Source of the DNA: Candidatus Methylomirabilota bacterium
GTDB taxonomy: Bacteria; Methylomirabilota; Methylomirabilia; Rokubacteriales; CSP1-6
Reading direction: 5' to 3'
DNA: 64,000 nucleotides
Assembly: GCA_036506275.1 (NCBI GenBank)
Contig: DASXSB010000030.1
Coordinates: forward strand, 46,683-110,682
Shown here in pieces: positions 1 through 64,000 of the stretch. Under the pieces are notes generated by a model. The model did not search any database, had not been told where the DNA came from, and saw only the letters and a list, made by a program, of their open reading frames with translations. The number at the start of each line of letters is the position of its first letter. Within the stretch, counting starts at the first letter, position 1. The translations under genes were made by a program, and so were the position numbers.

Positions 1-257
1 CGGATCTCCAGGCCGAACTCTTCGACGCCTGTCAGAAGGGCGACCTCGACGGCGCGCGGCGGATCGACGATCGCCTGCACCCGCTCGTGCAGGTCTTCTA
101 CGCGCCGCCTTTCGTGGACATGCACAATCGGATGAAGGAAGCGCTCGTCCTCCTCGGCCGTATCCCCGGCGCGCACGTCCGACCGCCGCTCACGCCCGTC
201 ACCGACGGGGAGCGCGGGGACGTCCGGGCCGCGCTCGTCGCGGCCGGCCTCCTCTGA
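1..257 (+). CDS. dapA: 4-hydroxy-tetrahydrodipicolinate synthase (DapA family), C-terminal fragment (5' partial, frame 3)
   Basis: Frame starting at nt 3 translates ...VRPPLTPVTDGERGDVRAALVAAGLL*. This matches the conserved DapA C-terminal tail (E. coli ...[25 protein letters not shown]). The stop TGA is at 255-257. Confidence 0.7.
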   Translation, partial: DLQAELFDACQKGDLDGARRIDDRLHPLVQVFYAPPFVDMHNRMKEALVLLGRIPGAHVRPPLTPVTDGERGDVRAALVAAGLL

Positions 258-577
258 TTCGTAGCGCGGGTCGCGGCGGAGCTGGCGGGCCGTGCCCCGC
301 CGCGCCACCCGGTTGCGGAACGAAGTATGACTATCTCTACAGCGAGAAGGAGCTGGCGGAGCGAGCGGCCGGTGCAGTGAACGGCACGGCCGAGCGCGTC
401 CACCTCGCCATGAACAATAACAACCGGACTACGCGGTCACCAACGGGCTCAAGCTCGAGGAGATGCTGCTCGAGGACTGAAACCCACCGGATCGCGCCGC
501 CCTGATCGAGGAACTGGACGAGCGGCGCGTCCGGACGAAGCCCGGACCACGCCGCCGTCGCCGCGCGGCGTAGCCGT

Positions 578-3500
578 TCACACGCCCAGATCCCCAAGCT
601 CGGGGATGAGCCGCATGCGCTCAAGGCCCGCACGCAGGCCGGGATCCTGCGTGCGCGCGATCAGCGGTGCCAGAACCACGAGCGCAGCGCGATAGGACTC
701 GCGTGCATCATCCTTGCGGCCGAGCGCGGCGTGGAGTCGTCCGCGCGCGAGGTGGCTCAGCCAGGTCTGGCGGGGTTGCGCGATGGCCTCGGCCGTCGCG
801 AGGGCGCGGCGGAGAGCGTCATCCGCCTCACCCCATGCGCGCCGCATGGTCGCCGCCTCGCCCCTGATCCGCCACGCCCAGCTCTCGAACTTCCGCGATC
901 CCGTCGGCGTTGCGAGTTCGAGGCTCTGATCCGCATGCCGTCGCGCCCGATCGGGGTCGCCGCGGAGCAGCGCGAGCTGTGCGAGGCTTGCGTAGCAATG
1001 CATACCGTATCGCCACGTCATCCAACGCGAGGGCGGGGGATGCTGGACGGTGTGATGGCTCTCGTCGAGCGCGTTCGCGGCGGCCGCGAAATCACCTTGT
1101 GCCATGAGCGCATCGCCCTCATTGTTGCGGATGAACGAGCGCCGTTCGGCACCGGTGCCGTGTCCGGCGCGTGACGACACGTTCGTCAGCTCGTACGAAC
1201 GTTCCGACCAGGTGATCCCGGCGGCGAAGTCGCCACACTCGATGCGGACCCAGCCGATCGTATTGAGATAGCGCGGGATGAAGGCCTCGTCCCCGATCTT
1301 TTCCGCCAGCGAAAGTCCTTCGCTCAGCGCCGCGAGCGCCTCGTGATATTCCCCCAGGTTGTGCCACGCCGACGCGCGATTCCACAGACAACGCAGTAAT
1401 GGGATGACGAGCCGATGTTCGCGTGCCAGGCACAGACCCTCTTCGGCGAAGGCCAGGCCGTCCGTGTATCGGTCCTGCCAACCACTGATCATCGACAGGA
1501 AGTGGAGCGACATCGCCTGGCGGTTCGCATCGCCGACTTCCCGTCCGAGAGCGCGGGCACGGTGACCGTCGCGCGCGCCGTCGTCGAGGTGTCCATTGAG
1601 CCCCTTCAGGTACCCGCGAACGAAGATGGCGCCACCGAGTTGCGCGCGGGCCCCGGCCGGCTCCGCGATGTCGATCGCTTCCTGCACGCGGGCGTGGGCG
1701 CCCGAAAAGTCCTCCGACCATTGAAGGGCGGACGCGATCTGCACGAGCGCGCCCGCCTCCGCGGCACGGTCGCCGACACGACGAGCGAGGGCCAAGAGCT
1801 GCTCCGCTTCCTCCGCGGAGCGGCGAAAAGCGCCAATGCCGAGGAAGAGATCGGCGCGTGCGCGATGGATGGCCATGGGTGTCGAGGCCGGCACACGATC
1901 GCCGAGCCTGCGCACGGCCTCCAGGGCGTCGCCATAGAGGTCGAGCGCCGGGCGCAGCGCGAAGGCGCGTGTCGCCTTCTCGGCCGCTCGCCGCAGGTAC
2001 TCGAGCGCACGCTCCCAGTCTTCGCTCTTCGAGAAGTGGTGCGCGAGCATCTCGTAGTGTTCGGAGAGCCGGTCCGCGTAGAGCTCTTCGATGGCGCGGC
2101 CGACCACCCCGTGCAGTTCCTTGCGGCGTTGCACAAGGAGGGATTCGTACGCCACGTCCTGGGTGAGGGCGTGCTTGAACATGTAGGCCAGCTCAGGATA
2201 GAGGCGCCGCTCGTGGATGAGCTCGAGCGCGGTAAGCTCGCGGAGGAGCTCGTCGCTTCGCTCCCGGATCTCGGCGAGACGATCGACGAGCCGTCGCGTG
2301 AACTCGCGGCCGATGACGGAGGCCAGCTGCAGCGTGCGCTTCGGCGCCTCCCCCAATCGATCGATGCGCGCCGCGATCACGTCGTGGATGGTGTCGGGAA
2401 TCGTGAGCTCGTGCGCGGGCCGGGAGAGCACGAGCCGTCCCTCCACGCTCCGGAGAGCCCCGCTCTCTCCGAGGGACTTCACGAGCTCCTCGATATAGAA
2501 CGGATTGCCTTCCGCCCGGGCTCCGAGCATGTCCCGAAGCTCGTCGGGAAGAACGTCGGCGTCGAGGACGGCGGCGGCCATGCGCGCCCCGTCGTCGGCA
2601 GACAGCGCGGCCGGGACGATGCGCGTGACGTAGGTGCGGTCACCGAACGGGCCCGTGTAGCCTGGACGATAGGTGAAGACGAGGAGAACGCGCAGCGCGG
2701 GAGCACTGTTCACGAGTGACACGAGAAACTGTTCGCTGGAGCTGTCGATCCAGTGCAGATCCTCCACGACGATCACCTGCGGCCGTGGATCGGCGGCACC
2801 CGCGAGGAGACGCCGCATGGCGTCGAATGTCTCGGCCCGTCGCTGGGCTGGGCTCATGCCGCGAACGTCACTGTCCCCGGGGTCAACGGAGAGCAGCGCC
2901 CGGAGATACGGTGTCATGCTCTGAAGGTGATCACCGATCTCGCGGACGCCGTGTTCGATCTTGGCCACGATGGCGGCGTCGTCATCGCTCTCGTCGATGC
3001 CGAACCGTCGCCGGACGAGATCGACGAGCGGGTGAAACGCCATGGTGCGCCCGAACGAGAGACAGTGGCCTTCGTGCCATGCCGCGGCGTCGCCGAGGTG
3101 CCGACGAAACTCGTGGAGCAGACGAGATTTACCGATGCCGGCCTCGCCCACGATGAACACAACTCGCCCCTGGCCGGTGCGGGCCGTGTCGAACGCCTCC
3201 AGTAGGAGCCCGAGTTCCCGGTCCCGTCCCATGAACGGTGTCAGGCCCCGCTCCCGCGCCGCTTCCAGTCGGGTGCGTGACTCACGCGCGGCCAGTGCCT
3301 CCCAGGCCACGACCGGCTCGTCGCGTCCCTTGACGTGGACTTCGCCGATGCGCCGCGTGTCGAAGTACCCGCGGACGAGGCGGTGCGTCCCATCCGAGAT
3401 CGTCACGCGGCCCGGCTCGGCGATCTGCTGCAGGCGTGCGGCGACGTTGGTGGTGTCGCCGATGGCCGTGTAGTCCATCCGCAGATCGCCGCCGATGGCG

Positions 3501-4081
3501 CCTACGACGACGAGGCCGGTGTTGAGGCCTTGGCGAACGCGACACGTGATGCCGCGGGGAGCGAGCTCGGACTGCCAGGTCTCGAGGGTGCGGGCGATGC
3601 CGAGCGCGGCGTGGACAGCGCGGCGGGCATGGTCCTCGTGGGCGATCGGCGCGCCGAAGAGCGCCATGATGCCGTCGCCGAGGAACTGGTTGACCGTGCC
3701 TTCGTACCGATGCACTTCCGCGAGCATGAGGTCGAAGGCATGCCGCATGAGGCGGTGCACCTCTTCGGGGTCGAGGCGCTCGGACAGTGACGTGAATCCG
3801 GACACGTCGACGAACAGGACCGTGACTTGTTTGCGCTCGCCTTCGAGCGCCGCTTTCGAAGTGAGGATCTTGTCGGCGAGATGCTTCGGCGTGTACGACT
3901 CCGGGCTGGCGAAGCGCGGCGGGGACGGCTGCTCCAGCGCCGTCGCGCACTGACCGCAGAACTTGTTGTCAGGAGGGTTCGACGCCCCGCACGACGGACA
4001 GACCACGGGAAGTGGCCCCGCGCACTGGCCGCAGAATCGGCTTCGAGGGGGAGTCTCGGCTTGGCACCGGGGACACTTCAT
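578..4081 (-). CDS. Multidomain signalling protein: double zinc ribbon + class III adenylate/guanylate cyclase + AAA/STAND ATPase + TPR repeats
   Basis: ORF 578..4300; real start taken at M74 (MKCPRCQAE..., nt 4081). The N-terminus carries two CxxC...CxxC ribbons. Cyclase-domain motifs VTVLFVDVSGFTSL and GDGIMALFGAP are present. A Walker A motif GEAGIGKSRL is present. The C-terminal half is TPR-like helical repeats. Confidence 0.85.
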   Translation of the reverse strand: MKCPRCQAETPPRSRFCGQCAGPLPVVCPSCGASNPPDNKFCGQCATALEQPSPPRFASPESYTPKHLADKILTSKAALEGERKQVTVLFVDVSGFTSLSERLDPEEVHRLMRHAFDLMLAEVHRYEGTVNQFLGDGIMALFGAPIAHEDHARRAVHAALGIARTLETWQSELAPRGITCRVRQGLNTGLVVVGAIGGDLRMDYTAIGDTTNVAARLQQIAEPGRVTISDGTHRLVRGYFDTRRIGEVHVKGRDEPVVAWEALAARESRTRLEAARERGLTPFMGRDRELGLLLEAFDTARTGQGRVVFIVGEAGIGKSRLLHEFRRHLGDAAAWHEGHCLSFGRTMAFHPLVDLVRRRFGIDESDDDAAIVAKIEHGVREIGDHLQSMTPYLRALLSVDPGDSDVRGMSPAQRRAETFDAMRRLLAGAADPRPQVIVVEDLHWIDSSSEQFLVSLVNSAPALRVLLVFTYRPGYTGPFGDRTYVTRIVPAALSADDGARMAAAVLDADVLPDELRDMLGARAEGNPFYIEELVKSLGESGALRSVEGRLVLSRPAHELTIPDTIHDVIAARIDRLGEAPKRTLQLASVIGREFTRRLVDRLAEIRERSDELLRELTALELIHERRLYPELAYMFKHALTQDVAYESLLVQRRKELHGVVGRAIEELYADRLSEHYEMLAHHFSKSEDWERALEYLRRAAEKATRAFALRPALDLYGDALEAVRRLGDRVPASTPMAIHRARADLFLGIGAFRRSAEEAEQLLALARRVGDRAAEAGALVQIASALQWSEDFSGAHARVQEAIDIAEPAGARAQLGGAIFVRGYLKGLNGHLDDGARDGHRARALGREVGDANRQAMSLHFLSMISGWQDRYTDGLAFAEEGLCLAREHRLVIPLLRCLWNRASAWHNLGEYHEALAALSEGLSLAEKIGDEAFIPRYLNTIGWVRIECGDFAAGITWSERSYELTNVSSRAGHGTGAERRSFIRNNEGDALMAQGDFAAAANALDESHHTVQHPPPSRWMTWRYGMHCYASLAQLALLRGDPDRARRHADQSLELATPTGSRKFESWAWRIRGEAATMRRAWGEADDALRRALATAEAIAQPRQTWLSHLARGRLHAALGRKDDARESYRAALVVLAPLIARTQDPGLRAGLERMRLIPELGDLGV

Positions 4082-4341
4082 GCCAGCGCCTCCACGCCGC
4101 CGGGCTCGCGAAGTGGTAACGGTGGGCCGAGAATAAGTGTGCAAGGCTTGGGCGGTCAAGGACACCGCCGTGCCGCGGTACGCCCTCTGGAGAAGCGGCG
4201 CCCGTCTTCTTACAGTCGCACGCGGCGAAGGAGCTGGGCGTTCACCGTCCGGGCGCCGGGCTTGCGTGGTCCGACCGCATGGTATTAGATATGTCGCCAC
4301 TTTCTCACCCGTGCCCTCCCCTGGGCATTGAAGGAGGTCCG

Positions 4342-5655
4342 ATGATGGGCGACCGTTGGCAGGATCAGCCGTGGGCGCAGGACATGTGGTGGAGCGGCAA
4401 GACCACGCGCCGAACGTTTCTCTCCTTTTCCGCGGCCGCGGCAGGCGCTCTCGGTGCCAGCCTTCTCGTGCCCGCTCCCTGGCGCGACGCCTTCGGTCAG
4501 GCGAAGCCCTACAAGATCGGCACTCTGCAGCCGCTGACGGGCGCGGCCGCCGCGGGCGGGATCACCGCCCTCGTGGGCACGCAGCTCGCCGTGGATCGCA
4601 TCAACAAGAGTGGCGGCATCAACGGCCGGCCCATCGAGCTGGTCGTCGAGGACTACCAGTCCAAGCCCGACACCGGCCGCCGGAAGGCCGAGAAGCTCGC
4701 CGTCGAGGACAAGGTCGACGCCCACGAGGGCGGCTTCCTGTCCAACGTCTGCATCGCGTGCGCGCCGGTGTGGGAAGAGCACAAGATCGTGAACATGATC
4801 GGCGTCTGTCTCGACACCACGCTCACCACCAGCAAGTGCAGCCGCTATACGTTCCGGCCGTTCGACTACGCGCCCGCACAGGCGGTGGCCTTCGCGCCGT
4901 ACCTGGTCTCGAAGCTGGGCAAGAAGTGGCACCTCGCGTACGCGGATTACGCGTGGGGGCAGTCGACGCGCGACGCCTACGCGGATCAGATCAAGAAGGC
5001 GGGCGGCGAAGTGGAAGGTACCACCGGCATCCCGCTCGGGACCGCCGACATGACGCCGTTCCTTTCCAAGATCAGCGGCAACTTCGACGGCCTGTTCGGG
5101 ATTTTCTTCGGCAAGGACGGCGTCACCATCGGGACGCAAGCGTTCGACCTCGGCCTCACGCGCAAGTACAAGTGGGCGGGCGACGGCGCCATCGCGGAAT
5201 CGACGAACCTGCCCGCCCTCGGCAACAAGATCGAGGGCTTCGTTGGCATCAACCGGTACGTGCCCGTCCTCGACAAGCCGCTCGACACCCCGTACCACAA
5301 GCGGTGGTTCGAGGAGGCCAAGGCCGCGCTCAAGAAAGTCGATCCGCAGGGCCCGCTTCCGGACCGCTACGTGCAATCCAACTTCGAGGCGATGAACTTC
5401 CTGAAGCTCGGCATCCAGAAATCGGGCTTCCAGGGCCGGCAGGACACGCCGAAGCTGATCGCCGCCCTCGAAGGCCTGGACGTGAAGGAGAGCGACGACT
5501 TCCCGCAGGGCGACAAGACGCTCCGCAAGGAAGACCACCAGGCGTTCATCCGCGAGTTCATCTTCGAGATCAAGGGTGGCAAGCACCAGATCGTGCAGGT
5601 GGTGCCGAAAGAGAAGACCGTGTTCCCGCCCGCCTGTCAGTTCCCGGCGGCGTGA
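4342..5655 (+). CDS. ABC transporter substrate-binding protein, branched-chain amino acid (LivK/LivJ, Peripla_BP_6) family
   Basis: ORF 4279..5655; start chosen at M22 (nt 4342), preceded by GGAGG. A Tat/Sec-like signal is present (RRTFLSFSAAAAGALGASLL). The Liv-type SBP core reads KIGTLQPLTGAAAAGG. Confidence 0.85.
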   Translation: MMGDRWQDQPWAQDMWWSGKTTRRTFLSFSAAAAGALGASLLVPAPWRDAFGQAKPYKIGTLQPLTGAAAAGGITALVGTQLAVDRINKSGGINGRPIELVVEDYQSKPDTGRRKAEKLAVEDKVDAHEGGFLSNVCIACAPVWEEHKIVNMIGVCLDTTLTTSKCSRYTFRPFDYAPAQAVAFAPYLVSKLGKKWHLAYADYAWGQSTRDAYADQIKKAGGEVEGTTGIPLGTADMTPFLSKISGNFDGLFGIFFGKDGVTIGTQAFDLGLTRKYKWAGDGAIAESTNLPALGNKIEGFVGINRYVPVLDKPLDTPYHKRWFEEAKAALKKVDPQGPLPDRYVQSNFEAMNFLKLGIQKSGFQGRQDTPKLIAALEGLDVKESDDFPQGDKTLRKEDHQAFIREFIFEIKGGKHQIVQVVPKEKTVFPPACQFPAA

Positions 5656-6449
5656 CCGATCACCGCGTGGACGGGGCGACGGCGCCGGCAGCAGCCGGCG
5701 GCGTCGTCGCCCCGCCGCCCCTCTTGCGCACAGAGGGGCTCACGGTGCGCTTCGGCGGTCTCACCGCCTTGAACAACGTGAGCGTGGAAGTGCAGCCGGG
5801 CGAGGTGCGCGCGATCATCGGCCCCAACGGCGCCGGCAAGTCGACGTTCTTCAACTGCCTCACCGGCGTCATCCACCCCACCAGCGGCCGCATCGTCTTC
5901 GACGGTGACGACGTCACCGGTCTCACCCCCGACCGGATCTCTCGCCGCGGCGTGGCGCGCTCGTACCAGATCACCAACATCCTCCCCGGCGCCACCGTGC
6001 TCGAGAACGTGCGCGTGGCCACGCAGTCGCGACATCACGCCTGGAGCCTGCTCCGTCACCACCGGTCGTTTCCGGACGTGCTGGAGCGGGCGCACGCGGT
6101 GCTGGCGTCGGTCGGTCTCGCCGGCAAGGACGACGAGCTCGCCGCCAACCTCTCGCACGGCGAGCAGCGCACGCTGGAGATCGCCATCGCGCTCGCCACC
6201 GAGCCCAAGCTGCTCTGCCTCGACGAGCCCACGGCGGGGATGAGCGTGACGGAGACGCATCAGACCGTGGAGCTGGTCCGCCGCCTCGCCGCCCATCTCA
6301 CCATCCTCATCGTCGAGCACGACATGGAAGTGGTGATGGGGCTGGCGCGAACGATCACCGTGCTCCATTACGGCGAGGTGCTGGCGGAAGGCTCGCCGGC
6401 CGAGATCCAGGCGAACGCCCGGGTGCAGGACGTCTATCTCAAGACGTGA
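5652..6449 (+). CDS. ABC transporter ATP-binding protein (LivG-like)
   Basis: This is the C-terminal part of track ORF 4356..6449; the upstream part of that ORF is an out-of-frame overlap with the SBP gene. Walker A GPNGAGKST, the LSHGEQRTLEIA signature and Walker B LLCLDEPTAGM are present. GTG at 5652 overlaps the SBP stop (GTGA). An alternative GTG lies at 5667. Confidence 0.8.
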   Translation: MTDHRVDGATAPAAAGGVVAPPPLLRTEGLTVRFGGLTALNNVSVEVQPGEVRAIIGPNGAGKSTFFNCLTGVIHPTSGRIVFDGDDVTGLTPDRISRRGVARSYQITNILPGATVLENVRVATQSRHHAWSLLRHHRSFPDVLERAHAVLASVGLAGKDDELAANLSHGEQRTLEIAIALATEPKLLCLDEPTAGMSVTETHQTVELVRRLAAHLTILIVEHDMEVVMGLARTITVLHYGEVLAEGSPAEIQANARVQDVYLKT

Positions 6450-7156
6450 TGCTGACCCTGGCCGACGTCCACGCCCACTACGGCAAGTCGCACGTCCTCC
6501 ACGGCGTATCGATCGACGTCGCCGCCGGCGAGGTGGTCGGGCTCCTCGGCCGCAACGGCGTGGGAAAGAGCACGACGCTGAAGGCGATCATGGGGTTGGT
6601 GCCGGCGTCGTCGGGGAAGATCCTCTTCGAGGGCCGAGACCTCGTCGACCTGCCGGCGCACCGGCTCGCCCGCCTCGGGATCGCGTACGTGCCGGAAGAT
6701 CGACGCATCTTCCGGCTGCTCACGGTGCTCGAAAATCTGCGCACCGGCCTCGACCGCCACGGTGTCACCGAGGAACGCCGCCAGGCGCTCCTCGAAAAAG
6801 TGTATCGGCACTTTCCGGTGCTGCGCGAACGGCGCGGACAGCAGGGGGGAACGCTGTCGGGGGGCGAGCAGCAGATGCTCGCCATCGCGCGCGCGATGAT
6901 GCTGGAGCCGAAGATCATCCTCCTCGACGAGCCCACCGAAGGCCTCATGCCGCGCATGGTGAGCCAGATCCGCGAGATCATCCAGGTGCTCCACGCGGAC
7001 GGGGTCGCGATTCTGCTCGTGGAGCAGAACGTGCCGCTCACACTCCAGGTGAGCAATCGCGTCTACATCATGGAGAAGGGCACCGTGCGCCACCAGGCGG
7101 CGGCGTCCGCCCTCCGTGTCGACAGCGCCGTGATCCATCAGTACCTCGGAGTGTAG
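6446..7156 (+). CDS. ABC transporter ATP-binding protein (LivF-like)
   Basis: Walker A GRNGVGKST, signature LSGGEQQMLAIARA and Walker B ILLDEPTEGL are present. The start overlaps the livG stop. Confidence 0.85.
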   Translation: MMLTLADVHAHYGKSHVLHGVSIDVAAGEVVGLLGRNGVGKSTTLKAIMGLVPASSGKILFEGRDLVDLPAHRLARLGIAYVPEDRRIFRLLTVLENLRTGLDRHGVTEERRQALLEKVYRHFPVLRERRGQQGGTLSGGEQQMLAIARAMMLEPKIILLDEPTEGLMPRMVSQIREIIQVLHADGVAILLVEQNVPLTLQVSNRVYIMEKGTVRHQAAASALRVDSAVIHQYLGV

Positions 7157-7157
7157 G

Positions 7158-8024
7158 GTGCCGTACGAGCAGATCCTGATCCAGACCGTGAACGGCCTCG
7201 TGAGCGGGATGATCCTGGCCCTCGTCGCCTCCGGTCTCACGCTGATCTTCGGCATCATGGACGTCGTCAACTTCGCCCACGGCGAGCTGTTCATGCTGGG
7301 CGCCTACGTGGGGACGACGACGCTGGTGGCCACCGGCAGCTTCTGGGCGGCGCTCCTCGTCGCCTCCGTGCTCATCGGCCTCCTGGGAGCGGCCCTCCAG
7401 ATCACCACCCTGCGGCCACTCCTCGGGCGCGATCCGCTCACGACCATCCTCGCCACCTTCGGCATTTCCCTCGTGCTCCAGAACTACGCGCTCTGGCAAT
7501 ACGGGCCCGTCGCGCGCAAGATCCAGGAGCCGTTCACCGGTCACTTCCGCCTCTTCCACCTCGAGTATCCGTATTACCGGATCGTGATCGCGCTGCTGTC
7601 GGCCGCCATCATCGGGGCGCTGTGGCTCTTCATGAAGTACGGGACGTACGGCATCTGGATCCGCGCCACCACCCAGGATCGCGTCATGGCCGCCGCCATG
7701 GGGATCCCGGTGCCGCTCGTGCACACGGGCGTCTTCGCCATCGGCGCCGCCATGGCGGCGGCGAGCGGGGTGCTCTTCGGGCCGCTCGTCGGTGTCAACC
7801 ACGCGATGGGCGTCGACCTCATCCTGCGGGCGTTCATCGTCGTGGTGGTGGGCGGAATGGGGAACCTGGGCGGGTCCGTGCTGGCCGCCATCTTCATCAG
7901 CCTCGCGGAGTCGTTCGCATCGATCTGGGTGAGCCCGGCGCAGGCGGTCATCGTGTCGTTCGTGGTCTTGATCCTCACCCTCCTCTTCCGCCCCACCGGT
8001 CTCTTCGTCCCCACTCCGAAATGA
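7158..8024 (+). CDS. Branched-chain amino acid ABC permease (LivH-like)
   Basis: Polytopic membrane protein with the LivH N-terminal pattern ...NGLVSGMILALVASGLTLIFGIMDVVNFAHGE. GTG start sits 1 nt after the livF stop. Confidence 0.85.
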   Translation: MPYEQILIQTVNGLVSGMILALVASGLTLIFGIMDVVNFAHGELFMLGAYVGTTTLVATGSFWAALLVASVLIGLLGAALQITTLRPLLGRDPLTTILATFGISLVLQNYALWQYGPVARKIQEPFTGHFRLFHLEYPYYRIVIALLSAAIIGALWLFMKYGTYGIWIRATTQDRVMAAAMGIPVPLVHTGVFAIGAAMAAASGVLFGPLVGVNHAMGVDLILRAFIVVVVGGMGNLGGSVLAAIFISLAESFASIWVSPAQAVIVSFVVLILTLLFRPTGLFVPTPK

Positions 8025-8965
8025 CCGGGCGCGCCGGGTTCTGGGTGAGCCTGACGGTCGCCGTCGCGCTGCTGGCGGTGGCGCCGCTCGTCCTCCCCGA
8101 GTTCTGGCGCCGATTCCTCACCGAGATCCTGATCTGGGGACTGCTCGCGATGTCCTCGGACATCCTCATCGGCTACACGGGCATGGTCTCCTTCGGGCAC
8201 TCCGCGTTCTTCGGTATCGGCATGTACGGCACCGCCGCTGCTCTCCTCACCGTCACTCCCCCCAATCTGTGGCTGGGCCTCCTCTACGGCCTGGCGGCGG
8301 CGGGCGTGGTGGCGGGGTTCGTGGCGTTCTTCGCGACGCGCCTGCGCGACATCTATTTCTCGATCACCACCCTCGTGTTCTCCCAGATCTTTTACGTGAT
8401 CATCTTCACCTGGACCGAAGTCACGGGCGGCGAGAACGGCCTCACCTTCCGCCAGCCGGCCTTCTGGATCCCGGGCGTGGTGGAGGTGCGCTTCACTCCC
8501 GTCACCCTCCATTGGTTCGTGCTGGGCGTCGTCACCGTGTCCTACCTGCTCCTCCGCCGCATCACGCAGTCACCGTTCGGCACCGTCTTGCAGTCCATCC
8601 GGGAAAACGAGCCGCGCACGCGCGCCATCGGCTACGCGGTCGAGCGCTACAAGATCGTGGCCGTCATGCTCTCCGGCATCTTCGCGGGTCTGGCCGGGGT
8701 GCTGTACGCCGTTCAGAACAAGTTCGCCGCGCCCGACTTCGTCTTCTTCCTCGTCTCGGGCGAGGTGGTGATCTTCAACGTGATGGGAGGAATGGGCACG
8801 CTGGTGGGGCCGGTCGCCGGCGCCGGCTTCTTCTTCCTACTGCGCGAGCTGTTCTCGCGCTACTTCACCCAGTACTACCTCATCCCGGTCGGCATCATCT
8901 TCACCCTGATGGTGATCTTCATGCCGCAGGGCCTGCTCGGCTTCGCGCGGCGCCGGTTGCACTGA
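8021..8965 (+). CDS. Branched-chain amino acid ABC permease (LivM-like)
   Basis: Track ORF 7622..8965; real start at M134 (MTGRAGFWVSL..., nt 8021), overlapping the livH stop as ATGA. The upstream 133 codons are Arg/His-rich artefact. The protein is polytopic. Confidence 0.85.
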   Translation: MTGRAGFWVSLTVAVALLAVAPLVLPEFWRRFLTEILIWGLLAMSSDILIGYTGMVSFGHSAFFGIGMYGTAAALLTVTPPNLWLGLLYGLAAAGVVAGFVAFFATRLRDIYFSITTLVFSQIFYVIIFTWTEVTGGENGLTFRQPAFWIPGVVEVRFTPVTLHWFVLGVVTVSYLLLRRITQSPFGTVLQSIRENEPRTRAIGYAVERYKIVAVMLSGIFAGLAGVLYAVQNKFAAPDFVFFLVSGEVVIFNVMGGMGTLVGPVAGAGFFFLLRELFSRYFTQYYLIPVGIIFTLMVIFMPQGLLGFARRRLH

Positions 8966-8988
8966 CCGCGCCCCCGCACATCGCGCGC

Positions 8989-9363
8989 TCAGGCGGCGAG
9001 AACCCGGCGCACCGTCTCCGTGAGCGAAACGACCGTGAACGGCTTCTGGAGGAACGCGCCCGGCGGGAGCGGACCGCTCTGGCTGACCACGTCCTCGTGG
9101 GGCTGGCCCGAGATGTAGAGGACGCGGGTGGCGGGGCGAGCCCCACGCACCCGTCCCACCAGAGCGGCGGTGCCGAGGCCGGGCATCTTGAGGTCGAGGA
9201 TCATGAGATCGAGGTCTCCGGGATGGGAGACGGCGAGCTTCAGCGCCGCGTCGCCGTCACCGGCTTCCAGAACGCGATATCCCGCCAGGTGGAGGACCTC
9301 GCGGATCAGGCTTCGTATCTCGCCGTCGTCCTCGACGACCAGTACCGTCGCCGCCTCCGTCAC
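8989..9363 (-). CDS. Single-domain response regulator (CheY-like receiver)
   Basis: VLVVEDDGEIRSLI ... DLMILDLKMPG ... YISG receiver motifs; no output domain. The start overlaps the upstream HK stop. Confidence 0.8.
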   Translation of the reverse strand: MTEAATVLVVEDDGEIRSLIREVLHLAGYRVLEAGDGDAALKLAVSHPGDLDLMILDLKMPGLGTAALVGRVRGARPATRVLYISGQPHEDVVSQSGPLPPGAFLQKPFTVVSLTETVRRVLAA

Positions 9364-11294
9364 GACCGTAGCTCACCGGGTAACCCCGGCATCGCCACCG
9401 GCAACGTGACGCGGAAGGTCGTCCCCTCCCCGGGCGCGCTCTTGAACGTGATCGTCCCGCCGTGTCCCTCCACGATCTTGTGGGTGATGGCGAGGCCGAG
9501 GCCGGTCCCCTTTTCCTTGGTCGTGAAGAAGGGATCGAAGATTCGCGACGCGTCCGCGGCCGCGATGCCCACCCCGTTGTCCTCGATCTCGACCGCCACC
9601 GGTCGGGTGGCGGGATGCGGTCGGAGCACGAGGACTCGTGCGTCCGCGCGTTGCTCTCGGGAGAGCCGCAGCATCAGACACCCCCCGCGCGGGAGCGCGT
9701 CGATGGCGTTGGCGACGAGGTTGACGAACACCTGATAGAGATATTCCCCGTCGCCGTGCACGGGGGGGAGCCCGCTCGCGTATTCGCGGTAGACGCGGAT
9801 CTGCTTGGCGTCGATCTCGTTCGCGTGGAGCTCGACGACGCGATCGAGGAGCGGCGCCAGCGGCACGCTCCGGAACTGCGGCGGCGCCGGCCGCGCCAGC
9901 TCGAGGAGCTGCTCCACGATGGCGTTGATGCGCTCCAGCTCGCGTGGCACCACGCTCAGGAATTTTTCCTGGAACTGCTCGTCGCCGAAGCTGCGGTAGA
10001 GGCGGCGCGTGAACAGGAGCACGGACGTGAGCGGGTTCTTGATCTCGTGGGCGAGGCCGGCCGCGAGCGTGCCGAGGGCGGCGAGCTGGTCGGAGCGCTG
10101 GAGCTGGCTCTCGAGCTCGCGCACCACGCTCAGATCACGGATCACCCCCACCACACCGAGATCCTTGCCCTCCCCGCCGTTGAGGGGCGCCGCGCTGAAT
10201 TCGATGGGAACGGAGCGGCCCATGCGGCGGCGCAGCGTGAGCTGGATCTCGCCGCTGGGCACGCGCGTGGAGAGCGTCTGCATGAGCAGCTCGCCGAGGG
10301 CGGGGGTGGGCGCGAACACGTCGGTGCAGTAGCGCCCCACGACCTCGCCCGCGAAGAACCCCGTGAGCAGCTCGGCGGCCGGATTGAGCGTGACGACACG
10401 TCCCTCGAGGTCCGCGGTGACGACGCCGGCCGTGAGCGAGCCGAGGATGTTGTCGGTGTAACCCTTGAGGTCGACCAGCTCCTCGTAGCGCCGGCGCAGC
10501 TGGGCGTGCGCGTGCTCGAGCGCGGTCCGTTCCTGGAGGAGCTGGGCCGTCATGTGGTTGAAGGCGCCCGCGAGCTCGCCGATCTCGTCGGCGGAGGTGA
10601 CCTCGATGCGCTGCCGCAGCTCGCCGCGGGAGATGGCGGCCGCTCCGGCCGCGAGACGACGGACGGGGCGCGCGATGTTCCGGGCCACCACCGCCGCCGC
10701 GCCGCCCCCCAGAAGCAGGACGATCACCGTGAGCCCCGCCAGCTCCCAGCGCGTCTGCCGTATCTCCGCTTCCATCGCCCGCTTCGAAAGCCCGACGCGC
10801 GCGGTTCCCCACTTCTGGCCGTTGACCATGACGGGAACGGCGAAGTCATAGGAGGCGGGACGGCCGCTCGCGGCCGGGACCTCCTGCGTCAGCGTGCTCT
10901 GCGTCCCCGCCGCGCGGTCGGCGACGGCGCCCGGCAGCACGAGGCCGACCTGCTCCGGATGGCGGCTGTGCGCGGCCACCTTGCCGTCGGCATCGAGCAC
11001 GATCGCGTAGCGGACGTCGGGCTCCGCCGCCACCCGCGCCACGTTCTGCTCGAGCGCGGTGAAGTTGTACAGGAGGATGGGCGTGTGCGACATGGCGGCG
11101 AGGTTGCGGGCGAGGACTTCGCCGCGCCGCTCGACCTCGTCGATGATGGCCGCTCGCAGCCGATGCTCGACGAGGACGATCACGGTCGCCATCACGAGCG
11201 CGATCACGAACAACGTGCCCCACAGGAGCTTGGTCTCCAGCGACATGAACCGACGGTCGCGCTCGACCTCGCTCACGGCCGGCGCTCCAGCCAC
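9360..11294 (-). CDS. Sensor histidine kinase with two TM helices, periplasmic sensor domain, HAMP, PAS, HisKA and HATPase domains
   Basis: TM1 LWGTLFVIALVMATVIVLV; a ~150-aa predicted periplasmic segment; TM2 LAGLTVIVLLLGGGAAAVVA; HAMP; H-box LAHEIKNPLTSV; G-boxes DNGVGI and GTGLGLAI. An alternative start is M17 at nt 11246. Confidence 0.8.
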   Translation of the reverse strand: MAGAPAVSEVERDRRFMSLETKLLWGTLFVIALVMATVIVLVEHRLRAAIIDEVERRGEVLARNLAAMSHTPILLYNFTALEQNVARVAAEPDVRYAIVLDADGKVAAHSRHPEQVGLVLPGAVADRAAGTQSTLTQEVPAASGRPASYDFAVPVMVNGQKWGTARVGLSKRAMEAEIRQTRWELAGLTVIVLLLGGGAAAVVARNIARPVRRLAAGAAAISRGELRQRIEVTSADEIGELAGAFNHMTAQLLQERTALEHAHAQLRRRYEELVDLKGYTDNILGSLTAGVVTADLEGRVVTLNPAAELLTGFFAGEVVGRYCTDVFAPTPALGELLMQTLSTRVPSGEIQLTLRRRMGRSVPIEFSAAPLNGGEGKDLGVVGVIRDLSVVRELESQLQRSDQLAALGTLAAGLAHEIKNPLTSVLLFTRRLYRSFGDEQFQEKFLSVVPRELERINAIVEQLLELARPAPPQFRSVPLAPLLDRVVELHANEIDAKQIRVYREYASGLPPVHGDGEYLYQVFVNLVANAIDALPRGGCLMLRLSREQRADARVLVLRPHPATRPVAVEIEDNGVGIAAADASRIFDPFFTTKEKGTGLGLAITHKIVEGHGGTITFKSAPGEGTTFRVTLPVAMPGLPGELRS

Positions 11295-12919
11295 ATCTTT
11301 CGCAGGGGAATGTAGGGGTCGCCGAGGCCGTTCACCTCGACGCTCCGCACGTAGGGCTGGAACACGCGTTCATACGTGTAGTGCCACATGGGAACCACCG
11401 CCGCCTCCTCCACGATGAGCTGCTCGGCGCGGCGATAGAGGGCGACGCGGCGCCCCAGCTCCCGCTCGTTGCGCGCGAGCACGAGAAGGTCGTCGACCGT
11501 CGGATTCGAGTAGCCCATGAAGTTTCGCGGGCTCCGCGAGTGAAAGAGCCGGAACAAGAAATTGTCGGGATCGGGAACGTCCGCATACCAGGCGTAGAGG
11601 AACATCGGCATCTTCCCCTCGCCGAGCTGTCCGGCAAACGTGGGCCAGTCCGTCTGGTACCTGACCTCGGCCGGGATGCCGACGGCGCCGAGATAGCGCG
11701 TCACTGCCTGGTGCTCGGCGACGAGGCGGTCGGTCTTCACGCTGGACCAGATCGTGATCGGCGGCAGCCGGCGCCCATCGGGATAGCCGGCCGCGCGCAG
11801 GAGCTCGCGGGCGCGATCCGGCGCGTAGGTCAGGCCGCCGAGCTGCGGATTGTAGCCGAGCGTGCCCGGCGGAAGGATGCCGTGGGCAGGGTGATAGCGG
11901 TCGAGGAATGTCGTCTGCAAGATCGTGTCGCGATCGATCGCGTGCACGATGGCCTGGCGGACACGGAGGTCGTCGAGCGGCTTCACCCGCGTGTTCAAGC
12001 CGTAGAACCGGACGCTGAACATCGGCCGCCGGATGTACTGGTAGGCGGGGGTGGAGGCACGCGCACCGAGCTTGGCGGGGACGGGACTGTCCTCCAGTCG
12101 CCCCCTCTCGAACTCGCGGTACATCGTGTCGATGGCCTCCCCCGGGAAGATCCGGTACACGATGTGCGCAAGCTTCGGCGGTCCCCCGAAATAGTCGGGA
12201 TTGGCGGCGAGCACGATCTCGCGACCCCGCTCGCGACGGACGAACTTGAACGGGCCCGTGCCCACCGGCTCTTCGCCGAACCGCTCTCCCTTCTGCTCCA
12301 CGATGTCGCGCGGCAGCACCTTCGCGTGACCGACGGCGAGGACCGACACGAACGGCGCCGGCGCCTCCTCGAGCGTGATCTCCACCGTGTAGCGATCGAC
12401 GGCGACGATTCCGGCCACCTGACGAGCCTTGCCTTCCCGAAAATCACGCGCCCCTTTGATGGTCGCGAACAGGTCGGAGGCCCCGGACTTGAGCCGCGGA
12501 TCCAGCAGCCGCGTGAACGAGAAGACCACGTCGTCGGCGGTGACCTCGCGACCATGATGGAACTTGACGCCGGGACGCAGCGTGAACGTCCACGTGAGGC
12601 CATCGCGCGAGGCGCGCCAGAAGTGCGCGAGGGCAGGCGTGATGGCAAGCGTCTGGTCGAATTGCACGAGCCCGTCGAAGACTTGCTCGGACACCGACCG
12701 GCTGTAGACGTCGCTGATGAGGGCGGGGTCGAGGGTGGCGGGGTCGTTGCCGAGCGGACGTCGATACGTCGCGTCCTCGGCGCGGCTCGGACCATCAGCG
12801 GCGGCGGCAGCCGATGCCGCGACGAGGGCGGCGACGACGAAGGCCAGAGTGAAGAGAAAAGGGGAGCCGAGGCTCCCCTTCCTCTCGCCCCGTCGTCGGG
12901 GGCGACCGCCTATCACCAT
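11273..12919 (-). CDS. ABC-type substrate-binding protein, family 5 (peptide/nickel, OppA/DppA-like)
   Basis: Track ORF 11273..13213; start chosen at M99 (nt 12919), giving a signal peptide MVIGGRPRRRGERKGSLGSPFLFTLAFVVAALVAASAAAAADG. The SBP_bac_5-like core (...ANPDYFGGPPKL...) follows. The upstream 98 codons are Arg-rich with no signal peptide. Confidence 0.8.
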   Translation of the reverse strand: MVIGGRPRRRGERKGSLGSPFLFTLAFVVAALVAASAAAAADGPSRAEDATYRRPLGNDPATLDPALISDVYSRSVSEQVFDGLVQFDQTLAITPALAHFWRASRDGLTWTFTLRPGVKFHHGREVTADDVVFSFTRLLDPRLKSGASDLFATIKGARDFREGKARQVAGIVAVDRYTVEITLEEAPAPFVSVLAVGHAKVLPRDIVEQKGERFGEEPVGTGPFKFVRRERGREIVLAANPDYFGGPPKLAHIVYRIFPGEAIDTMYREFERGRLEDSPVPAKLGARASTPAYQYIRRPMFSVRFYGLNTRVKPLDDLRVRQAIVHAIDRDTILQTTFLDRYHPAHGILPPGTLGYNPQLGGLTYAPDRARELLRAAGYPDGRRLPPITIWSSVKTDRLVAEHQAVTRYLGAVGIPAEVRYQTDWPTFAGQLGEGKMPMFLYAWYADVPDPDNFLFRLFHSRSPRNFMGYSNPTVDDLLVLARNERELGRRVALYRRAEQLIVEEAAVVPMWHYTYERVFQPYVRSVEVNGLGDPYIPLRKMWLERRP

Positions 12920-12939
12920 GGACCGATGGAAAGGGCTGA

Positions 12940-13077
12940 CTACTCGCCGCCACCGCCACCGTCGGCATTGCCGATCGCGACGAAAAGCGAGGTCGACCCC
13001 GGCGCGGCCGACTCGATAACGGGTGCGACGAACAAGAACGACGCGATGATCACGACCGCCGCCAGCACTTTCCTCAT
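12940..13077 (-). CDS. Unannotated small ORF (45 aa): putative secreted or membrane peptide MRKVLAAVVIIASFLFVAPVIESAAPGSTSLFVAIGNADGGGGGE
   Basis: Not in the ORF track because it is under the length cutoff. ATG at 13077 is preceded by AAGGGGGA. The N-terminus is signal-peptide-like (MRK then an 18-residue hydrophobic stretch). GC3 is very high, like real genes here. It sits 21 nt upstream of the SBP start and downstream of a sigma-54-like promoter. Coordinates were verified against the overlapping track ORF frame. Confidence 0.3.
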   Translation of the reverse strand: MRKVLAAVVIIASFLFVAPVIESAAPGSTSLFVAIGNADGGGGGE

Positions 13078-13151
13078 GACTCTGTCCCCCTTGTCGACGT
13101 TGTGAGCGCGATGGCCGCCGCGCTCGCTTGACTTCCGGGGGACCGGTCACA

Positions 13152-13166
13152 GCAATTCGATCGCCA
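13152..13166 (-). promoter_or_regulatory. Candidate sigma-54 (-24/-12) promoter TGGCGA-N5-TTGCT reading into the small ORF/SBP/HK/CheY genes
   Basis: The minus strand reads TGGCGATCGAATTGCT. The GG and GC are separated by the canonical 10 nt. It lies about 75 nt upstream of the small-ORF ATG and directly downstream of a sigma-54 activator gene. Confidence 0.3.
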
Positions 13167-13370
13167 ATCGCGGCGTCGATCATCGCGTCCTTCAAAGCGG
13201 CGTTATTGCTCATGCGGCGGCGCGGACACGCGGTGGCCGGTGTGGGACCGGTGTCTCATCACTGGGCAGCGCGACGTGCGAGAAGCCCGCGTCCTCGACG
13301 TAAACGGGCAAGTCATCAGGCGGGAGCGACGCTGCACAGGATCGGTGCAACCTGGCCCGAAAGTGGGCGC

Positions 13371-14795
<1,425 letters not shown>

Positions 14796-14964
14796 GGCGC
14801 GAGGACTCTATCATCTTCCCGGACGCAGCGCCGTTCCGTTCTCGCGTCCGCTGAAGGCCCGGGCGTGGACCATGATCCCGCTCCCGGACGCCGTTGTATG
14901 GGGCGCGATGCCGGCGTGGCGGCCGCGCGCTCGCGCGACCGCCACCCTCGAGTCGCCCGTCCTC

Positions 14965-15117
14965 TCAGTGGGCCGAATGCTCGGGCCGGTCCTCGCCGAA
15001 CCGGATAGACGACCCTTGTCCGCGCTTGGCGTCCTCGGAGCGGTAGATCACGCTGCAGCCGGACAGCACGCTTGCCCCCATGAGCACCCCCAGCACGATT
15101 CCCACGAGTCGACGCAT
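14965..15117 (-). CDS. Unannotated small lipoprotein (50 aa) MRRLVGIVLGVLMGASVLSGCSVIYRSEDAKRGQGSSIRFGEDRPEHSAH
   Basis: Not in the ORF track. ATG at 15117 has a strong RBS AAGGAG 7 nt upstream. A lipobox L-S-G-C follows the hydrophobic signal. Third-codon positions are GC-rich. Coordinates were verified against the overlapping track ORF frame. Confidence 0.45.
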   Translation of the reverse strand: MRRLVGIVLGVLMGASVLSGCSVIYRSEDAKRGQGSSIRFGEDRPEHSAH

Positions 15118-15270
15118 GGCCTGGCTCCTTTCCCGGCCGGCCCGCTACCGGCCATTCCGACCATGAGTCGCGGCGACGCCCGAGCAGGTTCAGCCCGGCC
15201 CGGGATGACGACGATGCGTATGTGAATCGACTCATTGACCGCACGCCGGTGTGCTCGAACAATTCCCGCA

Positions 15271-16791
15271 GTGCTCGCGCACATCCTCTCCGCTGCTGTC
15301 CTCGGTATCGAAGCCGCCCTCGTGAGGGTGGAGGTCGACGTGGCGGCGGGGCTGCCGTTGTTCACCACGGTTGGCTTGCCCGATTCCGCGGTCCGCGAGA
15401 GTCGCGAACGTGTCCGCACCGCCATCAAGAACGCGGGATTCCGGTTTCCTTCGGATCGCATCACGGTGAACCTGGCTCCCGCCGACGTCCGCAAGGAGGG
15501 CGCCTCCTTCGACCTTCCGATCGCCATCGGAATCCTGAGCGCCACCGGATGCGTCCGGGGAGCGGACATGGAGCCGTTGGCGGTGGTGGGCGAGCTCGCG
15601 CTCGACGGCCAGATTCGGCGCGTGCGTGGCGTCCTCGCCGTCGCGCTCGCGTGCCGCCGCCGTGGGGTCAAAGCGCTGCTCGTTCCGTCCGGAAACCAGC
15701 GCGAGGCGGCCGCCGTCCGCGGCGTGCGCGTGCTGGGCGCGGCCACGTTGCAGGAAGCGGTGGCGCTGCTGAACGGCGAGGCCGTCTCGGCGCCCGTGGA
15801 AACAGGGAGCGCCGTCTCGTCGGGCGCCGCCGACGACGTCGACTTCGCCGACGTCAAGGGACAAGGACACGCCAAGCGCGCGCTCGAAATCGCCGCCGCC
15901 GGTGGGCACAACGTCCTCCTTCTCGGTCCTCCCGGCGGAGGCAAGACGATGCTCGCGCGTCGGGTCACCACGATCCTCCCCCCGCTCGCAGAGGCGGAGG
16001 TCATCGAGGTCTCTTCGATCTGGAGCGTGGCGGGGCTGTTATCGGGAGAGGGTGAGCTGATGACGCAGCGGCCGTTCCGCGCTCCCCATCACACCATTTC
16101 GGTGCCCGGCCTCATCGGGGGCGGGACGCCGCTGCATGCGGGCGAAGTCACGCTCGCCCACCGCGGCGTGCTCTTCATGGACGAGCTGCCGGAGTTCCAG
16201 CAGCACGTCCTCGAGTCGCTGCGCCAGCCCCTCGAGGACGGCCGCGTCAGCATCGCGCGCGCAAGCGGCACCGCGCGCTTCCCAGCGCGCTTCCAGCTCG
16301 TGGCCGCCGCCAATCCGTGTCGCCGCGGGTGTCCGTCCCTCGATCGCTGTCTCTGCACGCCCGCCGAGCGCCAGCGCTATCTCGGCCGGCTGTCGCGGCC
16401 TCTGCTGGACCGGATCGATCTCCACGTCGAGCTTCCCGCTCTCGAGCACGCTGACCTCGCGGCATCCGGCGGAACAGAGGCGTCGGCGAGCATCCGCGCT
16501 CGCGTGAGCGAGGCGCGCGCCCGGCAGCGCGCGCGGTTCCGCGGAGCCGCCGTGCGCGCGAACGCCGACATGTCGCTCGCGCATCTGCGCCGCTATTGTC
16601 GTCCGCCCGCCGATGCGCAGCGACTTCTGGCCGCGGCCATGACCCGCCTCGGTCTCTCCGCGCGCGGCCATGACCGCGTGCTCAAGGTCGCGCGCACGAT
16701 CGCCGACCTCGCGGGCACGGACGAGATCACCGCCGCCCACTGCGCGGAGGCCATCCAGTATCGCGGCCTCGACCGCCGGTGGCGCGGCTGA
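15271..16791 (+). CDS. comM: Mg-chelatase-like AAA+ ATPase YifB/ComM
   Basis: Track ORF 15235..16791; likely GTG start at 15271 (VLAHILSAAVLGIEA..., the typical ComM N-terminus). Walker A LLLGPPGGGKTMLA is present, followed by the C-terminal ChlI-like region. Confidence 0.85.
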   Translation: MLAHILSAAVLGIEAALVRVEVDVAAGLPLFTTVGLPDSAVRESRERVRTAIKNAGFRFPSDRITVNLAPADVRKEGASFDLPIAIGILSATGCVRGADMEPLAVVGELALDGQIRRVRGVLAVALACRRRGVKALLVPSGNQREAAAVRGVRVLGAATLQEAVALLNGEAVSAPVETGSAVSSGAADDVDFADVKGQGHAKRALEIAAAGGHNVLLLGPPGGGKTMLARRVTTILPPLAEAEVIEVSSIWSVAGLLSGEGELMTQRPFRAPHHTISVPGLIGGGTPLHAGEVTLAHRGVLFMDELPEFQQHVLESLRQPLEDGRVSIARASGTARFPARFQLVAAANPCRRGCPSLDRCLCTPAERQRYLGRLSRPLLDRIDLHVELPALEHADLAASGGTEASASIRARVSEARARQRARFRGAAVRANADMSLAHLRRYCRPPADAQRLLAAAMTRLGLSARGHDRVLKVARTIADLAGTDEITAAHCAEAIQYRGLDRRWRG

Positions 16792-17033
16792 CCCCTCCTC
16801 GCGTCGGACTCGAGAGACCGGCCGCGTAGGGAAATGTTTGCCGCAAGAGGAGCCAATTCCGCCCTCCGAGCGGGAAGAGATGTCCAGCGTGTGTGTCGAA
16901 GAAGACTACAGAGTCCGCAGCGAGCGCGGTGCTCGCGAACGTCATGAGCGCGAAAACCTGCGACGGTCGTGGTCGCTCGCGCGGTTTGGCACATGCATTC
17001 CTGGCACATGCGTTGCAAACCGATAGGTATCAC

Positions 17034-17966
17034 GTGAGCCATCGCGTACGGATCATCGTCACCCCGGGCTCGGGTGAAGGACGCGCGACCGCGACGGCGC
17101 GTCGTCTCCGAAAAGTTCTGACGAAGCGTGGCCATCAGACGTCCGTCCAGACGTATACGACGCTCTCGGCGCTGGAGCGATGGGCGAAGACGTGCGAGGC
17201 CGACTTCACGCACCTCGTGTGCATCGGGGGCGACGCCACGCAAAGCGCGGCGGCGCGCGCGGCCATGCGCCTGTCGATCCCGTTCGTCCCCGTTCCGAAT
17301 GGATTCGGGAACATGTTCGCGCGCGCCTTCGGCCATCCCGACCGCGTCGAGCACGTGGCGGAACTGCTCGACGCCGGCGAGTTGCGACGCGTCGACATCG
17401 GCATCGCCAATGACCGCGAGCTGTTCCTCTCCCACCGGAGCTACGGTCCCCTGCAGCAGATCCAGCAGACGGTGGAGAACGGCGGTGGTCAGCCAAAGTC
17501 GCGCCTGGCGCGCCATCTCGCCTATTACGGAATGGCCAAGCGGTTTCTCGTCGACGCGCGGCTGCCCTCCATTCGGGTGGAGGTCGACGGCAAGGTCGTC
17601 GCTCGCGATGCGAGCGTGGTGACGGTGGCGAACGTCGAGACCTACCGCGGCTTTCTCTCGCTGACGCCGACCGCCTCCCCCATCGACGGTCTCTTCGACG
17701 TCTTCATCGCGCCGCGCACGTCACGACTCCGGTTGCACCTCCGTCTCCTGCGGCTCCTGCTCGAGACGCGGGGGCGGTGGAACGGCCTCGTGCTTCGTCG
17801 TGGCCGCCACGTCGTCGTCACCGTGAACGAGGGACGCCGGGAGGACCTTCGAACGCTTCGGCGCGCGCTGCCGCTGCTCGTGCCGCGCGGTAGCGCGGAG
17901 ATCCTCGCCCAGCGGACACGCGACGCGGACGCCCCCCTCGACGAAGGCGCGGCCAAGGTCAGCTGA
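17034..17966 (+). CDS. Diacylglycerol/lipid kinase catalytic-domain protein (YegS/BmrU family)
   Basis: RVRIIVTPGSGEG ... LVCIGGDATQSAAARAA ... VPNGFGNMFA are DAGK_cat motifs. Track ORF starts at 16893; a GTG at 17034 (VSHRVRIIV) puts the catalytic domain at the N-terminus, as is typical. The 16893 start remains possible. Confidence 0.75.
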   Translation: MSHRVRIIVTPGSGEGRATATARRLRKVLTKRGHQTSVQTYTTLSALERWAKTCEADFTHLVCIGGDATQSAAARAAMRLSIPFVPVPNGFGNMFARAFGHPDRVEHVAELLDAGELRRVDIGIANDRELFLSHRSYGPLQQIQQTVENGGGQPKSRLARHLAYYGMAKRFLVDARLPSIRVEVDGKVVARDASVVTVANVETYRGFLSLTPTASPIDGLFDVFIAPRTSRLRLHLRLLRLLLETRGRWNGLVLRRGRHVVVTVNEGRREDLRTLRRALPLLVPRGSAEILAQRTRDADAPLDEGAAKVS

Positions 17967-18969
17967 CGGACCGGGCGGGCGCGCGGCGGGCGCGGAGCGA
18001 CGCGTGGAACCGCATGCCGACGAGCGTGAGCAGGCCGATCATGATCCACACTGTTTGCCGTCCACGGCGCACGAGCGTGAAGGCAAGCCCGGCGCTGCCC
18101 GTCGAGCCCAGTCCGGGGAAGATGGCGGCGTTCGCGCCCTCCAGCGCTCCGATGCTGGCCGGCACGAGAAACGACGCGAAGCGGACGGCGGAACCGAACG
18201 CCTCGATGACGGTGGCGGTGACCAGAGGTATCCCGACGTCCAGCACCACCAGCATCAGGTACGTCTCGACCGCTCCGAGCAGCCACCCCAGGAAGTGAAA
18301 ACCCGTCGAGAGCGCGAAGCGACGCCAATCTCGACGGTAGTATTCGCGAAGCGCGCGGTCGAGGCGATCGGCGTGTGACGGACCATCGGCCATGCCGAAC
18401 CACCGAAGGAGACGGCCACCCCGGCGGACGAGGCCGGTGACCTGCACGAGGAAGAACCCGCCCACCGCCACCACTTCCACGACGAGCAGCCACAGCATGA
18501 TGCGCACGACGTGCGACTGGAGCGGCAGAGCGGCGAGCGCGAGGACGATCCCGACGATGAGAAAGAGCGCCTGGGACACCGTCGCGGTGGTCTTGGCGAC
18601 CACGAGGGCGGGCACGCTCTCCTCGTACGGCACGTCGCGGCGGATGAGCCACGCCTTCATCGCTTCGCCGCCGACGGACGCGAGGGCCGTGGCCACGTTC
18701 AACGCATCCCCCGCCATCCGCGCTCCCAGCAAGCGGTGGAACGGGGCTCGATCGTATCGGAACGCGTAACGCCAGCCCAGCGTATCCACGACCATGATCA
18801 AGCCGTACGGAAGGCAGACGAGAAGGAACTGCCACCATCGCACCTGCGCGAACGCCGCCGCCAGGGACGCGGGGCCGATGCGCACCACCAGGAAGACGAG
18901 CCCGCCCAGTCCCGCCAGCAGCAGCAAGAAGCGGACGTGGCGCATGGATGAATGCAGTTCAAGGTCCAT
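17959..18969 (-). CDS. UPF0104 / lysylphosphatidylglycerol-synthase-TM-like (flippase-like) integral membrane protein
   Basis: Track ORF 17959..19395; start chosen at M143 (MDLELHSSMRHVRFLLLLAGLGG, nt 18969). The upstream 142 codons are Arg-rich. The protein has about 8 TM segments with the family-typical N-terminal pattern. Its 3' end overlaps the lipid kinase gene by 8 nt, convergently. Confidence 0.7.
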   Translation of the reverse strand: MDLELHSSMRHVRFLLLLAGLGGLVFLVVRIGPASLAAAFAQVRWWQFLLVCLPYGLIMVVDTLGWRYAFRYDRAPFHRLLGARMAGDALNVATALASVGGEAMKAWLIRRDVPYEESVPALVVAKTTATVSQALFLIVGIVLALAALPLQSHVVRIMLWLLVVEVVAVGGFFLVQVTGLVRRGGRLLRWFGMADGPSHADRLDRALREYYRRDWRRFALSTGFHFLGWLLGAVETYLMLVVLDVGIPLVTATVIEAFGSAVRFASFLVPASIGALEGANAAIFPGLGSTGSAGLAFTLVRRGRQTVWIMIGLLTLVGMRFHASLRARRAPARSVS

Positions 18970-19014
18970 GCCACAGGTGGCGGCCGGTTGCGGTCGATGG
19001 GATAATAGCCGGGG

Positions 19015-19677
19015 ATGATGTGGCACACGTCGTCGCGGACGGCCGATACGCTCCTCTGGATCGGAATGGCGGCCGCCGTTGCCTTCGCCACTCTCGCCCT
19101 CTCCGCCGCTCGCAACGGCATCTTCGACCTGGACCGTGGTACGCAGGCCTTGGTGGGTCTCACCCGCAGCAGCTCCCTTCACGGCCCCATGGCGACCCTG
19201 TCGCTGCTCGGGCAAGCGACGGGGCTCGTGCCCGCGATCGCCATGGCGCAGATCATCTCGTGGCGATGCCGAAGGCGGTGGGCGGTCGCGCTCCCGATCG
19301 TGATGGCCGGCACGTGGGGGCTGGAAACGCTCGGCAAGTGGGCGGTCGATCGCCCGCGACCGAATGGGGCGGCGTGGGGATTCCCGAGCGGACATACCTT
19401 CAGTGTCGTCGTGCTGTTCGGCGTCATCGCGTATCTGGTGTGTACGTCAGGCGCTGGGCAACGATGGCGCTGGACCGCGGTCACGACGTGCGGCGTCCTC
19501 GCGCTCGGCGTTGCCTTCAGCCGACTCTACCTCGACATGCACTGGCTTTCCGACGTGGGTGGCGGATTCGCGGTCGGCCTCGCCTATCTACCGCTCGCCA
19601 TCTGGTGCGTCGAGCTGGCCCCCGCGCGCGCGTCGGCGGCATCGCCGGCCACGGCGGGCGCCGGCATCGAGGGCTGA
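19015..19677 (+). CDS. PAP2-family phosphatase (phosphatidic acid / undecaprenyl-diphosphate phosphatase-like)
   Basis: The three PAP2 motifs are present: KWAVDRPRP, PSGH and SRLYLDMHWLSD. The protein is polytopic. It is divergent from the flippase-like gene, with only a 45-nt spacer. Confidence 0.8.
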   Translation: MMWHTSSRTADTLLWIGMAAAVAFATLALSAARNGIFDLDRGTQALVGLTRSSSLHGPMATLSLLGQATGLVPAIAMAQIISWRCRRRWAVALPIVMAGTWGLETLGKWAVDRPRPNGAAWGFPSGHTFSVVVLFGVIAYLVCTSGAGQRWRWTAVTTCGVLALGVAFSRLYLDMHWLSDVGGGFAVGLAYLPLAIWCVELAPARASAASPATAGAGIEG

Positions 19678-19720
19678 GAACGGTCGCTTCTTCGGGAGGC
19701 GGCCGGGTGGCCGCGACGGA

Positions 19721-20440
19721 TCAGCGGCGACCGCGCGGAGGGATGTTCGTGTAGACGGTCGTGCCGTCGGCCTCCATTGTTCGGTAGGTGGCCGCGGGCA
19801 ATGCGCTGTCGGGAGCGATGTCGATCAACCTCAAGATCCGCGCGACGTATTCCTGCGTCTCCGGGTAGGGCGGGACGCCTCCATACACCGTGACCGCCTG
19901 CTCTCCCGCGTTGTAGGCGGCGAGCGCGAGCGGAATGTTGTTGCGGTATCTCTCCATCAGCCCGCGCAGGTGGCGAACGCCGCCGTCGATGTTCTGAGCG
20001 GGATTGAAGGCATCGCGGACGCCCAGGGTATTGGCGGTGGCCGGCATGAGCTGCATGAGGCCACGAGCACCCTTCCGGGATATCGCCTGCGCGTTGAAGC
20101 CGGACTCCACTCGGATGACGGCTGCTACCAGGCGCTCCGACACGCCGTAGCGCTCGGCGGCGCCGCGAATCTCGCCCGCGTATCGCGTGGTGGCATCGGC
20201 CTGAGGGATGCGCAGCCAGCCGACGGTGGTTCCTGACGTGAGGCCCATGCGGCGGTAGCGGGGATCCGTGGGCAGGTTCGTGAAGTGAATGGTGCCGTCG
20301 GGCGCCACCAGCCGGTACGTCTCGGCCGCGACGGCGGCGGACCCGACGGCCATCACCGAAGCCATCACCGCGAGGACAATGGCGAATGCGCGCGTCACAT
20401 GAATTATTCTAGCCGCTTCCGGTGACTCGCGGTCAGTCAA
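19721..20440 (-). CDS. Lytic transglycosylase (SLT domain), secreted
   Basis: A signal peptide is present. SLT motifs VIRVESGFN ... GARGLMQLMPATA ... AYNAG are present. Confidence 0.8.
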   Translation of the reverse strand: MTDRESPEAARIIHVTRAFAIVLAVMASVMAVGSAAVAAETYRLVAPDGTIHFTNLPTDPRYRRMGLTSGTTVGWLRIPQADATTRYAGEIRGAAERYGVSERLVAAVIRVESGFNAQAISRKGARGLMQLMPATANTLGVRDAFNPAQNIDGGVRHLRGLMERYRNNIPLALAAYNAGEQAVTVYGGVPPYPETQEYVARILRLIDIAPDSALPAATYRTMEADGTTVYTNIPPRGRR

Positions 20441-20452
20441 AATTGGCCCGTC

Positions 20453-22843
20453 TCAGACGAGCGTGGCGATGCTCAGTTTCCCTCGCTTTCCAAGATCTTC
20501 CAGCGCGTAGTCGAGCATCTCTGACACCGCATCCACCAGGTGGAACGTCATCACGTCGCGCACAGCGATCGGCACGTCCTCGAGCAGGCTCTTCTCGTTC
20601 CGCCGCGGAAGAATCACGGTGCGAACGCCGGCCCGGTGTGCCGCCAGTACCTTCTCTTTGATTCCACCGACGGGTAGCACTCGCCCGGACAGGCTGACTT
20701 CTCCGGTCATCGCGACTCCGGGCCGAACCGGTCGCCCCGTGAGCAGCGACGCGATCGCGGCCGTCATGGTCACGCCGGCGGACGGACCGTCCTTCGGGAT
20801 CGCACCCGCGGGAACATGGACGTGGAGGTCCGATCGCTCCCAGAAGTCCGGCTCCACTCCGAGGTCATCCGCGTGTGCCCGCACCCAGGTGAGGGCGGCC
20901 TGCGCAGACTCCTTCATCACGTCGCCGAGCTGCCCCGTCAATGTGAGCGTGCGCTTGCCGGGCATCCGACTCGCTTCCACGAACAGGACATCGCCGCCGG
21001 CCGGGGTCCAGGCGAGCCCAACCGCCACCCCCGGCACCCGAGTCCGCTCCTCCACCTCCTCGAACTCGAAGCGCGGCACGCCGAGATACGACGTGACGAC
21101 GTCGGGCGTCACGGCGACGGGCTCCCCCTTGCCCTCCGCGCGCGCCCGCGCCACCTTGCGGCAGACGCCGGCGATCTCACGCTCGAGGTTCCGCACGCCT
21201 GCTTCTCGGGTGTAGCCGCGGGCAAGCAGACGCAGCGCCTCCGGCGTGAACGTGACGTCGACATCGACGGCGAGGCCGTGCTCGCACGCCTGCTTCGGCA
21301 CCAGATGCCGCTGGGCGATGGCGACCTTCTCCTCTTCGGTGTAGCCGGCGAGGTGAATGACTTCCATGCGGTCGCGCAAAGGGGCCGGGATGGCGTCCAC
21401 GACGTTGGCGGTCGTGATGAAGAGGACCTGCGAGAGGTCGAAGGCCACGTCGAGGTAGTGATCCCGGAAGGCCACGTTCTGCTCCGGATCGAGGACCTCC
21501 AGCAGGGCCGATGCCGGGTCACCCCGGAAATCCATGCCGAGCTTGTCGATCTCGTCGAGCATGAAGACGGGGTTGTTCGTGCCCGCCCGCCGGAGGCCCT
21601 GAATGATCTGGCCGGGGAGGGCGCCGATGTACGTGCGACGGTGGCCGCGAATCTCGGCCTCGTCGCGCATGCCGCCCAGCGAGATGCGATGGAACTTCCG
21701 TCCCATCGCCCGCGCGATCGATCGCCCCAGCGACGTCTTGCCCACGCCGGGAGGTCCCACGAAGCAGAGAATCGGATCCTTCCCCGAGGGGCGGATCTTC
21801 TTCACGGCCAGGTATTCGAGGATGCGGTCCTTGATCTTTTCCAGGCCCTGATGATCGACGTCGAGGATGTCGCGCGCGGTGTCCAGCTCGACGGCATCCG
21901 TGGTCTGCTGCTTCCACGGCATCGTCACCAGCCAGTCGATATAGGTGCGCGCCACCGTGTACTCGGCGGCGGCGGGTGGCATCTTCGTGAGCCGATCCAG
22001 CTCGCGGAGCGCCTCCTTCTTCGCCTCTTCCGACATCCCGACCGCGTCGATCTTCTCGCGGAGGTCGTCCAGTTCCTGCGTGCGCTCGTCTCCGTCGCCG
22101 AGCTCCTTCTGGATCGCCTTCAGCTGCTCACGGAGGTAGTATTCGCGCTGCGTCTTCGACATCTCTGACTGGACCTCGGACTGGATTTTCGACCCCAGCT
22201 CGAGGACCTCGACTTCTTTGCCCAGCGCCACCACGAGCTTCTGCAGCCGCTCGCGGACGTCGATCGTCTCCAGGAGCTCTTGCTTCACCTCGAGGGGCAG
22301 CGACGTCAGCGATGCCGCCACGAGATCGGCGAGGGCGCCCGGGGTCGACGAGGTATCGGCCGCGATCGCGACCTGATCCGGCAGCGTGGGCGACAGCGCC
22401 ACCACCTTGTGGAAAAGCGTCGTCACGCTGCGCATGAGCGCCTGCGACTCCACGTCGGCCTTCGCATCTTCGTCGTCCGCGATCGCTTCGATACGGGCGC
22501 GGAGGAACGGCTGCTCCTCGATCACGTCGATGATCCGGAAGCGCCCGAGGCCCTGCACGACGAGCCGGAGACTGCCGTCGGGCTGCTTGAGCGCCTTGTG
22601 CACGACCGTGAGCGTCCCGATCGGATGCAGTCCCGCCTGCGTGGGCGCCTCCTCGGAAGCGTCGCGTTGGGTGACGGCGCCGATGAGGCGGCCGCTCTGC
22701 ACCGCGTCTTCGATCAACCGCACCGACGACGCACGTCCCGCCGCCAGGGGTAACACCGAATGGGGAAAGAGCACGCTGCCACGGAGGGGCAGGATGCCCA
22801 AGATCTCGGGGATGCGGACTTCTTTCTCGTCGGCCATCGCCAC
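20453..22843 (-). CDS. lon: ATP-dependent protease Lon
   Basis: The Lon N-domain (LPLRGSVLFPHSVLPL) is present. AAA+ Walker A GPPGVGKTSLG is present. The C-terminal protease domain carries the catalytic PKDGPSAG motif. Confidence 0.9.
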   Translation of the reverse strand: MAMADEKEVRIPEILGILPLRGSVLFPHSVLPLAAGRASSVRLIEDAVQSGRLIGAVTQRDASEEAPTQAGLHPIGTLTVVHKALKQPDGSLRLVVQGLGRFRIIDVIEEQPFLRARIEAIADDEDAKADVESQALMRSVTTLFHKVVALSPTLPDQVAIAADTSSTPGALADLVAASLTSLPLEVKQELLETIDVRERLQKLVVALGKEVEVLELGSKIQSEVQSEMSKTQREYYLREQLKAIQKELGDGDERTQELDDLREKIDAVGMSEEAKKEALRELDRLTKMPPAAAEYTVARTYIDWLVTMPWKQQTTDAVELDTARDILDVDHQGLEKIKDRILEYLAVKKIRPSGKDPILCFVGPPGVGKTSLGRSIARAMGRKFHRISLGGMRDEAEIRGHRRTYIGALPGQIIQGLRRAGTNNPVFMLDEIDKLGMDFRGDPASALLEVLDPEQNVAFRDHYLDVAFDLSQVLFITTANVVDAIPAPLRDRMEVIHLAGYTEEEKVAIAQRHLVPKQACEHGLAVDVDVTFTPEALRLLARGYTREAGVRNLEREIAGVCRKVARARAEGKGEPVAVTPDVVTSYLGVPRFEFEEVEERTRVPGVAVGLAWTPAGGDVLFVEASRMPGKRTLTLTGQLGDVMKESAQAALTWVRAHADDLGVEPDFWERSDLHVHVPAGAIPKDGPSAGVTMTAAIASLLTGRPVRPGVAMTGEVSLSGRVLPVGGIKEKVLAAHRAGVRTVILPRRNEKSLLEDVPIAVRDVMTFHLVDAVSEMLDYALEDLGKRGKLSIATLV

Positions 22844-22853
22844 GTTCGCCTCC

Positions 22854-23240
22854 TCAGAACAAATCGACGGGCTTGAGCTGGCCCGATGCCGCCCGCACCA
22901 GCGCCTCCCGCGGCCCGCGGGCGTCGGGCACCGCCGCCTCGCCGCCGGTCTCGCGGACGTACGTCACCAGGTCCTCGATCTGTTTCTGCATCTCGATCAT
23001 CCGGCGCCTCATCTTTAGGACGATTTCTACGCCGGCGAGATTCACACCGAGGTCTCGCGTCAGCCGGATGAGCCGCGCGAGCTCCTCCACGTCCTCCGGG
23101 GAGTACATGCGTGTGCGCCCGACCGTGCGGCTCGGCCGCAGCAGGCCCTTCTTCTCGTAGAACCGCAACGTCTGGGGATGGACTTTGAGCATCTCCGCCA
23201 CGACGCCGATCATGTAGAGCGGCTTGGCGCGGTCGTTCAC
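22854..23240 (-). CDS. hspR: MerR-family heat-shock repressor HspR
   Basis: MerR HTH YMIGVVAEMLKVHPQTLRFYEKKGLLRP. It sits immediately after dnaK and dnaJ. GTG start overlaps the dnaJ stop. Confidence 0.75.
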   Translation of the reverse strand: MNDRAKPLYMIGVVAEMLKVHPQTLRFYEKKGLLRPSRTVGRTRMYSPEDVEELARLIRLTRDLGVNLAGVEIVLKMRRRMIEMQKQIEDLVTYVRETGGEAAVPDARGPREALVRAASGQLKPVDLF

Positions 23241-24121
23241 GAAGCGCCTCCGTTGTAGCGCTCGAGGCCGGTGCGCGGCGCCATCGGCGCCAGCCGCTCG
23301 AGCTCTCGCACCAGTTCATCGGTCCGCGCGTCGAGATTGTCCGGCATGTGAACCCTGACCGTGACGTAGAGGTCCCCGTTGCCCTCCCCCGACAGCTTGG
23401 GCAGACCCTGGCCCCGAAGGCGGAACGCCTGCCCGCCCGGCGTCCCGGGCGGCACGACGAGCACGGTTTCCCCGCGCGGGGTCGGAATGCGCACGCGCGC
23501 ACCCCGCAACGCTTCCCATACCGTGATCGGCGCCTCGCAGTGCACGCTGTCACCCTTCCGGGTGAAGAACGGGTGCTCCGCCACGCGCGTGCTGATGATG
23601 AGGTCACCGCGGGGAGCACCGAACGGTCCCGCGTTGCCCTCACCGTCGATCCGGACCTGGACGCCGGAATCCACGCCGGGAGGAACCATGATCTGCACCG
23701 CTTCGCTCGTCCGGCGGACACCGCGGCCGAGACAGATCTCGCAGCGGGCGCCGGCCGCGGCTCCCGTCGCCATGCATCCGTCGCACGGCGAGAATCGTGT
23801 CACCGTGAGGGCGCGTTCAACGCCGCGCACGACCTCGTCGAAGCTGAGCTCGATGGCCACGTGGAGGTCGTCGCCGCGGCGTCCGGCGCCGAGAGAGGGG
23901 CCGCCGGGCACTCCGAGGTGGTCGTACATCGAGCGCGCCCGCGGATCGCTCAGAACGCGATAGGCTTCCGCGATCTCCTCGAAGAGCGAGCGCGCCCCTT
24001 CGTCCCAGAAATTCACATCGGGCGAGTACTGCCGCGCGAGCCGCCGGTACGCCTGACGGATCTCGCGCGGCCCCGCCGTGGCCGCGATGCCAAGGACGGC
24101 GTAGTAATCGCGGCGCATCAT
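23237..24121 (-). CDS. dnaJ: DnaJ-class co-chaperone (CbpA-like; J domain, truncated 2-repeat zinc finger, C-terminal substrate domain)
   Basis: The J domain with HPD (DYYAVLGI...RQYSPDVN) is present. Only two CxxCxG repeats are present (CDGCMATG, CEICLGRG). It is 294 aa long. Confidence 0.8.
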   Translation of the reverse strand: MMRRDYYAVLGIAATAGPREIRQAYRRLARQYSPDVNFWDEGARSLFEEIAEAYRVLSDPRARSMYDHLGVPGGPSLGAGRRGDDLHVAIELSFDEVVRGVERALTVTRFSPCDGCMATGAAAGARCEICLGRGVRRTSEAVQIMVPPGVDSGVQVRIDGEGNAGPFGAPRGDLIISTRVAEHPFFTRKGDSVHCEAPITVWEALRGARVRIPTPRGETVLVVPPGTPGGQAFRLRGQGLPKLSGEGNGDLYVTVRVHMPDNLDARTDELVRELERLAPMAPRTGLERYNGGAS

Positions 24122-24123
24122 TC

Positions 24124-26043
24124 TTACTTCTTCTTCTCTCCGAGGTCCTCGAACTCCGCGTCCACGACCTCGCCTTCCTTGGGACCCGTGGTGCCGGCGC
24201 CCGGTGACGGTCTGTTGCCGGCGCCACCCGGGGCCGATCCCGCCTGGGCCTCGCGGTACATCGCCTCCGCGAGCTTGTGGGCGGCCGTCTGCAGTCGCTC
24301 CTGAGCCTGCTTCATGCGATTGATGTCCTCGCCCTTCAGCGCCTCGCGGGCTTCCGACATCGCGTCGTCGATCGCCTTTCGGTCGGCCTCGGCGAGCTTC
24401 GATCCGTGCTCACTGAGCGTCCGCTCCGTGGAATAGACGAGGGAGTCGGTCTGATTGCGAACCTCGATCTCTTCCTTGCGCCGGGTATCCTCGGCGGCGT
24501 TCGACGCCGCGTCCTTCACCATCCGGTCGATCTCGTCCTTGGTGAGGCCGGAGGAGGCGGTGATGGTGATGTTCTGTTGCTTGCCGGTGGCGGTGTCCTT
24601 GGCCGACACGTTCAGGATCCCGTTGGCGTCGATGTCGAACGTCACCTCTACTTGAGGGACGCCCCGCGGCGCCGGCGGAATACCCACGAGATGGAACTTG
24701 CCGAGGGTCCGGTTGTCGCGCGCCATGGGCCGCTCGCCCTGGAGGACGTGCACCTCGACCGACGTCTGGTTGTCGGCGGCGGTCGTGAACACTTCGCTCT
24801 TCTTGGTGGGAATCGTGGTGTTGCGTGTGATGAGCGTCGTCATCACGCCCCCCAACGTCTCGATGCCGAGGGAGAGCGGCGTGACGTCGAGCAGAAGCAG
24901 ATCCTTCACCTCGCCGGTGAGGACGGCTCCCTGCACGGCGGCGCCGATGGCGACGACCTCGTCCGGGTTCACCCCTTTGTGGGGTTCGCGCGCGAAGAGG
25001 GTCTTCACTGCTTCCTGCACCTTCGGCATGCGCGTCTGGCCACCCACGAGGATGACCTCGTCGATGTCCTTCGCGGTCACGCTCGCGTCCTGCATGGCCT
25101 GCCGGCACGGCCCCAGCGTGCGGTCGATCAGATCCGCCGTGAGCGCCTCCAGCTTGGCGCGCGTGAGCGTCAGCACGAGGTGCTTCGGACCACTGGCGTC
25201 GGCGGTAATGAACGGCAGGTTGATCTCCGTCTGGACCGTCGTCGACAGCTCCATCTTCGCCTTTTCCCCGGCTTCCTTGAGACGCTGCAGCGCCATCCGG
25301 TCCTTGCGGAGGTCGATGCCGTTTTCCCGCTTGAATTCCTCGGCGATCCAATCCATCACACGCTGGTCGAAATCGTCACCGCCGAGATGGGTGTCGCCGT
25401 TGGTCGCCTTGACCTCGAACACCCCCTCGCCGATCTCGAGCACCGAAATGTCGAAGGTGCCGCCGCCGAGGTCATAGACGGCGATGGTCTCGTCCTTCTT
25501 CTTGTCGAGGCCGTAGGCAAGCGACGCCGCCGTGGGCTCGTTGATGATCCGGAGGACCTCGAGACCGGCGATCTTGCCGGCATCCTTGGTGGCCTGCCGC
25601 TGGCTGTCGTTGAAGTAGGCGGGCACCGTGATGACCGCCTGCGTGACCTTCTCGCCGAGATACGCCTCCGCCGCTTCCTTGAGCTTGCGAAGGATCATCG
25701 CCGAGATCTCGGGCGGCGAATACTGCTTGCCCCGGATCTCGACCCGCGCGTCGCCGTTCGCGGCCTTCACGACCTTGTAGGGGACGAGCTTCTGCTCCTG
25801 CAGCGTCTCGTCGTAGCGACGACCCATGAACCGCTTGATCGAGAACACGGTGTTCTCGGGGTTCGTGATCGCCTGGCGCTTGGCCACCTGCCCGACGAGG
25901 ATCTCGCCGTCCTTGGTGAAGCCGACGACCGACGGCGTGAGGCGACTGCCCTCCTGATTCGCGATCACCGTCGGATTGCCGCCTTCAACCACTGACACGA
26001 CGGAGTTCGTCGTCCCGAGGTCAATGCCGATCACCTTCGCCAT
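24124..26043 (-). CDS. dnaK: Molecular chaperone DnaK (Hsp70)
   Basis: [18 protein letters not shown] ... [13 protein letters not shown] ... [14 protein letters not shown] are canonical Hsp70 signatures. The C-terminal tail ends EEVD-like. Confidence 0.95.
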
Positions 26044-26108
26044 GTGGAACTCCCTTCCTTGATGAGGAGGGGCGGCGACGGGCGCCGCCGCCCCCGTGGT
26101 CCGTCGAC

Positions 26109-26582
26109 CTAGAGAACGTCGACCTTGATCTGCTTCGGCTTCACTTCCTCGGCCTTCGGAAGCCGTACTTCGAGAACACCATCCCGGTAGTTCGCCTTCA
26201 CCTTGTCCGGCTGGACGGGCACCGGCAACGGGATGTTCCGCTCGAACTTTCCGTACGTCCGCTCCACGCGGTAGAAGCTGCCATCGTCCGCCTCGTGGCC
26301 GAACTGGCGCTCGCCGCGCACCGTGAGCAGGTCGCCCGTGATCGAGACGTTGATCTCCTTCTCGCGAACCCCGGGGACTTCGAAGGTCACCACCAAGTCA
26401 TCCTTCGTCTCGTAGAGATCGACGGCGGGCGCCCAGCCGCGCTCCATCGCCGCGCCGGTCGAGGCGGGACGACCGAAGAAACTATCGAAGAGACGGTTCA
26501 CCTCGCCCTGGATGTCGGTCACGTTACGGAAGGGCTCCCACCGTTCCGCCGCACCGAAGGGTCGCCAACGCTCCACTGCCAT
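26109..26582 (-). CDS. Small heat-shock protein (Hsp20/alpha-crystallin family)
   Basis: The alpha-crystallin domain reads [41 protein letters not shown]. Confidence 0.9.
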
Positions 26583-26639
26583 ATCTGTCTCCTCCTGTCA
26601 CCGCCGGCCTCCCTGCCGGCCAGTATTGAGTACGTGCTT

Positions 26640-26668
26640 CTTATATCAGGTGAGTGTTGTCATGTCAA
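26640..26668 (-). promoter_or_regulatory. Strong sigma-70-type promoter TTGACA-N17-TATAAG driving hsp20 (and probably dnaK-dnaJ-hspR-lon)
   Basis: Minus strand: ATTGACATGACAACACTCACCTGATATAAGAAG, about 55 nt upstream of the hsp20 ATG, with RBS AGGAGGAG. Confidence 0.5.
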
Positions 26669-26706
26669 TCCTGGCCAGAAACCATTGTATTCATGGTGGT
26701 TGAGCC

Positions 26707-27381
26707 GTGGATGCTACCCTCCCCCCCGTGAGGCTTGGCTGCGGTTGCCTTGGCGTCGTCGTCCTTTTGGTGGCCGCCACCGGTCTCGGTGGGGGGGCGT
26801 GGGTAGCGTCACGTCTGCTCCAACGACCGGCCGATGTCCCGCTGGCGGGCTCGCCGGCCGACGGCCAGCGTGCGCAGCAGAAGATCTATGAGATGGGGCG
26901 GGCGAGCCGGTCTGCGCCGCACGGCGCGGAGGCGATCGTGATCACGGAGGCCGAACTCAACGCGTTTCTCTCACGGCACGTGATCGACGCCGTCGACGTT
27001 CCTCTCACCGACCTTGCCGTCCGCATGGTCGGTGGCGATGGCGTGCAGATCTATGGTCGCACCACGCTGCGCGGCGTCCTCGCGGACCCTCCGCTCTCGA
27101 ACGCGATCGCCGCCCTGCCCGCACGCTGGCAACGACAGAACATCTGGCTACGCTTCGACGGCACGGTGCGGGTGGAAGCGGCGACGAACGGCAAAGGACG
27201 GATGCTGCGGATCGATCTCGATCGACTGTGGGTCGGGCGTCAGCCGCTGCCGGCGGTGTGCGCGCGCCTCGCCTTCGATCCCGCGGTGCTGGCACTGCTG
27301 CGGTGGCGAGTGCCGGCGCGACTGGAAACGGTTTCGATCGAGCCGGGGCGCGCGATCATCCGGCCAGCTTCCGCGCGCTGA
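26707..27381 (+). CDS. Hypothetical membrane-anchored protein (one N-terminal TM, 224 aa)
   Basis: GTG start. N-terminal TM LGCGCLGVVVLLVAATGLGG is followed by a soluble domain with no motif I can name. Coding-like composition. Divergent from the hsp20 promoter. Confidence 0.5.
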   Translation: MDATLPPVRLGCGCLGVVVLLVAATGLGGGAWVASRLLQRPADVPLAGSPADGQRAQQKIYEMGRASRSAPHGAEAIVITEAELNAFLSRHVIDAVDVPLTDLAVRMVGGDGVQIYGRTTLRGVLADPPLSNAIAALPARWQRQNIWLRFDGTVRVEAATNGKGRMLRIDLDRLWVGRQPLPAVCARLAFDPAVLALLRWRVPARLETVSIEPGRAIIRPASAR

Positions 27382-27769
27382 CGTAGCGGACTTGCAGGTC
27401 ATAGATGATCTGGTCCAGGATCCGTGTCTCCTCCGGTGTTCGATTGCCTTGTGTCTTCTCCCGGAGGAGGATCAGCAGCTCGATGGCGTCGGTCGCCTGC
27501 TCGAGATCGCGGCGGACGTGTCCGGTAAGAGGATCGGGCGCGGCGCCCATGCCGACCACGGCCGAGCTCGCCAGCATCATGAACAGGCCCGCGAGACTGC
27601 GATCCGCGCCCGACTCTGCTGTCGCTTCCGAGGGCCGGGACGCCGGTGTCTCCGCCGACCGTGACGCGGTGGGCTCCGCCGACCGCGACGCCGTGGGCGC
27701 CGTCGCGTCCTCGGCGTCATCCCGACGGCGTCGATCGGTGACTTTGAAGCTGTCTTCAGAATCGGACAT
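27356..27769 (-). CDS. DUF1844-family protein
   Basis: The N-terminal FKVTDRRR is followed by a low-complexity acidic/Ala-Ser region. Then come the hydrophobic LAGLFMMLASSAVVGMG and the LLILLREKTQGNRTPEETRILDQIIYDLQVRYV motif typical of DUF1844. Confidence 0.7.
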   Translation of the reverse strand: MSDSEDSFKVTDRRRRDDAEDATAPTASRSAEPTASRSAETPASRPSEATAESGADRSLAGLFMMLASSAVVGMGAAPDPLTGHVRRDLEQATDAIELLILLREKTQGNRTPEETRILDQIIYDLQVRYVSARKLAG

Positions 27770-27829
27770 GCCGTGAGCCTAGCACACGCGAAAACCTCTG
27801 CTGTATACTGACTTGACCGTCACATAACC

Positions 27830-28627
27830 ATGTCGCCTCCTGGTGCCCTCTTTGACATGCTCGTCGAAGTCATGGCGCGACTCCGCGAGCCGGGGGGCTG
27901 CCCGTGGGATCGCGAACAGACACGCGTCTCTCTGAAACCGTATCTCGTCGAGGAAACCTACGAAGTCCTGGAAGCGATCGAAGCCGGCGATCCCCGCGCA
28001 TTGCGCGAAGAGCTCGGCGATCTCCTCTTCCAGGTCATCTTCCACTCCCGCATCGCGGACGAGCGGGGTGAATTTTCGATCACCGACGTCCTGCGCGCGC
28101 TTCACGACAAGATGGTTCATCGTCATCCTCACGTCTTCGGTGATGCGTCGGTCGCGAACGCCGCGGACGCGCTCGCGCAGTGGGAGACGATCAAACGGCG
28201 CGAGGGGGAGCGCGCAGGAACTCCCCGCTCCGCCATCGCCGGCGTCCCCCGCGCGCTTCCCTCTCTGATCCGAGCCCAGCGCTTGCAGAGCAAGGCCGCC
28301 CGCGTCCATTTCGATTGGCCCGACGCCGGCGCCGCCTGGGAGAAAGTCGAAGAGGAGATCGGCGAAGCGCGAGAGGCGCTCCGCGTGGGAGATCGCGCGC
28401 GTCTCGCCGACGAGCTGGGTGACGTCCTCTTTTCGCTGGTGAACGTGGCGCGGCTCTCTTCCCTCGACGCCGACGAGGTGCTGCGCGGTACCATCGAAAA
28501 GTTCGCGCGTCGCTTCACGGACATGGAAGCGGACCTGCGCGCGCGCGGACAGTCGGTGGAGAGCGCCTCCGTCGACGAGCGCGAGCGGGCGTGGGAGCTG
28601 GCCAAGGCAGCGGAGCGCCGCCCATGA
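27830..28627 (+). CDS. mazG: Nucleoside triphosphate pyrophosphohydrolase MazG (tandem MazG domains)
   Basis: Domain 1 reads CPWDREQT...EETYEVLEAI...ELGDLLFQV. Domain 2 reads EEIGEAREAL...ELGDVLFSLVNVAR. Confidence 0.85.
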   Translation: MSPPGALFDMLVEVMARLREPGGCPWDREQTRVSLKPYLVEETYEVLEAIEAGDPRALREELGDLLFQVIFHSRIADERGEFSITDVLRALHDKMVHRHPHVFGDASVANAADALAQWETIKRREGERAGTPRSAIAGVPRALPSLIRAQRLQSKAARVHFDWPDAGAAWEKVEEEIGEAREALRVGDRARLADELGDVLFSLVNVARLSSLDADEVLRGTIEKFARRFTDMEADLRARGQSVESASVDERERAWELAKAAERRP

Positions 28628-29160
28628 AGGTCAGGATCGGGCCCGGGACGATCGCCATCGAGCGCGGTGACATCACCGACGCCGAGGTCGACGCCATCGT
28701 GAACGCCGCCAACACGACCCTGGCCATGGGGGCGGGGGTAGCGGGCGCCATCAAGCGAAAGGGCGGCGTGATCATCGAGGAAGAGGCCATGCGGCAGGGT
28801 CCGGTGGAGGTCGGAGAAGCGGTCCTCACCACCGGCGGTAACCTCATCGCGACGCACGTCATCCACGCCGCCGTCATGGGCCCCGACCTGAAAACGGACG
28901 CCGACAAGATCGCGGCCACCACCCGCGGCATCCTCGCCCTCGCCGACAAGCATCGCATCACGTCGGTGGCCCTGCCTGCGCTCGGTACCGGCGTCGGTCA
29001 CGTTCCGCCCGCGGTATCGGCAGAGGCCATGCTGTCCGCGGTCGTGGCGCACCTCCGGCGCGGCCAGAGCACCCTGAAGCGCGTGGTGTTCGTCCTCTAC
29101 CAGGACGACGCCGAGAAGGCGTTCACGGACACGCTCCGACGGCTGAGCGGGACGAAGTAG
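28624..29160 (+). CDS. Macro-domain protein (ADP-ribose binding / O-acetyl-ADP-ribose deacetylase-like, YmdB-like)
   Basis: Track ORF 28591..; start at M12 (MKVRIGPGTIAIERGDITDAEVDAIVNAANTTLAMGAGVAGAI). The ATG overlaps the mazG stop (ATGA). GDITD...NAAN...GGGVAGAI is the macro signature. Confidence 0.85.
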   Translation: MKVRIGPGTIAIERGDITDAEVDAIVNAANTTLAMGAGVAGAIKRKGGVIIEEEAMRQGPVEVGEAVLTTGGNLIATHVIHAAVMGPDLKTDADKIAATTRGILALADKHRITSVALPALGTGVGHVPPAVSAEAMLSAVVAHLRRGQSTLKRVVFVLYQDDAEKAFTDTLRRLSGTK

Positions 29161-29168
29161 CGGGCGCG

Positions 29169-30908
29169 ATGCCTCCGCCTCAGCCCAAGCTCGGGCAGCC
29201 CGCGAACCGCCGCCTCGGTGACCTCCTCGTCGCCGACGGACTCATCACGGACGAACAGCTCAGAAAGGCTCTCGCCGAGCAGCGCGGGACGGGGGAAAAG
29301 CTCGGGAGCATCCTCGTTCGCCTCAATCTCGTGAACGAGGAGCAGTTGACGGGCTTCCTGTCCCGGCAGTACGGCATCCCGTCCATCACGCTCTCCCAGC
29401 TCGACGTCGATCCGGAATTGCTGCGCCTGGTGCCGTCTCAGATCGCGAAGAAGTACGAGGTCCTCCCCATCCGGCGCGTGGGCGACTCCCTGGCGCTCGC
29501 CATGGCCGACCCCACCAACGTCTTCGCCCTCGACGACGTCGCCTTCATGACCAATTTGAAGGTGCTGCCGCTAGTGGCGCCCCAGGCGGCGATCCGGAAG
29601 GCGATCGACCGCTTCTACGACAACCAGAGCGACGCCATCTCGGGCGTGCTCACCGCCCTCACCAGCGAGGCGCCCAACGTCGAAGTGGTCGACAGCGACG
29701 AGTCCGCCAACAAGGTCGACGTCTTCGAGCTCAAGGAATCGGCGGACGAGGCGCCCGTCGTCAAGCTCGTCAACATGGTGCTCGTCGACGCCATCCAGAA
29801 AGGGACGTCGGACATTCACTTCGAGCCGTACGAGAAAGTGTTCCGGATCCGGTTCCGCATCGACGGCGTGCTCCAGGAGGTGCTCGCTCCCCCCAAGAAG
29901 CTCGAGTCGGCGCTCATCTCCCGGCTCAAGATCATGTCGAACCTCGACATCGCGGAGCGTCGACTGCCCCAGGACGGCCGCATCAAGCTGCGCTACAACC
30001 AGCGCGAGATCGACTTCCGGGTGTCGATCCTGCCCACGATCTTCGGCGAGAAGGCCGTGCTCCGTATCCTCGACAAGGAAGCGCTGAAGCTCGACCTCAC
30101 CCAGCTCGGCTTCGATCCCTGGAGCCTCGAGAACTTCGATAAGGCGATCAACCAGCCGTACGGGATGGTCCTGATCACGGGCCCCACTGGCTCCGGCAAG
30201 ACGACCACGCTGTACTCCGCGATCCACACCATCAACTCTCCCGACGTCAACATCATGACGGCGGAGGATCCCGTCGAGTACAACCTCAAGGGCGTCAACC
30301 AGGTGCAGATCGACGAAGGCGTGGGTCGGACGTTCGCGGCCGCTCTCCGCTCGTTCCTGCGGCAGGACCCGGACGTCATCCTCGTCGGCGAGACCCGGGA
30401 CCTGGAAACCGCGCAAATCGCCATCCGGGCCGCGCTCACCGGCCATCTCGTCTTCACGACCCTCCACACCAACGACTGTCCTTCCACCATCGCCCGGCTC
30501 ATCGACATGGGCGTCCCCAACTTCCTGGTGGCGTCGTCGATGCAGCTCATCCTCGCCCAGCGTCTCGGGCGCAAGGTCTGCAAGCAGTGTCGCGAGCCCT
30601 ATGACACCGACGAGGAAACGCTGGTGCCGTACGGCCATGTGCTGAGCGGCGTGGGCAAGACGCAGTTCTACAAGGGCAAGGGGTGCCCCGCCTGCAACCA
30701 GACCGGGATGAAGGGCCGCGTCGCCATCTACGAGGTAATGCCGATCACCGAGGAACTACGCGACCTTATCCTCAAGAACGCGTCCACCGCCGAGCTCAGG
30801 TCCATGGCGCAAGCGCAGGGCATGAAGACCCTCCGCCAGGCAGGCCTTTTGAAGGTGCTCGACGGAACCACGACGCTGGACGAGGTCCTTCGCGTTACGA
30901 TCGCGTAG
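29169..30908 (+). CDS. pilB: Type IV pilus assembly ATPase PilB
   Basis: N-terminal GSPII_E N domain is present. Walker A GPTGSGKTTT, Asp box, Walker B and the tetracysteine motif CKQC...CPAC are present. Confidence 0.9.
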   Translation: MPPPQPKLGQPANRRLGDLLVADGLITDEQLRKALAEQRGTGEKLGSILVRLNLVNEEQLTGFLSRQYGIPSITLSQLDVDPELLRLVPSQIAKKYEVLPIRRVGDSLALAMADPTNVFALDDVAFMTNLKVLPLVAPQAAIRKAIDRFYDNQSDAISGVLTALTSEAPNVEVVDSDESANKVDVFELKESADEAPVVKLVNMVLVDAIQKGTSDIHFEPYEKVFRIRFRIDGVLQEVLAPPKKLESALISRLKIMSNLDIAERRLPQDGRIKLRYNQREIDFRVSILPTIFGEKAVLRILDKEALKLDLTQLGFDPWSLENFDKAINQPYGMVLITGPTGSGKTTTLYSAIHTINSPDVNIMTAEDPVEYNLKGVNQVQIDEGVGRTFAAALRSFLRQDPDVILVGETRDLETAQIAIRAALTGHLVFTTLHTNDCPSTIARLIDMGVPNFLVASSMQLILAQRLGRKVCKQCREPYDTDEETLVPYGHVLSGVGKTQFYKGKGCPACNQTGMKGRVAIYEVMPITEELRDLILKNASTAELRSMAQAQGMKTLRQAGLLKVLDGTTTLDEVLRVTIA

Positions 30909-30973
30909 GGAAGCCTCGCCGGCGGCCGGCGCCGGGACGTGCATCATTCTCGTCACACCGTAGGAGACGGCGC

Positions 30974-32188
30974 ATGGCTGTGTTCGCGTACCGGGGCAGG
31001 TCCACGGCGGGAGCCGTGTCCGGTGAGGTGGAGGCCGACGACCGGCTGGCGGCGGTCACGCAGCTCCGAGCCAAGGGCGTCGTACCGACCGCGGTCGAGG
31101 AGCGCAAGGGGAAGACGGCGGCGGCCACCGCCGGCACCAAGAAGATCCGCGGCAAGGTCAAGGACAAGGACCTCGCCATCTACACCCGGCAGTTCTCCAC
31201 CATGGTCGACGCCGGACTCCCCATCGCGCAATGCCTCCAGATCCTGTCCGAGCAGAGCGACTCGAAGCCCTTGCGCGAGGTGACCGCGCTCATCGCCCGC
31301 GACGTCGAGGGAGGCTCCACGCTGGGCGACTCCTTCCGCAAGTATCCGCGGGTCTTCGATGACCTCTTCACGAACATGCTCCAGGTCGGGGAGTCGGGTG
31401 GCGTGCTCGACGTGGTCCTCCAGCGCCTCTCCGGCTACATCGAGAAGGCGGCCGCCCTCAAGCGGAAGGTCAAGGGCGCGATGGTGTATCCAATCACCAT
31501 CATCTCCGTCGCCTGTCTCATCATCATCTTCATGATGGTGTTCGTCATCCCGACGTTTGCCACCATGTTCAAGAACCTCGGCGCCGAGCTTCCCCTGCCC
31601 ACGAAGATCGTCATGTGGGCGTCGGACTTCACGCGGAAGTACATCATCTTCATGATCCTCGCCATCGCCGGCCTCATCTACGCCTTCAAGCGCTACTACC
31701 GGACGGAGAACGGCAGCACCGTCATCGACACCTTCATGCTGAAGGTGCCCGTCATCGGCATGCTGATCCGGAAGGTGGCGGTGGCGCGCTTCACGCGCAC
31801 GCTGGGGACGCTGATCTCGTCCGGCGTGCCGATTCTCGAAGGGCTCCGCATCACCGCGCGCTCCGCGCAGAACCGCGTGGTGGAGAAGGCCGTTATGCAG
31901 GCCCGCTCGGCGGTGACGTCGGGCCGCACGCTCGCGGAGCCCCTGAAGGGCACGCCGGTCTTCCCGCCCATGGTCGTCCACATGATCAACGTCGGTGAGA
32001 ACACGGGCGCTCTCGACGCCATGCTCTCCAAGATCGCCGACTTCTACGACGACGAGGTCGACACCGCCGTCAGCGCCCTCACGTCGTTGCTGGAACCGCT
32101 CATGATCGTGTTCCTGGGCGTGGTCGTGGGCGGACTCGTGGTCGCGATGTACATGCCGATCTTCAAGCTGGTGACGCTGGTCAAGTAG
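30974..32188 (+). CDS. pilC: Type IV pilus inner-membrane platform protein PilC
   Basis: Track ORF 30683..; real start at M98 (MAVFAYRGRS..., RBS TAGGAGA). It has two GspF-type repeats with three TM segments. Confidence 0.9.
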   Translation: MAVFAYRGRSTAGAVSGEVEADDRLAAVTQLRAKGVVPTAVEERKGKTAAATAGTKKIRGKVKDKDLAIYTRQFSTMVDAGLPIAQCLQILSEQSDSKPLREVTALIARDVEGGSTLGDSFRKYPRVFDDLFTNMLQVGESGGVLDVVLQRLSGYIEKAAALKRKVKGAMVYPITIISVACLIIIFMMVFVIPTFATMFKNLGAELPLPTKIVMWASDFTRKYIIFMILAIAGLIYAFKRYYRTENGSTVIDTFMLKVPVIGMLIRKVAVARFTRTLGTLISSGVPILEGLRITARSAQNRVVEKAVMQARSAVTSGRTLAEPLKGTPVFPPMVVHMINVGENTGALDAMLSKIADFYDDEVDTAVSALTSLLEPLMIVFLGVVVGGLVVAMYMPIFKLVTLVK

Positions 32189-33798
32189 TGAAGTCGCTCG
32201 ACGCCAACCGCCTCCTGCGCGGGTTCTCGTGGGTGCGGCTGGGGCTCGCCGAGCTCCTGCTCGTGGTGGGACCGCTCCTCCCTCCCGAGCTGATGCCGGG
32301 AACCAATGCCGGCATCCTCGCCCTCGCGTTGCCGGTGGCGGTGGTGTCCTCGGGGGCCATCTTGCTCTTCGGCCCCGTGGCGCAGCCCCGCCGCATCGCC
32401 TGGTTCCTGTGCTTGCTCGACGTCACGTTGATCACGGCGGTCGTGGCCGCCACCGGCGGCGCGCGCTCGATCTTCGCCTTCCTGTACGTGCTCTCCGTCA
32501 CCGGCGCCTGCGTGCTGCTGTCGCGGACGGGTGGCCTCGGCATCGCCGCCGTGTGCAGCGTCCTCTACACCGGCCTCGTGCTCGGACGGACCGTCTTTCC
32601 CATGAACGTCTTCTTCGAGGCACCGGGAGAGACGACCGCCCTCGAGGTCCTCACGATCTTCCTCAATTCCGGGACGTTCCTCATCGTGGCGATCGTGGCG
32701 GGCGGCGTTGCCGAGCAATTCCGGACCGTGCACGAGGAGCTGGAGACGGAGCGGAAGAACCTCAGCGACCTCCAGGCCTTCAAGGACCTCGTCTTCCAGT
32801 CGCTCGACACGGGCGTCATCGCCCTCGACCTCGAGGCGCGCGTGACCGCGTTCAACCGGGCCGCGGAGCGGATCACGGGGCTGTCGGCCCACGACGCCAT
32901 CGGGCGCCGGTGGACGGCGCTCTTCGGACCCGGCGTCGCCCTCGACGCCGTGGAGGCCGCCATCGATGCGGGAGCGCGGACGGGTCCGCGCCACGAGCTG
33001 ATGCTGCCGTATGCGCGGGGCGGCACCGTCCCCGTGCGCGTGGCCTTCTCCGCCGTCCGTTCCGCCGACGGCACGCGCGTGGGCATCATCGCGCTCTGCG
33101 AGGACCTCTCCACGCTGCGCGAGATGGAGGAGCGCGTTCGCCAGGCCGATCGTCTCGCCACCCTCGGTCGCATGGCCGCCAACATCGCGCACGAGATCCG
33201 CAATCCATTGGCGTCGATGACGGGCGCCCTCGAGGCCCTCACGAGCGGCCTCCCCACCGAGGAGCGTGACCGCCTCGCCCAGATCGTGCTGCGCGAGTCT
33301 GACCGGCTGAACGAGATCATCAAGAACTTCCTGGAGTACGCGCGTCCGGCTCCCATTGTCTTAGAATCGGTCGATGTGGCGCACGCGCTCGACGAGGTTC
33401 TGGTCCTCCTCGAGCACCGGGGCAAGTCGCTCAAGATCGTACGCGAATTCACGGGACCGATCCCCTGGCGCGTCGATCCCCAGCAATTCCGCCAGGCCAT
33501 CTGGAACCTCTGCTTGAATGCGGTGGAAGCGATGACGGACGGCGGAGAGCTGCGCGTGGGAGCCGAGATCCGGCGCCGGCGGCTCGAAGTGTGGGTGGCC
33601 GACACCGGGGAAGGCATCGGGGCCGGCGATCTTTCGCACATCTTCGAGCCGTTCTTCTCCACCAAGCCGAACGGCAGCGGTCTCGGCCTCGCTCTCGTCC
33701 ACCGCATCGCGCAGGATCACGGCGGCGACGTCGACGTCCGTAGCGCGCCCGGCTTCGGCAGCCACTTCACCCTTACCCTTCCCGCCCACGATGGCTGA
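32188..33798 (+). CDS. pilS: PilS-like sensor histidine kinase (multi-TM sensor, PAS, HisKA, HATPase)
   Basis: About 6 N-terminal TM helices are present. H-box reads IAHEIRNPLASM. G-boxes DTGEGIG and GSGLGLALV are present. GTG start overlaps the pilC stop by 1 nt. Confidence 0.8.
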   Translation: MKSLDANRLLRGFSWVRLGLAELLLVVGPLLPPELMPGTNAGILALALPVAVVSSGAILLFGPVAQPRRIAWFLCLLDVTLITAVVAATGGARSIFAFLYVLSVTGACVLLSRTGGLGIAAVCSVLYTGLVLGRTVFPMNVFFEAPGETTALEVLTIFLNSGTFLIVAIVAGGVAEQFRTVHEELETERKNLSDLQAFKDLVFQSLDTGVIALDLEARVTAFNRAAERITGLSAHDAIGRRWTALFGPGVALDAVEAAIDAGARTGPRHELMLPYARGGTVPVRVAFSAVRSADGTRVGIIALCEDLSTLREMEERVRQADRLATLGRMAANIAHEIRNPLASMTGALEALTSGLPTEERDRLAQIVLRESDRLNEIIKNFLEYARPAPIVLESVDVAHALDEVLVLLEHRGKSLKIVREFTGPIPWRVDPQQFRQAIWNLCLNAVEAMTDGGELRVGAEIRRRRLEVWVADTGEGIGAGDLSHIFEPFFSTKPNGSGLGLALVHRIAQDHGGDVDVRSAPGFGSHFTLTLPAHDG

Positions 33799-35191
33799 CG
33801 CGCGCGTCCTCGTCGTCGACGACGAGCGGAGCATGCGTGATCTGCTCTCGATCATGCTGAAGCAGAGCGGATATCACGTGGTGGCCGCCGACGGCGGCGA
33901 AGAGGCGCTGGCCGCCATCGCCCAGGAGCCCTTCGACCTCGTCATCACCGACCTCCGGATGCGGAAGGTCGACGGCATCGCCGTCCTCCGCGCGGCCAAG
34001 GAGCATTCGCCGCACACGGTCGTCCTCGTGGTGACCGCCTTCGCGTCCACGGAGACGGCGGTGGAGGCCATGAAGCTCGGCGCCTACGACTACATCACCA
34101 AACCGTTCAAGCTCGACGAGATCAAGCTGATCATCGCCAACGCCATCGAGCGCAAGCGTTTGCAGGACGAGAACGTCGCCCTCAAGCGCCAGCTCCGCAA
34201 GGAACGCGGGTTCGAGCACTTCATCGGCAAGAGCCGGAGCATGCTCGAGGTCTTCGAGACCATTCGCAAGACGGCCGACAGCGGCTCCACGGTGGTGGTC
34301 ACGGGCGAGAGCGGTACCGGGAAGGAGCTGGTGGCGCAGGCCATCCACGGCGAGAGCGCGCGGCGACAGGGGCCGTTCGTCTCCGTGAACTGCGGCGCCG
34401 TGCCCGAGAACCTGATGGAATCGGAGCTGTTCGGGCACATGAAAGGCGCGTTCACGGGTGCCATCGCCACCACGGAGGGACTGTTCGCGGCCGCCCACGG
34501 AGGGACACTGTTTCTCGACGAAATCACCGAAATACCGCAGTCGGTGCAGGTGAAGCTCCTGCGCGCCATCCAGGAGCGGGAGATCAGGCGGGTGGGCGAC
34601 GTGAAAGACGTGAAGGTCGACGTTCGTCTCATCGCCGCCTCCAACCGCGACCTCGCGAAGGCCATGGCGCAAGGGACGCTCCGGGAGGACCTCTTCTATC
34701 GGCTCAACGTCATCCCCATCCAGCTTCCGCCGCTGCGGGACCGCCGCGAGGACATCCCGCTCCTCGTCGCGCACTTCATCCAGAAGATCTGCCGGGAGAC
34801 CGGCAAGGACGTCCGCGGCGTCACCCCGGAAGCCCTCGCGATCCTCGAGTCGTATGCGTGGCCGGGCAACATCCGCGAACTGGAGAACGTGATCGAGCGC
34901 GCGATCGTGCTCGGAGGCGGGCCCATGGTGCGGCCGGAGGCGCTGCCGCCCACGCTGCGGTCGCCGTCGAGCGTCCACGACGTAGCGGTGGAGATTCCCG
35001 AAGGTGGTCTCGACCTCGAAGCCACCATCGACCGCGTCGAGCAGCGCTACATCGAGCTCGCGCTTGCGCGTGCGGGCGGCGTGCAGACACGCGCCGCCGA
35101 GCTCCTCGGGGTGAGCTTCCGGCAGTTCCGCTACAAGCTCCACAAGCACACGGCGAAGACACCCCGGGCCACCTCACCGGATCACCGGTGA
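33791..35191 (+). CDS. pilR: Sigma-54-dependent response regulator PilR
   Basis: Receiver VLVVDDERSMRDLL...DLVITDLRMRKVDG. AAA+ GESGTGKELVAQAIH / GAFTGA. C-terminal HTH. The start overlaps the pilS stop. Confidence 0.9.
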   Translation: MADARVLVVDDERSMRDLLSIMLKQSGYHVVAADGGEEALAAIAQEPFDLVITDLRMRKVDGIAVLRAAKEHSPHTVVLVVTAFASTETAVEAMKLGAYDYITKPFKLDEIKLIIANAIERKRLQDENVALKRQLRKERGFEHFIGKSRSMLEVFETIRKTADSGSTVVVTGESGTGKELVAQAIHGESARRQGPFVSVNCGAVPENLMESELFGHMKGAFTGAIATTEGLFAAAHGGTLFLDEITEIPQSVQVKLLRAIQEREIRRVGDVKDVKVDVRLIAASNRDLAKAMAQGTLREDLFYRLNVIPIQLPPLRDRREDIPLLVAHFIQKICRETGKDVRGVTPEALAILESYAWPGNIRELENVIERAIVLGGGPMVRPEALPPTLRSPSSVHDVAVEIPEGGLDLEATIDRVEQRYIELALARAGGVQTRAAELLGVSFRQFRYKLHKHTAKTPRATSPDHR

Positions 35192-35297
35192 CGGATTTCG
35201 TCACGGCGCTTGTCAACGCCGGTCAAAGCGGCGCCCGCGCCGTCGATCGCCCGCACGCTAGTCGCCGATTCTAAAGACCCCGGCGCGAACCCGCGTT

Positions 35298-35313
35298 TGG
35301 CACCCCCCGTGCA
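35298..35313 (+). promoter_or_regulatory. Sigma-54 promoter (TGGCAC-N5-GTGCA) for pilA1
   Basis: TTTGGCACCCCCCGTGCACACC; GG at 35299-300 and GC at 35311-312 (canonical spacing). About 75 nt upstream of the pilA1 ATG. Confidence 0.6.
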
Positions 35314-35386
35314 CACCCTTTGGGTCACGACGCCGACGGCGTGGGCCGCCCGGCGCGCAAACAATCTTGACACCAGGGGGGCTTCA

Positions 35387-35806
35387 ATGATCGCGTTCTG
35401 GAATAAGAAACGTCTCACGCTCGGCAGCGAGCGTGGCTTCACGCTCATCGAGCTGATGATCGTGGTCGCGATCATCGGCATCCTGGCTGCCATCGCCATC
35501 CCGCTCTATGCGAACGTTCAGCAGCGCGCCCGTATCGCCAAGGTTCAGGCGGACCAGCGTGCGCTCGCGTCGGCTATCTCGATCTTTCAGGCGCACACGG
35601 GCGGGCTCCCGGCTGCGCTCGCGAACCTGACGGCCACCGTGTCGAACGGGCAGGGCCAGACGGCGGGCCCGTTCATTGCGCGCGAACCGTCGCCTCCCGG
35701 TGGCGGCACCCCGGCGTGGGGCGCGACCTACACGTACACGGATAACGGTAACGGCACGTTCACGCTCACGGCGACGGGTGACGGCACCACGATCACCACT
35801 CCGTAG
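35387..35806 (+). CDS. pilA: Type IVa major pilin PilA, copy 1 (139 aa precursor)
   Basis: Track ORF 35210..; start at M60. Class III leader MIAFWNKKRLTLGSERG|FTLIELMIVVAIIGILAAIAIP has Gly-1/Phe+1/Glu+5. No cysteines. The C-terminus is Thr/Gly-rich. Confidence 0.9.
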   Translation: MIAFWNKKRLTLGSERGFTLIELMIVVAIIGILAAIAIPLYANVQQRARIAKVQADQRALASAISIFQAHTGGLPAALANLTATVSNGQGQTAGPFIAREPSPPGGGTPAWGATYTYTDNGNGTFTLTATGDGTTITTP

Positions 35807-35838
35807 CGACAGCACGCTTCGCGCTCGGATGTATCGAC

Positions 35839-35870
35839 GGGGAGGCACCTGCCTCCCCGTTTTGTTTTGT
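35839..35870 (+). terminator. Rho-independent terminator after pilA1
   Basis: GGGGAGGC-acct-GCCTCCCC hairpin followed by GTTTTGTTTTGT. Confidence 0.6.
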
Positions 35871-36052
35871 GTGCCCTCGAGGGCACACGCCCGTCCGCTG
35901 GTGCGGTGGCGAGCGGCGTCAGTTTCTGAAGGCAACCCAGGTGACCGATTTTGTCAGCGCACGTGCCCAAAACCATCAGAAGCGGCATCGCGCGTGGCCG
36001 GCGGGTGTTCGTCAAACCAATGAATTCATTTCGGTCCCACCTGAAGGACCTT

Positions 36053-36068
36053 TGGCACTGGGCGTGCA
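36053..36068 (+). promoter_or_regulatory. Sigma-54 promoter (TGGCAC-N5-GTGCA) for pilA2
   Basis: TTTGGCACTGGGCGTGCACT with the same -24/-12 geometry as the pilA1 promoter. About 64 nt upstream of the pilA2 ATG. Confidence 0.6.
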
Positions 36069-36130
36069 CTACTCCGGCGGCAACGCGCCCGTGGGGGCGG
36101 ACAGGTAGAAGTCCAAAGGGGGAATTCGTC

Positions 36131-36550
36131 ATGATTCGTTTCTGGAACACGAAGCGCCTCACGCTCGGGAGTCAGCGTGGTTTCACGCTGATCGAGCTGA
36201 TGATCGTGGTCGCGATCATCGGTATCCTGGCGGCGATCGCCATCCCGCTCTATGCAAACGTTCAGCAGCGCGCCCGTATTGCGAAGGTGCAGGCCGACCA
36301 GCGCGCTCTCGCGTCGGCGATCTCGATCTACCAGGCTCACACGGGTGGGCTCCCGGCTGCGCTCGCGAACCTGACGGCTACCGTGTCCAACGGACAGGGT
36401 CAGACGGCGGGTCCCTTCGTGGCGCGTGTCCCTTCGCCTCCCGGTGGCGGCACCCCGGCGTGGGGCGCGACCTACACGTACACGGATAACGGTAACGGTA
36501 CGTTCACGCTCACGGCGACGGGTGACGGCACCACCATCACCACTCCGTAA
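36131..36550 (+). CDS. pilA: Type IVa major pilin PilA, copy 2 (139 aa; 6 substitutions vs copy 1)
   Basis: Track ORF 35951..; start at M61 (MIRFWNTKRLTLGSQRG|FTLIELMIVV...). The rest is near-identical to pilA1. Confidence 0.9.
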   Translation: MIRFWNTKRLTLGSQRGFTLIELMIVVAIIGILAAIAIPLYANVQQRARIAKVQADQRALASAISIYQAHTGGLPAALANLTATVSNGQGQTAGPFVARVPSPPGGGTPAWGATYTYTDNGNGTFTLTATGDGTTITTP

Positions 36551-36564
36551 CGCCGCTCTGGAAC

Positions 36565-36605
36565 ACGAGGCGGGGAGGGAGCATCCTCCCCGCCTCGTAT
36601 TTTCG
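36565..36605 (+). terminator. Rho-independent terminator after pilA2
   Basis: A 13-bp stem CGAGGCGGGGAGG / CCTCCCCGCCTCG with loop GAGCAT, followed by TATTTTCGG. Confidence 0.6.
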
Positions 36606-36619
36606 GCGGCCGGGGCCCT

Positions 36620-38542
36620 ATGCTCGACCGAACCATCAGCATCCTGACCGCCGCTGTCGCCGTCGACACCGAGTCCGCACCGTCCGATCGCGTCCGCGTT
36701 TCCCCGCTGACGCAGTACCTGCTGCCCGCTGCCCTCGCCGTGCTCGCGTTCCTGGTCTTCGCGCCCGCACTCTGGAACGGTTTCGTGGAATGGGACGACG
36801 ACGTCAATCTCCTCCGTAACACGCAATACCGTGGTCTCGGCTGGGCTCAGCTCCGCTGGATGCTCACGACGATCCTGATGGGCCACTACATTCCCCTCAC
36901 CTGGTTCACGTTCGGCCTCGACTTCACGATGTGGGGCATGGACCCCTTCGGGTATCACCTCACCAACCTGATCCTGCACGCGGCGAACACGGCCCTCGTC
37001 TACCTGGTCGCGCGGCGGCTGCTCTCGCGCGCGACGTCGCTGCGCGAGCCGCGTCTCGGTATTGCCGCCGCCACCGCCAGCGTGTTCTTCGCGGTTCATC
37101 CGCTGCGCGTGGAATCCGTGGTGTGGGTGACGGAGCGCCGCGACGTCCTCTCCGGCTTCTTCTTCCTCCTCGCCGTGCTGACGTACCTCGTCTCCACGGA
37201 CCACACCGGAGGTCGGAAGCGGTGGTTCCTGGCGGCGGGGGCCGCGTCGTTCGCGCTCGCGCTCGTCTCGAAATCGATCACCATGACGCTGCCGCTCGTC
37301 CTCGTGCTCCTCGACGTGTATCCGCTGCGACGGCTCGGTGGGGATCAGGGCTGGACGGGGCCCCGCGCGCGACTGGTGTGGATCGAGAAGCTTCCGTTCT
37401 TCGTGCTGGGAGCGGCCGGCGCCGCCGTCTCCTACTACGCCGTGTACGCGAACGCATTCTTGACGCCGCTCACCCGGTATCCGCTGCCGGCGCGCATTGC
37501 GATGACGCTCTACAGCGTCGCGTTCTATGTCGCGAAGACGGCGCTCCCCCTCGGGCTCTCCCCGATGTACGAGCTGCCCGCGCATCTCGACCCCTGGGAA
37601 CTGCGTTTCGTCGCGAGCGCGCTCTTCGTCATGCTCGTAAGCACGGTCACGCTCGTATTGTGGAAGCGGTCGCCGGCAGGGCTCGCCGTCTGGCTCTACT
37701 ACGGCATCGTGCTCGGCCCCGTCACCGGATTCATCCATTCCGGCCACCAGCTCGCCCACGATCGTTACAGCTATCTGTCCTGCCTCGGATGGGCGCTGCT
37801 GGTGGGGGGCACCGTGGGTGTCGTCCTTCGCGCGACGGCGCGCCGTCGTGTGCGTCCGTTCTTCGCGGTCCTGGCGGGCGTGGCCGGGATCGTCTGGCTC
37901 GTCGGCCTCGCCTTCCTCACCGTGCGCCAGAACGAGGCGTGGCGCGACACCGAGCGCCTGTGGTTGTACGCGCTGCAGGCCGATCCCACCTGCGCGGTGT
38001 GCCACAGCAACCTCGGCGCCTACCTCGTGAACCAGAACATGGTGGAGCCCGCGCTCCAGCATCTCCACCGCACGATCGAGCTCCGCCCGGAGCGCCTGAA
38101 GACCCACGGCAACATCGGCCTCGCGCTGCTCAAGCTCGGGCGCGTGGAGGAGGCGATTCCCCGCTTCCGTCTCGCCCTCGAGGAGGATCCTTACGACGTC
38201 GGCTTCCTCACGAACTTGAGCGTGGCCCTAATGCGGCAGGGCCGGACGGCGGAAGCGCTTCCCTATCTGGGCCGTGCCCTCGAACGCGACCCGGGCCACA
38301 TCCTCGCCCGCACGAATCTCGGCACTGCGCTCGCGAAGCTCGGGCAGCGCTCGGAAGCGCTCAAGCAGTACCGCCTGGCCCTCGCCATCGATGCCGACGC
38401 GCCCCCGCCCCATCTCGGTCTCGCCACGCTGTATCGTGAGAGCGGCGACATGGCGTCCGCGAGGCGGGAGTACGAGACGCTGCGTGCGCTCAAGTCTCCA
38501 CTCGCCGAGCAGATCAGTCCCGCCTTCATCGAGGAGTGGTGA
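36620..38542 (+). CDS. GT-C fold membrane glycosyltransferase-like protein (TMTC / PMT_2 / DUF1736-like) with C-terminal TPR repeats
   Basis: About 11 TM helices are present. A conserved loop motif reads FAVHPLRVESVVWVTERRDVLSGFFFLLA (HPxxxExVxWxxxRxDxL). The C-terminal ~200 aa are TPR repeats. Confidence 0.75.
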   Translation: MLDRTISILTAAVAVDTESAPSDRVRVSPLTQYLLPAALAVLAFLVFAPALWNGFVEWDDDVNLLRNTQYRGLGWAQLRWMLTTILMGHYIPLTWFTFGLDFTMWGMDPFGYHLTNLILHAANTALVYLVARRLLSRATSLREPRLGIAAATASVFFAVHPLRVESVVWVTERRDVLSGFFFLLAVLTYLVSTDHTGGRKRWFLAAGAASFALALVSKSITMTLPLVLVLLDVYPLRRLGGDQGWTGPRARLVWIEKLPFFVLGAAGAAVSYYAVYANAFLTPLTRYPLPARIAMTLYSVAFYVAKTALPLGLSPMYELPAHLDPWELRFVASALFVMLVSTVTLVLWKRSPAGLAVWLYYGIVLGPVTGFIHSGHQLAHDRYSYLSCLGWALLVGGTVGVVLRATARRRVRPFFAVLAGVAGIVWLVGLAFLTVRQNEAWRDTERLWLYALQADPTCAVCHSNLGAYLVNQNMVEPALQHLHRTIELRPERLKTHGNIGLALLKLGRVEEAIPRFRLALEEDPYDVGFLTNLSVALMRQGRTAEALPYLGRALERDPGHILARTNLGTALAKLGQRSEALKQYRLALAIDADAPPPHLGLATLYRESGDMASARREYETLRALKSPLAEQISPAFIEEW

Positions 38543-39288
38543 TGGTCGGCGTCGTTTTCGCGTTCGGCCTCGTCATCGGCAGCTTCTTGAACGTCGTCAT
38601 CGCGCGCTTGCCCGCGCGCCGGAGCCTGTGGGCGCCGCGGTCGGCGTGTCTCGGGTGTGGAACTCCCATCGCGTGGCACGACAACATTCCGGTCCTGTCC
38701 TTCGTCGCTCTCCGCGGTCGCTGTCGCGCGTGCGGGGTCGCGATCTCCGCGCGCTATCCGATCGTGGAGCTGGGCACGGCGATCCTCTGGAGTCTCGCGT
38801 ATCGCGAATTCGGCCTCACCCCCGAGCTGGCGGTGGCGCTCCTCCTGCTGTCCGCACTCATCGTCATCACCGCCATCGATCTCGATCACCAGATCATTCC
38901 GGACGCGATCACGCTCCCCGGCATCGTGACAGGATTCGTTGCCAATCTGGCGACCGGACGCGTGCCATGGCTGGATTCGCTCCTCGGCATCCTCGTCGGT
39001 GGCGGCATCTTTTTGATCATCATCATTGCCAGCGGCGGCGGGATGGGCGGCGGAGACATGAAGCTCGGCGCGATGCTGGGCGGTTTTTTGGGCTGGAAAG
39101 TCCTGCTCTTGTCGGTGTTCGCGTCGGTGCTGCTCGGAGGCGCGCTCGCCATCGGCCTCCTCGCGGCCGGGCGCCGGGGTCGTAAAGACCCCATCCCGTT
39201 TGGTCCCTTCCTTGCACTTGGCGGCGCCGTCGGCCTCTTCTGGGGCGACCGCCTGCTGCATTGGTACCTGGCGTCATTTCAACCATGA
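38536..39288 (+). CDS. pilD: Prepilin peptidase / N-methyltransferase PilD (A24 family)
   Basis: The N-terminal tetracysteine CLGCGTPIAW...CRACG is present. The catalytic Asp region IDLDHQIIPD is present. The protein is polytopic. Confidence 0.9.
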   Translation: MVMVGVVFAFGLVIGSFLNVVIARLPARRSLWAPRSACLGCGTPIAWHDNIPVLSFVALRGRCRACGVAISARYPIVELGTAILWSLAYREFGLTPELAVALLLLSALIVITAIDLDHQIIPDAITLPGIVTGFVANLATGRVPWLDSLLGILVGGGIFLIIIIASGGGMGGGDMKLGAMLGGFLGWKVLLLSVFASVLLGGALAIGLLAAGRRGRKDPIPFGPFLALGGAVGLFWGDRLLHWYLASFQP

Positions 39289-39289
39289 G

Positions 39290-39781
39290 ATGGACATGCC
39301 AATGAACGACGTGACGAGGCGACCCAATCGCGGCCAGCGAGGATTCTCGCTGACCGAGCTCGTTGTCGTGGTGGCCATCATCGGAGTTCTCGCCGTTCTC
39401 GCGACCCCGTTCTTCATCACATACCTCCGCAACGCGGCGGTCCAGGGCGCCGCGGGCGAGGTGGCGACGATCCTGAACCAGGCTCGGCAGCTCGCGATCG
39501 CTCGGAACGGAAGCGTGTGCGTCCGGATCAACGGCGCCACCATGCGCTACGAGCTGAACGCCTGCGGAAGCGCCGTTTACTACCGTGGCCCGGGAACGGA
39601 CAGCAATGGCTACATGCGTCTCACGGACAACGTCAATCTGGCGACGACTGCGGACCCGGTCTTCACGAGTCTCGGCGCAGCGGCGCCGGCGGCAACCTAC
39701 ACCGTGACGCACTCCCAATATCCCACCATCACGACGACCGTCACGGTCTCGGGCTCGGGCCGTGTACGGGTCGGACCGTAG
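39290..39781 (+). CDS. Type IV minor pilin (FimT/GspH-like pseudopilin)
   Basis: Start at M31 of track ORF 39200.., 1 nt after the pilD stop. Prepilin leader ...RGQRG|FSLTELVVVVAIIGVLAVLA. Confidence 0.7.
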   Translation: MDMPMNDVTRRPNRGQRGFSLTELVVVVAIIGVLAVLATPFFITYLRNAAVQGAAGEVATILNQARQLAIARNGSVCVRINGATMRYELNACGSAVYYRGPGTDSNGYMRLTDNVNLATTADPVFTSLGAAAPAATYTVTHSQYPTITTTVTVSGSGRVRVGP

Positions 39782-39794
39782 ACGGCGGTGCTGC

Positions 39795-40223
39795 ATGCGG
39801 GTCGCGGTGAACGAGCGCGGGCTGACGCTCGCGGAGGTGTTGGTGGCGACCGTCATCATCGCGGCGGGCTTTCTCGCCGTCCTCACCGCCTTTCCGCAGG
39901 CGATGACCGGTGTGCAGACGGGCAACGAGGAATCGACGGCGACGTTCCTCGCTCAGCAGAAGCTCGAGTCCTTGCGGGCGGCCGCCGTGAACGATCCCAT
40001 GCTCACGGCGGCGACCTTCAGCAACGGCGTCACCACGGAAGCGTACGGCACCATTCCGAACGCGCAGAAGTACCAGCGCGTCACCGCCATCACGGCCGGC
40101 CCCACCACGACCACCAAGCGCGTTACGGTGACCGTGACGTACCGGCCCTCCGTCGCGACGTCCACGGGCGGGAGCGCCGCCCGCACGGTGACCGTCGCCA
40201 CCGTCCTCTCCACGAGGCGGTGA
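39795..40223 (+). CDS. Type IV minor pilin (PilV/GspI-like)
   Basis: Start at M12 of track ORF 39762... Leader MRVAVNERG|LTLAEVLVATVIIAAGFLAV is followed by a Thr-rich C-terminal part. Confidence 0.65.
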   Translation: MRVAVNERGLTLAEVLVATVIIAAGFLAVLTAFPQAMTGVQTGNEESTATFLAQQKLESLRAAAVNDPMLTAATFSNGVTTEAYGTIPNAQKYQRVTAITAGPTTTTKRVTVTVTYRPSVATSTGGSAARTVTVATVLSTRR

Positions 40224-40307
40224 CGATGGCGCGAATGACGGGAGACGACCGCTCGGCATGCGCGGGGTGGATGGAGCGCGCCGTCGATCTCCCTCTCCCC
40301 GCCCGGG

Positions 40308-41633
40308 GTGCCTGACCGGCCGCGCGTGCGACACATCGAAAACGCGAAACGCGCCTGGAACGAGCGCGGGCTGGCACTGCCGCTGGCGGTGATCTGTCTG
40401 CTCACCGTCACGGGGCTCGTGCTCACGTTTCTCACCGTGAGCGCCATCGAGCCGCAGATCTCGGCGAACCACGCGCGGGGAACCCAGGCGCGCTACGCCG
40501 CCGAGGCCGGCATCGAATGGGGCTTCGACTATCTCGTCCGCACTCCCGACTGGAATGCCGTCCTCGCGGGAGCGACGGGCACCGGCCGGGACATCACGCC
40601 GGGCGCGCCCTGGGCGGGCGCCACCCCGGTGCTCGGGACCTTCACGCTGATCGTCCGCAACGACTGGCGCGCCGCGGATAGCGCCATCACCGGTGTCCCG
40701 CGCGATTCGTCCGGCGCGCCGACGACGGATACGAACAACGTCCTCCTCGTCACCGCCACCGGCAGCTTCCGCGGCGCCATGCAGACGATCACGGCGGCGG
40801 TGAGGAAAGGAGTGCTCCCCACGACCAACGCCGCCCTCGCCTTCCCGGGGTTGGGGGCGGGCGTCGACTTCGCCCACTCCGCCTTCACCATCGACGGGAC
40901 CGACTCCAATCTGGATGCGTCCGCGGGCGCCGCGCGGCCGGTCTACGGGATCTCGGTCGCCGGCGGCGCCACCGGTAATCAGACGCTCGTGCGGGACGCC
41001 GTCGCCGCCAACACGCAGAATCAGGTGCGGGGCCTGAGCGCGACGAGTGCGACGGCGCCGGCGGCCGCGACGGTGGCGAGCGGCGAGAGCGCCATCGCCA
41101 GCGACGGCGCTCTCACGTCATCGCAGATTCTCGAGTTCGTGGACGCCGTCAAGGCTCAGGCCGATGTCACGATCGACGTCAGCAACGGGACGCGCGCCAC
41201 CGTGGCGGGAGCGGGAGGGAGTTGCGCGGACGTCGGTTCCCGCACCTGCTGGGGAACGCTCGACTACCCGAAGATCGTCTACGTGAAGGGCGGCCTGACC
41301 GGCAGCCCGGGCATCGCCATCACCGGCAACAGCGAGGGCACCGGTGTCCTCATCGTGGACAGCGCGGAGGCGTCGATCGAAGGGCCGTTCCGCTGGAACG
41401 GGCCCATCATTCTCACCGGCCACAACGTGTCGCTTCGGTATGGCGGCTCCGGCAGCGGCGACATCTTCGGCGCCGTCATCATCAACGAACTGGCGACGAC
41501 CACGACGTCGGTGCAGCTCGGGAGCGACGCCGCCCGTCCCGCCGCCATTCGGTACAGTCGGCAGGCCCTCGACCTCGTCGACCGTGGCCTCAGCCGTCGT
41601 TTCGTTCACCTCTATAGCTGGCGGGAGCACTAG
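40308..41633 (+). CDS. PilX-like type IV pilus minor pilin / tip-associated protein (long form, ~440 aa)
   Basis: PilX_N-like N-terminus ERGLALPLAVICLLTVTGLVLTFLTVSAIEPQIS. The remainder is a Gly/Thr/Ala-rich beta-rich domain. The start is uncertain; a GTG (VRHIENAK) is possible. Confidence 0.6.
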   Translation: MPDRPRVRHIENAKRAWNERGLALPLAVICLLTVTGLVLTFLTVSAIEPQISANHARGTQARYAAEAGIEWGFDYLVRTPDWNAVLAGATGTGRDITPGAPWAGATPVLGTFTLIVRNDWRAADSAITGVPRDSSGAPTTDTNNVLLVTATGSFRGAMQTITAAVRKGVLPTTNAALAFPGLGAGVDFAHSAFTIDGTDSNLDASAGAARPVYGISVAGGATGNQTLVRDAVAANTQNQVRGLSATSATAPAAATVASGESAIASDGALTSSQILEFVDAVKAQADVTIDVSNGTRATVAGAGGSCADVGSRTCWGTLDYPKIVYVKGGLTGSPGIAITGNSEGTGVLIVDSAEASIEGPFRWNGPIILTGHNVSLRYGGSGSGDIFGAVIINELATTTTSVQLGSDAARPAAIRYSRQALDLVDRGLSRRFVHLYSWREH

Positions 41634-41750
41634 CGTGACGTGGGCGGGGACGTGTGGCGGCGTTTCTCCGGTGAGAGAACAGCGACGGACGACACAGAAA
41701 CGTAGGTCGCTGGAGAACGGTCACCTATACTGAACCAAGAGTGAGAATAC

Positions 41751-42809
41751 ATGTTTAAGTTGCCCTTCTTGCGTAAAGCGGCGGATGTCTTCGGCCTCGA
41801 TATCGGCTCCAGCGCCATCAAGGTCGTGCAGCTCGACGGGTCGGGCAAGTCCTACCGCCTCTCCGCGCTCGGCATCACCTCGCTCGGCCCCGACGTCATC
41901 ACCGAGGGCGCCATCAAGGATCCGGGCGCGGTCGTGGACGCGATCAAGGACGCGGTGGCCAAGGCCGGCATCAAGACGACCGACGCCGCCATCGCAATCG
42001 CCGGACGCGAGCTGATCATCAAGAAGGTTCAGATCCCGGAGGTCCCGGAAAAGGAGCTGCGGGGCGCCATCCAGCTGGAGGCGGAGCACCACATCCCGTT
42101 CTCGATCGACGAGGTCTTCCTCGACTACCAGGTCGTCGGGCACCACGATCGCGTCCTCGATCTGATCCTGGTCGCGGTGAAGAAGTCGAAGGTCATCGAG
42201 TACGTGGGAGTGGTGGAAGAGGCGGGCCTCAATCCGGTCATCGTCGACGTCGACGGCTTCGCCCTCGGCAACCAGTTCGAGCTCAACCATCCCGGCGAGG
42301 ACGGAGAGGCGGTCGCCCTCATCGATATCGGCGCCTCCATCATGAAGACCAACGTGGTGCGGGGAGCGGCGACCATCTTTGCGCGCGACATCCCGTTCGG
42401 TGGTCATCGCTACACGGAGGCGATCGCCGAGCACCTCCGGATTTCCCGCGACCGCGCGGAGGAAGCCAAGCTCGGCCGCGCTCCCGACATCGCCTGGGAC
42501 ACGCTCGCGCCCGCCCTGGAAGCGGTATCGCGAGAGCTCTCGCTCGAGGTGCAGCGGACGTTCGACTACTTCGCGTCCACCGCCGAGTCGGAGCGCATCG
42601 CCAAGATCGTCCTCGCCGGCGGCTGCGCGCAGCTTCCCGGTCTCGACGACTACCTCTCCTCGAGTTGGGGAATCCCCGTCGAGCTCGCTCGGCCCTTCGA
42701 GCGCGTCGACGTCTCGCGCGAGTACGCGGATGCCGTGGCGGCGGCCGGCCCCGCCCTCGCGGTGGCGGCAGGTCTCGGACTCCGCCGGCCAGGAGACAAG
42801 GACGCATGA
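41751..42809 (+). CDS. pilM: Type IV pilus assembly protein PilM (actin-like ATPase fold)
   Basis: FGLDIGSSAIKVVQL ... the typical PilM/FtsA-like fold markers. Confidence 0.9.
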   Translation: MFKLPFLRKAADVFGLDIGSSAIKVVQLDGSGKSYRLSALGITSLGPDVITEGAIKDPGAVVDAIKDAVAKAGIKTTDAAIAIAGRELIIKKVQIPEVPEKELRGAIQLEAEHHIPFSIDEVFLDYQVVGHHDRVLDLILVAVKKSKVIEYVGVVEEAGLNPVIVDVDGFALGNQFELNHPGEDGEAVALIDIGASIMKTNVVRGAATIFARDIPFGGHRYTEAIAEHLRISRDRAEEAKLGRAPDIAWDTLAPALEAVSRELSLEVQRTFDYFASTAESERIAKIVLAGGCAQLPGLDDYLSSSWGIPVELARPFERVDVSREYADAVAAAGPALAVAAGLGLRRPGDKDA

Positions 42810-43363
42810 TCAGGATCAACCTCGCGCCCGCACCCGAACGCCGACGGGGGGCCGGGTTCCGGATCTCGGTACCGAGCTTCAACCTCGGCATGCTGTTCTT
42901 GGTCGTGTACGCGGTGGCCTTCCTCGGCATCGGCGCCTACTGGAAGATCCTCTCCAGCGCCGAGAGCCGCTTGACCGCCAGCATCCACGACGGCCAGCGC
43001 GAGCTCGACACCCTCAAGCTCAAGATCGGCAAGCTCGGGAAGGTGAAGGAGCTGCACGCCGAGCTCCAGAAGCGGGTCGCGGCCATCGAGACGCTCACGA
43101 AGGATCAGACGCGGCCCATCCTCCTCGTGGACGCATTCGCCGACATGATCCCCCGCGATCTGTGGATCACCGGTATCGAGGAGCGCTCCTCGTCCCTCAA
43201 GGTCACGGGCACCGCCTTCTCCACGACGGCCGTGGCCGACCTCATGTCGAACCTCCGCGCCTCGGGGAGGTTCAAGGAGGTCGATATCGTGGTCTCGCGC
43301 CAGGACCTCACCAAGACCCCGCGCCTGGTGACCTTCGAGGTCACCTGCCGGTTCGAGATCTGA
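42806..43363 (+). CDS. pilN: Type IV pilus assembly protein PilN
   Basis: Start at M48 of track ORF 42665.. (MIRINLAP...), overlapping the pilM stop (ATGA). It has one TM and a coiled coil. Confidence 0.85.
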   Translation: MIRINLAPAPERRRGAGFRISVPSFNLGMLFLVVYAVAFLGIGAYWKILSSAESRLTASIHDGQRELDTLKLKIGKLGKVKELHAELQKRVAAIETLTKDQTRPILLVDAFADMIPRDLWITGIEERSSSLKVTGTAFSTTAVADLMSNLRASGRFKEVDIVVSRQDLTKTPRLVTFEVTCRFEI

Positions 43364-43364
43364 G

Positions 43365-43982
43365 ATGGAATCGCTGAAGACGGCGTTCGCTCCGATTCTG
43401 AACGCGCCGAAGCCGCACAAGATCGCGATCGGCGTGATGGTGCTCGTGCTCGTGGGCGGCCTCACGTACTACTTCCTCCTGTCCCCGCTCCAGCAGCGAG
43501 TGGCCGAGCTGGAGACGCAGAACGAGCAGGTGCAACGCGAGGTGGCCCAGCATCGGGCGATGGTGGCCGACCTCGAGCGTTATCGCCGCGAGGCCGCCGA
43601 GCTCGAGAAGCGTCTGGCCATCCTCCAGGAGAAGCTGCCCACCGAAAAGGAGATGCCGCCGCTCTACCGCACCATGTCGGACGCGGCGTTCGAGTCGGGC
43701 CTGGCGGTGTCGCTCTTCCAGCCGCGTGAGGCCAAGGTCCGCGACTACTACAACGAGATCCCGATCAGCATCGTCGCCGAGGGCGGCTATCACGAGCTCG
43801 GTGAGTTCCTCGAGAAGGTGGGCAGGCTGCCGCGGGTGGTGACGGTGGGCGACATGAAGCTCAGCGGCCTCACGAGGCAGAAGAATCCGATGAAGGCCGA
43901 GGTGACGTTCGCTACCTACACCTACCGCCCGGTTGGTTCGCCGCCGGCGCCGAAGCCCGGCGCCGCGCCAGGAGCCAAGTGA
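43365..43982 (+). CDS. pilO: Type IV pilus assembly protein PilO
   Basis: One TM (IAIGVMVLVLVGGL) is present. A coiled coil follows. The position after pilN supports the call. Confidence 0.85.
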   Translation: MESLKTAFAPILNAPKPHKIAIGVMVLVLVGGLTYYFLLSPLQQRVAELETQNEQVQREVAQHRAMVADLERYRREAAELEKRLAILQEKLPTEKEMPPLYRTMSDAAFESGLAVSLFQPREAKVRDYYNEIPISIVAEGGYHELGEFLEKVGRLPRVVTVGDMKLSGLTRQKNPMKAEVTFATYTYRPVGSPPAPKPGAAPGAK

Positions 43983-44443
43983 TGACGGTCTCGCGCTCTC
44001 TGTTTTGGTCGCTCGGGCTGGTGACTACGCTGACCGCCTGCAGCGGCGGCCCTTCGGGGCCGGAGCTGACAGTGGCCCCCAAGCCGGCCGCACCCGGTCA
44101 ACCGGTGGCGGCCGTCGTCACGCCGCCGCCGGCGATGCCCGAAGGCTCCCGCGTCGGCTACGACCGTAAAGGCCGGCGAGACCCATTCGAGGTGCTGGAG
44201 GTCCGGCAAGGCGCCAAGGGAGTGACGGTGTCTTCCGCCAAGCTCACCGGCATCGTGCGCGGCGATGGTTCGCCGCTGGCACTCGTGGAGACGCCGGAGG
44301 GACTCGGCTACATCCTCAAAACGGGCGACACCCTGGGCGACGGACGACTTCTCGAGATCGGGCAGGACACCGTGGTGTTCGGCGTTGTGCCGACGCCAGG
44401 TGAAGCCGCTAACCGCGTGATCTTAAAACTGGCGACCAACTAA
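43979..44443 (+). CDS. pilP: Type IV pilus assembly lipoprotein PilP
   Basis: Lipobox LTAC. The C-terminal pilot-like beta domain is present. The start overlaps the pilO stop. Confidence 0.8.
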   Translation: MMTVSRSLFWSLGLVTTLTACSGGPSGPELTVAPKPAAPGQPVAAVVTPPPAMPEGSRVGYDRKGRRDPFEVLEVRQGAKGVTVSSAKLTGIVRGDGSPLALVETPEGLGYILKTGDTLGDGRLLEIGQDTVVFGVVPTPGEAANRVILKLATN

Positions 44444-44445
44444 TC

Positions 44446-46860
44446 ATGAGTCATTCACGGAGAGGTATGCGGACGACAGTGCGGCGGCTGGCGTTGATTC
44501 TCCTGATGCCGGTAGCGGCGTCGGCGGCAGAGACGCGGACCGAGAGCAGCGTTGTCCGGCTCACGGACGTGAGTGTCGTCTCCCAGCCGGGAGGCACGGC
44601 GGTCCACATCAAGACCGAAGGCGCCGTGAAGTACCGGGCGGAGATGATCGACTCCCCGAACCGGCTCGTCATCGACTTCGAGGACACGAAGTACAGCTGG
44701 CGGAAGACGCCGCTCACGGTGAGCGCGCCGCCCGTCAAGCAGATCCGCGGCAGCCAGTATCAGAGCGGGATCGCCCGCGTGGTCGTGGAGCTGTCACAGA
44801 AGTCCGGCTATTCCGTGCGCGAGGATCCGGACGGCCTCACCGTGATCCTTCCCTCCGCCGCGCCCGCGCCGCGAGGGGCCGATGCCAGGACGCCCGCGGC
44901 AGAGCCGAAAACGGCGGCGGCGGCGCCGAAGAGCGCGGCGGCAACGGAGGCGAAGGCGCCCGCAATCGGCGAAGGCGCGGCCGCGGTCGCGACACCGGGA
45001 GAGTCGACGGGGACTGCCGGCAAGACCAACCCCCCGAAGCCCGCGAAGACGACGGCTGACGCGAAGCCAGGCGTACGCCTCGCTCAGGCCCCGGCGCCCG
45101 CGCAGGCCCCGACGACGGCGCCGGCGGCGGAGCGGCGTCTGATCTCGCTCGACTTCAAGGACGCCGACGTCGTCAACCTCCTCCGTATCCTCGCCGCCGA
45201 GAGCAGCAAGAACATCGTCATCGGCGAGGACGTCAAGGGCAAGATGTCGATCTCGCTCCGCAACGTCCCGTGGGAGCAAGCCCTCGACACGATCCTCGAA
45301 TCGCGCGGCCTCGTGAAGGTGGAATCGGGCAACGTCATCCGCATCGTGTCGTCCGAACAGCTCACGAAGGAGCGCGAGGCCCGGGCGCGCGTGGAGGAGG
45401 CCAAGGTCAAGGCGGAGGCCGACGTCCGCGCGAAAGTCGCGGAGGCGGCGCTGAAGGAGGCGGAGGCGCTCACCAAGAAGCTGGTCGCCGACGCTGCCGC
45501 CAAGGAGGCGGAGGCGCGCGGGCCGCTGAGGGAAGAGACCATCCGCCTGTCGTACGCCGATCCCGACATCGTCGCCGAAACCCTGCAGGGAATCCTCGGG
45601 ATCCCGAAGGAAGGACAGAAGATCCAGGGACCCGGCATCATCGGCGGCCCCCCGAATCCCGAGCTCCAGCCGTACGGCGCACCGCCCGGGACCCAGACGG
45701 TCACCATGCCGCCCGTCTCCGTCTCGCAGGACGTGCTCGCCAAGGGCCTCACCATTCGCGCGCACAAGCCGACGAACACGATCTTCCTGCGCCTGTACGA
45801 AGCGGACCTCGAGCGCATCAAGAAGCTGGTCCGCGAGTCGCTCGACATCCCGCTGCCGCAAGTCAAGATCGAAGCGCGGATGGAGATCCTCGACCGCAAC
45901 GCGCTCGAGCAGATCGGTGTCCAGTGGGGCGGCCTCGTCAGCGGCACGGCGGCGACGACTTCTCTCGTCGGTCAGGGCATGCAGACGACCACCGCGGGTG
46001 GCCAGACCGTCCCGTTCCTGCCCGGCTTCATCCAGGGCACGAACCAGATCATCGACATGGTCCCGGTTCTCGGCGGCATGGGCCTCAACGGGCGACAGAC
46101 CGTCCTCGCTCAGCCAAGCGTGATTCCGCCCGCGATCCCGCCCGCCACCGGCGGTCTTCCCGTCAGCTTCCAGACCGGGCTCCCGCTCGGCGGCAACCTC
46201 GTGAACCTGCCCATCAGCGCCCTCCCGAACGCCGGACCGCTTCCGGCGGCGGGGCTCTCGTTCGGGATCATCGGCACGAAGTTCAACATCAACCTCGCGC
46301 TGCAGGCACTCGCCGAGCAGGGAAAGACGCGCACGCTGGCCCGGCCCGAGATCGTCACCGTGGAGAACAACAAGGCCACGATGTCGCTCGGCGAAGAGAT
46401 TCCCTACGCGACGATCAGCTCGGCGGGCACGCAGATCCAGTTCAAGGAGGCGCTGCTCAAGCTCGAGGTGACGCCGACGGTCATCCAGGAAGGCTCCGAC
46501 ATCAAGATCAAGATGCTGGTCGTCGTCGAGAACAACTCCCGCGGTACCGTGGTGAACCTCGGCTCCGCCGGTCAGCCGCCGGCCATCAACCGCCGGAAGG
46601 CGGAGACCCAGGTCCTCATCAAGGAGGGCGACCGCCTCATCATCGGCGGCGTGACGACGGCAGTGAACCAGAATACGGTCCGGAAGGTCCCGATCCTCGG
46701 CGACATGCCGCTGCTGGGGCTCCTCTTCCGGCAGAAGGAAAACTTCGAGAGCGGTCGCGAGCTGGTCGTGTTCCTGACGCCGAGCGTCCTGCGCTCCGTG
46801 CTCGCCGCGCCCGCGCCGCCTCCGGCGCCCCCCGCCCCGCCCGCGCCCCCCGCGCGGTAA
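44446..46860 (+). CDS. pilQ: Type IV pilus secretin PilQ with N-terminal AMIN domain
   Basis: A signal peptide is present. The AMIN-like region reads VSQPGGTAVHIKTEGAVKYRAEMIDSPNRLVIDFEDT. The secretin C-domain includes the GDMPLLGLLFR motif. A Pro/Ala-rich C-terminal tail is present. Confidence 0.9.
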   Translation: MSHSRRGMRTTVRRLALILLMPVAASAAETRTESSVVRLTDVSVVSQPGGTAVHIKTEGAVKYRAEMIDSPNRLVIDFEDTKYSWRKTPLTVSAPPVKQIRGSQYQSGIARVVVELSQKSGYSVREDPDGLTVILPSAAPAPRGADARTPAAEPKTAAAAPKSAAATEAKAPAIGEGAAAVATPGESTGTAGKTNPPKPAKTTADAKPGVRLAQAPAPAQAPTTAPAAERRLISLDFKDADVVNLLRILAAESSKNIVIGEDVKGKMSISLRNVPWEQALDTILESRGLVKVESGNVIRIVSSEQLTKEREARARVEEAKVKAEADVRAKVAEAALKEAEALTKKLVADAAAKEAEARGPLREETIRLSYADPDIVAETLQGILGIPKEGQKIQGPGIIGGPPNPELQPYGAPPGTQTVTMPPVSVSQDVLAKGLTIRAHKPTNTIFLRLYEADLERIKKLVRESLDIPLPQVKIEARMEILDRNALEQIGVQWGGLVSGTAATTSLVGQGMQTTTAGGQTVPFLPGFIQGTNQIIDMVPVLGGMGLNGRQTVLAQPSVIPPAIPPATGGLPVSFQTGLPLGGNLVNLPISALPNAGPLPAAGLSFGIIGTKFNINLALQALAEQGKTRTLARPEIVTVENNKATMSLGEEIPYATISSAGTQIQFKEALLKLEVTPTVIQEGSDIKIKMLVVVENNSRGTVVNLGSAGQPPAINRRKAETQVLIKEGDRLIIGGVTTAVNQNTVRKVPILGDMPLLGLLFRQKENFESGRELVVFLTPSVLRSVLAAPAPPPAPPAPPAPPAR

Positions 46861-46885
46861 GGCGAAAAGCGCGCGTTCCCCGGCC

Positions 46886-46916
46886 CCACGCCCTGCGGCG
46901 CCGCCGCAGGGCGTGG
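46886..46916 (+). terminator. Perfect 15-bp inverted repeat hairpin after pilQ (possible terminator/attenuator; no U-tract)
   Basis: CCACGCCCTGCGGCG / CGCCGCAGGGCGTGG. Confidence 0.4.
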
Positions 46917-46941
46917 TAAGCTTGGCGCTCCGAGAGACACC

Positions 46942-48114
46942 ATGCCTGCCACACTCCGCTTTCTCACCGCCGGTGAGTCCCACGGAGAGGCCCTGACCAC
47001 GGTCATCGACGGGATGCCGGCCGGCCTCCCGTTGACCGAGGCCGACATTAATATAGACCTCGCCCGGCGCCAGCGCGGCTACGGCCGCGGGGGCCGCATG
47101 AAGATCGAGCGCGACCAGGTGCACATCACGGCCGGAGTCCGCGGCGGTATCACCCTCGGGAGCCCCATCACCCTCACCATCGCCAACCGTGACTGGGAGA
47201 ACTGGAAGGCGACGATGGCGGTGGGGGCGCCCGACGACGCGGCCGCGCTGAAACAGGTCACGCGGCCGCGGCCCGGCCACGCCGACCTCGCAGGGGCCAT
47301 GAAGTACGGCCACCGGGACATCCGCAACGTCCTCGAGCGCTCGAGCGCCCGCGAGACCACGGCGCGGGTGGCGGTGGCGGGTGTGGCCAAGCGGCTGCTC
47401 GCCGAGTTCGGGATCACGATCCTGAGCCACGTCACGGAGATCGGCGGGGTGCGGGTGGGCGACGTCGAGATGGCGTGGGACGACGTCACCCGGCGCGCCG
47501 AGGCCTCCGAGGTGCGCTGCGCGGACCCGGAGGCGGAGGCGGCCATCATCGCCGCCATCGACGACGCCAAGGCCAAGGGCGACACGCTGGGCGGCGTCTT
47601 CGAAGTCGTGGCGCTTGGCTGTCCGGTCGGCCTCGGCTCCTACGTGCAGTGGGACCGGCGGCTCGACGGCCGCATCGCCCAGGCCCTCTGCTCCATCCAG
47701 GCCATCAAGGGCTGCGAGTTCGGGATGGGCTTCGAGACGGCGCGGCGTCCTGGCTCGGGCGTCCACGACGAGATCTTGTTCGACGCCGCCGCCGGATTCG
47801 GACGCTCGAGCAACAACGCGGGTGGTCTCGAAGGTGGGGTCACCAATGGACAGCCGGTGGTGGTCCGTGCCGCCATGAAGCCGCTCTCCACCCTCCGCAC
47901 GCCGCTCCGGTCGGTGGACGTGGCCACCAAGCAAGCGGTGGAGGCGGTGGTGGAGCGCAGCGATGTGTGCGCCGTTCCCGCCGCCGGCATCGTGGGAGAG
48001 GCGATGGTGGCCATCGTCCTCGCTGACGCCTTCCTGGAGAAGTTCGGTGGCGACAGCCTCGACGAGATCCGCCGCAACCACGGCGCCTACCTGGACAGCC
48101 TGAAGCAGTGGTAG
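46942..48114 (+). CDS. aroC: Chorismate synthase
   Basis: N-terminal [25 protein letters not shown]. Full-length conservation throughout. Confidence 0.9.
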
Positions 48115-48148
48115 GACGCCGCCCGCACGAGCGCGGCGAGGCCTACTG

Positions 48149-49234
48149 ATGGTCGTGACCGTCGATCTCGGAAGCTCGTCCTACCGCATCGTCGTGGAAG
48201 CGGGCGCGCTCGGCACGGTGGGATCGCGCCTGCGCGAGCTCGGCGTCGGCGACCTCGTGGCCGTCGTCAGCAGCCCGTCCATCACGGAGCTCCACGGCAA
48301 GACCGTCATCGACAGCCTCGACGCGACGGGATTCCAGGTGCTGAGTCTCGCCGTTCCCGAGGGCGAGGCCGCGAAAACGCTCGCCGTGGCCGAGCAGTGC
48401 TGGAACGGCCTCCTCGACGCGGGCTTCGACCGCACCTCGACGGTGGTCGCCCTCGGCGGCGGCGCCGTGGGCGACGTGGCGGGGTTCGTGGCGGGGACGT
48501 ACATGCGCGGGGTGAACGTGGTGCAGGTGCCGACCACACTCCTCGCGCAGGTCGACGCCTCCATCGGCGGCAAGACCGCCATCGATCATCCGCGCGCCAA
48601 GAACTTGATCGGGGTGTTCCACCAGCCCCGGCTCGTTCTCGTTGACCCCGCCGCCGTGGGGACGCTGCCGGCGCGCGATTTTCGGTCCGGGCTGGCGGAG
48701 ATCGTGAAGCACGGCATCGTCCTCGACGCCTCCTACTTCGCGGAGGTCGAGGCGGCGGTGGCGCCCCTGCTCGCGCGCGATCTCGCCACCCTGGAGCGGA
48801 TCGTGGGCGGCTCGTGCCGGCTGAAGGCGTCGGTGGTGGAACGGGACGTCCAGGAGGCGGCGCTGCGCGCGGTCCTGAACTACGGCCACACCATCGGCCA
48901 CGCGCTCGAAGCCGCCACCGGCTACACGCGATGGACGCACGGGGAGGCGGTATCGCTCGGCATCGCGGCGGAGGCGCGACTGGCGAACCGCCTGGGACTG
49001 GCGACGCCGGCGACGGTGGAGCGCCAGGAGCGCCTGCTCAGCGCCCTCGGACTCCCCATCCGGACGCAGGCGGTGAACGTGGAGGCCGTGCTCGGCGCCA
49101 TCCGTCACGACAAGAAAGCGCGCAACGGGCGCGTGCCCTTCGTCCTCGCTCCCACCCTCGGAAGCTTCCGCGTCGTCTTCGACGTGTCACCGGACGACGT
49201 GCGGGCCGTCGTGAACGAGGTCACGTCGGGGTGA
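48149..49234 (+). CDS. aroB: 3-dehydroquinate synthase
   Basis: GGGAVGDVAGFVA ... metal-binding His motifs HTIGHALE. Confidence 0.9.
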   Translation: MVVTVDLGSSSYRIVVEAGALGTVGSRLRELGVGDLVAVVSSPSITELHGKTVIDSLDATGFQVLSLAVPEGEAAKTLAVAEQCWNGLLDAGFDRTSTVVALGGGAVGDVAGFVAGTYMRGVNVVQVPTTLLAQVDASIGGKTAIDHPRAKNLIGVFHQPRLVLVDPAAVGTLPARDFRSGLAEIVKHGIVLDASYFAEVEAAVAPLLARDLATLERIVGGSCRLKASVVERDVQEAALRAVLNYGHTIGHALEAATGYTRWTHGEAVSLGIAAEARLANRLGLATPATVERQERLLSALGLPIRTQAVNVEAVLGAIRHDKKARNGRVPFVLAPTLGSFRVVFDVSPDDVRAVVNEVTSG

Positions 49235-49272
49235 TTGACAACGAAAACGGCCGGTACGTATAACAGAACGCG

Positions 49273-49902
49273 ATGTCGGTGGAAGACGCCACAACCGCCA
49301 ACGCCATCCGCCGGCACGAAGAGCGGCTCGCGCGGGATCCTCAGTCGCTCGCCTTTGCGCAGCTCGCCGACCTCTATCGCAAGGCGGGGCGCACACGGGA
49401 AGCGATCAGCATCTGCCGGGAAGGACTGACGCGCTATCCGCACTACACGACCGCCCGCTTAATCCTTGCCAAGACCCTCATGGCCGATGGCGATCTCGCG
49501 GACGCCGTAGTCGAGCTGGAGGCGATTCTGGAATCGAGTCCGGCCGACGTGCAGTGTCATCGCCTCGCCGCCGAGGCGCGACGTCGCAGTGGTGACCTCG
49601 ATCTGGCCGTCAAGCACCTGGAGGCGGCCACACGGCTCGATCCGGGCGACCGGGAATCGCGCGTGCTCCTGGCGCTCCTCCGCGCCGACCCCGCCGGCAC
49701 CGGGGAGGCCACGGGCGTGGCCCGCGTGCTGCGCGACGACACCTTCGTGAACGTGACGTTCGCGACGACGTGCCTGGAGCAGGGGCTCGCGGACGAGGCG
49801 GCGCTCGTCTTCACGCGCATCTTGCGGCGCGATCCCGATCACAAGGATGCGCGCGAAGGGCTGGAATCCGCGCTGCGGGCGCGGTCACGACGGAAGGGGT
49901 AG
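49273..49902 (+). CDS. TPR-repeat protein
   Basis: About 5 TPR-like helical repeats are present. I recognise no other domain. Confidence 0.6.
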
Positions 49903-49908
49903 CGAGCG

Positions 49909-50481
49909 ATGCAGGTCTCGACGGCGGAGTTCAAGAAGGGGTTGCGGATCGTCTTCGACGACGCGCCCTACGTCATCGTGGATTTCCAGCACGTGAAGCC
50001 GGGCAAGGGCGGCGCCTTCGTGCGCACGAAGCTGAAGCACATGCGGCTGGGGAAGGTCATCGACAACACGTTCCGCTCCGGCGAGAAGGTGGAGCTGGTG
50101 GACTTCGAGGACAAGCACATGCAGTTCCTCTACCGCGACGACCGCTATCACTTCATGGACATGGAGTCGTACGAGCAGGTCTCGCTGTCGGCCCAGGAAG
50201 TGGGAGACGCCCGCGAGTATCTCAAGGAAAACACCGAGGTCGACGTGCTCTACATCGACGGCGCCCCCGCGACGGTGGAGCTGCCGAACTTCGTGGAGCT
50301 GGCCGTCGCCCGCACCGATCCCGGCGTCCGCGGCGACACCGCGCAGGGGGGAACGAAACCCGCCACCCTGGAGACGGGCGCCGTGATCCAGGTGCCGCTC
50401 TTCTTGAACGAGGGCGACGTGGTGAAGGTAGACACGCGCACGGGCGAGTACCTCGGCCGCGTGGCGACGGCGGGCGCGTGA
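49909..50481 (+). CDS. efp: Elongation factor P
   Basis: [36 protein letters not shown], with the conserved KPGKG loop. Confidence 0.95.
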
Positions 50482-50966
50482 TGCCGATCCCGCGACGACG
50501 CCCCGGCGGCGACGATCTGCAACCGGAGCCGATCGTCGGCTTCGTCCGCCAGCTCGGCGCCGCCCTCACCGAGCTCGGGTTGTCGGAGGTGGAGGTGAGC
50601 TGGGGCGACGTCCGTGTCCGCCTCCAGCGTCCGTCCGCGAGCCCGGCGCCCGCTCCCGCGGCGGCGCTCGCGTCCGCTCCCGTCGTCGCCGACGCCGCTC
50701 CCGTCGAAGGCGCGACCGCGGGCCTCATCACCATCGAAGCGCCCATGGTGGGGACGTTCTACCGCGCGTCCGGGCCGACCGCCGATCCCTACGTGCGGGA
50801 GGGGGACGTGGTGAAGCAGGGACAGATCCTCTGCATCATCGAAGCGATGAAGCTCATGAACGAGATCGAGGCCAAGATCGCGGGGCGCGTGGCCAAGGTC
50901 CTCGTCGAGAACGCCCAGGCCGTCGAGTACGGGCAACCGCTCTTTCTCATCGATCCCGTGCGCTGA
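50481..50966 (+). CDS. accB: Acetyl-CoA carboxylase biotin carboxyl carrier protein
   Basis: C-terminal part of track ORF 49770..; start ATG 50481 overlaps the efp stop. An Ala/Pro linker is present. The biotinylation motif reads [14 protein letters not shown]. Confidence 0.9.
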
Positions 50967-50997
50967 GGGCGGCGGCGGGTGACCGTCGCCCGCGGCG

Positions 50998-52347
50998 GTG
51001 AGGGAGGCGATGTTCCACAAGATCCTGGTCGCGAATCGCGGTGAGATCGCGCTCCGGGTGATCCGCACCTGCCGCGAGCTCGGCATCCGCTCCGTCATCG
51101 CGCATTCCAAGGCCGACGCGAACTCGTTGCCCGTGCGGGTCGCCGACGAGTCGATCTGCGTGGGTCCCGACGATCCGCGCGCGAGCTACCTCAACATCCC
51201 CGCCATCATCTCGGCCGCCGCCATCACCGACAGCGAGGCCATCCACCCCGGATACGGCTTCCTCTCGGAGAATCCCGCCTTCGCCGACATCTGTCGCGCG
51301 TGCGGGCTCGCCTTCATCGGTCCCACGCCGGAAGCCATCCGTCTCATGGGCGACAAGGCGCAGGCGCGACAGATCGCGGGCCAAGCGGGAGTGCCGATCG
51401 TTCCCGGCAGTGACATGCCGCTGAAGGAGGCCGGAGAAGCCGTGGACCTCGCGGAGCGGATCGGCTTTCCGGTGATCTTCAAGGCGGCCGCGGGCGGGGG
51501 CGGGCGGGGCATGCGCATCGTGCGCGAACGCACGGGGGCCGCCCAGGCGTTCGCGGCCTGTCAGTCCGAAGCGGCGGCCGCCTTCGGCTCGTCCGAGATC
51601 TACTGCGAGAAGTTCATCGAGAACGCGCGCCACGTCGAGGTCCAGGTGCTCGGGGACAGGAGCGGGATGCGCGTGCACCTGGGCGAGCGCGATTGCTCGG
51701 TGCAGCGGCGGTATCAGAAGCTGCTGGAGGAGTCTCCGGCTCCTCTGCTGACGGCGGAGACGCGGAGCGGGCTCCACCGCGCCGCCCTCACCGCCGCCGC
51801 CGCCGTCAACTACGTGAGCGCGGGGACGGTGGAGTTCCTCGTCGACGGCAACGGGCGCTTCTACTTCATCGAGATGAACACGCGCATCCAGGTCGAGCAC
51901 CCGGTGACGGAGATGCTGACCGGGATCGACCTCGTGCGCGAGCAGATCCGGATCGCGGCGGGCGAGCCGCTCGGGTACCGCCAGGACGCCGTCACCTTCA
52001 CCGGTCACGCCCTGGAGTGCCGCGTGAACGCCGAGGATCCGGAGACGTTCGCGCCGAGCGCGGGCCGGATCACGGCCTGGCTCCCGCCCGGCGGCTTCGG
52101 CGTGCGCGTGGACAGCCACCTCTTCGCCCCCTACGCGGTGCCGCCCTTCTACGACTCCCTCATCGCCAAGGTGATCGTGCACGGGCGCAACCGCGACGAG
52201 GCCATCGCCCGCATGCAGCGCGCGCTCGCCGAAACGGTGGTGGAGGGCGTGAAGACCACCATTCCGTTTCTGCTCAAGGTCCTCGCCGATCCCGGATTCC
52301 GTGCGGGCGGCTTCACGGGCGCCGACGTCGCCCGGCTGCGCGGATGA
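50998..52347 (+). CDS. accC: Acetyl-CoA carboxylase biotin carboxylase subunit
   Basis: KILVANRGEIALRVIRTCRELGI ... the ATP-grasp motifs. An alternative start is M5 at 51010. Confidence 0.95.
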   Translation: MREAMFHKILVANRGEIALRVIRTCRELGIRSVIAHSKADANSLPVRVADESICVGPDDPRASYLNIPAIISAAAITDSEAIHPGYGFLSENPAFADICRACGLAFIGPTPEAIRLMGDKAQARQIAGQAGVPIVPGSDMPLKEAGEAVDLAERIGFPVIFKAAAGGGGRGMRIVRERTGAAQAFAACQSEAAAAFGSSEIYCEKFIENARHVEVQVLGDRSGMRVHLGERDCSVQRRYQKLLEESPAPLLTAETRSGLHRAALTAAAAVNYVSAGTVEFLVDGNGRFYFIEMNTRIQVEHPVTEMLTGIDLVREQIRIAAGEPLGYRQDAVTFTGHALECRVNAEDPETFAPSAGRITAWLPPGGFGVRVDSHLFAPYAVPPFYDSLIAKVIVHGRNRDEAIARMQRALAETVVEGVKTTIPFLLKVLADPGFRAGGFTGADVARLRG

Positions 52348-52973
52348 TCGATCCCAGCCTCTACGTCGTCCTCGACCGCGCCGCCGCCCGCGGCCGGGAC
52401 CTCGGCGACATCCTCGACGCCGCGGTGGGCGCGGGATGCCGCATGGTCCAGCTCCGCGAAAAGGAGTGGCCGTCGGGACGCTTGCTGCCGGTGGCGGAGC
52501 GACTGCGCCAGCGGTGCCGGGCGGCCGGCGTCACGTTCATCGTCAACGATCGCGTCGACCTCGCGCTCGCCGTGGACGCGGACGGCGTCCACCTCGGCCA
52601 GGACGATTTGCCGCCCCGCGCCGCGCGCCCGCTTCTGCGCCGCGGGATGCTGCTCGGGCTTTCCACCCACAGCGTGGCCCAGGCGCGGGCCGCCGCCGCC
52701 GACGGCGCCGACTACATCGCGGTCGGCTCGATGTTCCCGACCGTGACGAAATCGGACTTTCAGCTCGTGGGGCCGGAGCTGATCCGGAAACTCCGGGCCG
52801 AGATCCGCGTTCCACTGATAGGGATCGGAGGTATCACCTCCGAAAACGTGGCCGAGGTCATCGGCGCCGGCGCGGACGGGGTCGCCGTCATCTCCGCCGT
52901 GTGCGGAGCGTCCGACCCCGCGGCCGCCGTGCGCGCGTTCCTCACCGGCATCCAGAGAGCGCGCGCGGCTTGA
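52344..52973 (+). CDS. thiE: Thiamine-phosphate synthase
   Basis: Start ATG 52344 overlaps the accC stop (ATGA). LYVVLD ... TFIVNDRVDLALAVDADGVHLGQDD ... YIAVGSMFPT ... IGIGGI. Confidence 0.85.
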   Translation: MIDPSLYVVLDRAAARGRDLGDILDAAVGAGCRMVQLREKEWPSGRLLPVAERLRQRCRAAGVTFIVNDRVDLALAVDADGVHLGQDDLPPRAARPLLRRGMLLGLSTHSVAQARAAAADGADYIAVGSMFPTVTKSDFQLVGPELIRKLRAEIRVPLIGIGGITSENVAEVIGAGADGVAVISAVCGASDPAAAVRAFLTGIQRARAA

Positions 52974-52997
52974 CCACCGGGGACCGGTCGCTATAAT
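52970..52997 (+). promoter_or_regulatory. Sigma-70-type promoter TTGACC-N16-TATAAT with an embedded palindrome ACCGGggACCGGT, upstream of the second liv operon
   Basis: GCTTGACCACCGGGGACCGGTCGCTATAATG. RBS CAGGAGGGGA lies before the SBP ATG at 53046. Confidence 0.5.
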
Positions 52998-53045
52998 GTC
53001 GGCGCGCAAAAACCTTTGCCCTACCTCACCCAGGAGGGGACATCC

Positions 53046-54242
53046 ATGAGCATCAAGTCCGTTCGCGCTCTCACCGCCCTGCTCGCCGTGATCGCACTGC
53101 TCGCGGTACCGGGCAGTGGAACGTTGCAGGCGCAGGGCAAAGGCACCATCAAGATCGCGACCCAGAGTCCGCTCAGCGGCGGGCAGGCGGCGCTCGGAGA
53201 GGGCATCAAGCTCGGTACCCAGCTCGCCCTCGAGAAGCTCAAGGCCAACGTCGAGAAGCAAGGCTTCAAGGTCGAGCTGGTGCCGTTCGACGACCAGGCC
53301 AAGCCCGACGTCGGCGTCGCCAACGCGCGGAACATCATCGCCGACAAGGAGATCATGGTCGTGATCGGCCACTTGAACTCCGGCGTGGCCATCCCCTCCT
53401 CGGAGGTCTACAAGGAAGTCAACCTCGCGATGATCTCGCCCGCCAACACCAACGAGAAGATCACCGACCGCGGCTATCCCAACGTCTATCGCGTGTGCGG
53501 GCGCGACGACGTGCAGGGTCCGGTGGGCGCCGAGTTCGCGGCGGGGACGCTCAAGGCGAAGTCCGTGTACGTCATCCACGACAAGACGACGTACGGACAG
53601 GGCGTGGCGGAAGCGTTTCGTCAGGATGCCGAGAAGAAGGGCGTGAAGGTGGTCGGGTTCGAGGGCACGGAAGAGAAATCGAACTTCGATCCGATCATCA
53701 CCCCCATCCGCGCCAAGAATCCCGACGTCATCTACTTCGGCGGCATCTACGACCAGGGGGCGCCGTTCTTCAAGCAGGCGCGCGAGAAGGGCGTGAAGTC
53801 CAAGTTCCTCGGGCCCGACGGCATGGACTCCTCCGACCTCGTGAAGATCGCGGGCAAGGCGGTGCTCGGGATGAACTACACCACCGCCGCCGCCCCCGCC
53901 TCCAGCCCGCAGGCCAAGCAGTTCGCGGAGGAGTACAAGAAGAAGTTCGGGAAGAACCCCGAACCGTACGCGGCGGAAGCGTACGTCTCCACCGCCATCG
54001 CGCTCAAGGCGCTGGAGTCGGTCACCACCGGCGGGAAGGCGCCCACGCGGGAGGCCGTCAGCACCGCCATCCGCAAGGTCAAGTACAGCGGCATGACGGG
54101 CAGCATCGACTTCGACGACAAGGGTGATCCGAAGAAGGCCTCCTACTACGTGATGGAGGTCTCGACCGACAACCCGGAGAAGTGGTCAGAGAACAAGGAG
54201 GCCAAGCGCCTCGCCATCGCGGCTCCTCCGCTGAAGAAGTAA
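53046..54242 (+). CDS. ABC transporter substrate-binding protein, LivK/LivJ (Peripla_BP_6) family, copy 2
   Basis: Start at M11 of track ORF 53016... Signal peptide MSIKSVRALTALLAVIALLAVPGSG. Core reads IKIATQSPLSGGQAALGE. Confidence 0.85.
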   Translation: MSIKSVRALTALLAVIALLAVPGSGTLQAQGKGTIKIATQSPLSGGQAALGEGIKLGTQLALEKLKANVEKQGFKVELVPFDDQAKPDVGVANARNIIADKEIMVVIGHLNSGVAIPSSEVYKEVNLAMISPANTNEKITDRGYPNVYRVCGRDDVQGPVGAEFAAGTLKAKSVYVIHDKTTYGQGVAEAFRQDAEKKGVKVVGFEGTEEKSNFDPIITPIRAKNPDVIYFGGIYDQGAPFFKQAREKGVKSKFLGPDGMDSSDLVKIAGKAVLGMNYTTAAAPASSPQAKQFAEEYKKKFGKNPEPYAAEAYVSTAIALKALESVTTGGKAPTREAVSTAIRKVKYSGMTGSIDFDDKGDPKKASYYVMEVSTDNPEKWSENKEAKRLAIAAPPLKK

Positions 54243-54343
54243 GTCCGCGGAACCCCCGCGAGGGGCGGATGCGCACGCCGAATCAGCCGAACGGTTGCCG
54301 ACGGCGCCGCGCTTCCGCCCCTCGGCTTCTCTAGCGCTGCTCG

Positions 54344-55315
54344 ATGGACCTGCCGCTCCTGTTCGGGATCTTTCCCGTCGTGCTCCTCGACGGGATCATC
54401 CTCGGCTTCATGTACGCGCTCATCGCCCTCGGCTACACGATGGTGTACGGAGTGCTCGAGTTCATCAACTTCGCGCACTCCGAGATCTTCATCGTGGGCG
54501 CCTTCGTCGGCGTCGAGGTCCTCCTCGGCCTCCAGCGCATGGGGGCCCTCGAGCGGGTGCCGTGGCTCGTGGTCCTCCTCGGCGTGCTGCTGGCCGGCAT
54601 GACCGTGAGCGCCCTCCTCGCCGTCACCATCGAGCGCGTCGCCTACCGCCCCCTGCGCGCGGCCCCCCGGCTCATTCCCCTCATCTCCGCCATCGGGATC
54701 TCGTTTTTTCTGCAAGACCTGATTCGGCTCGTCGAAAGCGTGTGGCGGAACGCCTTCAACCTCGTCTATCCGAGCATGGAGCCGCTCAATGTGCGCTTCG
54801 AGCTGACGTCGACGGTGGACGTGTCCGTCAAATCGCTCGTGGTCATCACGGCCGCCCTCGCCATGCTCTGGCTCCTCCGCTTCGTCGTGAATCACACGAA
54901 GATCGGGATGGCGATCAGGTCGGTGGCGGAAGACCAGGCCGCGGCCAGCCTCATGGGCGTCAATGTCAACGCCACCATCTCGCTCACGTTCCTGATCGGC
55001 GGCGCCATGGGGGGCGCGGCGGGCGTGCTGTTCGGCGTGCAGTACGGGCTCATCAACCCGTACAGCGGCTTCATTCCCGGTCTGAAGGCGTTCACGGCGG
55101 CCGTGCTGGGCGGCATCGGCAACATCCCGGGCGCCATGGTGGGCGGGCTCGTCCTGGGGCTCCTGGAGGCGTTTGCCGCGTCCTACCTCTCGTTGCTCAC
55201 GGGCGGGGCCTTCGGCGCCGAGTACAAGGACATCTTCGCGTTCTCCGTCCTCATCCTCATCTTGATCTTGAGGCCCAAGGGTCTGCTCGGCGAAGTGGTG
55301 CGGGAACGCGCGTGA
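54344..55315 (+). CDS. ABC permease LivH-like, copy 2
   Basis: GIILGFMYALIALGYTMVYGVLEFINFAHSE. Confidence 0.85.
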   Translation: MDLPLLFGIFPVVLLDGIILGFMYALIALGYTMVYGVLEFINFAHSEIFIVGAFVGVEVLLGLQRMGALERVPWLVVLLGVLLAGMTVSALLAVTIERVAYRPLRAAPRLIPLISAIGISFFLQDLIRLVESVWRNAFNLVYPSMEPLNVRFELTSTVDVSVKSLVVITAALAMLWLLRFVVNHTKIGMAIRSVAEDQAAASLMGVNVNATISLTFLIGGAMGGAAGVLFGVQYGLINPYSGFIPGLKAFTAAVLGGIGNIPGAMVGGLVLGLLEAFAASYLSLLTGGAFGAEYKDIFAFSVLILILILRPKGLLGEVVRERA

Positions 55316-56550
55316 TCAGGGTCGCGGGCGCCATCCTTCTCCTCGCCGTGTCGGGCTGGGCCGTCGCCACCTTCCCGCGCTCCATTCTCGTCTTCCTGCT
55401 CTTCCAGGGCTCCGTGCTCCTCGTCTACCTGACGCCCATGCCGAGGTGGCTGCGCGTCGCGTTGCTGGCCATCGCGCTCCTCGTGATGATGCCGGTCATC
55501 GGCGCCTTCAACGGCTACTACCTCGAGGTCGCCACCCAGGTCGGCATCTTCGTCGCCCTCGCCCTCGGCCTCAACATCGTGGTCGGGCTCGCCGGCCTCC
55601 TCGACCTCGGCTACGTGGCGTTCTTCGCGGTGGGCGCCTATGCGTGGGCGATCCCGGGATCACCGCATGCAAACCTGATCTTCGGGAGTGGGTTTCCGCT
55701 GCCGCCGGTCGCCTTCTACGCGTTCCTCGTCATCGGGCTGGTGATCGCAGCGGTGACGGGGATCCTCCTCGGGCTCCCGGTCCTGCGACTTCGCGGCGAC
55801 TATCTCGCCATCGTCACCCTCGGCTTCGGCGAGGTGATCCGCGTCCTCGCCAACAATCTGGACAAGCCGATCAACCTCACCAACGGCCCCAAGGGCATCA
55901 CGCCGATCACGCGTCCCCCCGCGCTCCTCGGCCTCTCCTATCCGGAGTTCTTCTATTTCCTGGTGCTCGCCATCGTCGTCGTCGTGATCCTCGTCAATCG
56001 CCGCCTCGAGGACTCCCACATCGGGCGGGCGTGGGAGGCGATCCGGGAGGACGACCTCGCCGCCCAGGCCATGGGCGTGCCGCTCGTGCGCTCGAAACTC
56101 CTCGCCTTCGCGTGCGGGGCCTCCTTTGCGGGTGTCATGGGCGTCGTCTTCTCCGCCAAGCAGGTCTTCATCAACCCGGAGTCGTTCACGTTCCTCGAGT
56201 CCATCGGCGTTCTCGCCATGGTCATTCTGGGCGGCATGGGCTCCATCCCGGGGGCGGTGGTGGGAGCGACCGTAGTCACGGTCCTCAATCTTCAGGTCCT
56301 CAAAGGCCTCTCCCTCTGGCTGAACGAGCTGAAGAACGCCGGCGTCACCATCCTCGGTTTCAACCTCGCGAACCTCCCCACCCAGTTCGAGCCGGCCAAG
56401 TACGAGCGGATGATCTTCGGCATCATCCTCGTTCTGATGATGATCTTCCGGCCGCAGGGCATCTTCCCCGCCCGCCGCCGCGAGCGCGAGCTGGCCGCGC
56501 CCGAGGAAAACGTGGTCAAGTCCACCGCGCAAGCGCAGGCGATGCCGTGA
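55312..56550 (+). CDS. ABC permease LivM-like, copy 2
   Basis: Reading frame of track ORF 54295..; GTG 55312 overlaps the livH2 stop (GTGA). It begins VIRVAGAILLLAV.... Polytopic. Confidence 0.85.
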   Translation: MIRVAGAILLLAVSGWAVATFPRSILVFLLFQGSVLLVYLTPMPRWLRVALLAIALLVMMPVIGAFNGYYLEVATQVGIFVALALGLNIVVGLAGLLDLGYVAFFAVGAYAWAIPGSPHANLIFGSGFPLPPVAFYAFLVIGLVIAAVTGILLGLPVLRLRGDYLAIVTLGFGEVIRVLANNLDKPINLTNGPKGITPITRPPALLGLSYPEFFYFLVLAIVVVVILVNRRLEDSHIGRAWEAIREDDLAAQAMGVPLVRSKLLAFACGASFAGVMGVVFSAKQVFINPESFTFLESIGVLAMVILGGMGSIPGAVVGATVVTVLNLQVLKGLSLWLNELKNAGVTILGFNLANLPTQFEPAKYERMIFGIILVLMMIFRPQGIFPARRRERELAAPEENVVKSTAQAQAMP

Positions 56551-57327
56551 GCGCGCTCTTCGAAGCGCGCGACGTCACCAAGCGCTTCGGCGGCCTCACC
56601 GCCTTGAGCCGCGTCGACTTCACGCTCGACGCCGGCATCGCCTCCATCATCGGCCCCAACGGCGCCGGGAAGACGACGCTCTTCAACGTCTTCACGGGGT
56701 TGTATGCGCCGGACACGGGTTCCGTCGCCTTCCGCGGCCGCTCGCTGCTCGGCCTCCGGCCCGATCAGATCACGGCTCTCGGCGTCTGTCGCACCTTCCA
56801 GAACATCCGGCTCTTCGGCAACATGACCGCCGTCGAGAACGTCCTCGTAGGCATGCACGCGCGCGTCCGCCTCGGACTCGCCGACGTCTTGCTGCGCGGC
56901 CCCCGCTTCCGCAACGAGGAGTCCGCGCTCTGGCGCGCCGCTGCCAGCCTCCTCGACCGCGTGGGGCTCCACGCGAGGGGGAACACGGTGGCGCGCAATC
57001 TCGCCTACGGCGATCAGCGCCGCCTCGAGATCGCGCGCGCGCTCGCCTCGGAGCCGGCACTCCTGCTCCTCGACGAGCCCACGGCGGGCATGACGCAGGG
57101 AGAGGCGCGGAGCCTCATGGACTTGCTGCGGCGGCTGGTGGCGGACCTCGGGCTCGCCATCCTGCTCATCGAGCACAACATGCGAGTGGTGATGCAGGTG
57201 TCGGACCGCGTCACCGTGCTCGACCACGGCGAGAAGATCGCGGAGGGACAGCCCGCCGACGTCCAGGCCAACCCTCGCGTCATCGAGGCCTATCTCGGCA
57301 CGCGCACGGGCGTGCGGCGGGATCGCC

Positions 57328-57341
<14 letters not shown>
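56547..57341 (+). CDS. ABC ATPase LivG-like, copy 2
   Basis: C-terminal part of track ORF 55446..; GTG 56547 overlaps the livM2 stop (GTGA). Walker A GPNGAGKTT and LAYGDQRRLEIARA are present. Confidence 0.85.
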
Positions 57342-58025
<684 letters not shown>

Positions 58026-58029
<4 letters not shown>

Positions 58030-58487
58030 CGATGCGCGAAGGTCTCGACTTCGAGCGACACACCGTCGGCGCCGTGTACCAGACGCTCGCGCGCACGGTG
58101 TCGGAGACCGACATCGTGACCTTCGTGAACCTGTGCGGGTTCACGGAACCGCTCTTCATGGACATGGAGTACGTGGCGCGAGAGTCGGTCTTCGGGCGCC
58201 GCGTCGCCCCCGGCGCCCTCACCTTCGCGCTCTCGGAAGGCCTCATCATGCAGACGGGCCTCATTCACGGGACGGGGATGGCCTACCTCGGCGGCGACAT
58301 CAGGGTGGCGGCGCCCGTGCTGGCGGGGGACACGATCCGCGTGGAGATCGAGGTCGCCGAGAAGCGCGAGACGCGCAAGTCCGATCGAGGCATCGTCACC
58401 TACCGGCACCGTGTGCTGAACCAGCGTGGCGAGCTGGTGCTGGAAGCCCGCGTCCAGCGCATGATCCGTCGCACCGCCGCCGCCTGA
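58026..58487 (+). CDS. MaoC-like (R)-specific enoyl-CoA hydratase / hot-dog fold dehydratase
   Basis: Hot-dog fold pattern ...FVNLCGFTEPLFMDMEY...GRRVAPGALT.... GTG start overlaps the livF2 stop. Confidence 0.8.
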
Positions 58488-58500
58488 GTCTTCACCCGCG

Positions 58501-59475
58501 GTGCTGGTCCTTTCCCGCCCCGACCTCGAGCGTCTGCTGCCGCCGCTCGAGCTCGTTGACGCTCTCGCGGAGGCGTTCCGCGTTTATGCGCGCGGGAGCG
58601 CCTCCGTGCCGCTGCGCACTTCCACTCCGGTCACCGCCGATGGGCTGCTCTTGCTGATGCCGGCGGCCGCGCCCGAGGATCGTCTCGGCCTCGGCGTCAA
58701 GCTCGTCACCTATTACGGTGGCAATGCCGCGCGCGGCCGTCCCACCCTTCACGCCACCTACTGCCTCATGGACGGAGAAACCGGCGCGCCGCTGGCGCTT
58801 CTCGAAGGTACCTTCCTCACGGCGCTGCGCACGGGAGCGACGTCGGCGCTGGCGGCCCGACTGCTGGCACGGCCCGACTCCGAGCGCGCGGTGTGCTTCG
58901 GAGCCGGCGTGCAGGCGCGCTTCCAGCTCCGGTGCCTCGCCGCCGTTCTGCCCCTGAAGGGCGTCACCGTGATCGGCCGCGACGCGACCCGCGCCCGGCG
59001 GTTCTGCGACCTCATGACGGCCGAGCTCGGCATCCCGGTGGAGACGGGAGCCGCGCACGAGGCCGTCCCCCGCGCCGACCTCATCACGTGTGCGACCACG
59101 TCGGCCACGCCCGTCCTCTTCGGCGCCGCCATCCGTCCTGGAACGCACGTGGATGCCGTGGGCGCCTTTCGCGCCACCGACCGCGAGGTCGACGCCGAGA
59201 CCGTGCGGCGAGCGCGCGTGGTGGTCGACACCTATGCCGCCGGCCTCGAGGAGGCGGGCGACGTCATTCTCGCCTTTCGCGAGGGCGTGGTGGACAGCGC
59301 GCACCTCGTCGCGGAGCTGGCGGAGCTGGTGACCGGCGCCAAGCGAGGCCGTCTCTCTCCCGACGACATCACGCTGTTCAAGTCGGTGGGTTTCGCTCTC
59401 GAGGATCTGGCGGGGGCCCGGCTCGCGTACAATCGCGCCATGGCGCAAGGGATCGGCACCGAGGTGCGATTGTGA
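58501..59475 (+). CDS. Ornithine cyclodeaminase / mu-crystallin family protein
   Basis: A Rossmann motif (VCFGAGVQAR) is present. The OCD_Mu_crystallin-like layout is present. Confidence 0.8.
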   Translation: MLVLSRPDLERLLPPLELVDALAEAFRVYARGSASVPLRTSTPVTADGLLLLMPAAAPEDRLGLGVKLVTYYGGNAARGRPTLHATYCLMDGETGAPLALLEGTFLTALRTGATSALAARLLARPDSERAVCFGAGVQARFQLRCLAAVLPLKGVTVIGRDATRARRFCDLMTAELGIPVETGAAHEAVPRADLITCATTSATPVLFGAAIRPGTHVDAVGAFRATDREVDAETVRRARVVVDTYAAGLEEAGDVILAFREGVVDSAHLVAELAELVTGAKRGRLSPDDITLFKSVGFALEDLAGARLAYNRAMAQGIGTEVRL

Positions 59476-60011
59476 GCGCGCGCGTGGTCCAGGTGAGCGT
59501 CTCGCCCGGCGGCGTGCCCAAGACCGCGGTGGAGGGGGCGCGCGTCGGCAGGCTCGGCCTCGAAGGCGATGGCCACCGCGACCTCCGCCATCACGGTGGC
59601 CCCGAGCGCGCCGTCTGTCTCTATCCGATGGAGATGATCGACGCTCTCGTCGCGGAGGGCCATCCGGTGACGCCGGGAGCGCTGGGCGAGAACCTGACCG
59701 TCTATGGCCTACCGTGGAAGAGCGTCGTTCCTGGAGTCCGGCTTCAGATCGGTGAGGCGGTCCTGCTCGAGGTCACGCGCTACACCAGCCCGTGCCGGAA
59801 CATCGCGGGCGCGTTCGCCGACGGCGAGTACTCGAGGGTGTCGGAGAAGCTCCGGCCGGGATGGAGCCGCGTGTACGCGCGCGTCCTCGTCGAGGGCTCC
59901 GTGCGCCGTGGTGATGCGGTCCGGCTTGTCCCGCTCGGCGGAGAGAGCGGAACAGGGCCGACGGGCGCGGGGGCCAAGCGCGCCGACGCCGGCGCCTCCG
60001 TCCGCGGGTGA
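59472..60011 (+). CDS. MOSC-domain protein (YiiM-like)
   Basis: C-terminal part of track ORF 58893..; GTG 59472 overlaps the upstream stop. The MOSC-like beta-barrel pattern reads ...GDGHRDLRHHGGPERAVCLY...GENLTVYGL. Confidence 0.7.
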   Translation: MSARVVQVSVSPGGVPKTAVEGARVGRLGLEGDGHRDLRHHGGPERAVCLYPMEMIDALVAEGHPVTPGALGENLTVYGLPWKSVVPGVRLQIGEAVLLEVTRYTSPCRNIAGAFADGEYSRVSEKLRPGWSRVYARVLVEGSVRRGDAVRLVPLGGESGTGPTGAGAKRADAGASVRG

Positions 60012-61177
60012 AGCGCACCGCCGACGTCGTCATCATCGGCGGCGGCGTCACCGGCGCCTCCATCGCGTTTCACCTCGCCACTCGCGGCCTGCGTGACGTC
60101 GTCATCCTGGAGCGGAAATTCCTCGGCGCCGGCGCCACCGGCCGCTCGGTGGGCATCATCCGACAGCTCTATCCGACACCGGAAACCACGGCCATGGTCC
60201 GTCGGTCGCTCGCCGTCTTCCAGAGCTTCGGGGAATCCGTGGGCGGCCACGCCGGCTACGTGCGCTGCGGCGCCCTCATCGCGGTGGCGCCCGCGATGCG
60301 GTCGAAGCTCGAGCTGACGCTCGCGCGGCAGCGCGAGCTCGGCGTCAAGGCGGAAATCTTGAAACCGGAAGACGTCGCGCGCGTGGAGCCGCGCATCGAT
60401 CCCGAAGGCGCGGGCGCCGTGCTCTACGAGCCCGACTCCGGCTACGGCGATCCGGTGGCGGTCACGACCGCCTACGCGGCGGCGGCGCGCCGCCTCGGTG
60501 TCATCGTCGAGCAAGGCGTGGAGGTGACCGGCATCGTGCACGACGCGGCCGGCGTGAGCGCCGTGGTGACGGCGGCCGGCGAGTGCGTCGCCTCCCCTGT
60601 CATCGTGAACGCGGCCGGGCTCTGGTCACCGGCGGTGGCGCGACTCGTCGGGCTCGATCTTCCGATCGTCGTCGGGCGCCATCCGGTCTTCGTCGTCGAG
60701 CGCGGGCCTGCGTTCGGCGCCGATCACCCGGTGTACCTCGATCTCGCCGGCGGCACCTATGTGCGGCCCGAGACAGGAGGGCTGACGCTCACGGGGTCGC
60801 TCACCGACGACGAGAGTCAGCATCCGATCGACCCGGAGCTGCTCGGCACGTCGCCGGGCTTCGACGAGGCGGAAGTCGTGCTGGAACGGACGGGGCGCGC
60901 GCTCCCGAAGCTCGGCGACGCGCAGTATCGGCGGGGATGGGTCGGAGCGTTCGACATCACGCCGGACTGGATGCCGATCCTCGACGCCTCGCCCGTGCGC
61001 GGCTTCTACGTGGCGACCGGTATGAGCGGCCACGGCTTCAAGCTCTCCCCCGCCGTGGGAGAACTCATGGCTGCGTTGATCCTCGGAGAGCCGCCGCCGG
61101 TGAGCCCGGCGCCGTTTCGGCTCGCGCGCTTCGCGGATACCAGGGTCGGCGGCACGTTCGTCTCCTCGTATCTCTGA
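60008..61177 (+). CDS. FAD-dependent oxidoreductase (DAO family; sarcosine oxidase beta / D-amino-acid dehydrogenase-like)
   Basis: The N-terminal dinucleotide-binding motif DVVIIGGGVTGASIAFHLA is present. GTG start overlaps the MOSC stop. Confidence 0.8.
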   Translation: MKRTADVVIIGGGVTGASIAFHLATRGLRDVVILERKFLGAGATGRSVGIIRQLYPTPETTAMVRRSLAVFQSFGESVGGHAGYVRCGALIAVAPAMRSKLELTLARQRELGVKAEILKPEDVARVEPRIDPEGAGAVLYEPDSGYGDPVAVTTAYAAAARRLGVIVEQGVEVTGIVHDAAGVSAVVTAAGECVASPVIVNAAGLWSPAVARLVGLDLPIVVGRHPVFVVERGPAFGADHPVYLDLAGGTYVRPETGGLTLTGSLTDDESQHPIDPELLGTSPGFDEAEVVLERTGRALPKLGDAQYRRGWVGAFDITPDWMPILDASPVRGFYVATGMSGHGFKLSPAVGELMAALILGEPPPVSPAPFRLARFADTRVGGTFVSSYL

Positions 61178-61236
61178 TCGGACTCCGATGCGGAGCGCCG
61201 CTGATCGCGGCCGGGGGCGTGTTGTACACTGCGGCC

Positions 61237-63336
61237 ATGTCGTCACGTCTCGGCGTCGACATCGGCGGGACGTTCACCGATCTGGTCGTCGTCGACGAGG
61301 CGACGGGCGCCTTGAGCGTCGGCAAGGTCCTGACGAATCCGAAGGACTTCGCCCTCGCCGTGGACCAGGGCATCCAGGCGTTGCTCGGCGACGCCGGCCT
61401 CGACGCTCGCACGCTGCGCGCGATCGTGCACGGCACCACGCTCGCCACCAACGCCCTCATCGAGCGCAAGGGCGCGCGCACGGCGCTGCTCACCACGGCC
61501 GGCTTCCGAGACGCCCTCGAGATCCGCCACGAAGGGCGTTACGACATGTACGACCTCTTCATCGATCCACCCGCGCCGCTGGTGCCGCGTCACCTGCGGC
61601 GGGAGGTGCGTGAGCGCCTCCTTCCCGACGGGAGCGTGCTCGAGCCGCTGGACGAGGCGTCGGCGCGCGGGGTCGTCTCCGAGCTGGTCGGGGACGGCGT
61701 GGAGGCGATCGCCATCTGTCTCCTCCACGCCTACGTCAACCCCGCGCACGAGCGGCGTCTGGCCGAGCTGGTGAAGGAGATGGCGCCCGCGCTTCCCGTG
61801 TCCTGCTCGTCGGAGGTCGTTCCCGAGATCCGCGAGTACGAGCGGGCGTCCACGACCACCGCCAACGTCTACGTGATCCCGCTCATGGCGCGCTACCTCG
61901 AGGACCTCGAGCGCCGCCTCGCCGACCTCGGCATTCCCGGGCAGCTCTACATCATGCAATCGTCAGGCGGCATCGCGCTCCCGGCCCATGCCCGCCGCCT
62001 TCCCATTCGCCTGGTCGAGTCCGGCCCCGCCGCGGGCGCGCTGGCGGCGGCGCGCGCGGCCGCCGACCACGGAGAGCCACGACTGCTGTCGTTCGACATG
62101 GGAGGTACCACGGCCAAGGCGTGCGTCATCGACGGCGGTGCCCCCCTCGTGGCGCGAGAGTTCGAGGTGGCGCGGGCGGACCGTTTCAAGAAGGGCTCCG
62201 GGCTCCCGCTGCGCACGCCCGTGATCGAGCTGATCGAGATCGGCGCCGGCGGCGGCTCCATGGCGCGCGTCGACCGCATGGGTCTCCTCAAGGTGGGGCC
62301 GGACAGCGCGGGCGCCGACCCCGGTCCCGCATGCTACGGGCTGGGGGGCCGGCTGCCGACGGTCACCGATGCCGACCTCCTCCTCGGATATCTCGACGCC
62401 GCGTTCTTCCTCGGCGGCCGCATGCGGCTCGATCGCGAGGCAGCTCGACGCGCCATCGAGGAGCACGTGGCGCGCCCGCTCGGGCTCGACGTGCCGGCGG
62501 CCGCGTGGGGCATCCATCGCGTCGTGAACGAGAACATGGCGGCGGCCGCGCGGATCCACGGCATCGAGCGCGGCAAGGACCTCCGCGCGTACCCGCTCTT
62601 CGCGTTCGGCGGCGCCGGGCCCGTCCACTGCTGGCAGGTCGCGAAAATCCTGAAACTGCCGCGGATCATCCTTCCCTTCGGCGCGGGAGCGATGTCGGCG
62701 TACGGCCTGCTCAGCGCGCCTCTCGCCTTCGACTTCGTCCGTACCGGTCACGAGCGCCTCGACGCGCCCGACTGGACGGCCATCAACGCGCGCTTCGCGG
62801 AAATGGAAGCGGAGGGTCGAGAGCTGTTGCGGCGGGCCGGCGTCGCGGACGGCGACGTCCGTCTCGCACGGATCGCCGAAATGCGCTACGTGGGACAGGG
62901 CCACGAGGTGGAAGCGCGCCTCCCCGGCCGAACCCTGTCGGCGGCGAGCCTGCCCGCCATCACGAGCGCCTTCGAGACCGGGTACCGGGCCCTCTACGCG
63001 CGTTTGCCCCAGGGCGTACCGATCGAGGTCCTCAACTGGCGGCTCACCGCGGCCGGACCCGTCCCCGCCCTCACGCTGGCGCCGGCGGTGGCACCCCGCG
63101 CGAGCGCGATGGTCAAGGGACGACGCTCCGCGTATTTCGCGCAGACGGGGGCCTTCGTGGACGTCCCCGTCTATGACCGTTATGCGCTCGCGCCGGGGAC
63201 GACGTTCAACGGCCCCGCGATCGTGGAGGAACGCGAGTCCACCGCCGTGCTCGGACCGGGAGCACGCTGTCGCGTCGACGACGCCCTCGCCCTCATCGTC
63301 GACATGCCGTCGGGGAGCGACGCGTGGACCCGGTGA
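61237..63336 (+). CDS. Hydantoinase/oxoprolinase family protein, A subunit (HyuA-like)
   Basis: Start at M219 of track ORF 60583.. (MSSRLGVDIGGTFTDLVVVDE...). Hydantoinase_A N-terminal and central domains are present. Confidence 0.85.
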   Translation: MSSRLGVDIGGTFTDLVVVDEATGALSVGKVLTNPKDFALAVDQGIQALLGDAGLDARTLRAIVHGTTLATNALIERKGARTALLTTAGFRDALEIRHEGRYDMYDLFIDPPAPLVPRHLRREVRERLLPDGSVLEPLDEASARGVVSELVGDGVEAIAICLLHAYVNPAHERRLAELVKEMAPALPVSCSSEVVPEIREYERASTTTANVYVIPLMARYLEDLERRLADLGIPGQLYIMQSSGGIALPAHARRLPIRLVESGPAAGALAAARAAADHGEPRLLSFDMGGTTAKACVIDGGAPLVAREFEVARADRFKKGSGLPLRTPVIELIEIGAGGGSMARVDRMGLLKVGPDSAGADPGPACYGLGGRLPTVTDADLLLGYLDAAFFLGGRMRLDREAARRAIEEHVARPLGLDVPAAAWGIHRVVNENMAAAARIHGIERGKDLRAYPLFAFGGAGPVHCWQVAKILKLPRIILPFGAGAMSAYGLLSAPLAFDFVRTGHERLDAPDWTAINARFAEMEAEGRELLRRAGVADGDVRLARIAEMRYVGQGHEVEARLPGRTLSAASLPAITSAFETGYRALYARLPQGVPIEVLNWRLTAAGPVPALTLAPAVAPRASAMVKGRRSAYFAQTGAFVDVPVYDRYALAPGTTFNGPAIVEERESTAVLGPGARCRVDDALALIVDMPSGSDAWTR

Positions 63337-64000
63337 CGCTCGAGATCTGCTGGAACCGGCTCATCGGCGTCGTCAACGAGCAGGCAGCGGCGCTCCAGCG
63401 GACGTCGTTCACCTCGATCGTGCGCGAGGCCGGTGACCTCTCCGCGGGCGTGTTCGACCGCCGCGGCGACATGGTCGCGCAGGCGGTGACCGGCACGCCC
63501 GGTCACATCAACTCCATGGCCCTCGCCGTCAAGCACGTGCTGCGCGCTCACCCCGTCGCCACGCTCGCCCCCGGCGACGTGCTCATCACGAACGATCCCT
63601 GGCAGACCTCCGGCCACCTGAACGACGTCACCATCTGCTCGCCGGTCTTTCGCGGCGACGACTGCGTCGCCTTCTTCGCGTCCACGTGCCACACCGCCGA
63701 CATCGGGGGCCACGTCCTCTCCGCGGAGGCGCGCGACGTCTACGAGGAAGGTCTCCAGATCCCGATCATGAAGCTCTACGAGGGAGGCCGTCCCAACGAC
63801 ACGCTGATCGCGTTGATCCGCGCCAACACCCGCGTGCCGGACATGGTCCTCGGCGACTTTCACGCGCAGGTGGCGGGAGGAGCGGTGGGCGGCGAGCGCC
63901 TGCTCGAGTTCATGGCGGAATTCGGCCTCGAGCGTCTCGAGCCCCTCGCGGACGAGATCATCGGACGGACGGAAAGGGCAATGCGAGATTCGATCCGCGC
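63324..64000 (+). CDS. Hydantoinase/oxoprolinase family protein, B subunit (HyuB-like), 3' partial
   Basis: GTG 63324 (VDPVTLEICWNRLIGVVNEQAAALQRTSFTSIVREAGDLSAGVFD...) is a Hydantoinase_B N-terminal pattern. It runs off the window end. Confidence 0.8.
   Translation, partial: MDPVTLEICWNRLIGVVNEQAAALQRTSFTSIVREAGDLSAGVFDRRGDMVAQAVTGTPGHINSMALAVKHVLRAHPVATLAPGDVLITNDPWQTSGHLNDVTICSPVFRGDDCVAFFASTCHTADIGGHVLSAEARDVYEEGLQIPIMKLYEGGRPNDTLIALIRANTRVPDMVLGDFHAQVAGGAVGGERLLEFMAEFGLERLEPLADEIIGRTERAMRDSIR

Follow-up and report, generated by a model that had tools for sequence, protein, structure and literature searches.

Control of pilA by PilS, PilR and sigma-54 is known from Myxococcus xanthus and Geobacter, where the genes follow the order pilB-(pilT)-pilC-pilS-pilR-pilA. 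Distinct filaments are exemplified by PilA4 and PilA5 of Thermus. T4aP clusters have been compared previously (PMC6060248), and tandem pilA genes in Stigmatella aurantiaca and the pilAI/pilAII genes of Pseudomonas stutzeri encode proteins that are 55–70% similar, with roles that are unknown or divergent (PMC6060248). PilAII of P. stutzeri, a modulator, is one of the precedents for a specialized second pilin (PMC6060248). In the monoderm Streptococcus sanguinis, the tandem major pilins PilE1 and PilE2 form a heteropolymeric type IV pilus (PMC6497953, PMC10628169). Diderm pilins are held to need a C-terminal disulfide or a metal staple (PMC10628169). GspG has a calcium site in place of the disulfide, and the calcium loop of PulG/OutG uses the side chains of D117 and D125 (PMC13081927). 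TfpW, a pilin glycosyltransferase combining GT-C and TPR parts, is encoded directly 3' of pilA in group IV P. aeruginosa (bioRxiv 10.1101/2020.04.19.049825).

The DNA analyzed here is a stretch of 64,000 nt (the window) from Candidatus Methylomirabilota (assembly GCA_036506275.1, contig DASXSB010000030.1, positions 46,683–110,682), and the organism is a Methylomirabilota bacterium of the Rokubacteria type. Rokubacteria and Methylomirabilota are abundant, uncultured soil bacteria. To our knowledge, their surface structures are unstudied, and a literature search found no paper on their pilins. In the window, a complete type IVa pilus cluster surrounds a pair of pilin genes, pilA1 and pilA2, as follows.

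29169..30908, + strand: pilB-type assembly ATPase (Pfam T2SSE, 1e-145, and MshEN)
30974..32188, + strand: pilC-type platform protein (Pfam T2SSF in two stretches; start from the gene call of the identical contig L001)
32188..33798, + strand: pilS-type sensor kinase (Pfam 6TM_PilS, PAS, HisKA, HATPase_c)
33791..35191, + strand: pilR-type sigma-54 enhancer-binding response regulator (Pfam Response_reg, Sigma54_activat, 3e-70, and HTH_8; GAFTGA motif in the translation)
35387..35806, + strand: pilA1, 139-aa prepilin consisting of a 17-aa leader and a 122-aa mature part
36131..36550, + strand: pilA2, 139-aa prepilin differing from pilA1 at three leader and three mature residues
36620..38542, + strand: candidate GT-C/TPR membrane glycosyltransferase, 640 aa
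38536..39288, + strand: pilD prepilin peptidase (Pfam A24_N_bact, Peptidase_A24)
39290..41633, + strand: minor-pilin-like genes, a GspH/FimT-like protein of 163 aa, then 142 aa and 435 aa (NCBIfam and Pfam N_methyl/GspH matches)
41751..46860, + strand: pilM, pilN, pilO, pilP and pilQ (Pfam PilM_2, PilN, PilO, PilP, Secretin, AMIN; pilQ is a secretin with an AMIN domain)

The arrangement is real, and as type IV pilus loci go it is a rather ordinary variant. It shares with M. xanthus and Geobacter the order pilB-pilC-pilS-pilR-pilA, a GAFTGA-bearing PilR-type activator, a GG-N10-GC element before pilA, and the nearby pilD and pilMNOPQ genes. It differs from them in having not one pilA unit but two, each with a promoter and terminator of its own, in the absence of pilT between pilB and pilC, and in a far smaller, Cys-free pilin (122 aa when mature). 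pilT was not found among the Pfam-scanned ORFs of the window. These features leave known pilus biology standing and carry it into a new phylum, where some details are unusual.

pilA1 and pilA2 are intact 420-nt ORFs whose starts lie 744 nt apart, and the pilA1 product exactly matches a database protein (P0001) from a Methylomirabilota MAG. An earlier note on this DNA had described two units of about 95% identity. This figure suits the proteins (96% identical overall and 98% in the mature parts, which differ at 3 of 122 residues), whereas the coding sequences are 89.8% identical (43 of 420 positions differ, and 31 codons differ only synonymously) and the promoter regions, 5' UTRs and 3' flanks cannot be aligned outside short motifs. 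The count of six substitutions in that note was exact: from pilA1 to pilA2, three are in the leader (A3R, K7T, and E15Q) and three in the mature part (F67Y, I97V, and E100V; F50, I80 and E83 of pilA1 versus Y50, V80 and V83 of pilA2 in mature numbering). The latter had been assigned to the C-terminal half, but none of them falls in the Thr/Gly-rich C-terminal third (codons 101–139), where the two proteins are identical. The Thr/Gly-rich composition was borne out, with 12 Thr and 8 Gly among the last 45 residues, as was the 17-aa leader, which ends with RG before FTLIE in both copies. Neither copy contains Cys.

Each gene is flanked by its own set of regulatory elements, which are listed below.

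35188..35203, + strand: upstream inverted repeat 1 (GTGACGGATTTCGTCA), candidate PilR site about 110 nt 5' of the -24 element
35298..35313, + strand: sigma-54-type promoter of pilA1 (TGGCACCCCCCGTGCA), 89 nt before the ATG
35836..35871, + strand: intrinsic terminator of pilA1, an 11-bp GC stem followed by UUUUGUUUUG
35941..35956, + strand: upstream inverted repeat 2 (GTGACCGATTTTGTCA), candidate PilR site
36053..36068, + strand: sigma-54-type promoter of pilA2 (TGGCACTGGGCGTGCA), 78 nt before the ATG
36565..36605, + strand: terminator hairpin of pilA2, a 14-bp stem with the weak U-tract UAUUUUC

The TGGCAC-N5-GTGCA element previously ascribed to each copy was found at both promoter positions. 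GG-N10-GC elements (TGGCAC-N5-TTGCW) at a suitable distance 5' of a gene characterize sigma-54 promoters, and both copies possess them. The motif TGGCAC-N5-KTGCW matched three times in the window, against 0.05 matches expected, and two of these precede pilA1 and pilA2. TGGCA-N7-TGC[AT] lies 76–99 nt before the ATG in all 12 pilin copies of six two-copy loci, and the ortholog L082_1 keeps the pilA1 promoter (TGGCACCCTCCGTGCA). Phase variation through the C6 tract in the spacer of promoter 1 was considered and rejected; the tract is not conserved, being broken in L082_1. The inverted repeat stands about 110 nt 5' of both promoters. GTGAC-N3-TTT-N-GTCA occurs just twice in the window with 0 expected, a statistic that is post hoc because the pattern was derived from these same sequences. 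TGAC-N7-GTCA is present at the same distance in L082_1, L082_2, L085, L087_1, L002, and L003, and also 5' of pilA2 in L096; repeat 2 is identical in sequence in L082_2 and L096. The activator and upstream sequence that accompany sigma-54 promoters are represented here by the PilR protein (Sigma54_activat, GAFTGA) and by this repeat as its predicted site. The description of the tandem major-pilin paralogs as independent sigma-54-type units holds up, and PilS and the PilR-type activator adjoin them. Since no rpoN was seen among the scanned ORFs of the window, the sigma-54 dependence rests on the motifs and the adjoining activator.

Downstream of each copy lies a GC-rich hairpin that runs into a U-tract (-30.6 and -44.8 kcal/mol; z = -3.5 and -5.1 versus shuffled sequence), in line with the intrinsic terminator claimed for each, but the second U-tract is weak and the pilA2 terminator was not called by the consensus terminator scan. 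An Rfam search with the terminator hairpin gave only sub-threshold chance matches. The folds of the 5' UTRs are no more stable than those of shuffled sequence (z = -0.7 and -0.8); the UTRs are unrelated between the copies and highly conserved between orthologs, with a core of 30 identical nucleotides in copy 2.

Relatives were collected by exact-protein look-ups. A family-alignment scan of genome contigs was keyed on generic N-terminal pilin peptides, and the matches listed were mostly unrelated pilins; the distant Rokubacteria loci L002 and L003 were the sole two among them. Two copies occur at the pilus-cluster loci of the window/L001, L082–84, L086, L088–89, L092–93, and L094, and three at L087. 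In all examined relatives with this pilin in a pilus cluster, the gene is present as a tandem array of two or three. Collinearity between the window and L082 extends through both intergenic regions, at 81–87% identity. The earlier note had suggested a nucleotide alignment of the units for dating the duplication and detecting gene conversion; comparison of the copies with those of relatives indicates a duplication that is not recent but older than the divergence of several lineages, with partial homogenization by conversion. In the quartet formed by the window and L082 copies, all 8 informative sites that group the sequences by gene position fall within nt 7–60, and all 22 that group them by genome fall within nt 67–385 (Mann–Whitney p = 3e-7). 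The breakpoint is sharp, near nt 60–67. The leaders are 86–92% identical between orthologs and 75–76% between paralogs, whereas the C-terminal parts are 95–97% identical between paralogs and 86–87% between orthologs. The dS between pilA1 and pilA2 is 2.6 in the leader, 0.46 at codons 18–100 and 0.10 at codons 101–139. L096, a third close species, exhibits the same conversion pattern, and the mature parts are 84–98% identical within genomes across all pairs. The grouping of the leader-coding part by position and of the mature-coding part by genome indicates that the gene was duplicated ancestrally and that the copies then underwent gene conversion. The two copies form an old pair that has been conserved in the lineage; conversion keeps them similar, and they are under purifying selection (dN/dS of 0.07 between the copies and 0.05 in the mature part). 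In the scheme we propose, the duplication would be ancestral to the clade, and the tandem copies would convert recurrently, homogenizing the mature-coding part, with its last third converted most lately; the leader-coding part would diverge independently, as would the 5' UTRs, promoters and terminators. The pair resembles those of S. aurantiaca and P. stutzeri in being a pilA duplication within or beside a pilus cluster, and is distinguished from them by 98% identical mature parts, clade-wide concerted evolution and a breakpoint at the leader/mature boundary. It gives the Rokubacteria a type IV pilus subunit that is very small, disulfide-free and GspG-like, whose gene is kept as a clade-wide tandem pair by concerted evolution.

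Here, we propose that pilA1 and pilA2 are probably two functional major-subunit copies of one type IVa pilus, providing dosage or regulatory redundancy. Each copy would be a monocistronic unit consisting of the inverted repeat (probably bound by PilR), the sigma-54 promoter, the prepilin ORF and the intrinsic terminator, and both units are presumably expressed. PilD would cut off the 17-aa leaders, and both subunits would enter one filament made by PilB/C/M/N/O/P/Q. A shared filament is expected because the mature subunits are so nearly the same. The likely gain is a larger or more flexibly regulated pilin supply, instead of two pili or antigenic variation. The situation resembles that of PilE1/PilE2 in S. 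sanguinis, which are likewise encoded by adjacent, very similar major pilin genes and are small and without a disulfide; in the PDB sequence search, PilE1 (8pfb) was the match with the widest query coverage (residues 18–133). In S. sanguinis, the pilins end in a flexible tail that becomes stable on polymerization, whereas no tail follows the last strand here. Co-assembly was demonstrated in S. sanguinis, and we infer it for the present pair.

An alternative is that the copies are specialized, as a structural pilin and a modulator, as subunits of distinct filaments, or for use under particular conditions through their leaders, UTRs and promoters. Across species, each gene position keeps its own leader residues (A3 or R3, E15 or Q15), and the two precursors could be handled differently. 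The 5' UTRs, unrelated between copies and well conserved between orthologs, and the precedents of second pilins cited above also favor specialization. In the L086/88/92/94 clade, the repeat (as TGAC-N4-5-GTCA) is found only at copy 1, and copy 2 lacks it and has a different -12 element (TGGCAT...ATGCT), a sign that the copies are regulated differently and do not simply add dosage. On the other hand, both promoters of the window share the upstream repeat and the promoter type. The few mature-part differences and the high within-genome identity also oppose specialization, and conversion keeps alike precisely the part that is assembled, which is hard to fit with distinct filaments or an antagonist. 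We regard specialization as unlikely, though a good deal less so than the alternatives below, and prefer two redundant copies for one pilus.

Dosage amplification and antigenic diversification had both been put forward in the earlier note, and the second of these is not favored by the present data. Pili are often phage receptors, and the slightly different subunits, with three substitutions in the mature part and a C-terminal loop that varies between species (DNGNG, TNANG, SSSAG, and ANTNG), could be imagined to diversify the antigen, phage receptor or surface. However, the variable loop is the same in both copies of each genome, the mature-part dN/dS is low, and conversion homogenizes the copies; no further repeats, inverted segments, silent cassettes or invertible elements were seen. 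Diversification is very improbable, and dosage or regulatory redundancy is the part of that proposal we retain.

Both proteins have the prepilin features G at -1, F at +1, E at +5 and a hydrophobic start of alpha-1, with RG preceding FTLIELMIVVAIIGILAAIAIP. They score 36–38 bits with Pfam N_methyl (cut-off 21.2) and also match TIGR02532, and the peptidase and assembly genes of a type IV pilus (PilD, PilB, PilC, PilM/N/O/P/Q, and the minor pilins) are present at the locus. The disulfide-stapled D-region of canonical T4a pilins is absent, and the leader of 17 aa is longer than the canonical one (about 5–10 aa); this length and the pattern FW-KKR--LG-QRG are conserved in the family. The Cys-less, Thr-rich architecture is unusual, as had been remarked, in comparison with model T4a pilins, but within its own, very large family it is uniform: the family search returned 7,668 matches, and none of the approximately 45 members inspected contained Cys. 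The family looks like an exception to the view that diderm pilins need a disulfide or metal staple.

The family has a GspG-like fold. The best PDB fold match was the major pseudopilin of V. vulnificus (EpsG, 3gn9; probability 0.98), and the AF2 model, of moderate confidence (pLDDT 75), shows a lollipop pilin shape whose chain stops directly past the last predicted strand. The Thr richness takes the form of a T-x-T pattern in the predicted β-strands. The subunit would be a minimal GspG-like pilin with a long alpha-1, a short alpha-beta loop and a three-stranded sheet, lacking the D-region disulfide, and the T-x-T repeats would place a Thr ladder on the exposed face of the sheet. It shares with GspG the lack of Cys, the alpha-1 helix with a small sheet, and the collinear motifs W-G-x-x-Y-x-Y ... 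G-x-F ... G-x-D-G. In our own motif alignment, the invariant aspartate of G-D-G corresponds to D117 in the PulG loop LGPDG, but the pilin stops seven residues on, before the D124/D125 position, and the calcium loop is incomplete. Because the globular-domain profile matched GspG only weakly among PDB sequences (E = 0.24), the comparison of the calcium site rests on the motif alignment and the fold match. A DxDxDG-type calcium loop in TDNGNGT was also considered and discarded; the spacing is wrong for such a loop, and members of the family differ in this segment.

This likeness raises the question of whether the pair encodes GspG-type pseudopilins of a type II secretion system, with no surface pilus. 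Pfam T2SSG scores above its cut-off (24–26 versus 21 bits), TIGR01710 (GspG) is the best NCBIfam match, EpsG is the best fold match, many homologs are labeled 'type II secretion system protein G' by JGI, and the window is without pilT. However, the TIGR01710 scores (60.9 and 63.9 bits, over positions 1–117 of 134) fall below the equivalog cut-off of 88.85, and the chain stops before the second calcium ligand of GspG (D124/D125 in PulG numbering, PMC13081927). Unlike GspG, the proteins have a 17-aa leader and a T4aP context: their neighbors are PilS/PilR, PilM/N/O/P, the AMIN-domain secretin and minor pilins, and not GspC, L, M or K. A pseudopilin role is accordingly hardly credible, marginally less so than diversification, and the genes are best regarded as major pilins.

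An expanded or chimeric repeat, an artefact foreseen in the earlier note and conceivable in a metagenome-assembled genome, a type of assembly prone to errors at repeats, is excluded for practical purposes because the copies differ at about 10% of coding sites (43 of 420), their flanks are non-homologous, and the same arrangement recurs in a separately assembled JGI contig (L001; 1 mismatch in 12,420 nt) and, as orthologous pairs, in at least six other samples or assemblies.

The 640-aa gene begins 70 nt past the pilA2 stop codon, and its own stop codon overlaps the start of pilD. Its product combines a membrane domain of GT-C fold, whose first periplasmic loop carries a DD motif, with a C-terminal TPR domain (Pfam TPRs at residues 440–625). 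The N-terminal 467 aa gave no sequence match in Pfam or PDB; its membrane part has ArnT as a structural neighbor, and its TPR part has OGT. The protein is a candidate pilin O-glycosyltransferase of TfpW/TMTC-like architecture, and its link to the pilin is positional. Judged by architecture, it resembles TfpW in length (640 versus 646 aa), in the multi-TM N-terminal GT-C domain with DD in the first periplasmic loop, in the C-terminal TPR, in the ArnT/OGT neighbors and in the gene position immediately 3' of the pilin. The differences from the TfpW system are that the window showed no genes for D-arabinofuranose or other sugar donors, that the sequence motifs come closest to those of eukaryotic TMTC O-mannosyltransferases (PMC7801869), and that the gene is absent from several related pilin loci (4 of the 7 distinct pilus-cluster loci compared). 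In this sub-clade, the enzyme may O-glycosylate the pilin, and the gene offers a candidate for TMTC/TfpW-like protein O-glycosylation in a bacterium, acting on a defined substrate. A tentative and rather doubtful extension of these observations is that the family represents a third way of building a diderm T4a major pilin, namely as a minimal GspG-like subunit that may do without a D-region disulfide, a complete calcium loop or a C-terminal tail, with a sheet whose Thr ladder (TYTYT / TFTLTAT / TTITT) may be decorated by the TfpW/TMTC-like GT-C O-glycosyltransferase, and made from twin, leader-distinct precursors matched by conversion. The GT-C/TPR family is highly paralogous in these genomes, and the position of the gene between the pilin and pilD is kept in L082 and in the distant L087.

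The tandem pilin genes lie in a diderm's type IVa pilus cluster. Its gene order, obtained from Pfam and NCBIfam scans, is listed below with the elements around the pilin genes.

29169-30908, + strand, pilB (Pfam/NCBIfam)
30974-32188, + strand, pilC (Pfam/NCBIfam)
32188-33798, + strand, pilS (6TM_PilS domain)
33791-35191, + strand, pilR (Sigma54_activat, GAFTGA, HTH_8)
35188-35203, inverted repeat 1, GTGACGGATTTCGTCA, ~110 nt upstream of the pilA1 -24 element
35298-35313, sigma-54-type motif TGGCAC-N5-GTGCA, 89 nt upstream of the pilA1 ATG
35387-35806, + strand, pilA1, 139-aa product
35941-35956, inverted repeat 2, GTGACCGATTTTGTCA, ~110 nt upstream of the pilA2 -24 element
36053-36068, sigma-54-type motif TGGCAC-N5-GTGCA, 78 nt upstream of the pilA2 ATG
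36131-36550, + strand, pilA2, 139-aa product
36620-38542, + strand, gene for a 640-aa membrane/TPR protein
38536-39288, + strand, pilD (Pfam/NCBIfam)
39290-41633, + strand, three minor-pilin-like genes
41751-46860, + strand, pilM-N-O-P-Q (secretin with AMIN domain)

No pilT was found between pilB and pilC or elsewhere in the 64-kb window, whose GC content is 68%. The genes after pilQ are aroC, aroB, a small TPR protein gene, efp, and accC. The pilA1 protein is identical to one from "MAG TPA: Methylomirabilota bacterium." Tandem major pilins, the control of pilA by PilS/PilR/sigma-54 (well known from Myxococcus and Geobacter), and accessory glycosyltransferases encoded downstream of pilA (TfpO and TfpW) are all already known. 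The cluster order seen here is likewise well known from those two genera (PMC6060248). Examples of multiple pilins are the two tandem pilA genes of Stigmatella and pilAI/pilAII of P. stutzeri (PMC6060248), and the tandem major pilins PilE1/PilE2 of S. sanguinis, which form a heteropolymer (PMC6497953, PMC10628169). A search of one literature collection found no paper on Rokubacterial pilins. What is particular here is that the twin pair is independently promoted and clade-wide.

The tandem pair is a real feature. An assembly artefact, named beforehand as a possible refutation, is excluded by a JGI metagenome contig (L001) with the same 12.4 kb and one mismatch, and by tandem copies in every relative examined with a pilin between pilR and pilD; the duplication is not recent either. 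Two copies occur in L082/83/84 (pilin 89% identical to that of the window) and, at ~70% pilin identity, in L086, L088/89, L092/93, and L094. The incomplete contig L096, from a third closely related species, holds copy 1 with the beginning of copy 2, and L087 holds three copies (3995-5414). The L087 contig has many apparent frameshifts; its first pilin gene carries a frameshift, breaks off after about residue 80, and is the only one preceded by a sigma-54 motif, copies 2 and 3 being separated by promoterless hairpins. Orphan single copies lie elsewhere in such genomes (L085, L090). The L085 pilin (2166-3013; JGI 3300036862, the same metagenome as L001; 73% identical) is a putative third paralog. 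It has its own TGGCAC-N5-CTGCA promoter and TGAC-N7-GTCA repeats, with an HNH gene before it and a ComEA-like HHH_3 gene directly after, and may be associated with DNA uptake.

Both products begin with the 17-aa leader M-I-x-F-W-N-x-K-R-L-T-L-G-S-x-R-G, followed by F-T-L-I-E-L-M, which is a class III (prepilin) signal, and neither contains Cys. The mature pilin of 122 aa has 17 Thr, 14 Gly, and 21 Ala, with 12 Thr and 8 Gly among the C-terminal 45 residues. The proteins differ by six substitutions, three in the leader (A3R, K7T, E15Q) and three in the mature part (F67Y, I97V, E100V). The earlier note was largely right in its observation. Its figure of about 95% identity for the two units applies to the proteins only; the coding sequences differ at 43 of 420 nt (89.8% identity), and no alignment extends beyond them. 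The repeat finder reported a single direct repeat for 35290-36605, with a spacing of 744 nt.

The divergence is unevenly distributed. Only 3 of the 43 differences fall in the final 120 nt. Nucleotide identity in the leader-coding part is 86% and 92% between orthologs and 75-76% between paralogs within a genome, and that in the C-terminal part is 86-87% between orthologs and 97% (window) or 95% (L082) between paralogs. The window and L082 are collinear, with 81-87% nt identity across both intergenic regions, and the flanks of copies 1 and 2 are thus orthologous by position. In a site-pattern test on the quartet of both copies from each, all 8 informative sites grouping the genes by position lie at nt 7-60 and all 22 grouping them by genome at nt 67-385 (Mann-Whitney p = 3e-7), with one site backing the third pattern. 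The more distant L086/L088 quartet is mostly "by position" (18 sites), except in the variable C-terminal loop (nt 361-371), where "by genome" sites cluster. Along the gene, dS between pilA1 and pilA2 drops from 2.6 (saturated) in the leader to 0.46 in codons 18-100 and then to 0.10 in codons 101-139. Across six pairs, mature proteins are 84-98% identical within a genome, and the leaders are widely divergent.

In the simplest account, one old duplication would have given rise to the pair, and the mature-coding part would since have been converted repeatedly, most recently in its 3' third. The nucleotide-level alignment proposed earlier for dating the duplication and testing for conversion points to this history, and such concerted evolution with a sharp leader/mature boundary is a further particular of this locus. 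Both copies are under strong purifying selection (overall dN/dS, 0.07). Of the two explanations offered in the earlier note, dosage is favored over antigenic diversification; the conversion pattern and the purifying selection argue against the latter. A close variant, P0002 (a JGI protein from a 1,585-nt contig), combines a pilA2-type leader and V97/V100 with F67 as in pilA1, plus S14N; in a related strain, exchange between the copies could have produced this mix, although a point variant could also explain it.

Each copy has its own sigma-54-type promoter motif, as had been proposed. The degenerate form TGGCAC-N5-KTGCW has three matches in the 64-kb window against 0.05 expected, and a promoter scan found no sigma-70-like promoter in the pilin region. 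The third match, TGGCACATGCGTTGCA at 17002-17017, precedes a gene unrelated to pilins: it is preceded by a partial duplicate, TGGCACATGCATTCC (region 16987-17040), and lies just upstream of a diacylglycerol-kinase/YegS-like gene that probably starts with a GTG near 17035. At a distance of a few kb, the - strand encodes a second sigma-54 activator (13374-14795) and a Cache/HAMP/PAS histidine kinase (9363-11294). The inverted repeats occur nowhere else in the window, a post hoc statistic because the pattern was itself derived post hoc. Their TGAC-N7-GTCA element is shared by related pilin genes of other loci, which have it upstream at an equal distance, and is the obvious candidate binding site for the activator (PilR) encoded just upstream. 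In L086, L088, L092, and L094, copy 1 combines TGGCAC...GTGC[TA] with a TGAC-N4-5-GTCA repeat that lies ~16 nt before the -24 element, and copy 2 has TGGCA[TC]...[AT]TGCT without the repeat, which suggests that the two copies are differently regulated in this sub-clade.

The claim of an intrinsic terminator for each copy holds for the hairpins and less well for the second U-tract. In the GC-rich hairpin after pilA1, UUUUGUUUUG follows an 11-bp stem (-30.6 kcal/mol, z = -3.5); in the one after pilA2, the 14-bp stem leads into a weak tract, UAUUUUC (-44.8 kcal/mol, z = -5.1), which may let some transcription continue into the next gene. The 5' UTRs (35325-35386 and 36080-36130) are mutually unrelated and near-identical to their L082 orthologs (~1 mismatch in the last 59 nt for copy 1; an identical 30-nt core for copy 2), far above the conservation of synonymous sites (dS ~0.4). 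Each contains a small 5-bp GC hairpin, and the predicted folds of both are no better than those of shuffled sequence.

The pilins belong to a very large family (7,668 matches in a word-indexed search), the best 120 matches all being at least 68% identical and ~139 aa long. When 50%-identity representatives were searched exhaustively, 33 clusters matched at E <= 1e-30 and 977 at E <= 1e-10. Leader length and the absence of Cys are conserved in a 28-member alignment, as is the C-terminus G-T-F-x-[ILV]-[TS]-[AG]-x-G-D-x-T-T-[IV]-x-x-P. The Cys-less, Thr-rich architecture, previously called unusual, is better termed standard for a large uncharacterized GspG-like family. A more distant pilin (L003 6001-6444, Rokuibacteriota MAG AR5; ~55% identical) has four Cys including a C-terminal pair, so the Cys-less state characterizes the family and does not extend to the whole phylum. 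A GspG-like domain is supported by Pfam T2SSG (score above cut-off), by the best NCBIfam match, the GspG equivalog (end-to-end, 61-64 bits, below the cut-off of 88.85), and by the fold. The AlphaFold model (pLDDT 75) has a helix at 20-71 and strands at 111-119, 125-131, and 134-138, and its best PDB neighbor is the Vibrio vulnificus major pseudopilin 3gn9 (probability 0.98, TM 0.49/0.60). Thr alternates in the predicted strands (T-Y-T-Y-T, T-F-T-L-T-A-T, T-T-I-T-T), which would place hydrophobic residues against the helix and a Thr ladder on the exposed face.

In GspG/PulG, a Ca ion bound by D117 and D125 replaces the T4a-pilin disulfide (PMC13081927; PMC5131608). In our alignment, the invariant G-D-G aspartate corresponds to D117 in the PulG loop (LGPDG), and the protein stops seven residues after it, short of the D124/D125 position. 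A complete GspG-type Ca site thus appears to be absent, on motif-level evidence since the globular-domain alignment to GspG is weak (E = 0.24). Diderm pilins have a C-terminal region stapled by a disulfide or metal (PMC10628169), whereas the present one has no such region to staple; a minimal GspG-like pilin that lacks both known staples would be another particular of this locus.

A TMTC/TfpW-like GT-C gene within the pilus cluster is also particular to this locus. Sequence searches with the 640-aa protein matched TPR families only. In its homologs, many labeled "protein O-mannosyl-transferase" by JGI, the first TM helix is followed by an invariant W-D-D, and the motifs AVHPLRxES(V/A) and SKS(I)xMT are also present, resembling DD, "FAVHPIHTEAV," and "KE(T/Q)xxT" of TMTC O-mannosyltransferases (PMC7801869). 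The AlphaFold model is confident (pLDDT 87). In P. aeruginosa group IV strains, the gene immediately downstream of pilA encodes the pilin glycosyltransferase TfpW, a 646-aa protein that was modeled on ArnT and OGT and has a DDX motif, 11 TM helices, and a periplasmic TPR domain (bioRxiv 10.1101/2020.04.19.049825). The 640-aa protein shares this described architecture. Its gene is found at the same place in L082 (78% aa identity) and also in L087 (40-55%), a distant locus full of frameshifts. It is absent from the L086, L088, L092, and L094 loci, and these genomes are rich in paralogs of its family, so O-glycosylation of the pilin by its product is a reasonable but tentative proposal. No Pfam model covers the membrane domain of this family, which is massively expanded in Rokubacteria and Methylomirabilota (6,985 matches at E <= 1e-10, many ~50% identical), with two paralogs on one 173-kb contig.

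Follow-up and report, generated by a model that had tools for sequence, protein, structure and literature searches.

The stretch of DNA analysed (the window, 64,000 nucleotides) contains a gene cluster for a type IVa pilus on the forward strand. A gene encoding a 640-aa putative membrane glycosyltransferase is embedded in this cluster, after two tandem pilin genes and directly before pilD. The features are, in order:

29169..35191, + strand: pilB, pilC, pilS and pilR, upstream of the pilin genes (gene annotation)
35298..35313, + strand: sigma-54 type -24/-12 element (TGGCAC-N6-TGCA) 5' of pilA1 (exact pattern match)
35387..35806, + strand: pilA1, type IVa major-pilin-like, 139 aa (N_methyl E 3.1e-9, T2SSG E 3.9e-5)
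35836..35861, + strand: terminator-like hairpin 3' of pilA1, 11-bp stem and then a T-run (dG -33.7, z -3.6)
36053..36068, + strand: sigma-54 type -24/-12 element 5' of pilA2 (pattern match)
36131..36550, + strand: pilA2, tandem pilin paralogue (95.7% aa and 89.8% nt identity to pilA1)
36565-36598, + strand: 14-bp GC-rich hairpin with UAUUUU on its 3' side, in the interval from pilA2 to the glycosyltransferase gene (dG -44.8 kcal/mol, z -5.1)
36620..37942, + strand: GT-C membrane domain of the glycosyltransferase, aa 1-441, 11 TM helices; its periplasmic loop residues are D59-D60, H160-D175 (HPLRVESVVWVTERRD), K218 and D381-R382-x-x-Y385
37949..38527, + strand: periplasmic TPR domain of the glycosyltransferase, aa 444-636, six repeats (Pfam TPR, model secondary structure, CxxC conservation)
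38542..39288, + strand: pilD, prepilin peptidase/N-methyltransferase (A24_N_bact E 1.1e-32, Peptidase_A24 E 2.2e-21)
39200..41633, + strand: minor-pilin genes, encoding a GspH/FimU-like protein, an unassigned 175-aa ORF product and a PilX_N-like 441-aa protein
41751..46860, + strand: pilM-pilN-pilO-pilP-pilQ, assembly and secretin genes

The genes for PilS/PilR (sigma-54 activator) lie immediately 5' of the sigma-54 element of pilA1. The two pilins are each 139 aa long, lack Cys and have 17 Thr in a mature part of 122 aa; the PilA1 leader has 17 aa, ending in a G which is followed by FTLIE. The real start of the GspH/FimU-like gene is probably near 39300. The pil cluster lacks a gene for a lipoprotein pilotin. 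The TPR protein encoded at 49273-49902 was rejected as a PilF/Tgl-type pilotin, as it has neither a signal peptide nor a lipobox.

The glycosyltransferase gene begins 69 nt past the pilA2 stop codon. A terminator had been reported here in a preliminary description of the sequence, and the hairpin and UAUUUU tract at 36565-36598 (dG -44.8) bear this out. The hairpin ends 21 nt 5' of the glycosyltransferase start codon, and the interval up to the ATG contains neither a sigma-54 nor a sigma-70 consensus; the hairpin is a candidate leaky terminator or attenuator. At the other end of the gene, the preliminary description had pilD overlapping it by 7 nt, from a start at GTG 38536. Judged by the orthologous loci, the most likely pilD start is instead ATG 38542, which shares 1 nt with the TGA stop (TGATG). 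Such a stop/start overlap indicates translational coupling.

The ORF at 36620-38542 (+) is confirmed as a gene. It encodes 640 aa with a GC3 of 0.88, matching the coding frames of the window (68% GC), and the protein is identical to a 640-aa ORF product on record from a Methylomirabilota MAG (P0001). It has no paralogue elsewhere within the 64-kb window. Literature searches turned up nothing about this gene for Rokubacteria/Methylomirabilota.

An AF2 model (pLDDT 89.9, pTM 0.86), hydropathy and the positive-inside rule agree on 11 TM helices, a cytoplasmic N-terminus and a periplasmic C-terminus. The multi-spanning membrane domain has the conserved GT-C core fold, and the structures that match it best are Pmt2 and Pmt4, both protein O-mannosyltransferases. 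W58-D59-D60-D61 follows TM1 and forms an acidic motif in the first extracytoplasmic loop, as expected of GT-C enzymes; across 43 diverse relatives D60 is invariant and D59 is at least 90% conserved. The loop motif HPxxxExVxWxxxRxDxL is present as H160-P-L-R-V-E-S-V-V-W-V-T-E-R-R-D-V-L177 and is nearly invariant across the family. The C-terminal TPR array (TPR_2 E 2e-23) opens with an invariant C458-x-x-C461. Length, helix number, loop motif and C-terminal TPRs were thus all as first described. In both 62 orthologues and the 43 wider relatives, conservation of the predicted catalytic and loop residues is complete or reaches at least 90%. That the DD and other GT-C loop motifs are invariant in orthologues and paralogues alike argues for catalysis.

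Assignment of the membrane domain to a named family is less direct. The expected PMT_2/DUF1736 match was not obtained: a Pfam search with residues 1-441 gave no family at E<=10, and Pfam and NCBIfam scans of the whole protein returned TPR families only. Among the 43 relatives, PMT_2 (PF13231) was matched by three (best E 2.3e-6) and PMT (PF02366) by two (E 0.03). TMTC_DUF1736 (PF08409) was found in none of these 43 and in none of 120 orthologues. PDB sequence searches with the full-length protein and its profile matched TPR proteins only, and the N-domain profile gave no PDB match at E<=10. A tblastn search of plasmids with the N-domain gave a single, irrelevant archaeal match. JGI pipelines label many of the orthologues 'protein O-mannosyl-transferase'.

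The relationship is to the TMTC proteins. Animal TMTC1-4 are protein O-mannosyltransferases involved in cadherin O-mannosylation. In an hhalign comparison, the profile of 43 diverse N-domains matched that of 24 TMTC1-4 proteins with 99.85% probability (E 1.6e-30) over 382 collinear columns, spanning 37-446 of the family profile and 9-429 of the TMTC profile. The alignment places DD, HP..E.V...R.(D/E), K218, P367 and (D/E)R..Y385 in register. On this profile evidence, the 640-aa protein is clearly homologous to TMTC across the whole membrane domain, and both combine 11 TM helices with lumenal or periplasmic C-terminal TPRs.

TMTC motifs M1-M7 were defined by Eisenhaber et al. (PMC7801869). M1 (DD), M3 (RxD) and M7 ((D/E)RxxY) are all present in the 640-aa protein. 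M2 (SHKSYRP) is partial, with H89-Y-I-P92 retained and the 10-residue segment around SHKSYRP missing. From M4 (KE(T/Q)xxT), K218 and T223 are kept, but the E is replaced by S219. M5 (DW) is absent and aligned to S-P-(L/M)-Y; M6 (PxxP) is also absent, P367 alone being kept. The M4 E and the D of the DW motif are modelled metal ligands in TMTCs (PMC7801869), and neither is conserved here, a point against the pilin glycosylation proposed below. PF08409, which covers EL4 including DW, is found in nearly all retrieved TMTCs that span the region but not in the 640-aa protein. TMTCs also have more TPRs than the six found here, their donor is dolichyl phosphate-linked where a bacterial polyprenyl phosphate would be used, and their acceptors differ. 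Fungal and actinobacterial PMTs (GT39) and ArnT (GT83) are more distant: the 640-aa protein has no MIR domain, its profile has no significant match to any solved structure (E<=10), and PMT_2 is seen in just the three relatives.

These comparisons bear on what the enzyme might modify. Like ArnT or GT-C enzymes of the Emb/Aft and GtrC types, it could act on a lipid or glycan such as lipid A, a cell-wall polymer or an exopolysaccharide. TPRs also occur in polysaccharide export proteins, and there is weak NCBIfam similarity to BcsC and PrsT. This is nevertheless improbable: the top structural matches, Pmt2 and Pmt4, and the only highly significant profile match, TMTC1-4, are protein O-mannosyltransferases; in the literature covered, the GT-C enzymes that end in TPRs (TMTC, TMEM260, TfpW) modify proteins; and no polysaccharide genes are nearby in the window.

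The TPR domain could alternatively signify a non-catalytic pilus assembly factor that chaperones secretin or pilin in the manner of PilF, PilW or Tgl, with the membrane domain serving merely as an anchor. The protein matches TIGR02521 PilW (E 1.1e-18), its orthologues are annotated as PilF or TadD by pipelines, and a lipoprotein pilotin gene is missing from the cluster. However, the TIGR02521 score of 67.6 bits is well below the cut-off of 154, as is the Tgl score (42 against 225), and membership of these families was rejected; the similarity is generic to TPRs, as higher scores are reached by designed consensus TPRs. PilF, PilW and Tgl are short lipoproteins of the outer membrane, whereas this is an 11-TM inner-membrane protein with invariant DD and GT-C loop motifs, and 26 of 56 related clusters do without the gene. 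An assembly role is hence very unlikely.

The position of the gene between pilA and pilD is recurrent. The order pilA, one to three glycosyltransferase copies, pilD is found at L001-L011, L013, L016 and L024. Within Methylomirabilota this order persists at identities as low as about 55%, and tandem duplicates stay in the slot. The stop/start overlap with pilD also recurs among orthologous loci, and all 18 pil-linked copies form one clade. The link to pil genes anticipated in the preliminary description is therefore upheld within Methylomirabilota. In a set of related loci retrieved independently via PilD, a glycosyltransferase gene lies between pilA and pilD in 30 of 56; in the other 26, pilA is followed directly by pilD. 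The gene is thus optional for this pilus type. Absences in the PilD tree make up one large clade and a few small ones; this clustering means that much of the synteny could be phylogenetic inertia. The pil-linked clade is nested in a very large paralogous family of 70,580 cluster representatives at 50% identity. Most of the wider family is not pil-linked (73 of 80 genome loci, many Methylomirabilota paralogues among them). The only pil-linked case outside Methylomirabilota, Elusimicrobia L069, is not significant, as about 0.3 such cases are expected by chance.

The pilin had been called an obvious acceptor on account of its Thr-rich, Cys-less tail. The composition is as described, but the pilins of the 26 loci without the gene are also Thr-rich and Cys-less, with S+T of 19.0% against 18.7% where the gene is present, and the acceptor argument is weak. 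An S+T content of about 17% is ordinary for pilins. Across the 56 related loci, presence of the gene does not co-vary with pilin length, S+T, Thr, Cys or tail sequence. Pilins from loci without the gene are 62-68% identical to the window pilin, those from most loci with it 47-63%. Loci without the gene thus keep the same pilin type, closer to the window pilin, and pilin sequence does not co-vary with the enzyme. Genes for lipid-linked sugar synthesis or flipping were found neither in the 64-kb window nor in the conserved flanks of orthologous loci; the window neighbours are instead ABC transporters, chaperones, Lon, aro genes and similar.

These observations can also be read as an active GT-C protein glycosyltransferase with a different acceptor, such as a minor pilin, PilQ, PilNOP or unrelated periplasmic or outer-membrane proteins. 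Co-regulation, or inheritance in a single lineage, would then account for its place among the pil genes. About half of the related pil clusters have the same pilin type and no such gene, donor genes are not linked, much of the synteny may be inertial, and the family has tens of thousands of members in varied contexts, where a genome can hold several paralogues and tandem arrays occur. Against this, the pil-linked clade has held the pilA-pilD slot despite tandem duplications and divergence to about 55% identity, its coupling to pilD is recurrent, and TfpW, the sole characterised enzyme of such architecture and position, modifies the adjacent pilin. A different acceptor is a serious but less probable reading than a pilin.

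TfpW is the D-arabinofuranosyltransferase needed for pilin O-glycosylation in the group IV P. aeruginosa/paraeruginosa strains Pa5196 and PA7 (bioRxiv 10.1101/2020.04.19.049825). It is an ArnT-like modelled GT-C protein of 646 aa with 11 TM helices and C-terminal TPRs on the periplasmic side, and its gene comes directly after pilA, as tfpO does (bioRxiv 10.1101/2020.04.19.049825). Compared by description, TfpW (AAM52060.1) and the 640-aa protein share size class, 11 TM helices, a DDx motif in loop 1 and periplasmic TPRs. Placement directly after the pilin gene is likewise TfpW-like and conserved in relatives. There are differences: TfpW is from Pseudomonadota and the 640-aa protein from Methylomirabilota; the downstream gene is the coupled pilD here and tfpX after tfpW; and the D-Araf pathway genes of TfpW systems (DprE1/DprE2, phosphoribosyltransferase or polyprenyl-phosphoribose synthase, GtrA-like) were not seen among the genes of the 64-kb window. 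The YX6PFX7P motif in loop 4 of TfpW is matched no more than approximately: a similar place in EL4 has the conserved Y303-X6-P310-X4-P315...E318-L-P320, with other spacing and no PF.

Given TfpW, the statement that established pilin glycosyltransferases do not include this type is doubtful. The pil-linked gene plausibly encodes a pilin-modifying enzyme, which by this comparison would not be radically new. TfpO/PilO and PglL modify pilin in the periplasm, as proposed here, but have the unrelated Wzy_C/O-antigen-ligase fold, lack a TPR domain and transfer preassembled oligosaccharides from undecaprenyl diphosphate. In Synechococcus elongatus, the TPR-containing glycosyltransferase homologue Ogt is required for pilin glycosylation (PMC9306852). 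It thus combines TPRs with a pilin link, but is named as an O-GlcNAc-transferase type and is not a GT-C membrane enzyme.

The best explanation is that the gene encodes an inner-membrane TMTC-type GT-C glycosyltransferase which is dedicated to the type IVa pilus and glycosylates the pilin; its probability is put at about one half. PilS/PilR and sigma-54 would drive pilA1 and pilA2, and a part of the transcripts would pass the strong hairpin after pilA2 into the glycosyltransferase gene. Since its stop overlaps the pilD start, enzyme and prepilin peptidase are proposed to be made together. The putatively catalytic D59-D60 and the loops predicted to bind a polyprenyl-phosphate sugar face the periplasm, as do the six TPRs, which may serve as an acceptor-recognition module. 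Most likely, a single sugar would be transferred per step from a polyprenyl-phosphate donor. Acceptors would be Ser/Thr hydroxyls on the exposed globular part of membrane-anchored PilA1/PilA2 before polymerisation, comparable to the action of TfpW on group IV pilins.

Pilin glycosylation guards Pseudomonas against pilus-specific phages (bioRxiv 150227; PMC11841053). The patchy presence of the gene, at 30 of 56 loci, would fit an accessory function in such an arms race. If the acceptor is something else, the gene is just one more uncharacterised paralogue. If the pilin is glycosylated, a pilA-adjacent GT-C/TPR enzyme would be no Pseudomonas oddity but a solution that recurs, here in a distant and uncultured phylum from soil; a concrete, testable enzyme-substrate pair would also connect the animal TMTC O-mannosyltransferases with a bacterial family of very large size. 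A broader and more tentative possibility is that the bacterial TMTC-like GT-C/TPR family, uncharacterised in the literature covered, consists of protein O-glycosyltransferases whose TPRs set acceptor specificity. Its pil-linked Methylomirabilota clade would then be the first branch for which an acceptor can be named, namely the type IVa major pilin. The family as a whole, and with it the prokaryotic roots of TMTC-type O-mannosylation, would thereby become open to experiment, and pilin glycosylation of the TfpW kind, from a lipid-monophosphate sugar, would be widespread beyond Pseudomonadota.

The window's TMTC-like glycosyltransferase gene (here the GT gene) encodes 640 aa and is part of a complete type IVa pilus cluster. 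Its third-position GC (0.88) matches that of the other window genes (window GC 68%). An identical protein is on record from a 136.8-kb contig of a Methylomirabilota (formerly Rokubacteria) MAG, named 'tetratricopeptide repeat protein' by NCBI. The cluster comprises:

29169-30908: pilB
end at 32188: pilC
32188-33798: pilS
33791-35191: pilR
35387-35806: pilA1
36131-36550: pilA2
36620-38542 (+): GT gene, between pilA2 and pilD
end at 39288: pilD
3' of pilD, last ending at 41633: three minor-pilin-like genes
41751-46860: pilMNOPQ

pilB is followed directly by pilC (29169-32188), and pilT was not found anywhere in the window. Two related loci (L005, L007) have the order pilB-pilT-pilC; in L003 and L008 the sole ATPase before pilC is a 370-aa PilT-like protein. 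The ATPase complement of the cluster thus differs among relatives. A 175-aa ORF (39788-40315, +) has coding-like composition and no Pfam or NCBIfam match; judged by position, it is probably a minor pilin. Just downstream of pilQ, after aroC-aroB (also 3' of pilQ in the relative L001), a 209-aa TPR protein is encoded at 49273-49902; it was rejected as a PilF/Tgl-type lipoprotein as it has neither signal peptide nor lipobox. Elsewhere in the window, a 1240-aa protein (578-4300, -) combining a double zinc ribbon, an adenylate/guanylate cyclase domain, an AAA_16 ATPase and MalT-like TPRs is a STAND-type signalling protein. A second sigma-54 two-component pair (9360-14795, -; sCache/HAMP/PAS histidine kinase and NtrC-type regulator) flanks a family-5 solute-binding protein. 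A 224-aa ORF (26707-27381, +) is coding-like in composition, with no Pfam or NCBIfam match.

Judged from hydropathy, charge distribution and a model, the GT protein has 11 TM helices, with its N-terminus in the cytoplasm and a TPR domain of six repeats in the periplasm; the fourth periplasmic loop contains a membrane-parallel helix (289-308). Pfam/NCBIfam scans detect TPR families only, at residues of about 450-626. For residues 1-441 (the N-domain), Pfam gives no match at a cut-off as loose as E<=10, so the PMT_2/DUF1736 membership expected in the preliminary description is not confirmed. Among 43 diverse relatives, PMT_2 is found in three (best E 2.3e-6), PMT in two and DUF1736 in none. A sequence-profile search of solved structures with the N-domain returned no match. 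Structural matches are Pmt2 (score 18.5, 341 residues aligned), Pmt4 (18.4), STT3B (18.3), ALG12 (18.2), ArnT (15.7), AglB (15.5), PglB (15.4) and AftA (15.0).

The GT-C/TMTC reading of the preliminary description was nevertheless correct, as seen by profile comparison with TMTC1-4 rather than through Pfam. A human TMTC3 N-domain, used purely as bait, brought up genuine TMTC1-4 proteins (best match 96% identical to the bait); of those spanning the EL4 region, nearly all carry PF08409. When the profile of 24 aligned TMTC1-4 proteins was compared with that of 43 N-domains of the GT family, hhalign matched 382 columns collinearly (GT family 37-446, TMTC 9-429), with a probability of 99.85% and E 1.6e-30. 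Against the published TMTC motifs (PMC7801869), the DD pair aligns with D59-D60 of the GT protein, KE(T/Q)xxT with K218 and T223, and ERxxY with D381-R382-x-x-Y385; P367 also aligns, and FAVHPIHTEAV..GRAELL is the counterpart of the HP..E.V...R.D loop noticed earlier. There are also differences: S219 stands in place of the KE(T/Q)xxT glutamate, S-P-(L/M)-Y replaces the DW motif of the DUF1736 region, and ten residues around TMTC SHKSYRP are absent. The profile match and aligned residues make the protein a bacterial homologue of the TMTC GT-C domain, built on the same general plan, that lacks the DUF1736 signature and two residues modelled as TMTC metal ligands. A non-catalytic, PilF-like role is very improbable.

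Where the last TM helix meets the first TPR lies C458-x-x-C461 (37991-38002), which could be a periplasmic disulfide or metal site. Conservation of this pair is complete in the 62 orthologues and in 17/17 pil-linked copies; it occurs in only 16/62 other paralogues and is absent from TMTCs.

The family is large. When the N-domain by itself was searched exhaustively with HMMER, it matched 70,580 cluster representatives (clustered at 50% identity) with a cut-off of E<=0.001, and 12,555 with one of E<=1e-30. Genome loci fall in Methylomirabilota, Syntrophobacteraceae, Elusimicrobiota, Planctomycetota, Gemmatimonadota, Binatia, Acidobacteriota and others, often with several copies per genome or in tandem arrays. 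The 80 best genome loci comprise six that are pil-linked in Methylomirabilota, one in Elusimicrobiota (L069) with pilA-pilD divergently adjacent, and 73 that are not pil-linked, many of them Methylomirabilota paralogues. A neighbour-joining tree of N-domains groups all 18 pil-linked copies in one clade, and orthologues at 85%, 78%, 62%, 59% and 56% identity all occupy the pilA-pilD slot; the pil linkage is genuine within one phylum. The slot holds three tandem copies in L016 (3872-9232) and two in L008 (10001-13883) and in several metagenomic loci (L117, L121, L125, L149, L150), which suggests enzyme diversification there. In the Elusimicrobia MAG locus (L069, 3721-6804), a distant 543-aa member of a different clade lies 148 nt away from, and is transcribed divergently to, the genes for a 148-aa pilin and a 261-aa PilD. 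This is possibly an independent pil association, but one case in 74 loci is within chance expectation.

Conversely, 80 metagenomic loci were retrieved by PilD alone, and scoring was confined to the 56 that extend 700 nt or more upstream of pilD. One or two copies of the GT gene precede pilD in 30/56, and pilA directly precedes pilD in 26/56, three loci having been reassigned by hand using N-domain matches. In the PilD tree, loci without the gene form one large clade, some basal clades with Cys-containing pilins and several minor groups embedded among gene-bearing loci. From this tally and tree, the GT gene is a recurrent but optional accessory of the pilus cluster, with several gains or losses. 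Longer pilins (136-150 aa mature, 2-5 cysteines) occur in seven gene-less metagenomic loci (L103, L118, L126, L127, L140, L145, L166), unlike the type of 116-125 aa that lacks Cys; two or more pilin classes thus circulate in related clusters.

A precedent exists in TfpW, the pilin D-arabinofuranosyltransferase of Pseudomonas aeruginosa group IV strains. This 646-aa GT-C protein has 11 TM helices, a DDx motif that is essential and lies in periplasmic loop 1, and a large C-terminal periplasmic TPR domain; it is best modelled on ArnT, is encoded immediately downstream of pilA and is required for pilin O-glycosylation with D-arabinofuranose (bioRxiv 10.1101/2020.04.19.049825; PMC11841053). Compared by its published description, TfpW shares the architecture and genomic position of the GT gene; its loop-4 motif YX6PFX7P has only an approximate counterpart, Y303-X6-P310-X4-P315...P320. 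The preliminary description placed this kind outside the known pilin glycosyltransferases; since TfpW has the same design, an unprecedented class is not supported. No D-Araf pathway or other lipid-linked sugar genes occur within the 64-kb window. Action on a lipid or glycan acceptor is improbable.

Of the 139 aa of each window pilin, 17 make up a leader ending G|FTLIE; the remaining 122 aa of the mature form include 17 Thr and no Cys, and have the tail ...PSPPGGGTPAWGATYTYTDNGNGTFTLTATGDGTTITTP. The preliminary description considered this tail an obvious acceptor, an argument which falls away because gene-less loci carry the same pilin type (e.g. ...PPPGGSPAWGAYTYTSSSAGTFTITASGDGTTVTVP). Pilins have a median S+T of 19.0% where the gene is missing and 18.7% where it is present. 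With its two closest relatives set aside, the window pilin shares 62-68% identity in the globular part with pilins of gene-less loci, versus only 47-63% with those of other gene-bearing loci. Pilin sequence therefore does not track the enzyme, unlike in P. aeruginosa, where pilin/accessory-gene pairing serves to type pilin groups (PMC11841053). The case for a pilin acceptor is weaker than first thought, and another protein acceptor is possible, if rather unlikely. Pilin glycosylation is not refuted, since gene-less lineages might encode the enzyme elsewhere or leave the pilin bare.

pilA1 and pilA2 are tandem duplicates (35298-36598; 95.7% aa and 89.8% nt identity, differences mostly synonymous) with upstream regions dissimilar apart from their sigma-54 elements; both appear to be maintained by selection. 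Each is preceded by a sigma-54 type -24/-12 element (35298 and 36053) and followed by a strong, terminator-like hairpin. An exact TGGCAC-N6-TGCA is also found at 17002, within a diacylglycerol-kinase-like ORF (16893-17966). The pilA2 hairpin (36565-36598; 14-bp stem, dG -44.8, z -5.1) ends 21 nt 5' of the GT gene ATG, with no promoter consensus in between. The GT gene stop (TGA, 38540-38542) overlaps an ATG at 38542 (TGATG); since orthologous loci have junctions of the same kind, the overlap with pilD is probably 1 nt, not the 7 nt reported previously.

Fold, homology, conserved motifs, topology and linkage of the GT protein are demonstrated by these results, and activity, donor and acceptor are what we infer. 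Read-through of sigma-54 pilA transcripts past a leaky hairpin would give low-level expression, with translation coupled to pilD. The enzyme would sit in the inner membrane beside the prepilin pool and bind its acceptor through the TPR domain, and its DD-containing active site would take a monosaccharide from a polyprenyl-phosphate donor and attach it, ahead of assembly, to Ser/Thr of PilA1/PilA2. This full scheme, with the major pilin as acceptor, has about even odds. That this is a catalytically active GT-C glycosyltransferase whose acceptor is a periplasmic protein, with a functional tie to the pilus, has a probability of roughly 0.8.

Follow-up and report, generated by a model that had tools for sequence, protein, structure and literature searches.

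A Liv-type amino-acid importer, a flavoprotein-centred oxidation set and hyuAB as possible neighbouring modules in a Methylomirabilota genome

The eleven genes at the end of the window (a 64,000-nt stretch of contig DASXSB010000030.1, Candidatus Methylomirabilota bacterium) could well be three adjacent and separable modules: an amino-acid importer, a flavoprotein-centred oxidation set, and an independent hyuAB lactam hydrolase with its own promoter. A sequence-only reading had described them as one chain from uptake to catabolism. The gene identities given there agree with the Pfam matches, which bear out the stated family of each gene, and the + strand carries all eleven. The single chain is not supported: hyuA has its own conserved promoter, and foreign genes are inserted at the livF/maoC and DAO/hyuA junctions in relatives. 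As three neighbouring modules rather than one uptake-to-catabolism chain, the arrangement would be fairly ordinary. The DAO, OCD, MOSC, and HyuA proteins all score under the curated equivalog thresholds, and their substrates are therefore assigned by nearest relative only. The features are as follows.

52970..52997, + strand: promoter P1, with TTGACC (-35), a 16-nt spacer and TATAAT (-10)
53046..54242, + strand: SBP gene, Peripla_BP_6 (4.8e-63), putative LivJ/LivK/Atu2422-type amino-acid binder
54259..54324, + strand: GC-rich intercistronic hairpin, an inverted repeat with 16-nt arms and a 34-nt inner structured loop
54344..55315, + strand: livH-type permease, BPD_transp_2 (1.6e-39), LivH model 251 bits
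55312..56550, + strand: livM-type permease, BPD_transp_2 (2e-44), LivM model 264 bits
56547..57341, + strand: livG-type ATPase, ABC_tran and BCA_ABC_TP_C, LivG model 279 bits
57328..58029, + strand: livF-type ATPase, ABC_tran, LivF model 271 bits
58032..58487, + strand: MaoC-like single hotdog-fold protein, 151 aa, MaoC_dehydratas (2.6e-15)
58501..59475, + strand: OCD/mu-crystallin family protein, OCD_Mu_crystall (1.8e-71)
59472..60011, + strand: minimal MOSC-domain protein, 179 aa, MOSC (1.5e-23)
60008..61177, + strand: FAD-dependent amine oxidoreductase of the SoxB / L-proline dehydrogenase beta / DMGDH group, DAO (5.4e-70)
61225..61230, + strand: promoter P2 -10 element TACACT, 6 nt before the hyuA ATG, predicted leaderless transcript
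61237..63336, + strand: hyuA, ATP-binding large subunit of a hydantoinase/oxoprolinase-family lactamase, Hydant_A_N, Hydantoinase_A and Hydant_A_C
63324..64000, + strand: hyuB, metal-dependent ring-opening subunit, N-terminal 225 aa, Hydantoinase_B (1.3e-73), cut by the window end

About 160 related loci were compared. All of the relatives belong to one phylum, and their conserved gene order may partly reflect inheritance rather than selection. From 27857 onward, 36 ORFs in a row lie on the + strand, and the eleven genes are the last of these, so their co-directionality is not special to them. The conserved, co-directional core-genome neighbourhood on this Rokubacteria (Methylomirabilota) chromosome consists of pilM-Q, aroC, aroB, efp, accBC, and thiE, then the liv genes through to hyuAB; beyond hyuAB, the relatives carry a sigma-54 regulator, trx, trpEG, and thiL.

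Comparison of the loci showed that only Liv, the MaoC-like protein, and DAO stay together among relatives. The gene sets in 41 DAO-anchored loci were MaoC-OCD-MOSC-DAO (14), MaoC-MOSC-DAO (17), MaoC-OCD-DAO (3), and MaoC-DAO (4). The MaoC-like gene occurs with DAO in 38 of the 41 and adjoins Liv in 30 of 37, despite many surrounding rearrangements; MOSC is found in 31 of the 41 (76%) and OCD in 17 (41%), being absent from 59%. The MaoC-like protein is also the most conserved of these four proteins (65-93% identity). Insertions occur at livF/maoC in seven of 37 loci; here and at DAO/hyuA, relatives carry inserted genes that are unrelated or on the opposite strand.

The genes are tightly spaced, but the description "almost no intergenic space" does not fit SBP-livH (101 nt) or DAO-hyuA (59 nt, containing the second promoter). 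Five GTGA or ATGA overlaps had been reported. The 4-nt GTGA overlaps are confirmed for livH/livM, livM/livG, OCD/MOSC, and MOSC/DAO; that at livF/maoC hinges on a GTG at 58026 and is probably a start-codon artefact, judging from the orthologs. These begin at an ATG aligned with 58032, 2 nt past the livF stop, and the overlap is seen in 0 of 43 orthologous loci. Two further overlaps had not been listed, livG/livF (14 nt, kept in 44/48 orthologs) and hyuA/hyuB (13 nt). Translational coupling had been taken as functional evidence, an argument that loses its force because four-base overlaps are the genome default: of the other junctions in this genome, 10 of 38 (26%) have one, efp/accB and accC/thiE among them. 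One relative even has a 4-nt overlap between maoC and a PMT_2 glycosyltransferase gene. The MOSC-to-DAO overlap is kept in 61 of 65 orthologous loci, and a MaoC-to-DAO overlap is found in seven of eight loci that lack MOSC.

The genes might share no function, with Liv as a housekeeping general amino-acid importer and the downstream genes as unrelated neighbours in a slowly rearranging core-genome block. The block lies inside the 36-ORF housekeeping run, four-base overlaps here join unrelated genes, insertions at livF/maoC are tolerated, and a single phylum supplies all of the relatives. However, MaoC and DAO keep together, and beside Liv, amid many rearrangements; coupling of DAO to whichever gene precedes it is consistent; and the MaoC-like protein is the best conserved of the four. 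This explanation is considered unlikely, with some real weight still granted to it.

In the three-module reading, module 1 would be a LIV-I/HAAT-type amino-acid ABC importer driven by a sigma-70-type promoter. P1, whose -35 overlaps the thiE stop codon, matches the consensus at 11/12 positions and is the sole such site within 12 kb; the exact TTGACC-N16-TATAAT occurs once in the 64-kb window and in 0/100 shuffles. Footprinting showed that nine orthologous loci keep TTGAC[CG]-N16-TATAAT ahead of their SBP gene, whichever gene precedes, with an N19 spacer in place of N16 in two of the nine. The promoter called from the sequence is real on both counts, its uniqueness in the window and its conservation. 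The spacer "palindrome" ACCGGGGACCGGT, proposed as an operator, is an inverted repeat with 5-bp arms containing the 8-bp palindrome GACCGGTC; a comparable repeat is held by about 8% of 16-nt stretches of the window. The spacer sequence differs in every ortholog (nine loci), and the operator is unsupported because the palindrome is not conserved.

For the 101-nt SBP-livH spacer, the folding energy is -56.8 kcal/mol (z -3.6; 0/200 shuffles equally stable). Of about 30 orthologous loci whose spacer could be measured, nearly all carry a strong hairpin of unrelated sequence at the same site, and no U tract was found at the SBP-livH hairpin. Many ABC operons have a hairpin between the gene for the binding protein and those for the membrane components. 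The conserved hairpin after the SBP gene would probably hold the binding protein at a higher level than the membrane components.

The SBP (398 aa with a signal peptide; Shine-Dalgarno AGGAGGGG at 53033-53040) scores 238 bits with the LivJ/K model versus 40 with UrtA. The best PDB matches are Atu2422 (9e-60; 36% identity), then LivK/LivJ (33% identity to LivK). On this sequence evidence, the SBP is placed in the LivJ/LivK/Atu2422 amino-acid clade, outside the urea/amide clade, and it does not cluster tightly with Leu/Ile/Val binders, the outcome named earlier as refuting a substrate other than a simple branched-chain amino acid. The clade is one of general alpha-amino-acid binders; the ligands of Atu2422 are Ala, Val, Pro, and GABA (PMC3656012). 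Like E. coli LIV-I and the Agrobacterium Atu2422/Bra-type ABC transporter, the window system is a five-component HAAT-family importer, whose SBP shares the fold and conserved backbone-binding residues with LivJ/LivK and Atu2422 (Ser79, Thr102, and Tyr150 equivalents retained). However, the SBP is only 33-36% identical to them, the window Liv scores all lie under equivalog cut-offs, and the pocket is mixed, with Leu at position 77 as in LivJ/K and Asp at the LivJ Glu226 position as in Atu2422. The best reading is that the Liv system may be a general importer of small or cyclic amino acids.

Module 2 would normally be read through from module 1. It would be a small oxidation set round a SoxB/L-proline-dehydrogenase-like DAO with a consistently coupled start; its constant partner would be the MaoC-like hotdog protein, with MOSC and a TlLhpI-like reductase as optional members. 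The MaoC-like protein resembles PhaJ ((R)-specific enoyl-CoA hydratase) and the MaoC dehydratase family in its single hotdog fold of about 150 aa and significant family match. Alignment to PhaJ (5cpg, 1iq6) showed GFTEPLF where GDxNPxH is expected. Unlike PhaJ, it has Phe for both hydratase-2 motif residues, the catalytic Asp and His, and GF[TNS..]E[PS]LF is invariant in 75/75 orthologs. Because this catalytic pair is lost, the protein probably accompanies DAO either with no catalytic activity or with a different one, and not as the enzyme of a chain that it had been taken for. No CoA ligase or transferase was found near the gene.

Module 3 would be an ATP-dependent lactam hydrolase of the 5-oxoprolinase/caprolactamase type and would be transcribed from a separate leaderless promoter. 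Footprinting identified TA[CGA]ACT-N6-8-ATG/GTG in frame in 57 of 77 distinct Rokubacteria hyuA upstream regions, with any upstream gene (0.05 expected from shuffles). TTGACG stands 17 nt upstream in some loci, and hyuA has no Shine-Dalgarno sequence. The PDB matches of HyuA are 7hk5 (1.5e-124) and 6yra (6e-117). The hyuB start was set by ortholog alignment (M-E/D-P-V-T-L-E). Like Pseudomonas jessenii CapAB and OplAB-type 5-oxoprolinases, the enzyme has two unfused subunits with overlapping genes; as in CapAB, none of the three domains is missing from the ATP-binding A subunit, and the B subunit has identical residues at all four CapB metal ligands, Asp41, His99, Asp101, and His124 (PMC8453981). 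Unlike CapAB, the window HyuA reaches 557 bits with the caprolactamase alpha model (equivalog cut-off 1000) and its gene appears to have a leaderless promoter; unlike CapAB/OplAB, the relatives' hyuAB lies variably beside TAXI-TRAP or other Liv transporters.

In 58 DAO-anchored loci, hyuA directly follows DAO in 13, is interrupted in seven, and is not seen in 38. Direct adjacency was also found in about ten hyuA-anchored loci. Between about one quarter and one third of the relatives show it. The insertions at DAO/hyuA include opposite-strand TAXI-TRAP genes, glycosyltransferase/asparagine synthase/methyltransferase genes, or an aminotransferase gene. Many genomes have hyuAB (70-83% identity) with no other cluster gene within 10 kb, and the DAO block is also found without hyuAB. 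In a single eleven-gene operon, a cyclic or N-substituted amino acid or lactam would be imported, HyuAB would open the ring, and DAO, OCD, MOSC, and MaoC would process the product, all under one palindrome-controlled promoter. The genes are colinear and closely spaced in this genome, the DAO-hyuA adjacency recurs, and relatives of the DAO and OCD proteins act on cyclic imino acids. No terminator-like site was found on the + strand between the eleven genes, including DAO-hyuA, so P1 readthrough into hyuAB may also occur here. However, the conserved leaderless promoter belongs to hyuA itself, hyuAB and the DAO block occur apart, both module junctions are interrupted in relatives, the palindrome is unconserved and of a common kind, MaoC lacks its catalytic residues, and OCD is missing in 59% of relatives. 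A single operon is improbable, and hyuAB would be a neighbour of modules 1 and 2 and not an obligate step in their pathway.

The DAO protein scores 147 bits with the soxB subfamily model and 134 bits with SolA, each under cut-off. Its PDB matches are DMGDH (3.5e-39), P. horikoshii ProDH beta (1y56_B, 4.3e-37), SoxB (1e-31), and DauA (7e-19); the partner subunits of the heteromeric SoxB/ProDH enzymes are absent. The OCD-family protein scores 279.6 bits with NF004793 (Pyr2C/Pip2C reductase; cut-off 322), and its closest solved relative is T. litoralis TlLhpI (PDB 6t3e, 3.4e-81), which acts on Pyr2C, proline, pipecolate, and N-methyl-alanine, and whose gene clusters with L-proline dehydrogenase genes in Thermococcus (PMC4141209). 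By these matches, it is a probable cyclic ketimine (pyrroline-2-carboxylate / piperideine-2-carboxylate) reductase. A cyclodeaminase was rejected: the catalytic triad E56-D228-K232 is replaced by L51-F223-D227 (PMC4141209). The nearest solved relatives of the two proteins support the earlier view that they point to secondary or cyclic amino acids. Module 2 would most likely oxidise imported small secondary-amine/cyclic amino acids (proline, pipecolate, sarcosine-like), and the OCD-family reductase would return cyclic ketimines to the L-imino acid.

Like the T. litoralis proline/hydroxyproline cluster, the locus pairs a triad-less OCD-family reductase with a ProDH-beta/SoxB-group DAO flavoprotein (PMC4141209); TlLhpI and heteromeric L-proline dehydrogenases are among the closest solved relatives of these proteins. 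Unlike that cluster, it has no ProDH alpha subunit, MaoC-like and MOSC proteins are added, and most relatives can do without the OCD gene. It also has no proline-racemase-family dehydratase/epimerase, and no such pyrroline-2-carboxylate source was found among the window's annotated genes (about half of the ORFs were Pfam-scanned).

A D-to-L conversion would have DAO, as a D-amino-acid/D-proline dehydrogenase, make Pyr2C, or Pip2C from D-lysine/D-pipecolate, which the OCD-family reductase would turn into L-proline/L-pipecolate. The same coupling was proposed for related clusters (PMC4141209), Pyr2C/Pip2C reductases are nearest to the OCD-family protein, and no other Pyr2C source was seen in the locus. 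However, the DAO matches to DMGDH, L-ProDH beta, and SoxB (1e-39 to 1e-31) are far closer than those to DauA, a D-arginine dehydrogenase (7e-19), or to the D-proline dehydrogenase model (34 bits), and 59% of the DAO-keeping relatives have no OCD, which leaves this conversion improbable. A creatinine/N-methylhydantoin route, with HyuAB as N-methylhydantoinase (the label of the best PDB match of HyuA) and DAO as sarcosine oxidase (soxB subfamily being its best NCBIfam match), is very improbable, since every score is under the family cut-off, DAO and hyuAB are separable, and no creatinine deaminase or N-carbamoylsarcosine amidase was found in the locus or the related loci examined.

The optional MOSC protein consists of a beta-barrel with a low-complexity tail. 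Like YiiM, the MOSC-family N-hydroxylaminopurine reductase (5yhh, 1.9e-16), it has the invariant Cys and the cofactor-contact equivalents of Arg55, Ala56, and Asn87 (PMC5818509). Unlike YiiM, it has no C-terminal helical module, where further cofactor contacts lie, its score is 54.6 bits (cut-off 294), and its gene overlaps the flavoprotein gene.

The gene block was delineated with a three-position GC log-odds caller, which agrees with manual inspection, in a window with about 70% G+C. Each of the families named in the sequence-only reading, which had taken the genes as one eleven-gene operon, was confirmed by Pfam. None of the block's proteins reached an NCBIfam equivalog cut-off. Related loci place the genome in Rokubacteria/Methylomirabilota. 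The features are as follows:

53046-54242, + strand: SBP, Peripla_BP_6 binding protein
54344-55315, + strand: livH, BPD_transp_2 permease
55312-56550, + strand: livM, BPD_transp_2 permease
56547-57341, + strand: livG, ATPase
57328-58029, + strand: livF, ATPase
58032-58487, + strand: maoC-like gene, MaoC family
58501-59475, + strand: OCD-family gene
59472-60011, + strand: MOSC domain gene
60008-61177, + strand: DAO family gene
61237-63336, + strand: hyuA, hydantoinase A family
63324 to window end, + strand: hyuB, hydantoinase B family

The best-supported reading of the comparisons is that three modules are juxtaposed here: a predicted amino-acid importer, a putative flavoprotein-centred oxidation set, and a probably independent ATP-dependent lactamase. 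The systems of the block are of known kinds. The block is the tail of 36 consecutive + strand ORFs, the first at 27857, and is preceded in order by pilM to pilQ, aroC, aroB, a TPR gene, efp, accB, accC, and thiE. The block stops at hyuB, because in relatives hyuB is followed by housekeeping genes (thioredoxin, trpE, trpG, thiL, and CBS-domain proteins); an other-strand sigma-54 regulator is also found there. The Rfam search of 52000-64000 was negative for riboswitches and other RNA families, and the terminator scan found no terminator-like site on the + strand of the block. No published description of this cluster in Rokubacteria was found in the literature searched. Exact look-up returned no entry for HyuA or the OCD-family protein; the sole match for LivH was a metagenome contig of 8.2 kb with the same sequence as the window.

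A sigma-70-like site, TTGACC-N16-TATAAT (52970-52997), precedes the SBP gene and is the only one within 12 kb. One copy of the exact pattern was found in the window, and 100 shuffles gave none. Nine orthologous loci retain the -35 and the CGCTATAATG -10 block 5' of the SBP gene, behind thiE in some and behind a glycosyltransferase/TPR gene in others. Since both elements are conserved behind differing preceding genes, the promoter recognised earlier is judged to be real. The operator placed at the palindrome in its spacer found no such support: the spacer sequence is different in each ortholog, and comparable small palindromes occur in about 8% of the window's 16-nt stretches.

The importer has the five components of the LIV-I/HAAT systems: a Peripla_BP_6 protein, two BPD_transp_2 permeases, and two ATPases, one of which has a BCA_ABC_TP_C tail. 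In LivJ and LivK, the alpha-amino and carboxylate groups are held by Ser79, Thr102, Tyr150, and Glu226. The SBP has identical residues at the first three positions and Asp at 226, as in the Agrobacterium amino-acid binding protein Atu2422; these positions do not address side-chain specificity. At position 77 the SBP shares Leu with LivJ/K. The nearest solved relatives are Atu2422 (9e-60, 36% identity) and LivK/LivJ (~1e-45, 33%). The ligands of Atu2422 are Ala, Val, Pro, and GABA (PMC3656012). The SBP scored 238.4 bits against the LivJ/LivK equivalog PRK15404 (cut-off 477), and 39.9 and 32 bits against the UrtA (urea/amide) models (cut-offs ~493). The SBP is thus predicted to be an amino-acid binder, and the Liv module is best interpreted as a promoter-driven general amino-acid importer.

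The 101-nt SBP-livH spacer (54243-54343) contains a strong hairpin (-56.8 kcal/mol, z -3.6). Of about 30 orthologous loci whose spacer could be measured, nearly all have hairpins of unrelated sequence at the same position (L006, L008, L009, L011, L026, L032, L075, L082, L083, L119, L129, L138, and others; L numbers denote relatives' loci). These hairpins are GC-rich, with the structure conserved without sequence conservation, and have no U tract. The hairpin may be a partial terminator or an mRNA stabiliser that would set the ratio of the binding protein to the membrane components.

Five start/stop overlaps had been read as translational coupling of the ATPase genes to the enzyme genes. The GTGA overlaps of livH/livM, livM/livG, OCD/MOSC, and MOSC/DAO were confirmed. 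The fifth, livF/maoC, requires a GTG start at 58026, whereas the maoC orthologs start at the ATG aligned with 58032 and have their own Shine-Dalgarno. The livF-to-maoC distance in the orthologs is 6-176 nt (43 loci), and the wider gaps hold REP-like palindromes (CCCCTCACCC..CCCTCTCCCC..GGGGAGAGGG..GGGTGAGGGG; L029, L032, L035, L089, L095, L100, L121, L133, L165); the gap in the window is 2 nt. Elsewhere in the window, 10 of 38 same-strand junctions also overlap by 4 bases, including efp/accB and accC/thiE, and a 4-nt overlap joins maoC to a PMT_2 glycosyltransferase gene in one relative. Because unrelated genes overlap too, overlap is the default packing of this genome and not a sign of common function, and the coupling loses its value as functional evidence. 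Individual overlaps are conserved at livG/livF (44 of 48 loci) and MOSC/DAO (61 of 65), and MaoC/DAO overlap in seven of the eight loci without MOSC.

Gene order in relatives separates the modules further. In a hyuA-anchored sample of 80 genome loci, hyuAB (70-83% identity) adjoins the Liv-MaoC-(OCD)-(MOSC)-DAO block in about one-third of the Rokubacteria loci; many other loci have no block gene within 10 kb upstream of hyuAB. An independent DAO-anchored sample comprised 83 distinct loci, 58 of them with at least 1.5 kb of sequence past DAO. Among these 58, hyuA lies directly 3' of DAO in 13 and within 10 kb, past inserted genes, in 7; no hyuA was seen 3' of DAO in 38, where the downstream sequence is at least 3 kb in 21 and 10 kb in 6. 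The insertions include opposite-strand TAXI-TRAP transporter genes, a glycosyltransferase / asparagine synthase / methyltransferase set, and a class III aminotransferase. In 7/37 loci the livF|maoC junction is interrupted as well; a toxin-antitoxin pair is inserted there, or glycosyltransferase and methyltransferase genes on the opposite strand. The genes 5' of DAO are MaoC-OCD-MOSC (14 loci), MaoC-MOSC (17), MaoC-OCD (3), MaoC only (4), or another arrangement (3). The constant core is Liv, the MaoC-like protein, and DAO.

Some single loci show further rearrangements. L083 has toxin-antitoxin pairs inside and past the block (7265-7980 and 13542-14215): a PhdYeFM antitoxin with a small partner that has no Pfam match, and PhdYeFM with PIN. 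In L025 and L075, Liv-MaoC(-MOSC) is kept and an unrelated minus-strand gene replaces DAO, immediately 5' of hyuA.

The hyuAB genes seem to have a promoter of their own. The DAO-hyuA spacer is 59 nt and contains TACACT (61225-61230) 6 nt 5' of the hyuA ATG, with no Shine-Dalgarno. The arrangement TA[C/G/A]ACT, 6-8 nt, and an in-frame ATG/GTG recurs in 57 of the 77 distinct regions upstream of Rokubacteria hyuA genes (shuffle expectation 0.05), irrespective of the preceding gene, and some loci have TTGACG 17 nt upstream. A TA[C/G/A]ACT element just before the start is a leaderless-transcript signature, and hyuAB would therefore have its own conserved transcription start. Independent transcription from this predicted leaderless promoter is the best-supported reading; the putative second promoter and the junctions disrupted in relatives argue against the single operon. 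Read-through from upstream is possible in this genome, since there is no terminator-like site between DAO and hyuA. The sole other TGTA[CGT]ACT in the window (TGTATACT, 27802-27809) is at the head of the 36-ORF + run, 21 nt before the ATG at 27831.

HyuA contains the N, central, and C domains. The window covers HyuB up to residue 225, and this fragment keeps all four metal ligands of the caprolactamase CapB (PMC8453981). These are the features of the ATP-dependent hydantoinase/oxoprolinase A/B lactamases. HyuA scored 557.5 bits against the caprolactamase CapA equivalog NF050156 (cut-off 1000).

Other transporters are found beside hyuAB. The TAXI-family TRAP genes, which often lie between DAO and hyuA, encode DUF1850, an NMT1_3 binding protein, and a fused DctM permease (L082, 11179-12601; L083, 11413-13455; L009, L037, L044, L128), and are usually divergent from hyuA. 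This TAXI-TRAP system may be the true transporter partner of hyuAB. In a second group of relatives (L026, L027, L035, L028, L053, L060, L064), another, different Liv-type system, with a binding protein, two permeases, and two ATPases of its own, lies directly 3' of hyuB.

In the MaoC-like protein of the oxidation set, the hydratase-2 motif GDxNPxH of the enoyl-CoA hydratases is replaced by GFTEPLF, which rules out an (R)-specific enoyl-CoA hydratase. The catalytic Asp and His are both Phe in 75/75 orthologs, and its place in the chain as an enzyme is unsupported. Ornithine cyclodeaminase (EC 4.3.1.12) uses the triad Glu56-Asp228-Lys232 in P. putida numbering (PMC4141209). The OCD-family protein has Leu51-Phe223-Asp227 at these positions (aligned via L52-V224-A228 of TlLhpI, the T. 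litoralis pyrroline-2-carboxylate reductase), which rules out this activity. Its top PDB match is TlLhpI (3.4e-81), it has Leu at the TlLhpI Leu52 position, and it scored 279.6 bits against the pyrroline-/piperideine-2-carboxylate reductase model NF004793 (cut-off 322). Residues 159-161 are Gly-Arg-Asp where TlLhpI has Asp159, said to specify NAD(H), and the protein may prefer NADPH.

The MOSC protein keeps the invariant cofactor-site cysteine (TSPC, aligned with QPC of gsYiiM and SPC of ecYiiM) and several other YiiM cofactor contacts. In YiiM, a C-terminal helical module bears the cofactor phosphate contacts (ecYiiM Ser200 and Trp201; PMC5818509). The MOSC protein lacks this module, with a low-complexity tail directly past the barrel, and scored 54.6 bits against the YiiM equivalog (cut-off 294). 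Among 150 listed MOSC-containing representatives, fusions to GNAT, DinB_2, and methyltransferase domains were observed, and no DAO domain was found in the ten long ones that were Pfam-scanned. Among the representatives P0133-P0238, close relatives of the minimal MOSC domain occur as fusions with GNAT acetyltransferase, with DinB_2, with class I methyltransferase, and with TYW2-like domains; such partners hint at roles in small-molecule detoxification or modification. In several MOSC proteins of ~430 aa, the C-terminal half gave no Pfam hit.

The nearest relatives of the DAO protein are DMGDH, L-proline dehydrogenase beta, and SoxB, with the D-amino-acid dehydrogenases far behind. It scored 146.9 bits against soxB (cut-off 529), and no SoxA/D/G or ProDH-alpha partner genes are present at the locus. 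The adjacent thiE suggested ThiO (glycine oxidase), which was ruled out by the score (106.5 bits, cut-off 250.8, below SoxB/SolA) and by the position of the DAO gene behind a separate promoter. The Thermococcus proline/hydroxyproline cluster likewise combines an OCD-family reductase that lacks the triad with a ProDH-beta/SoxB-like flavoprotein (PMC4141209), and this pairing lends some weight to the proposal of cyclic or N-substituted amino acids in the sequence-only reading. The proposed links of that pathway to a MaoC enzyme, to hyuAB, and to an operator found no support. Judged from the nearest relatives only, the oxidation set would most likely handle small secondary-amine or cyclic amino acids, and the reductase and MOSC are optional.

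A further proposal is that the gene-coupled set of the dyad-less MaoC-like protein, the minimal MOSC protein, and the SoxB-like flavoprotein forms one complex, in which the flavoprotein and the Mo-cofactor MOSC trade electrons. Either an amine dehydrogenase would pass electrons to the MOSC cofactor, or the flavoprotein would be the long-sought donor of a YiiM-type N-reductase; the substrates would be N-oxygenated or secondary-amine amino acids imported by Liv. Taken as a whole, this proposal is considered very unlikely.

The three-module reading is mainly of value as a caution; the modules emerge from an apparent eleven-gene chain once relatives are compared. Co-directional genes with 4-base overlaps cannot be read as a pathway, because such genes are the default in compact, GC-rich genomes, those of Rokubacteria among them. 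This phylum is uncultured and abundant in soil. Its annotation may benefit from a well-footprinted sigma-70-type promoter, a predicted leaderless promoter, a conserved hotdog protein, now without its catalytic pair, that always accompanies the SoxB-like flavoprotein (DAO), and a minimal MOSC protein, its gene coupled to that of the flavoprotein.

Homologous hyuAB genes (57% identity) were found in Amycolatopsis (L073-L081). The tight array there (e.g. L079, 5472-16603) comprises hyuAB, GST-like, DAO-family, PNPOx-like, TPP enzyme, SDR, GntR, and class III aminotransferase genes, and the DAO-family gene is 33% identical. These loci were ruled out as orthologous context because the gene set differs. 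The array, from cultured species, is a different and possibly tractable hyuAB pathway. Within the window, a second Liv-type ABC system (4468-8965) has a different order: binding protein, two ATPases, and two permeases. On the minus strand (9360-14795), the genes of an sCache/HAMP/PAS histidine kinase and a family-5 solute-binding protein overlap by 4 nt, and a sigma-54-dependent response regulator adjoins this pair. The set may be a binding-protein-dependent sensing system.
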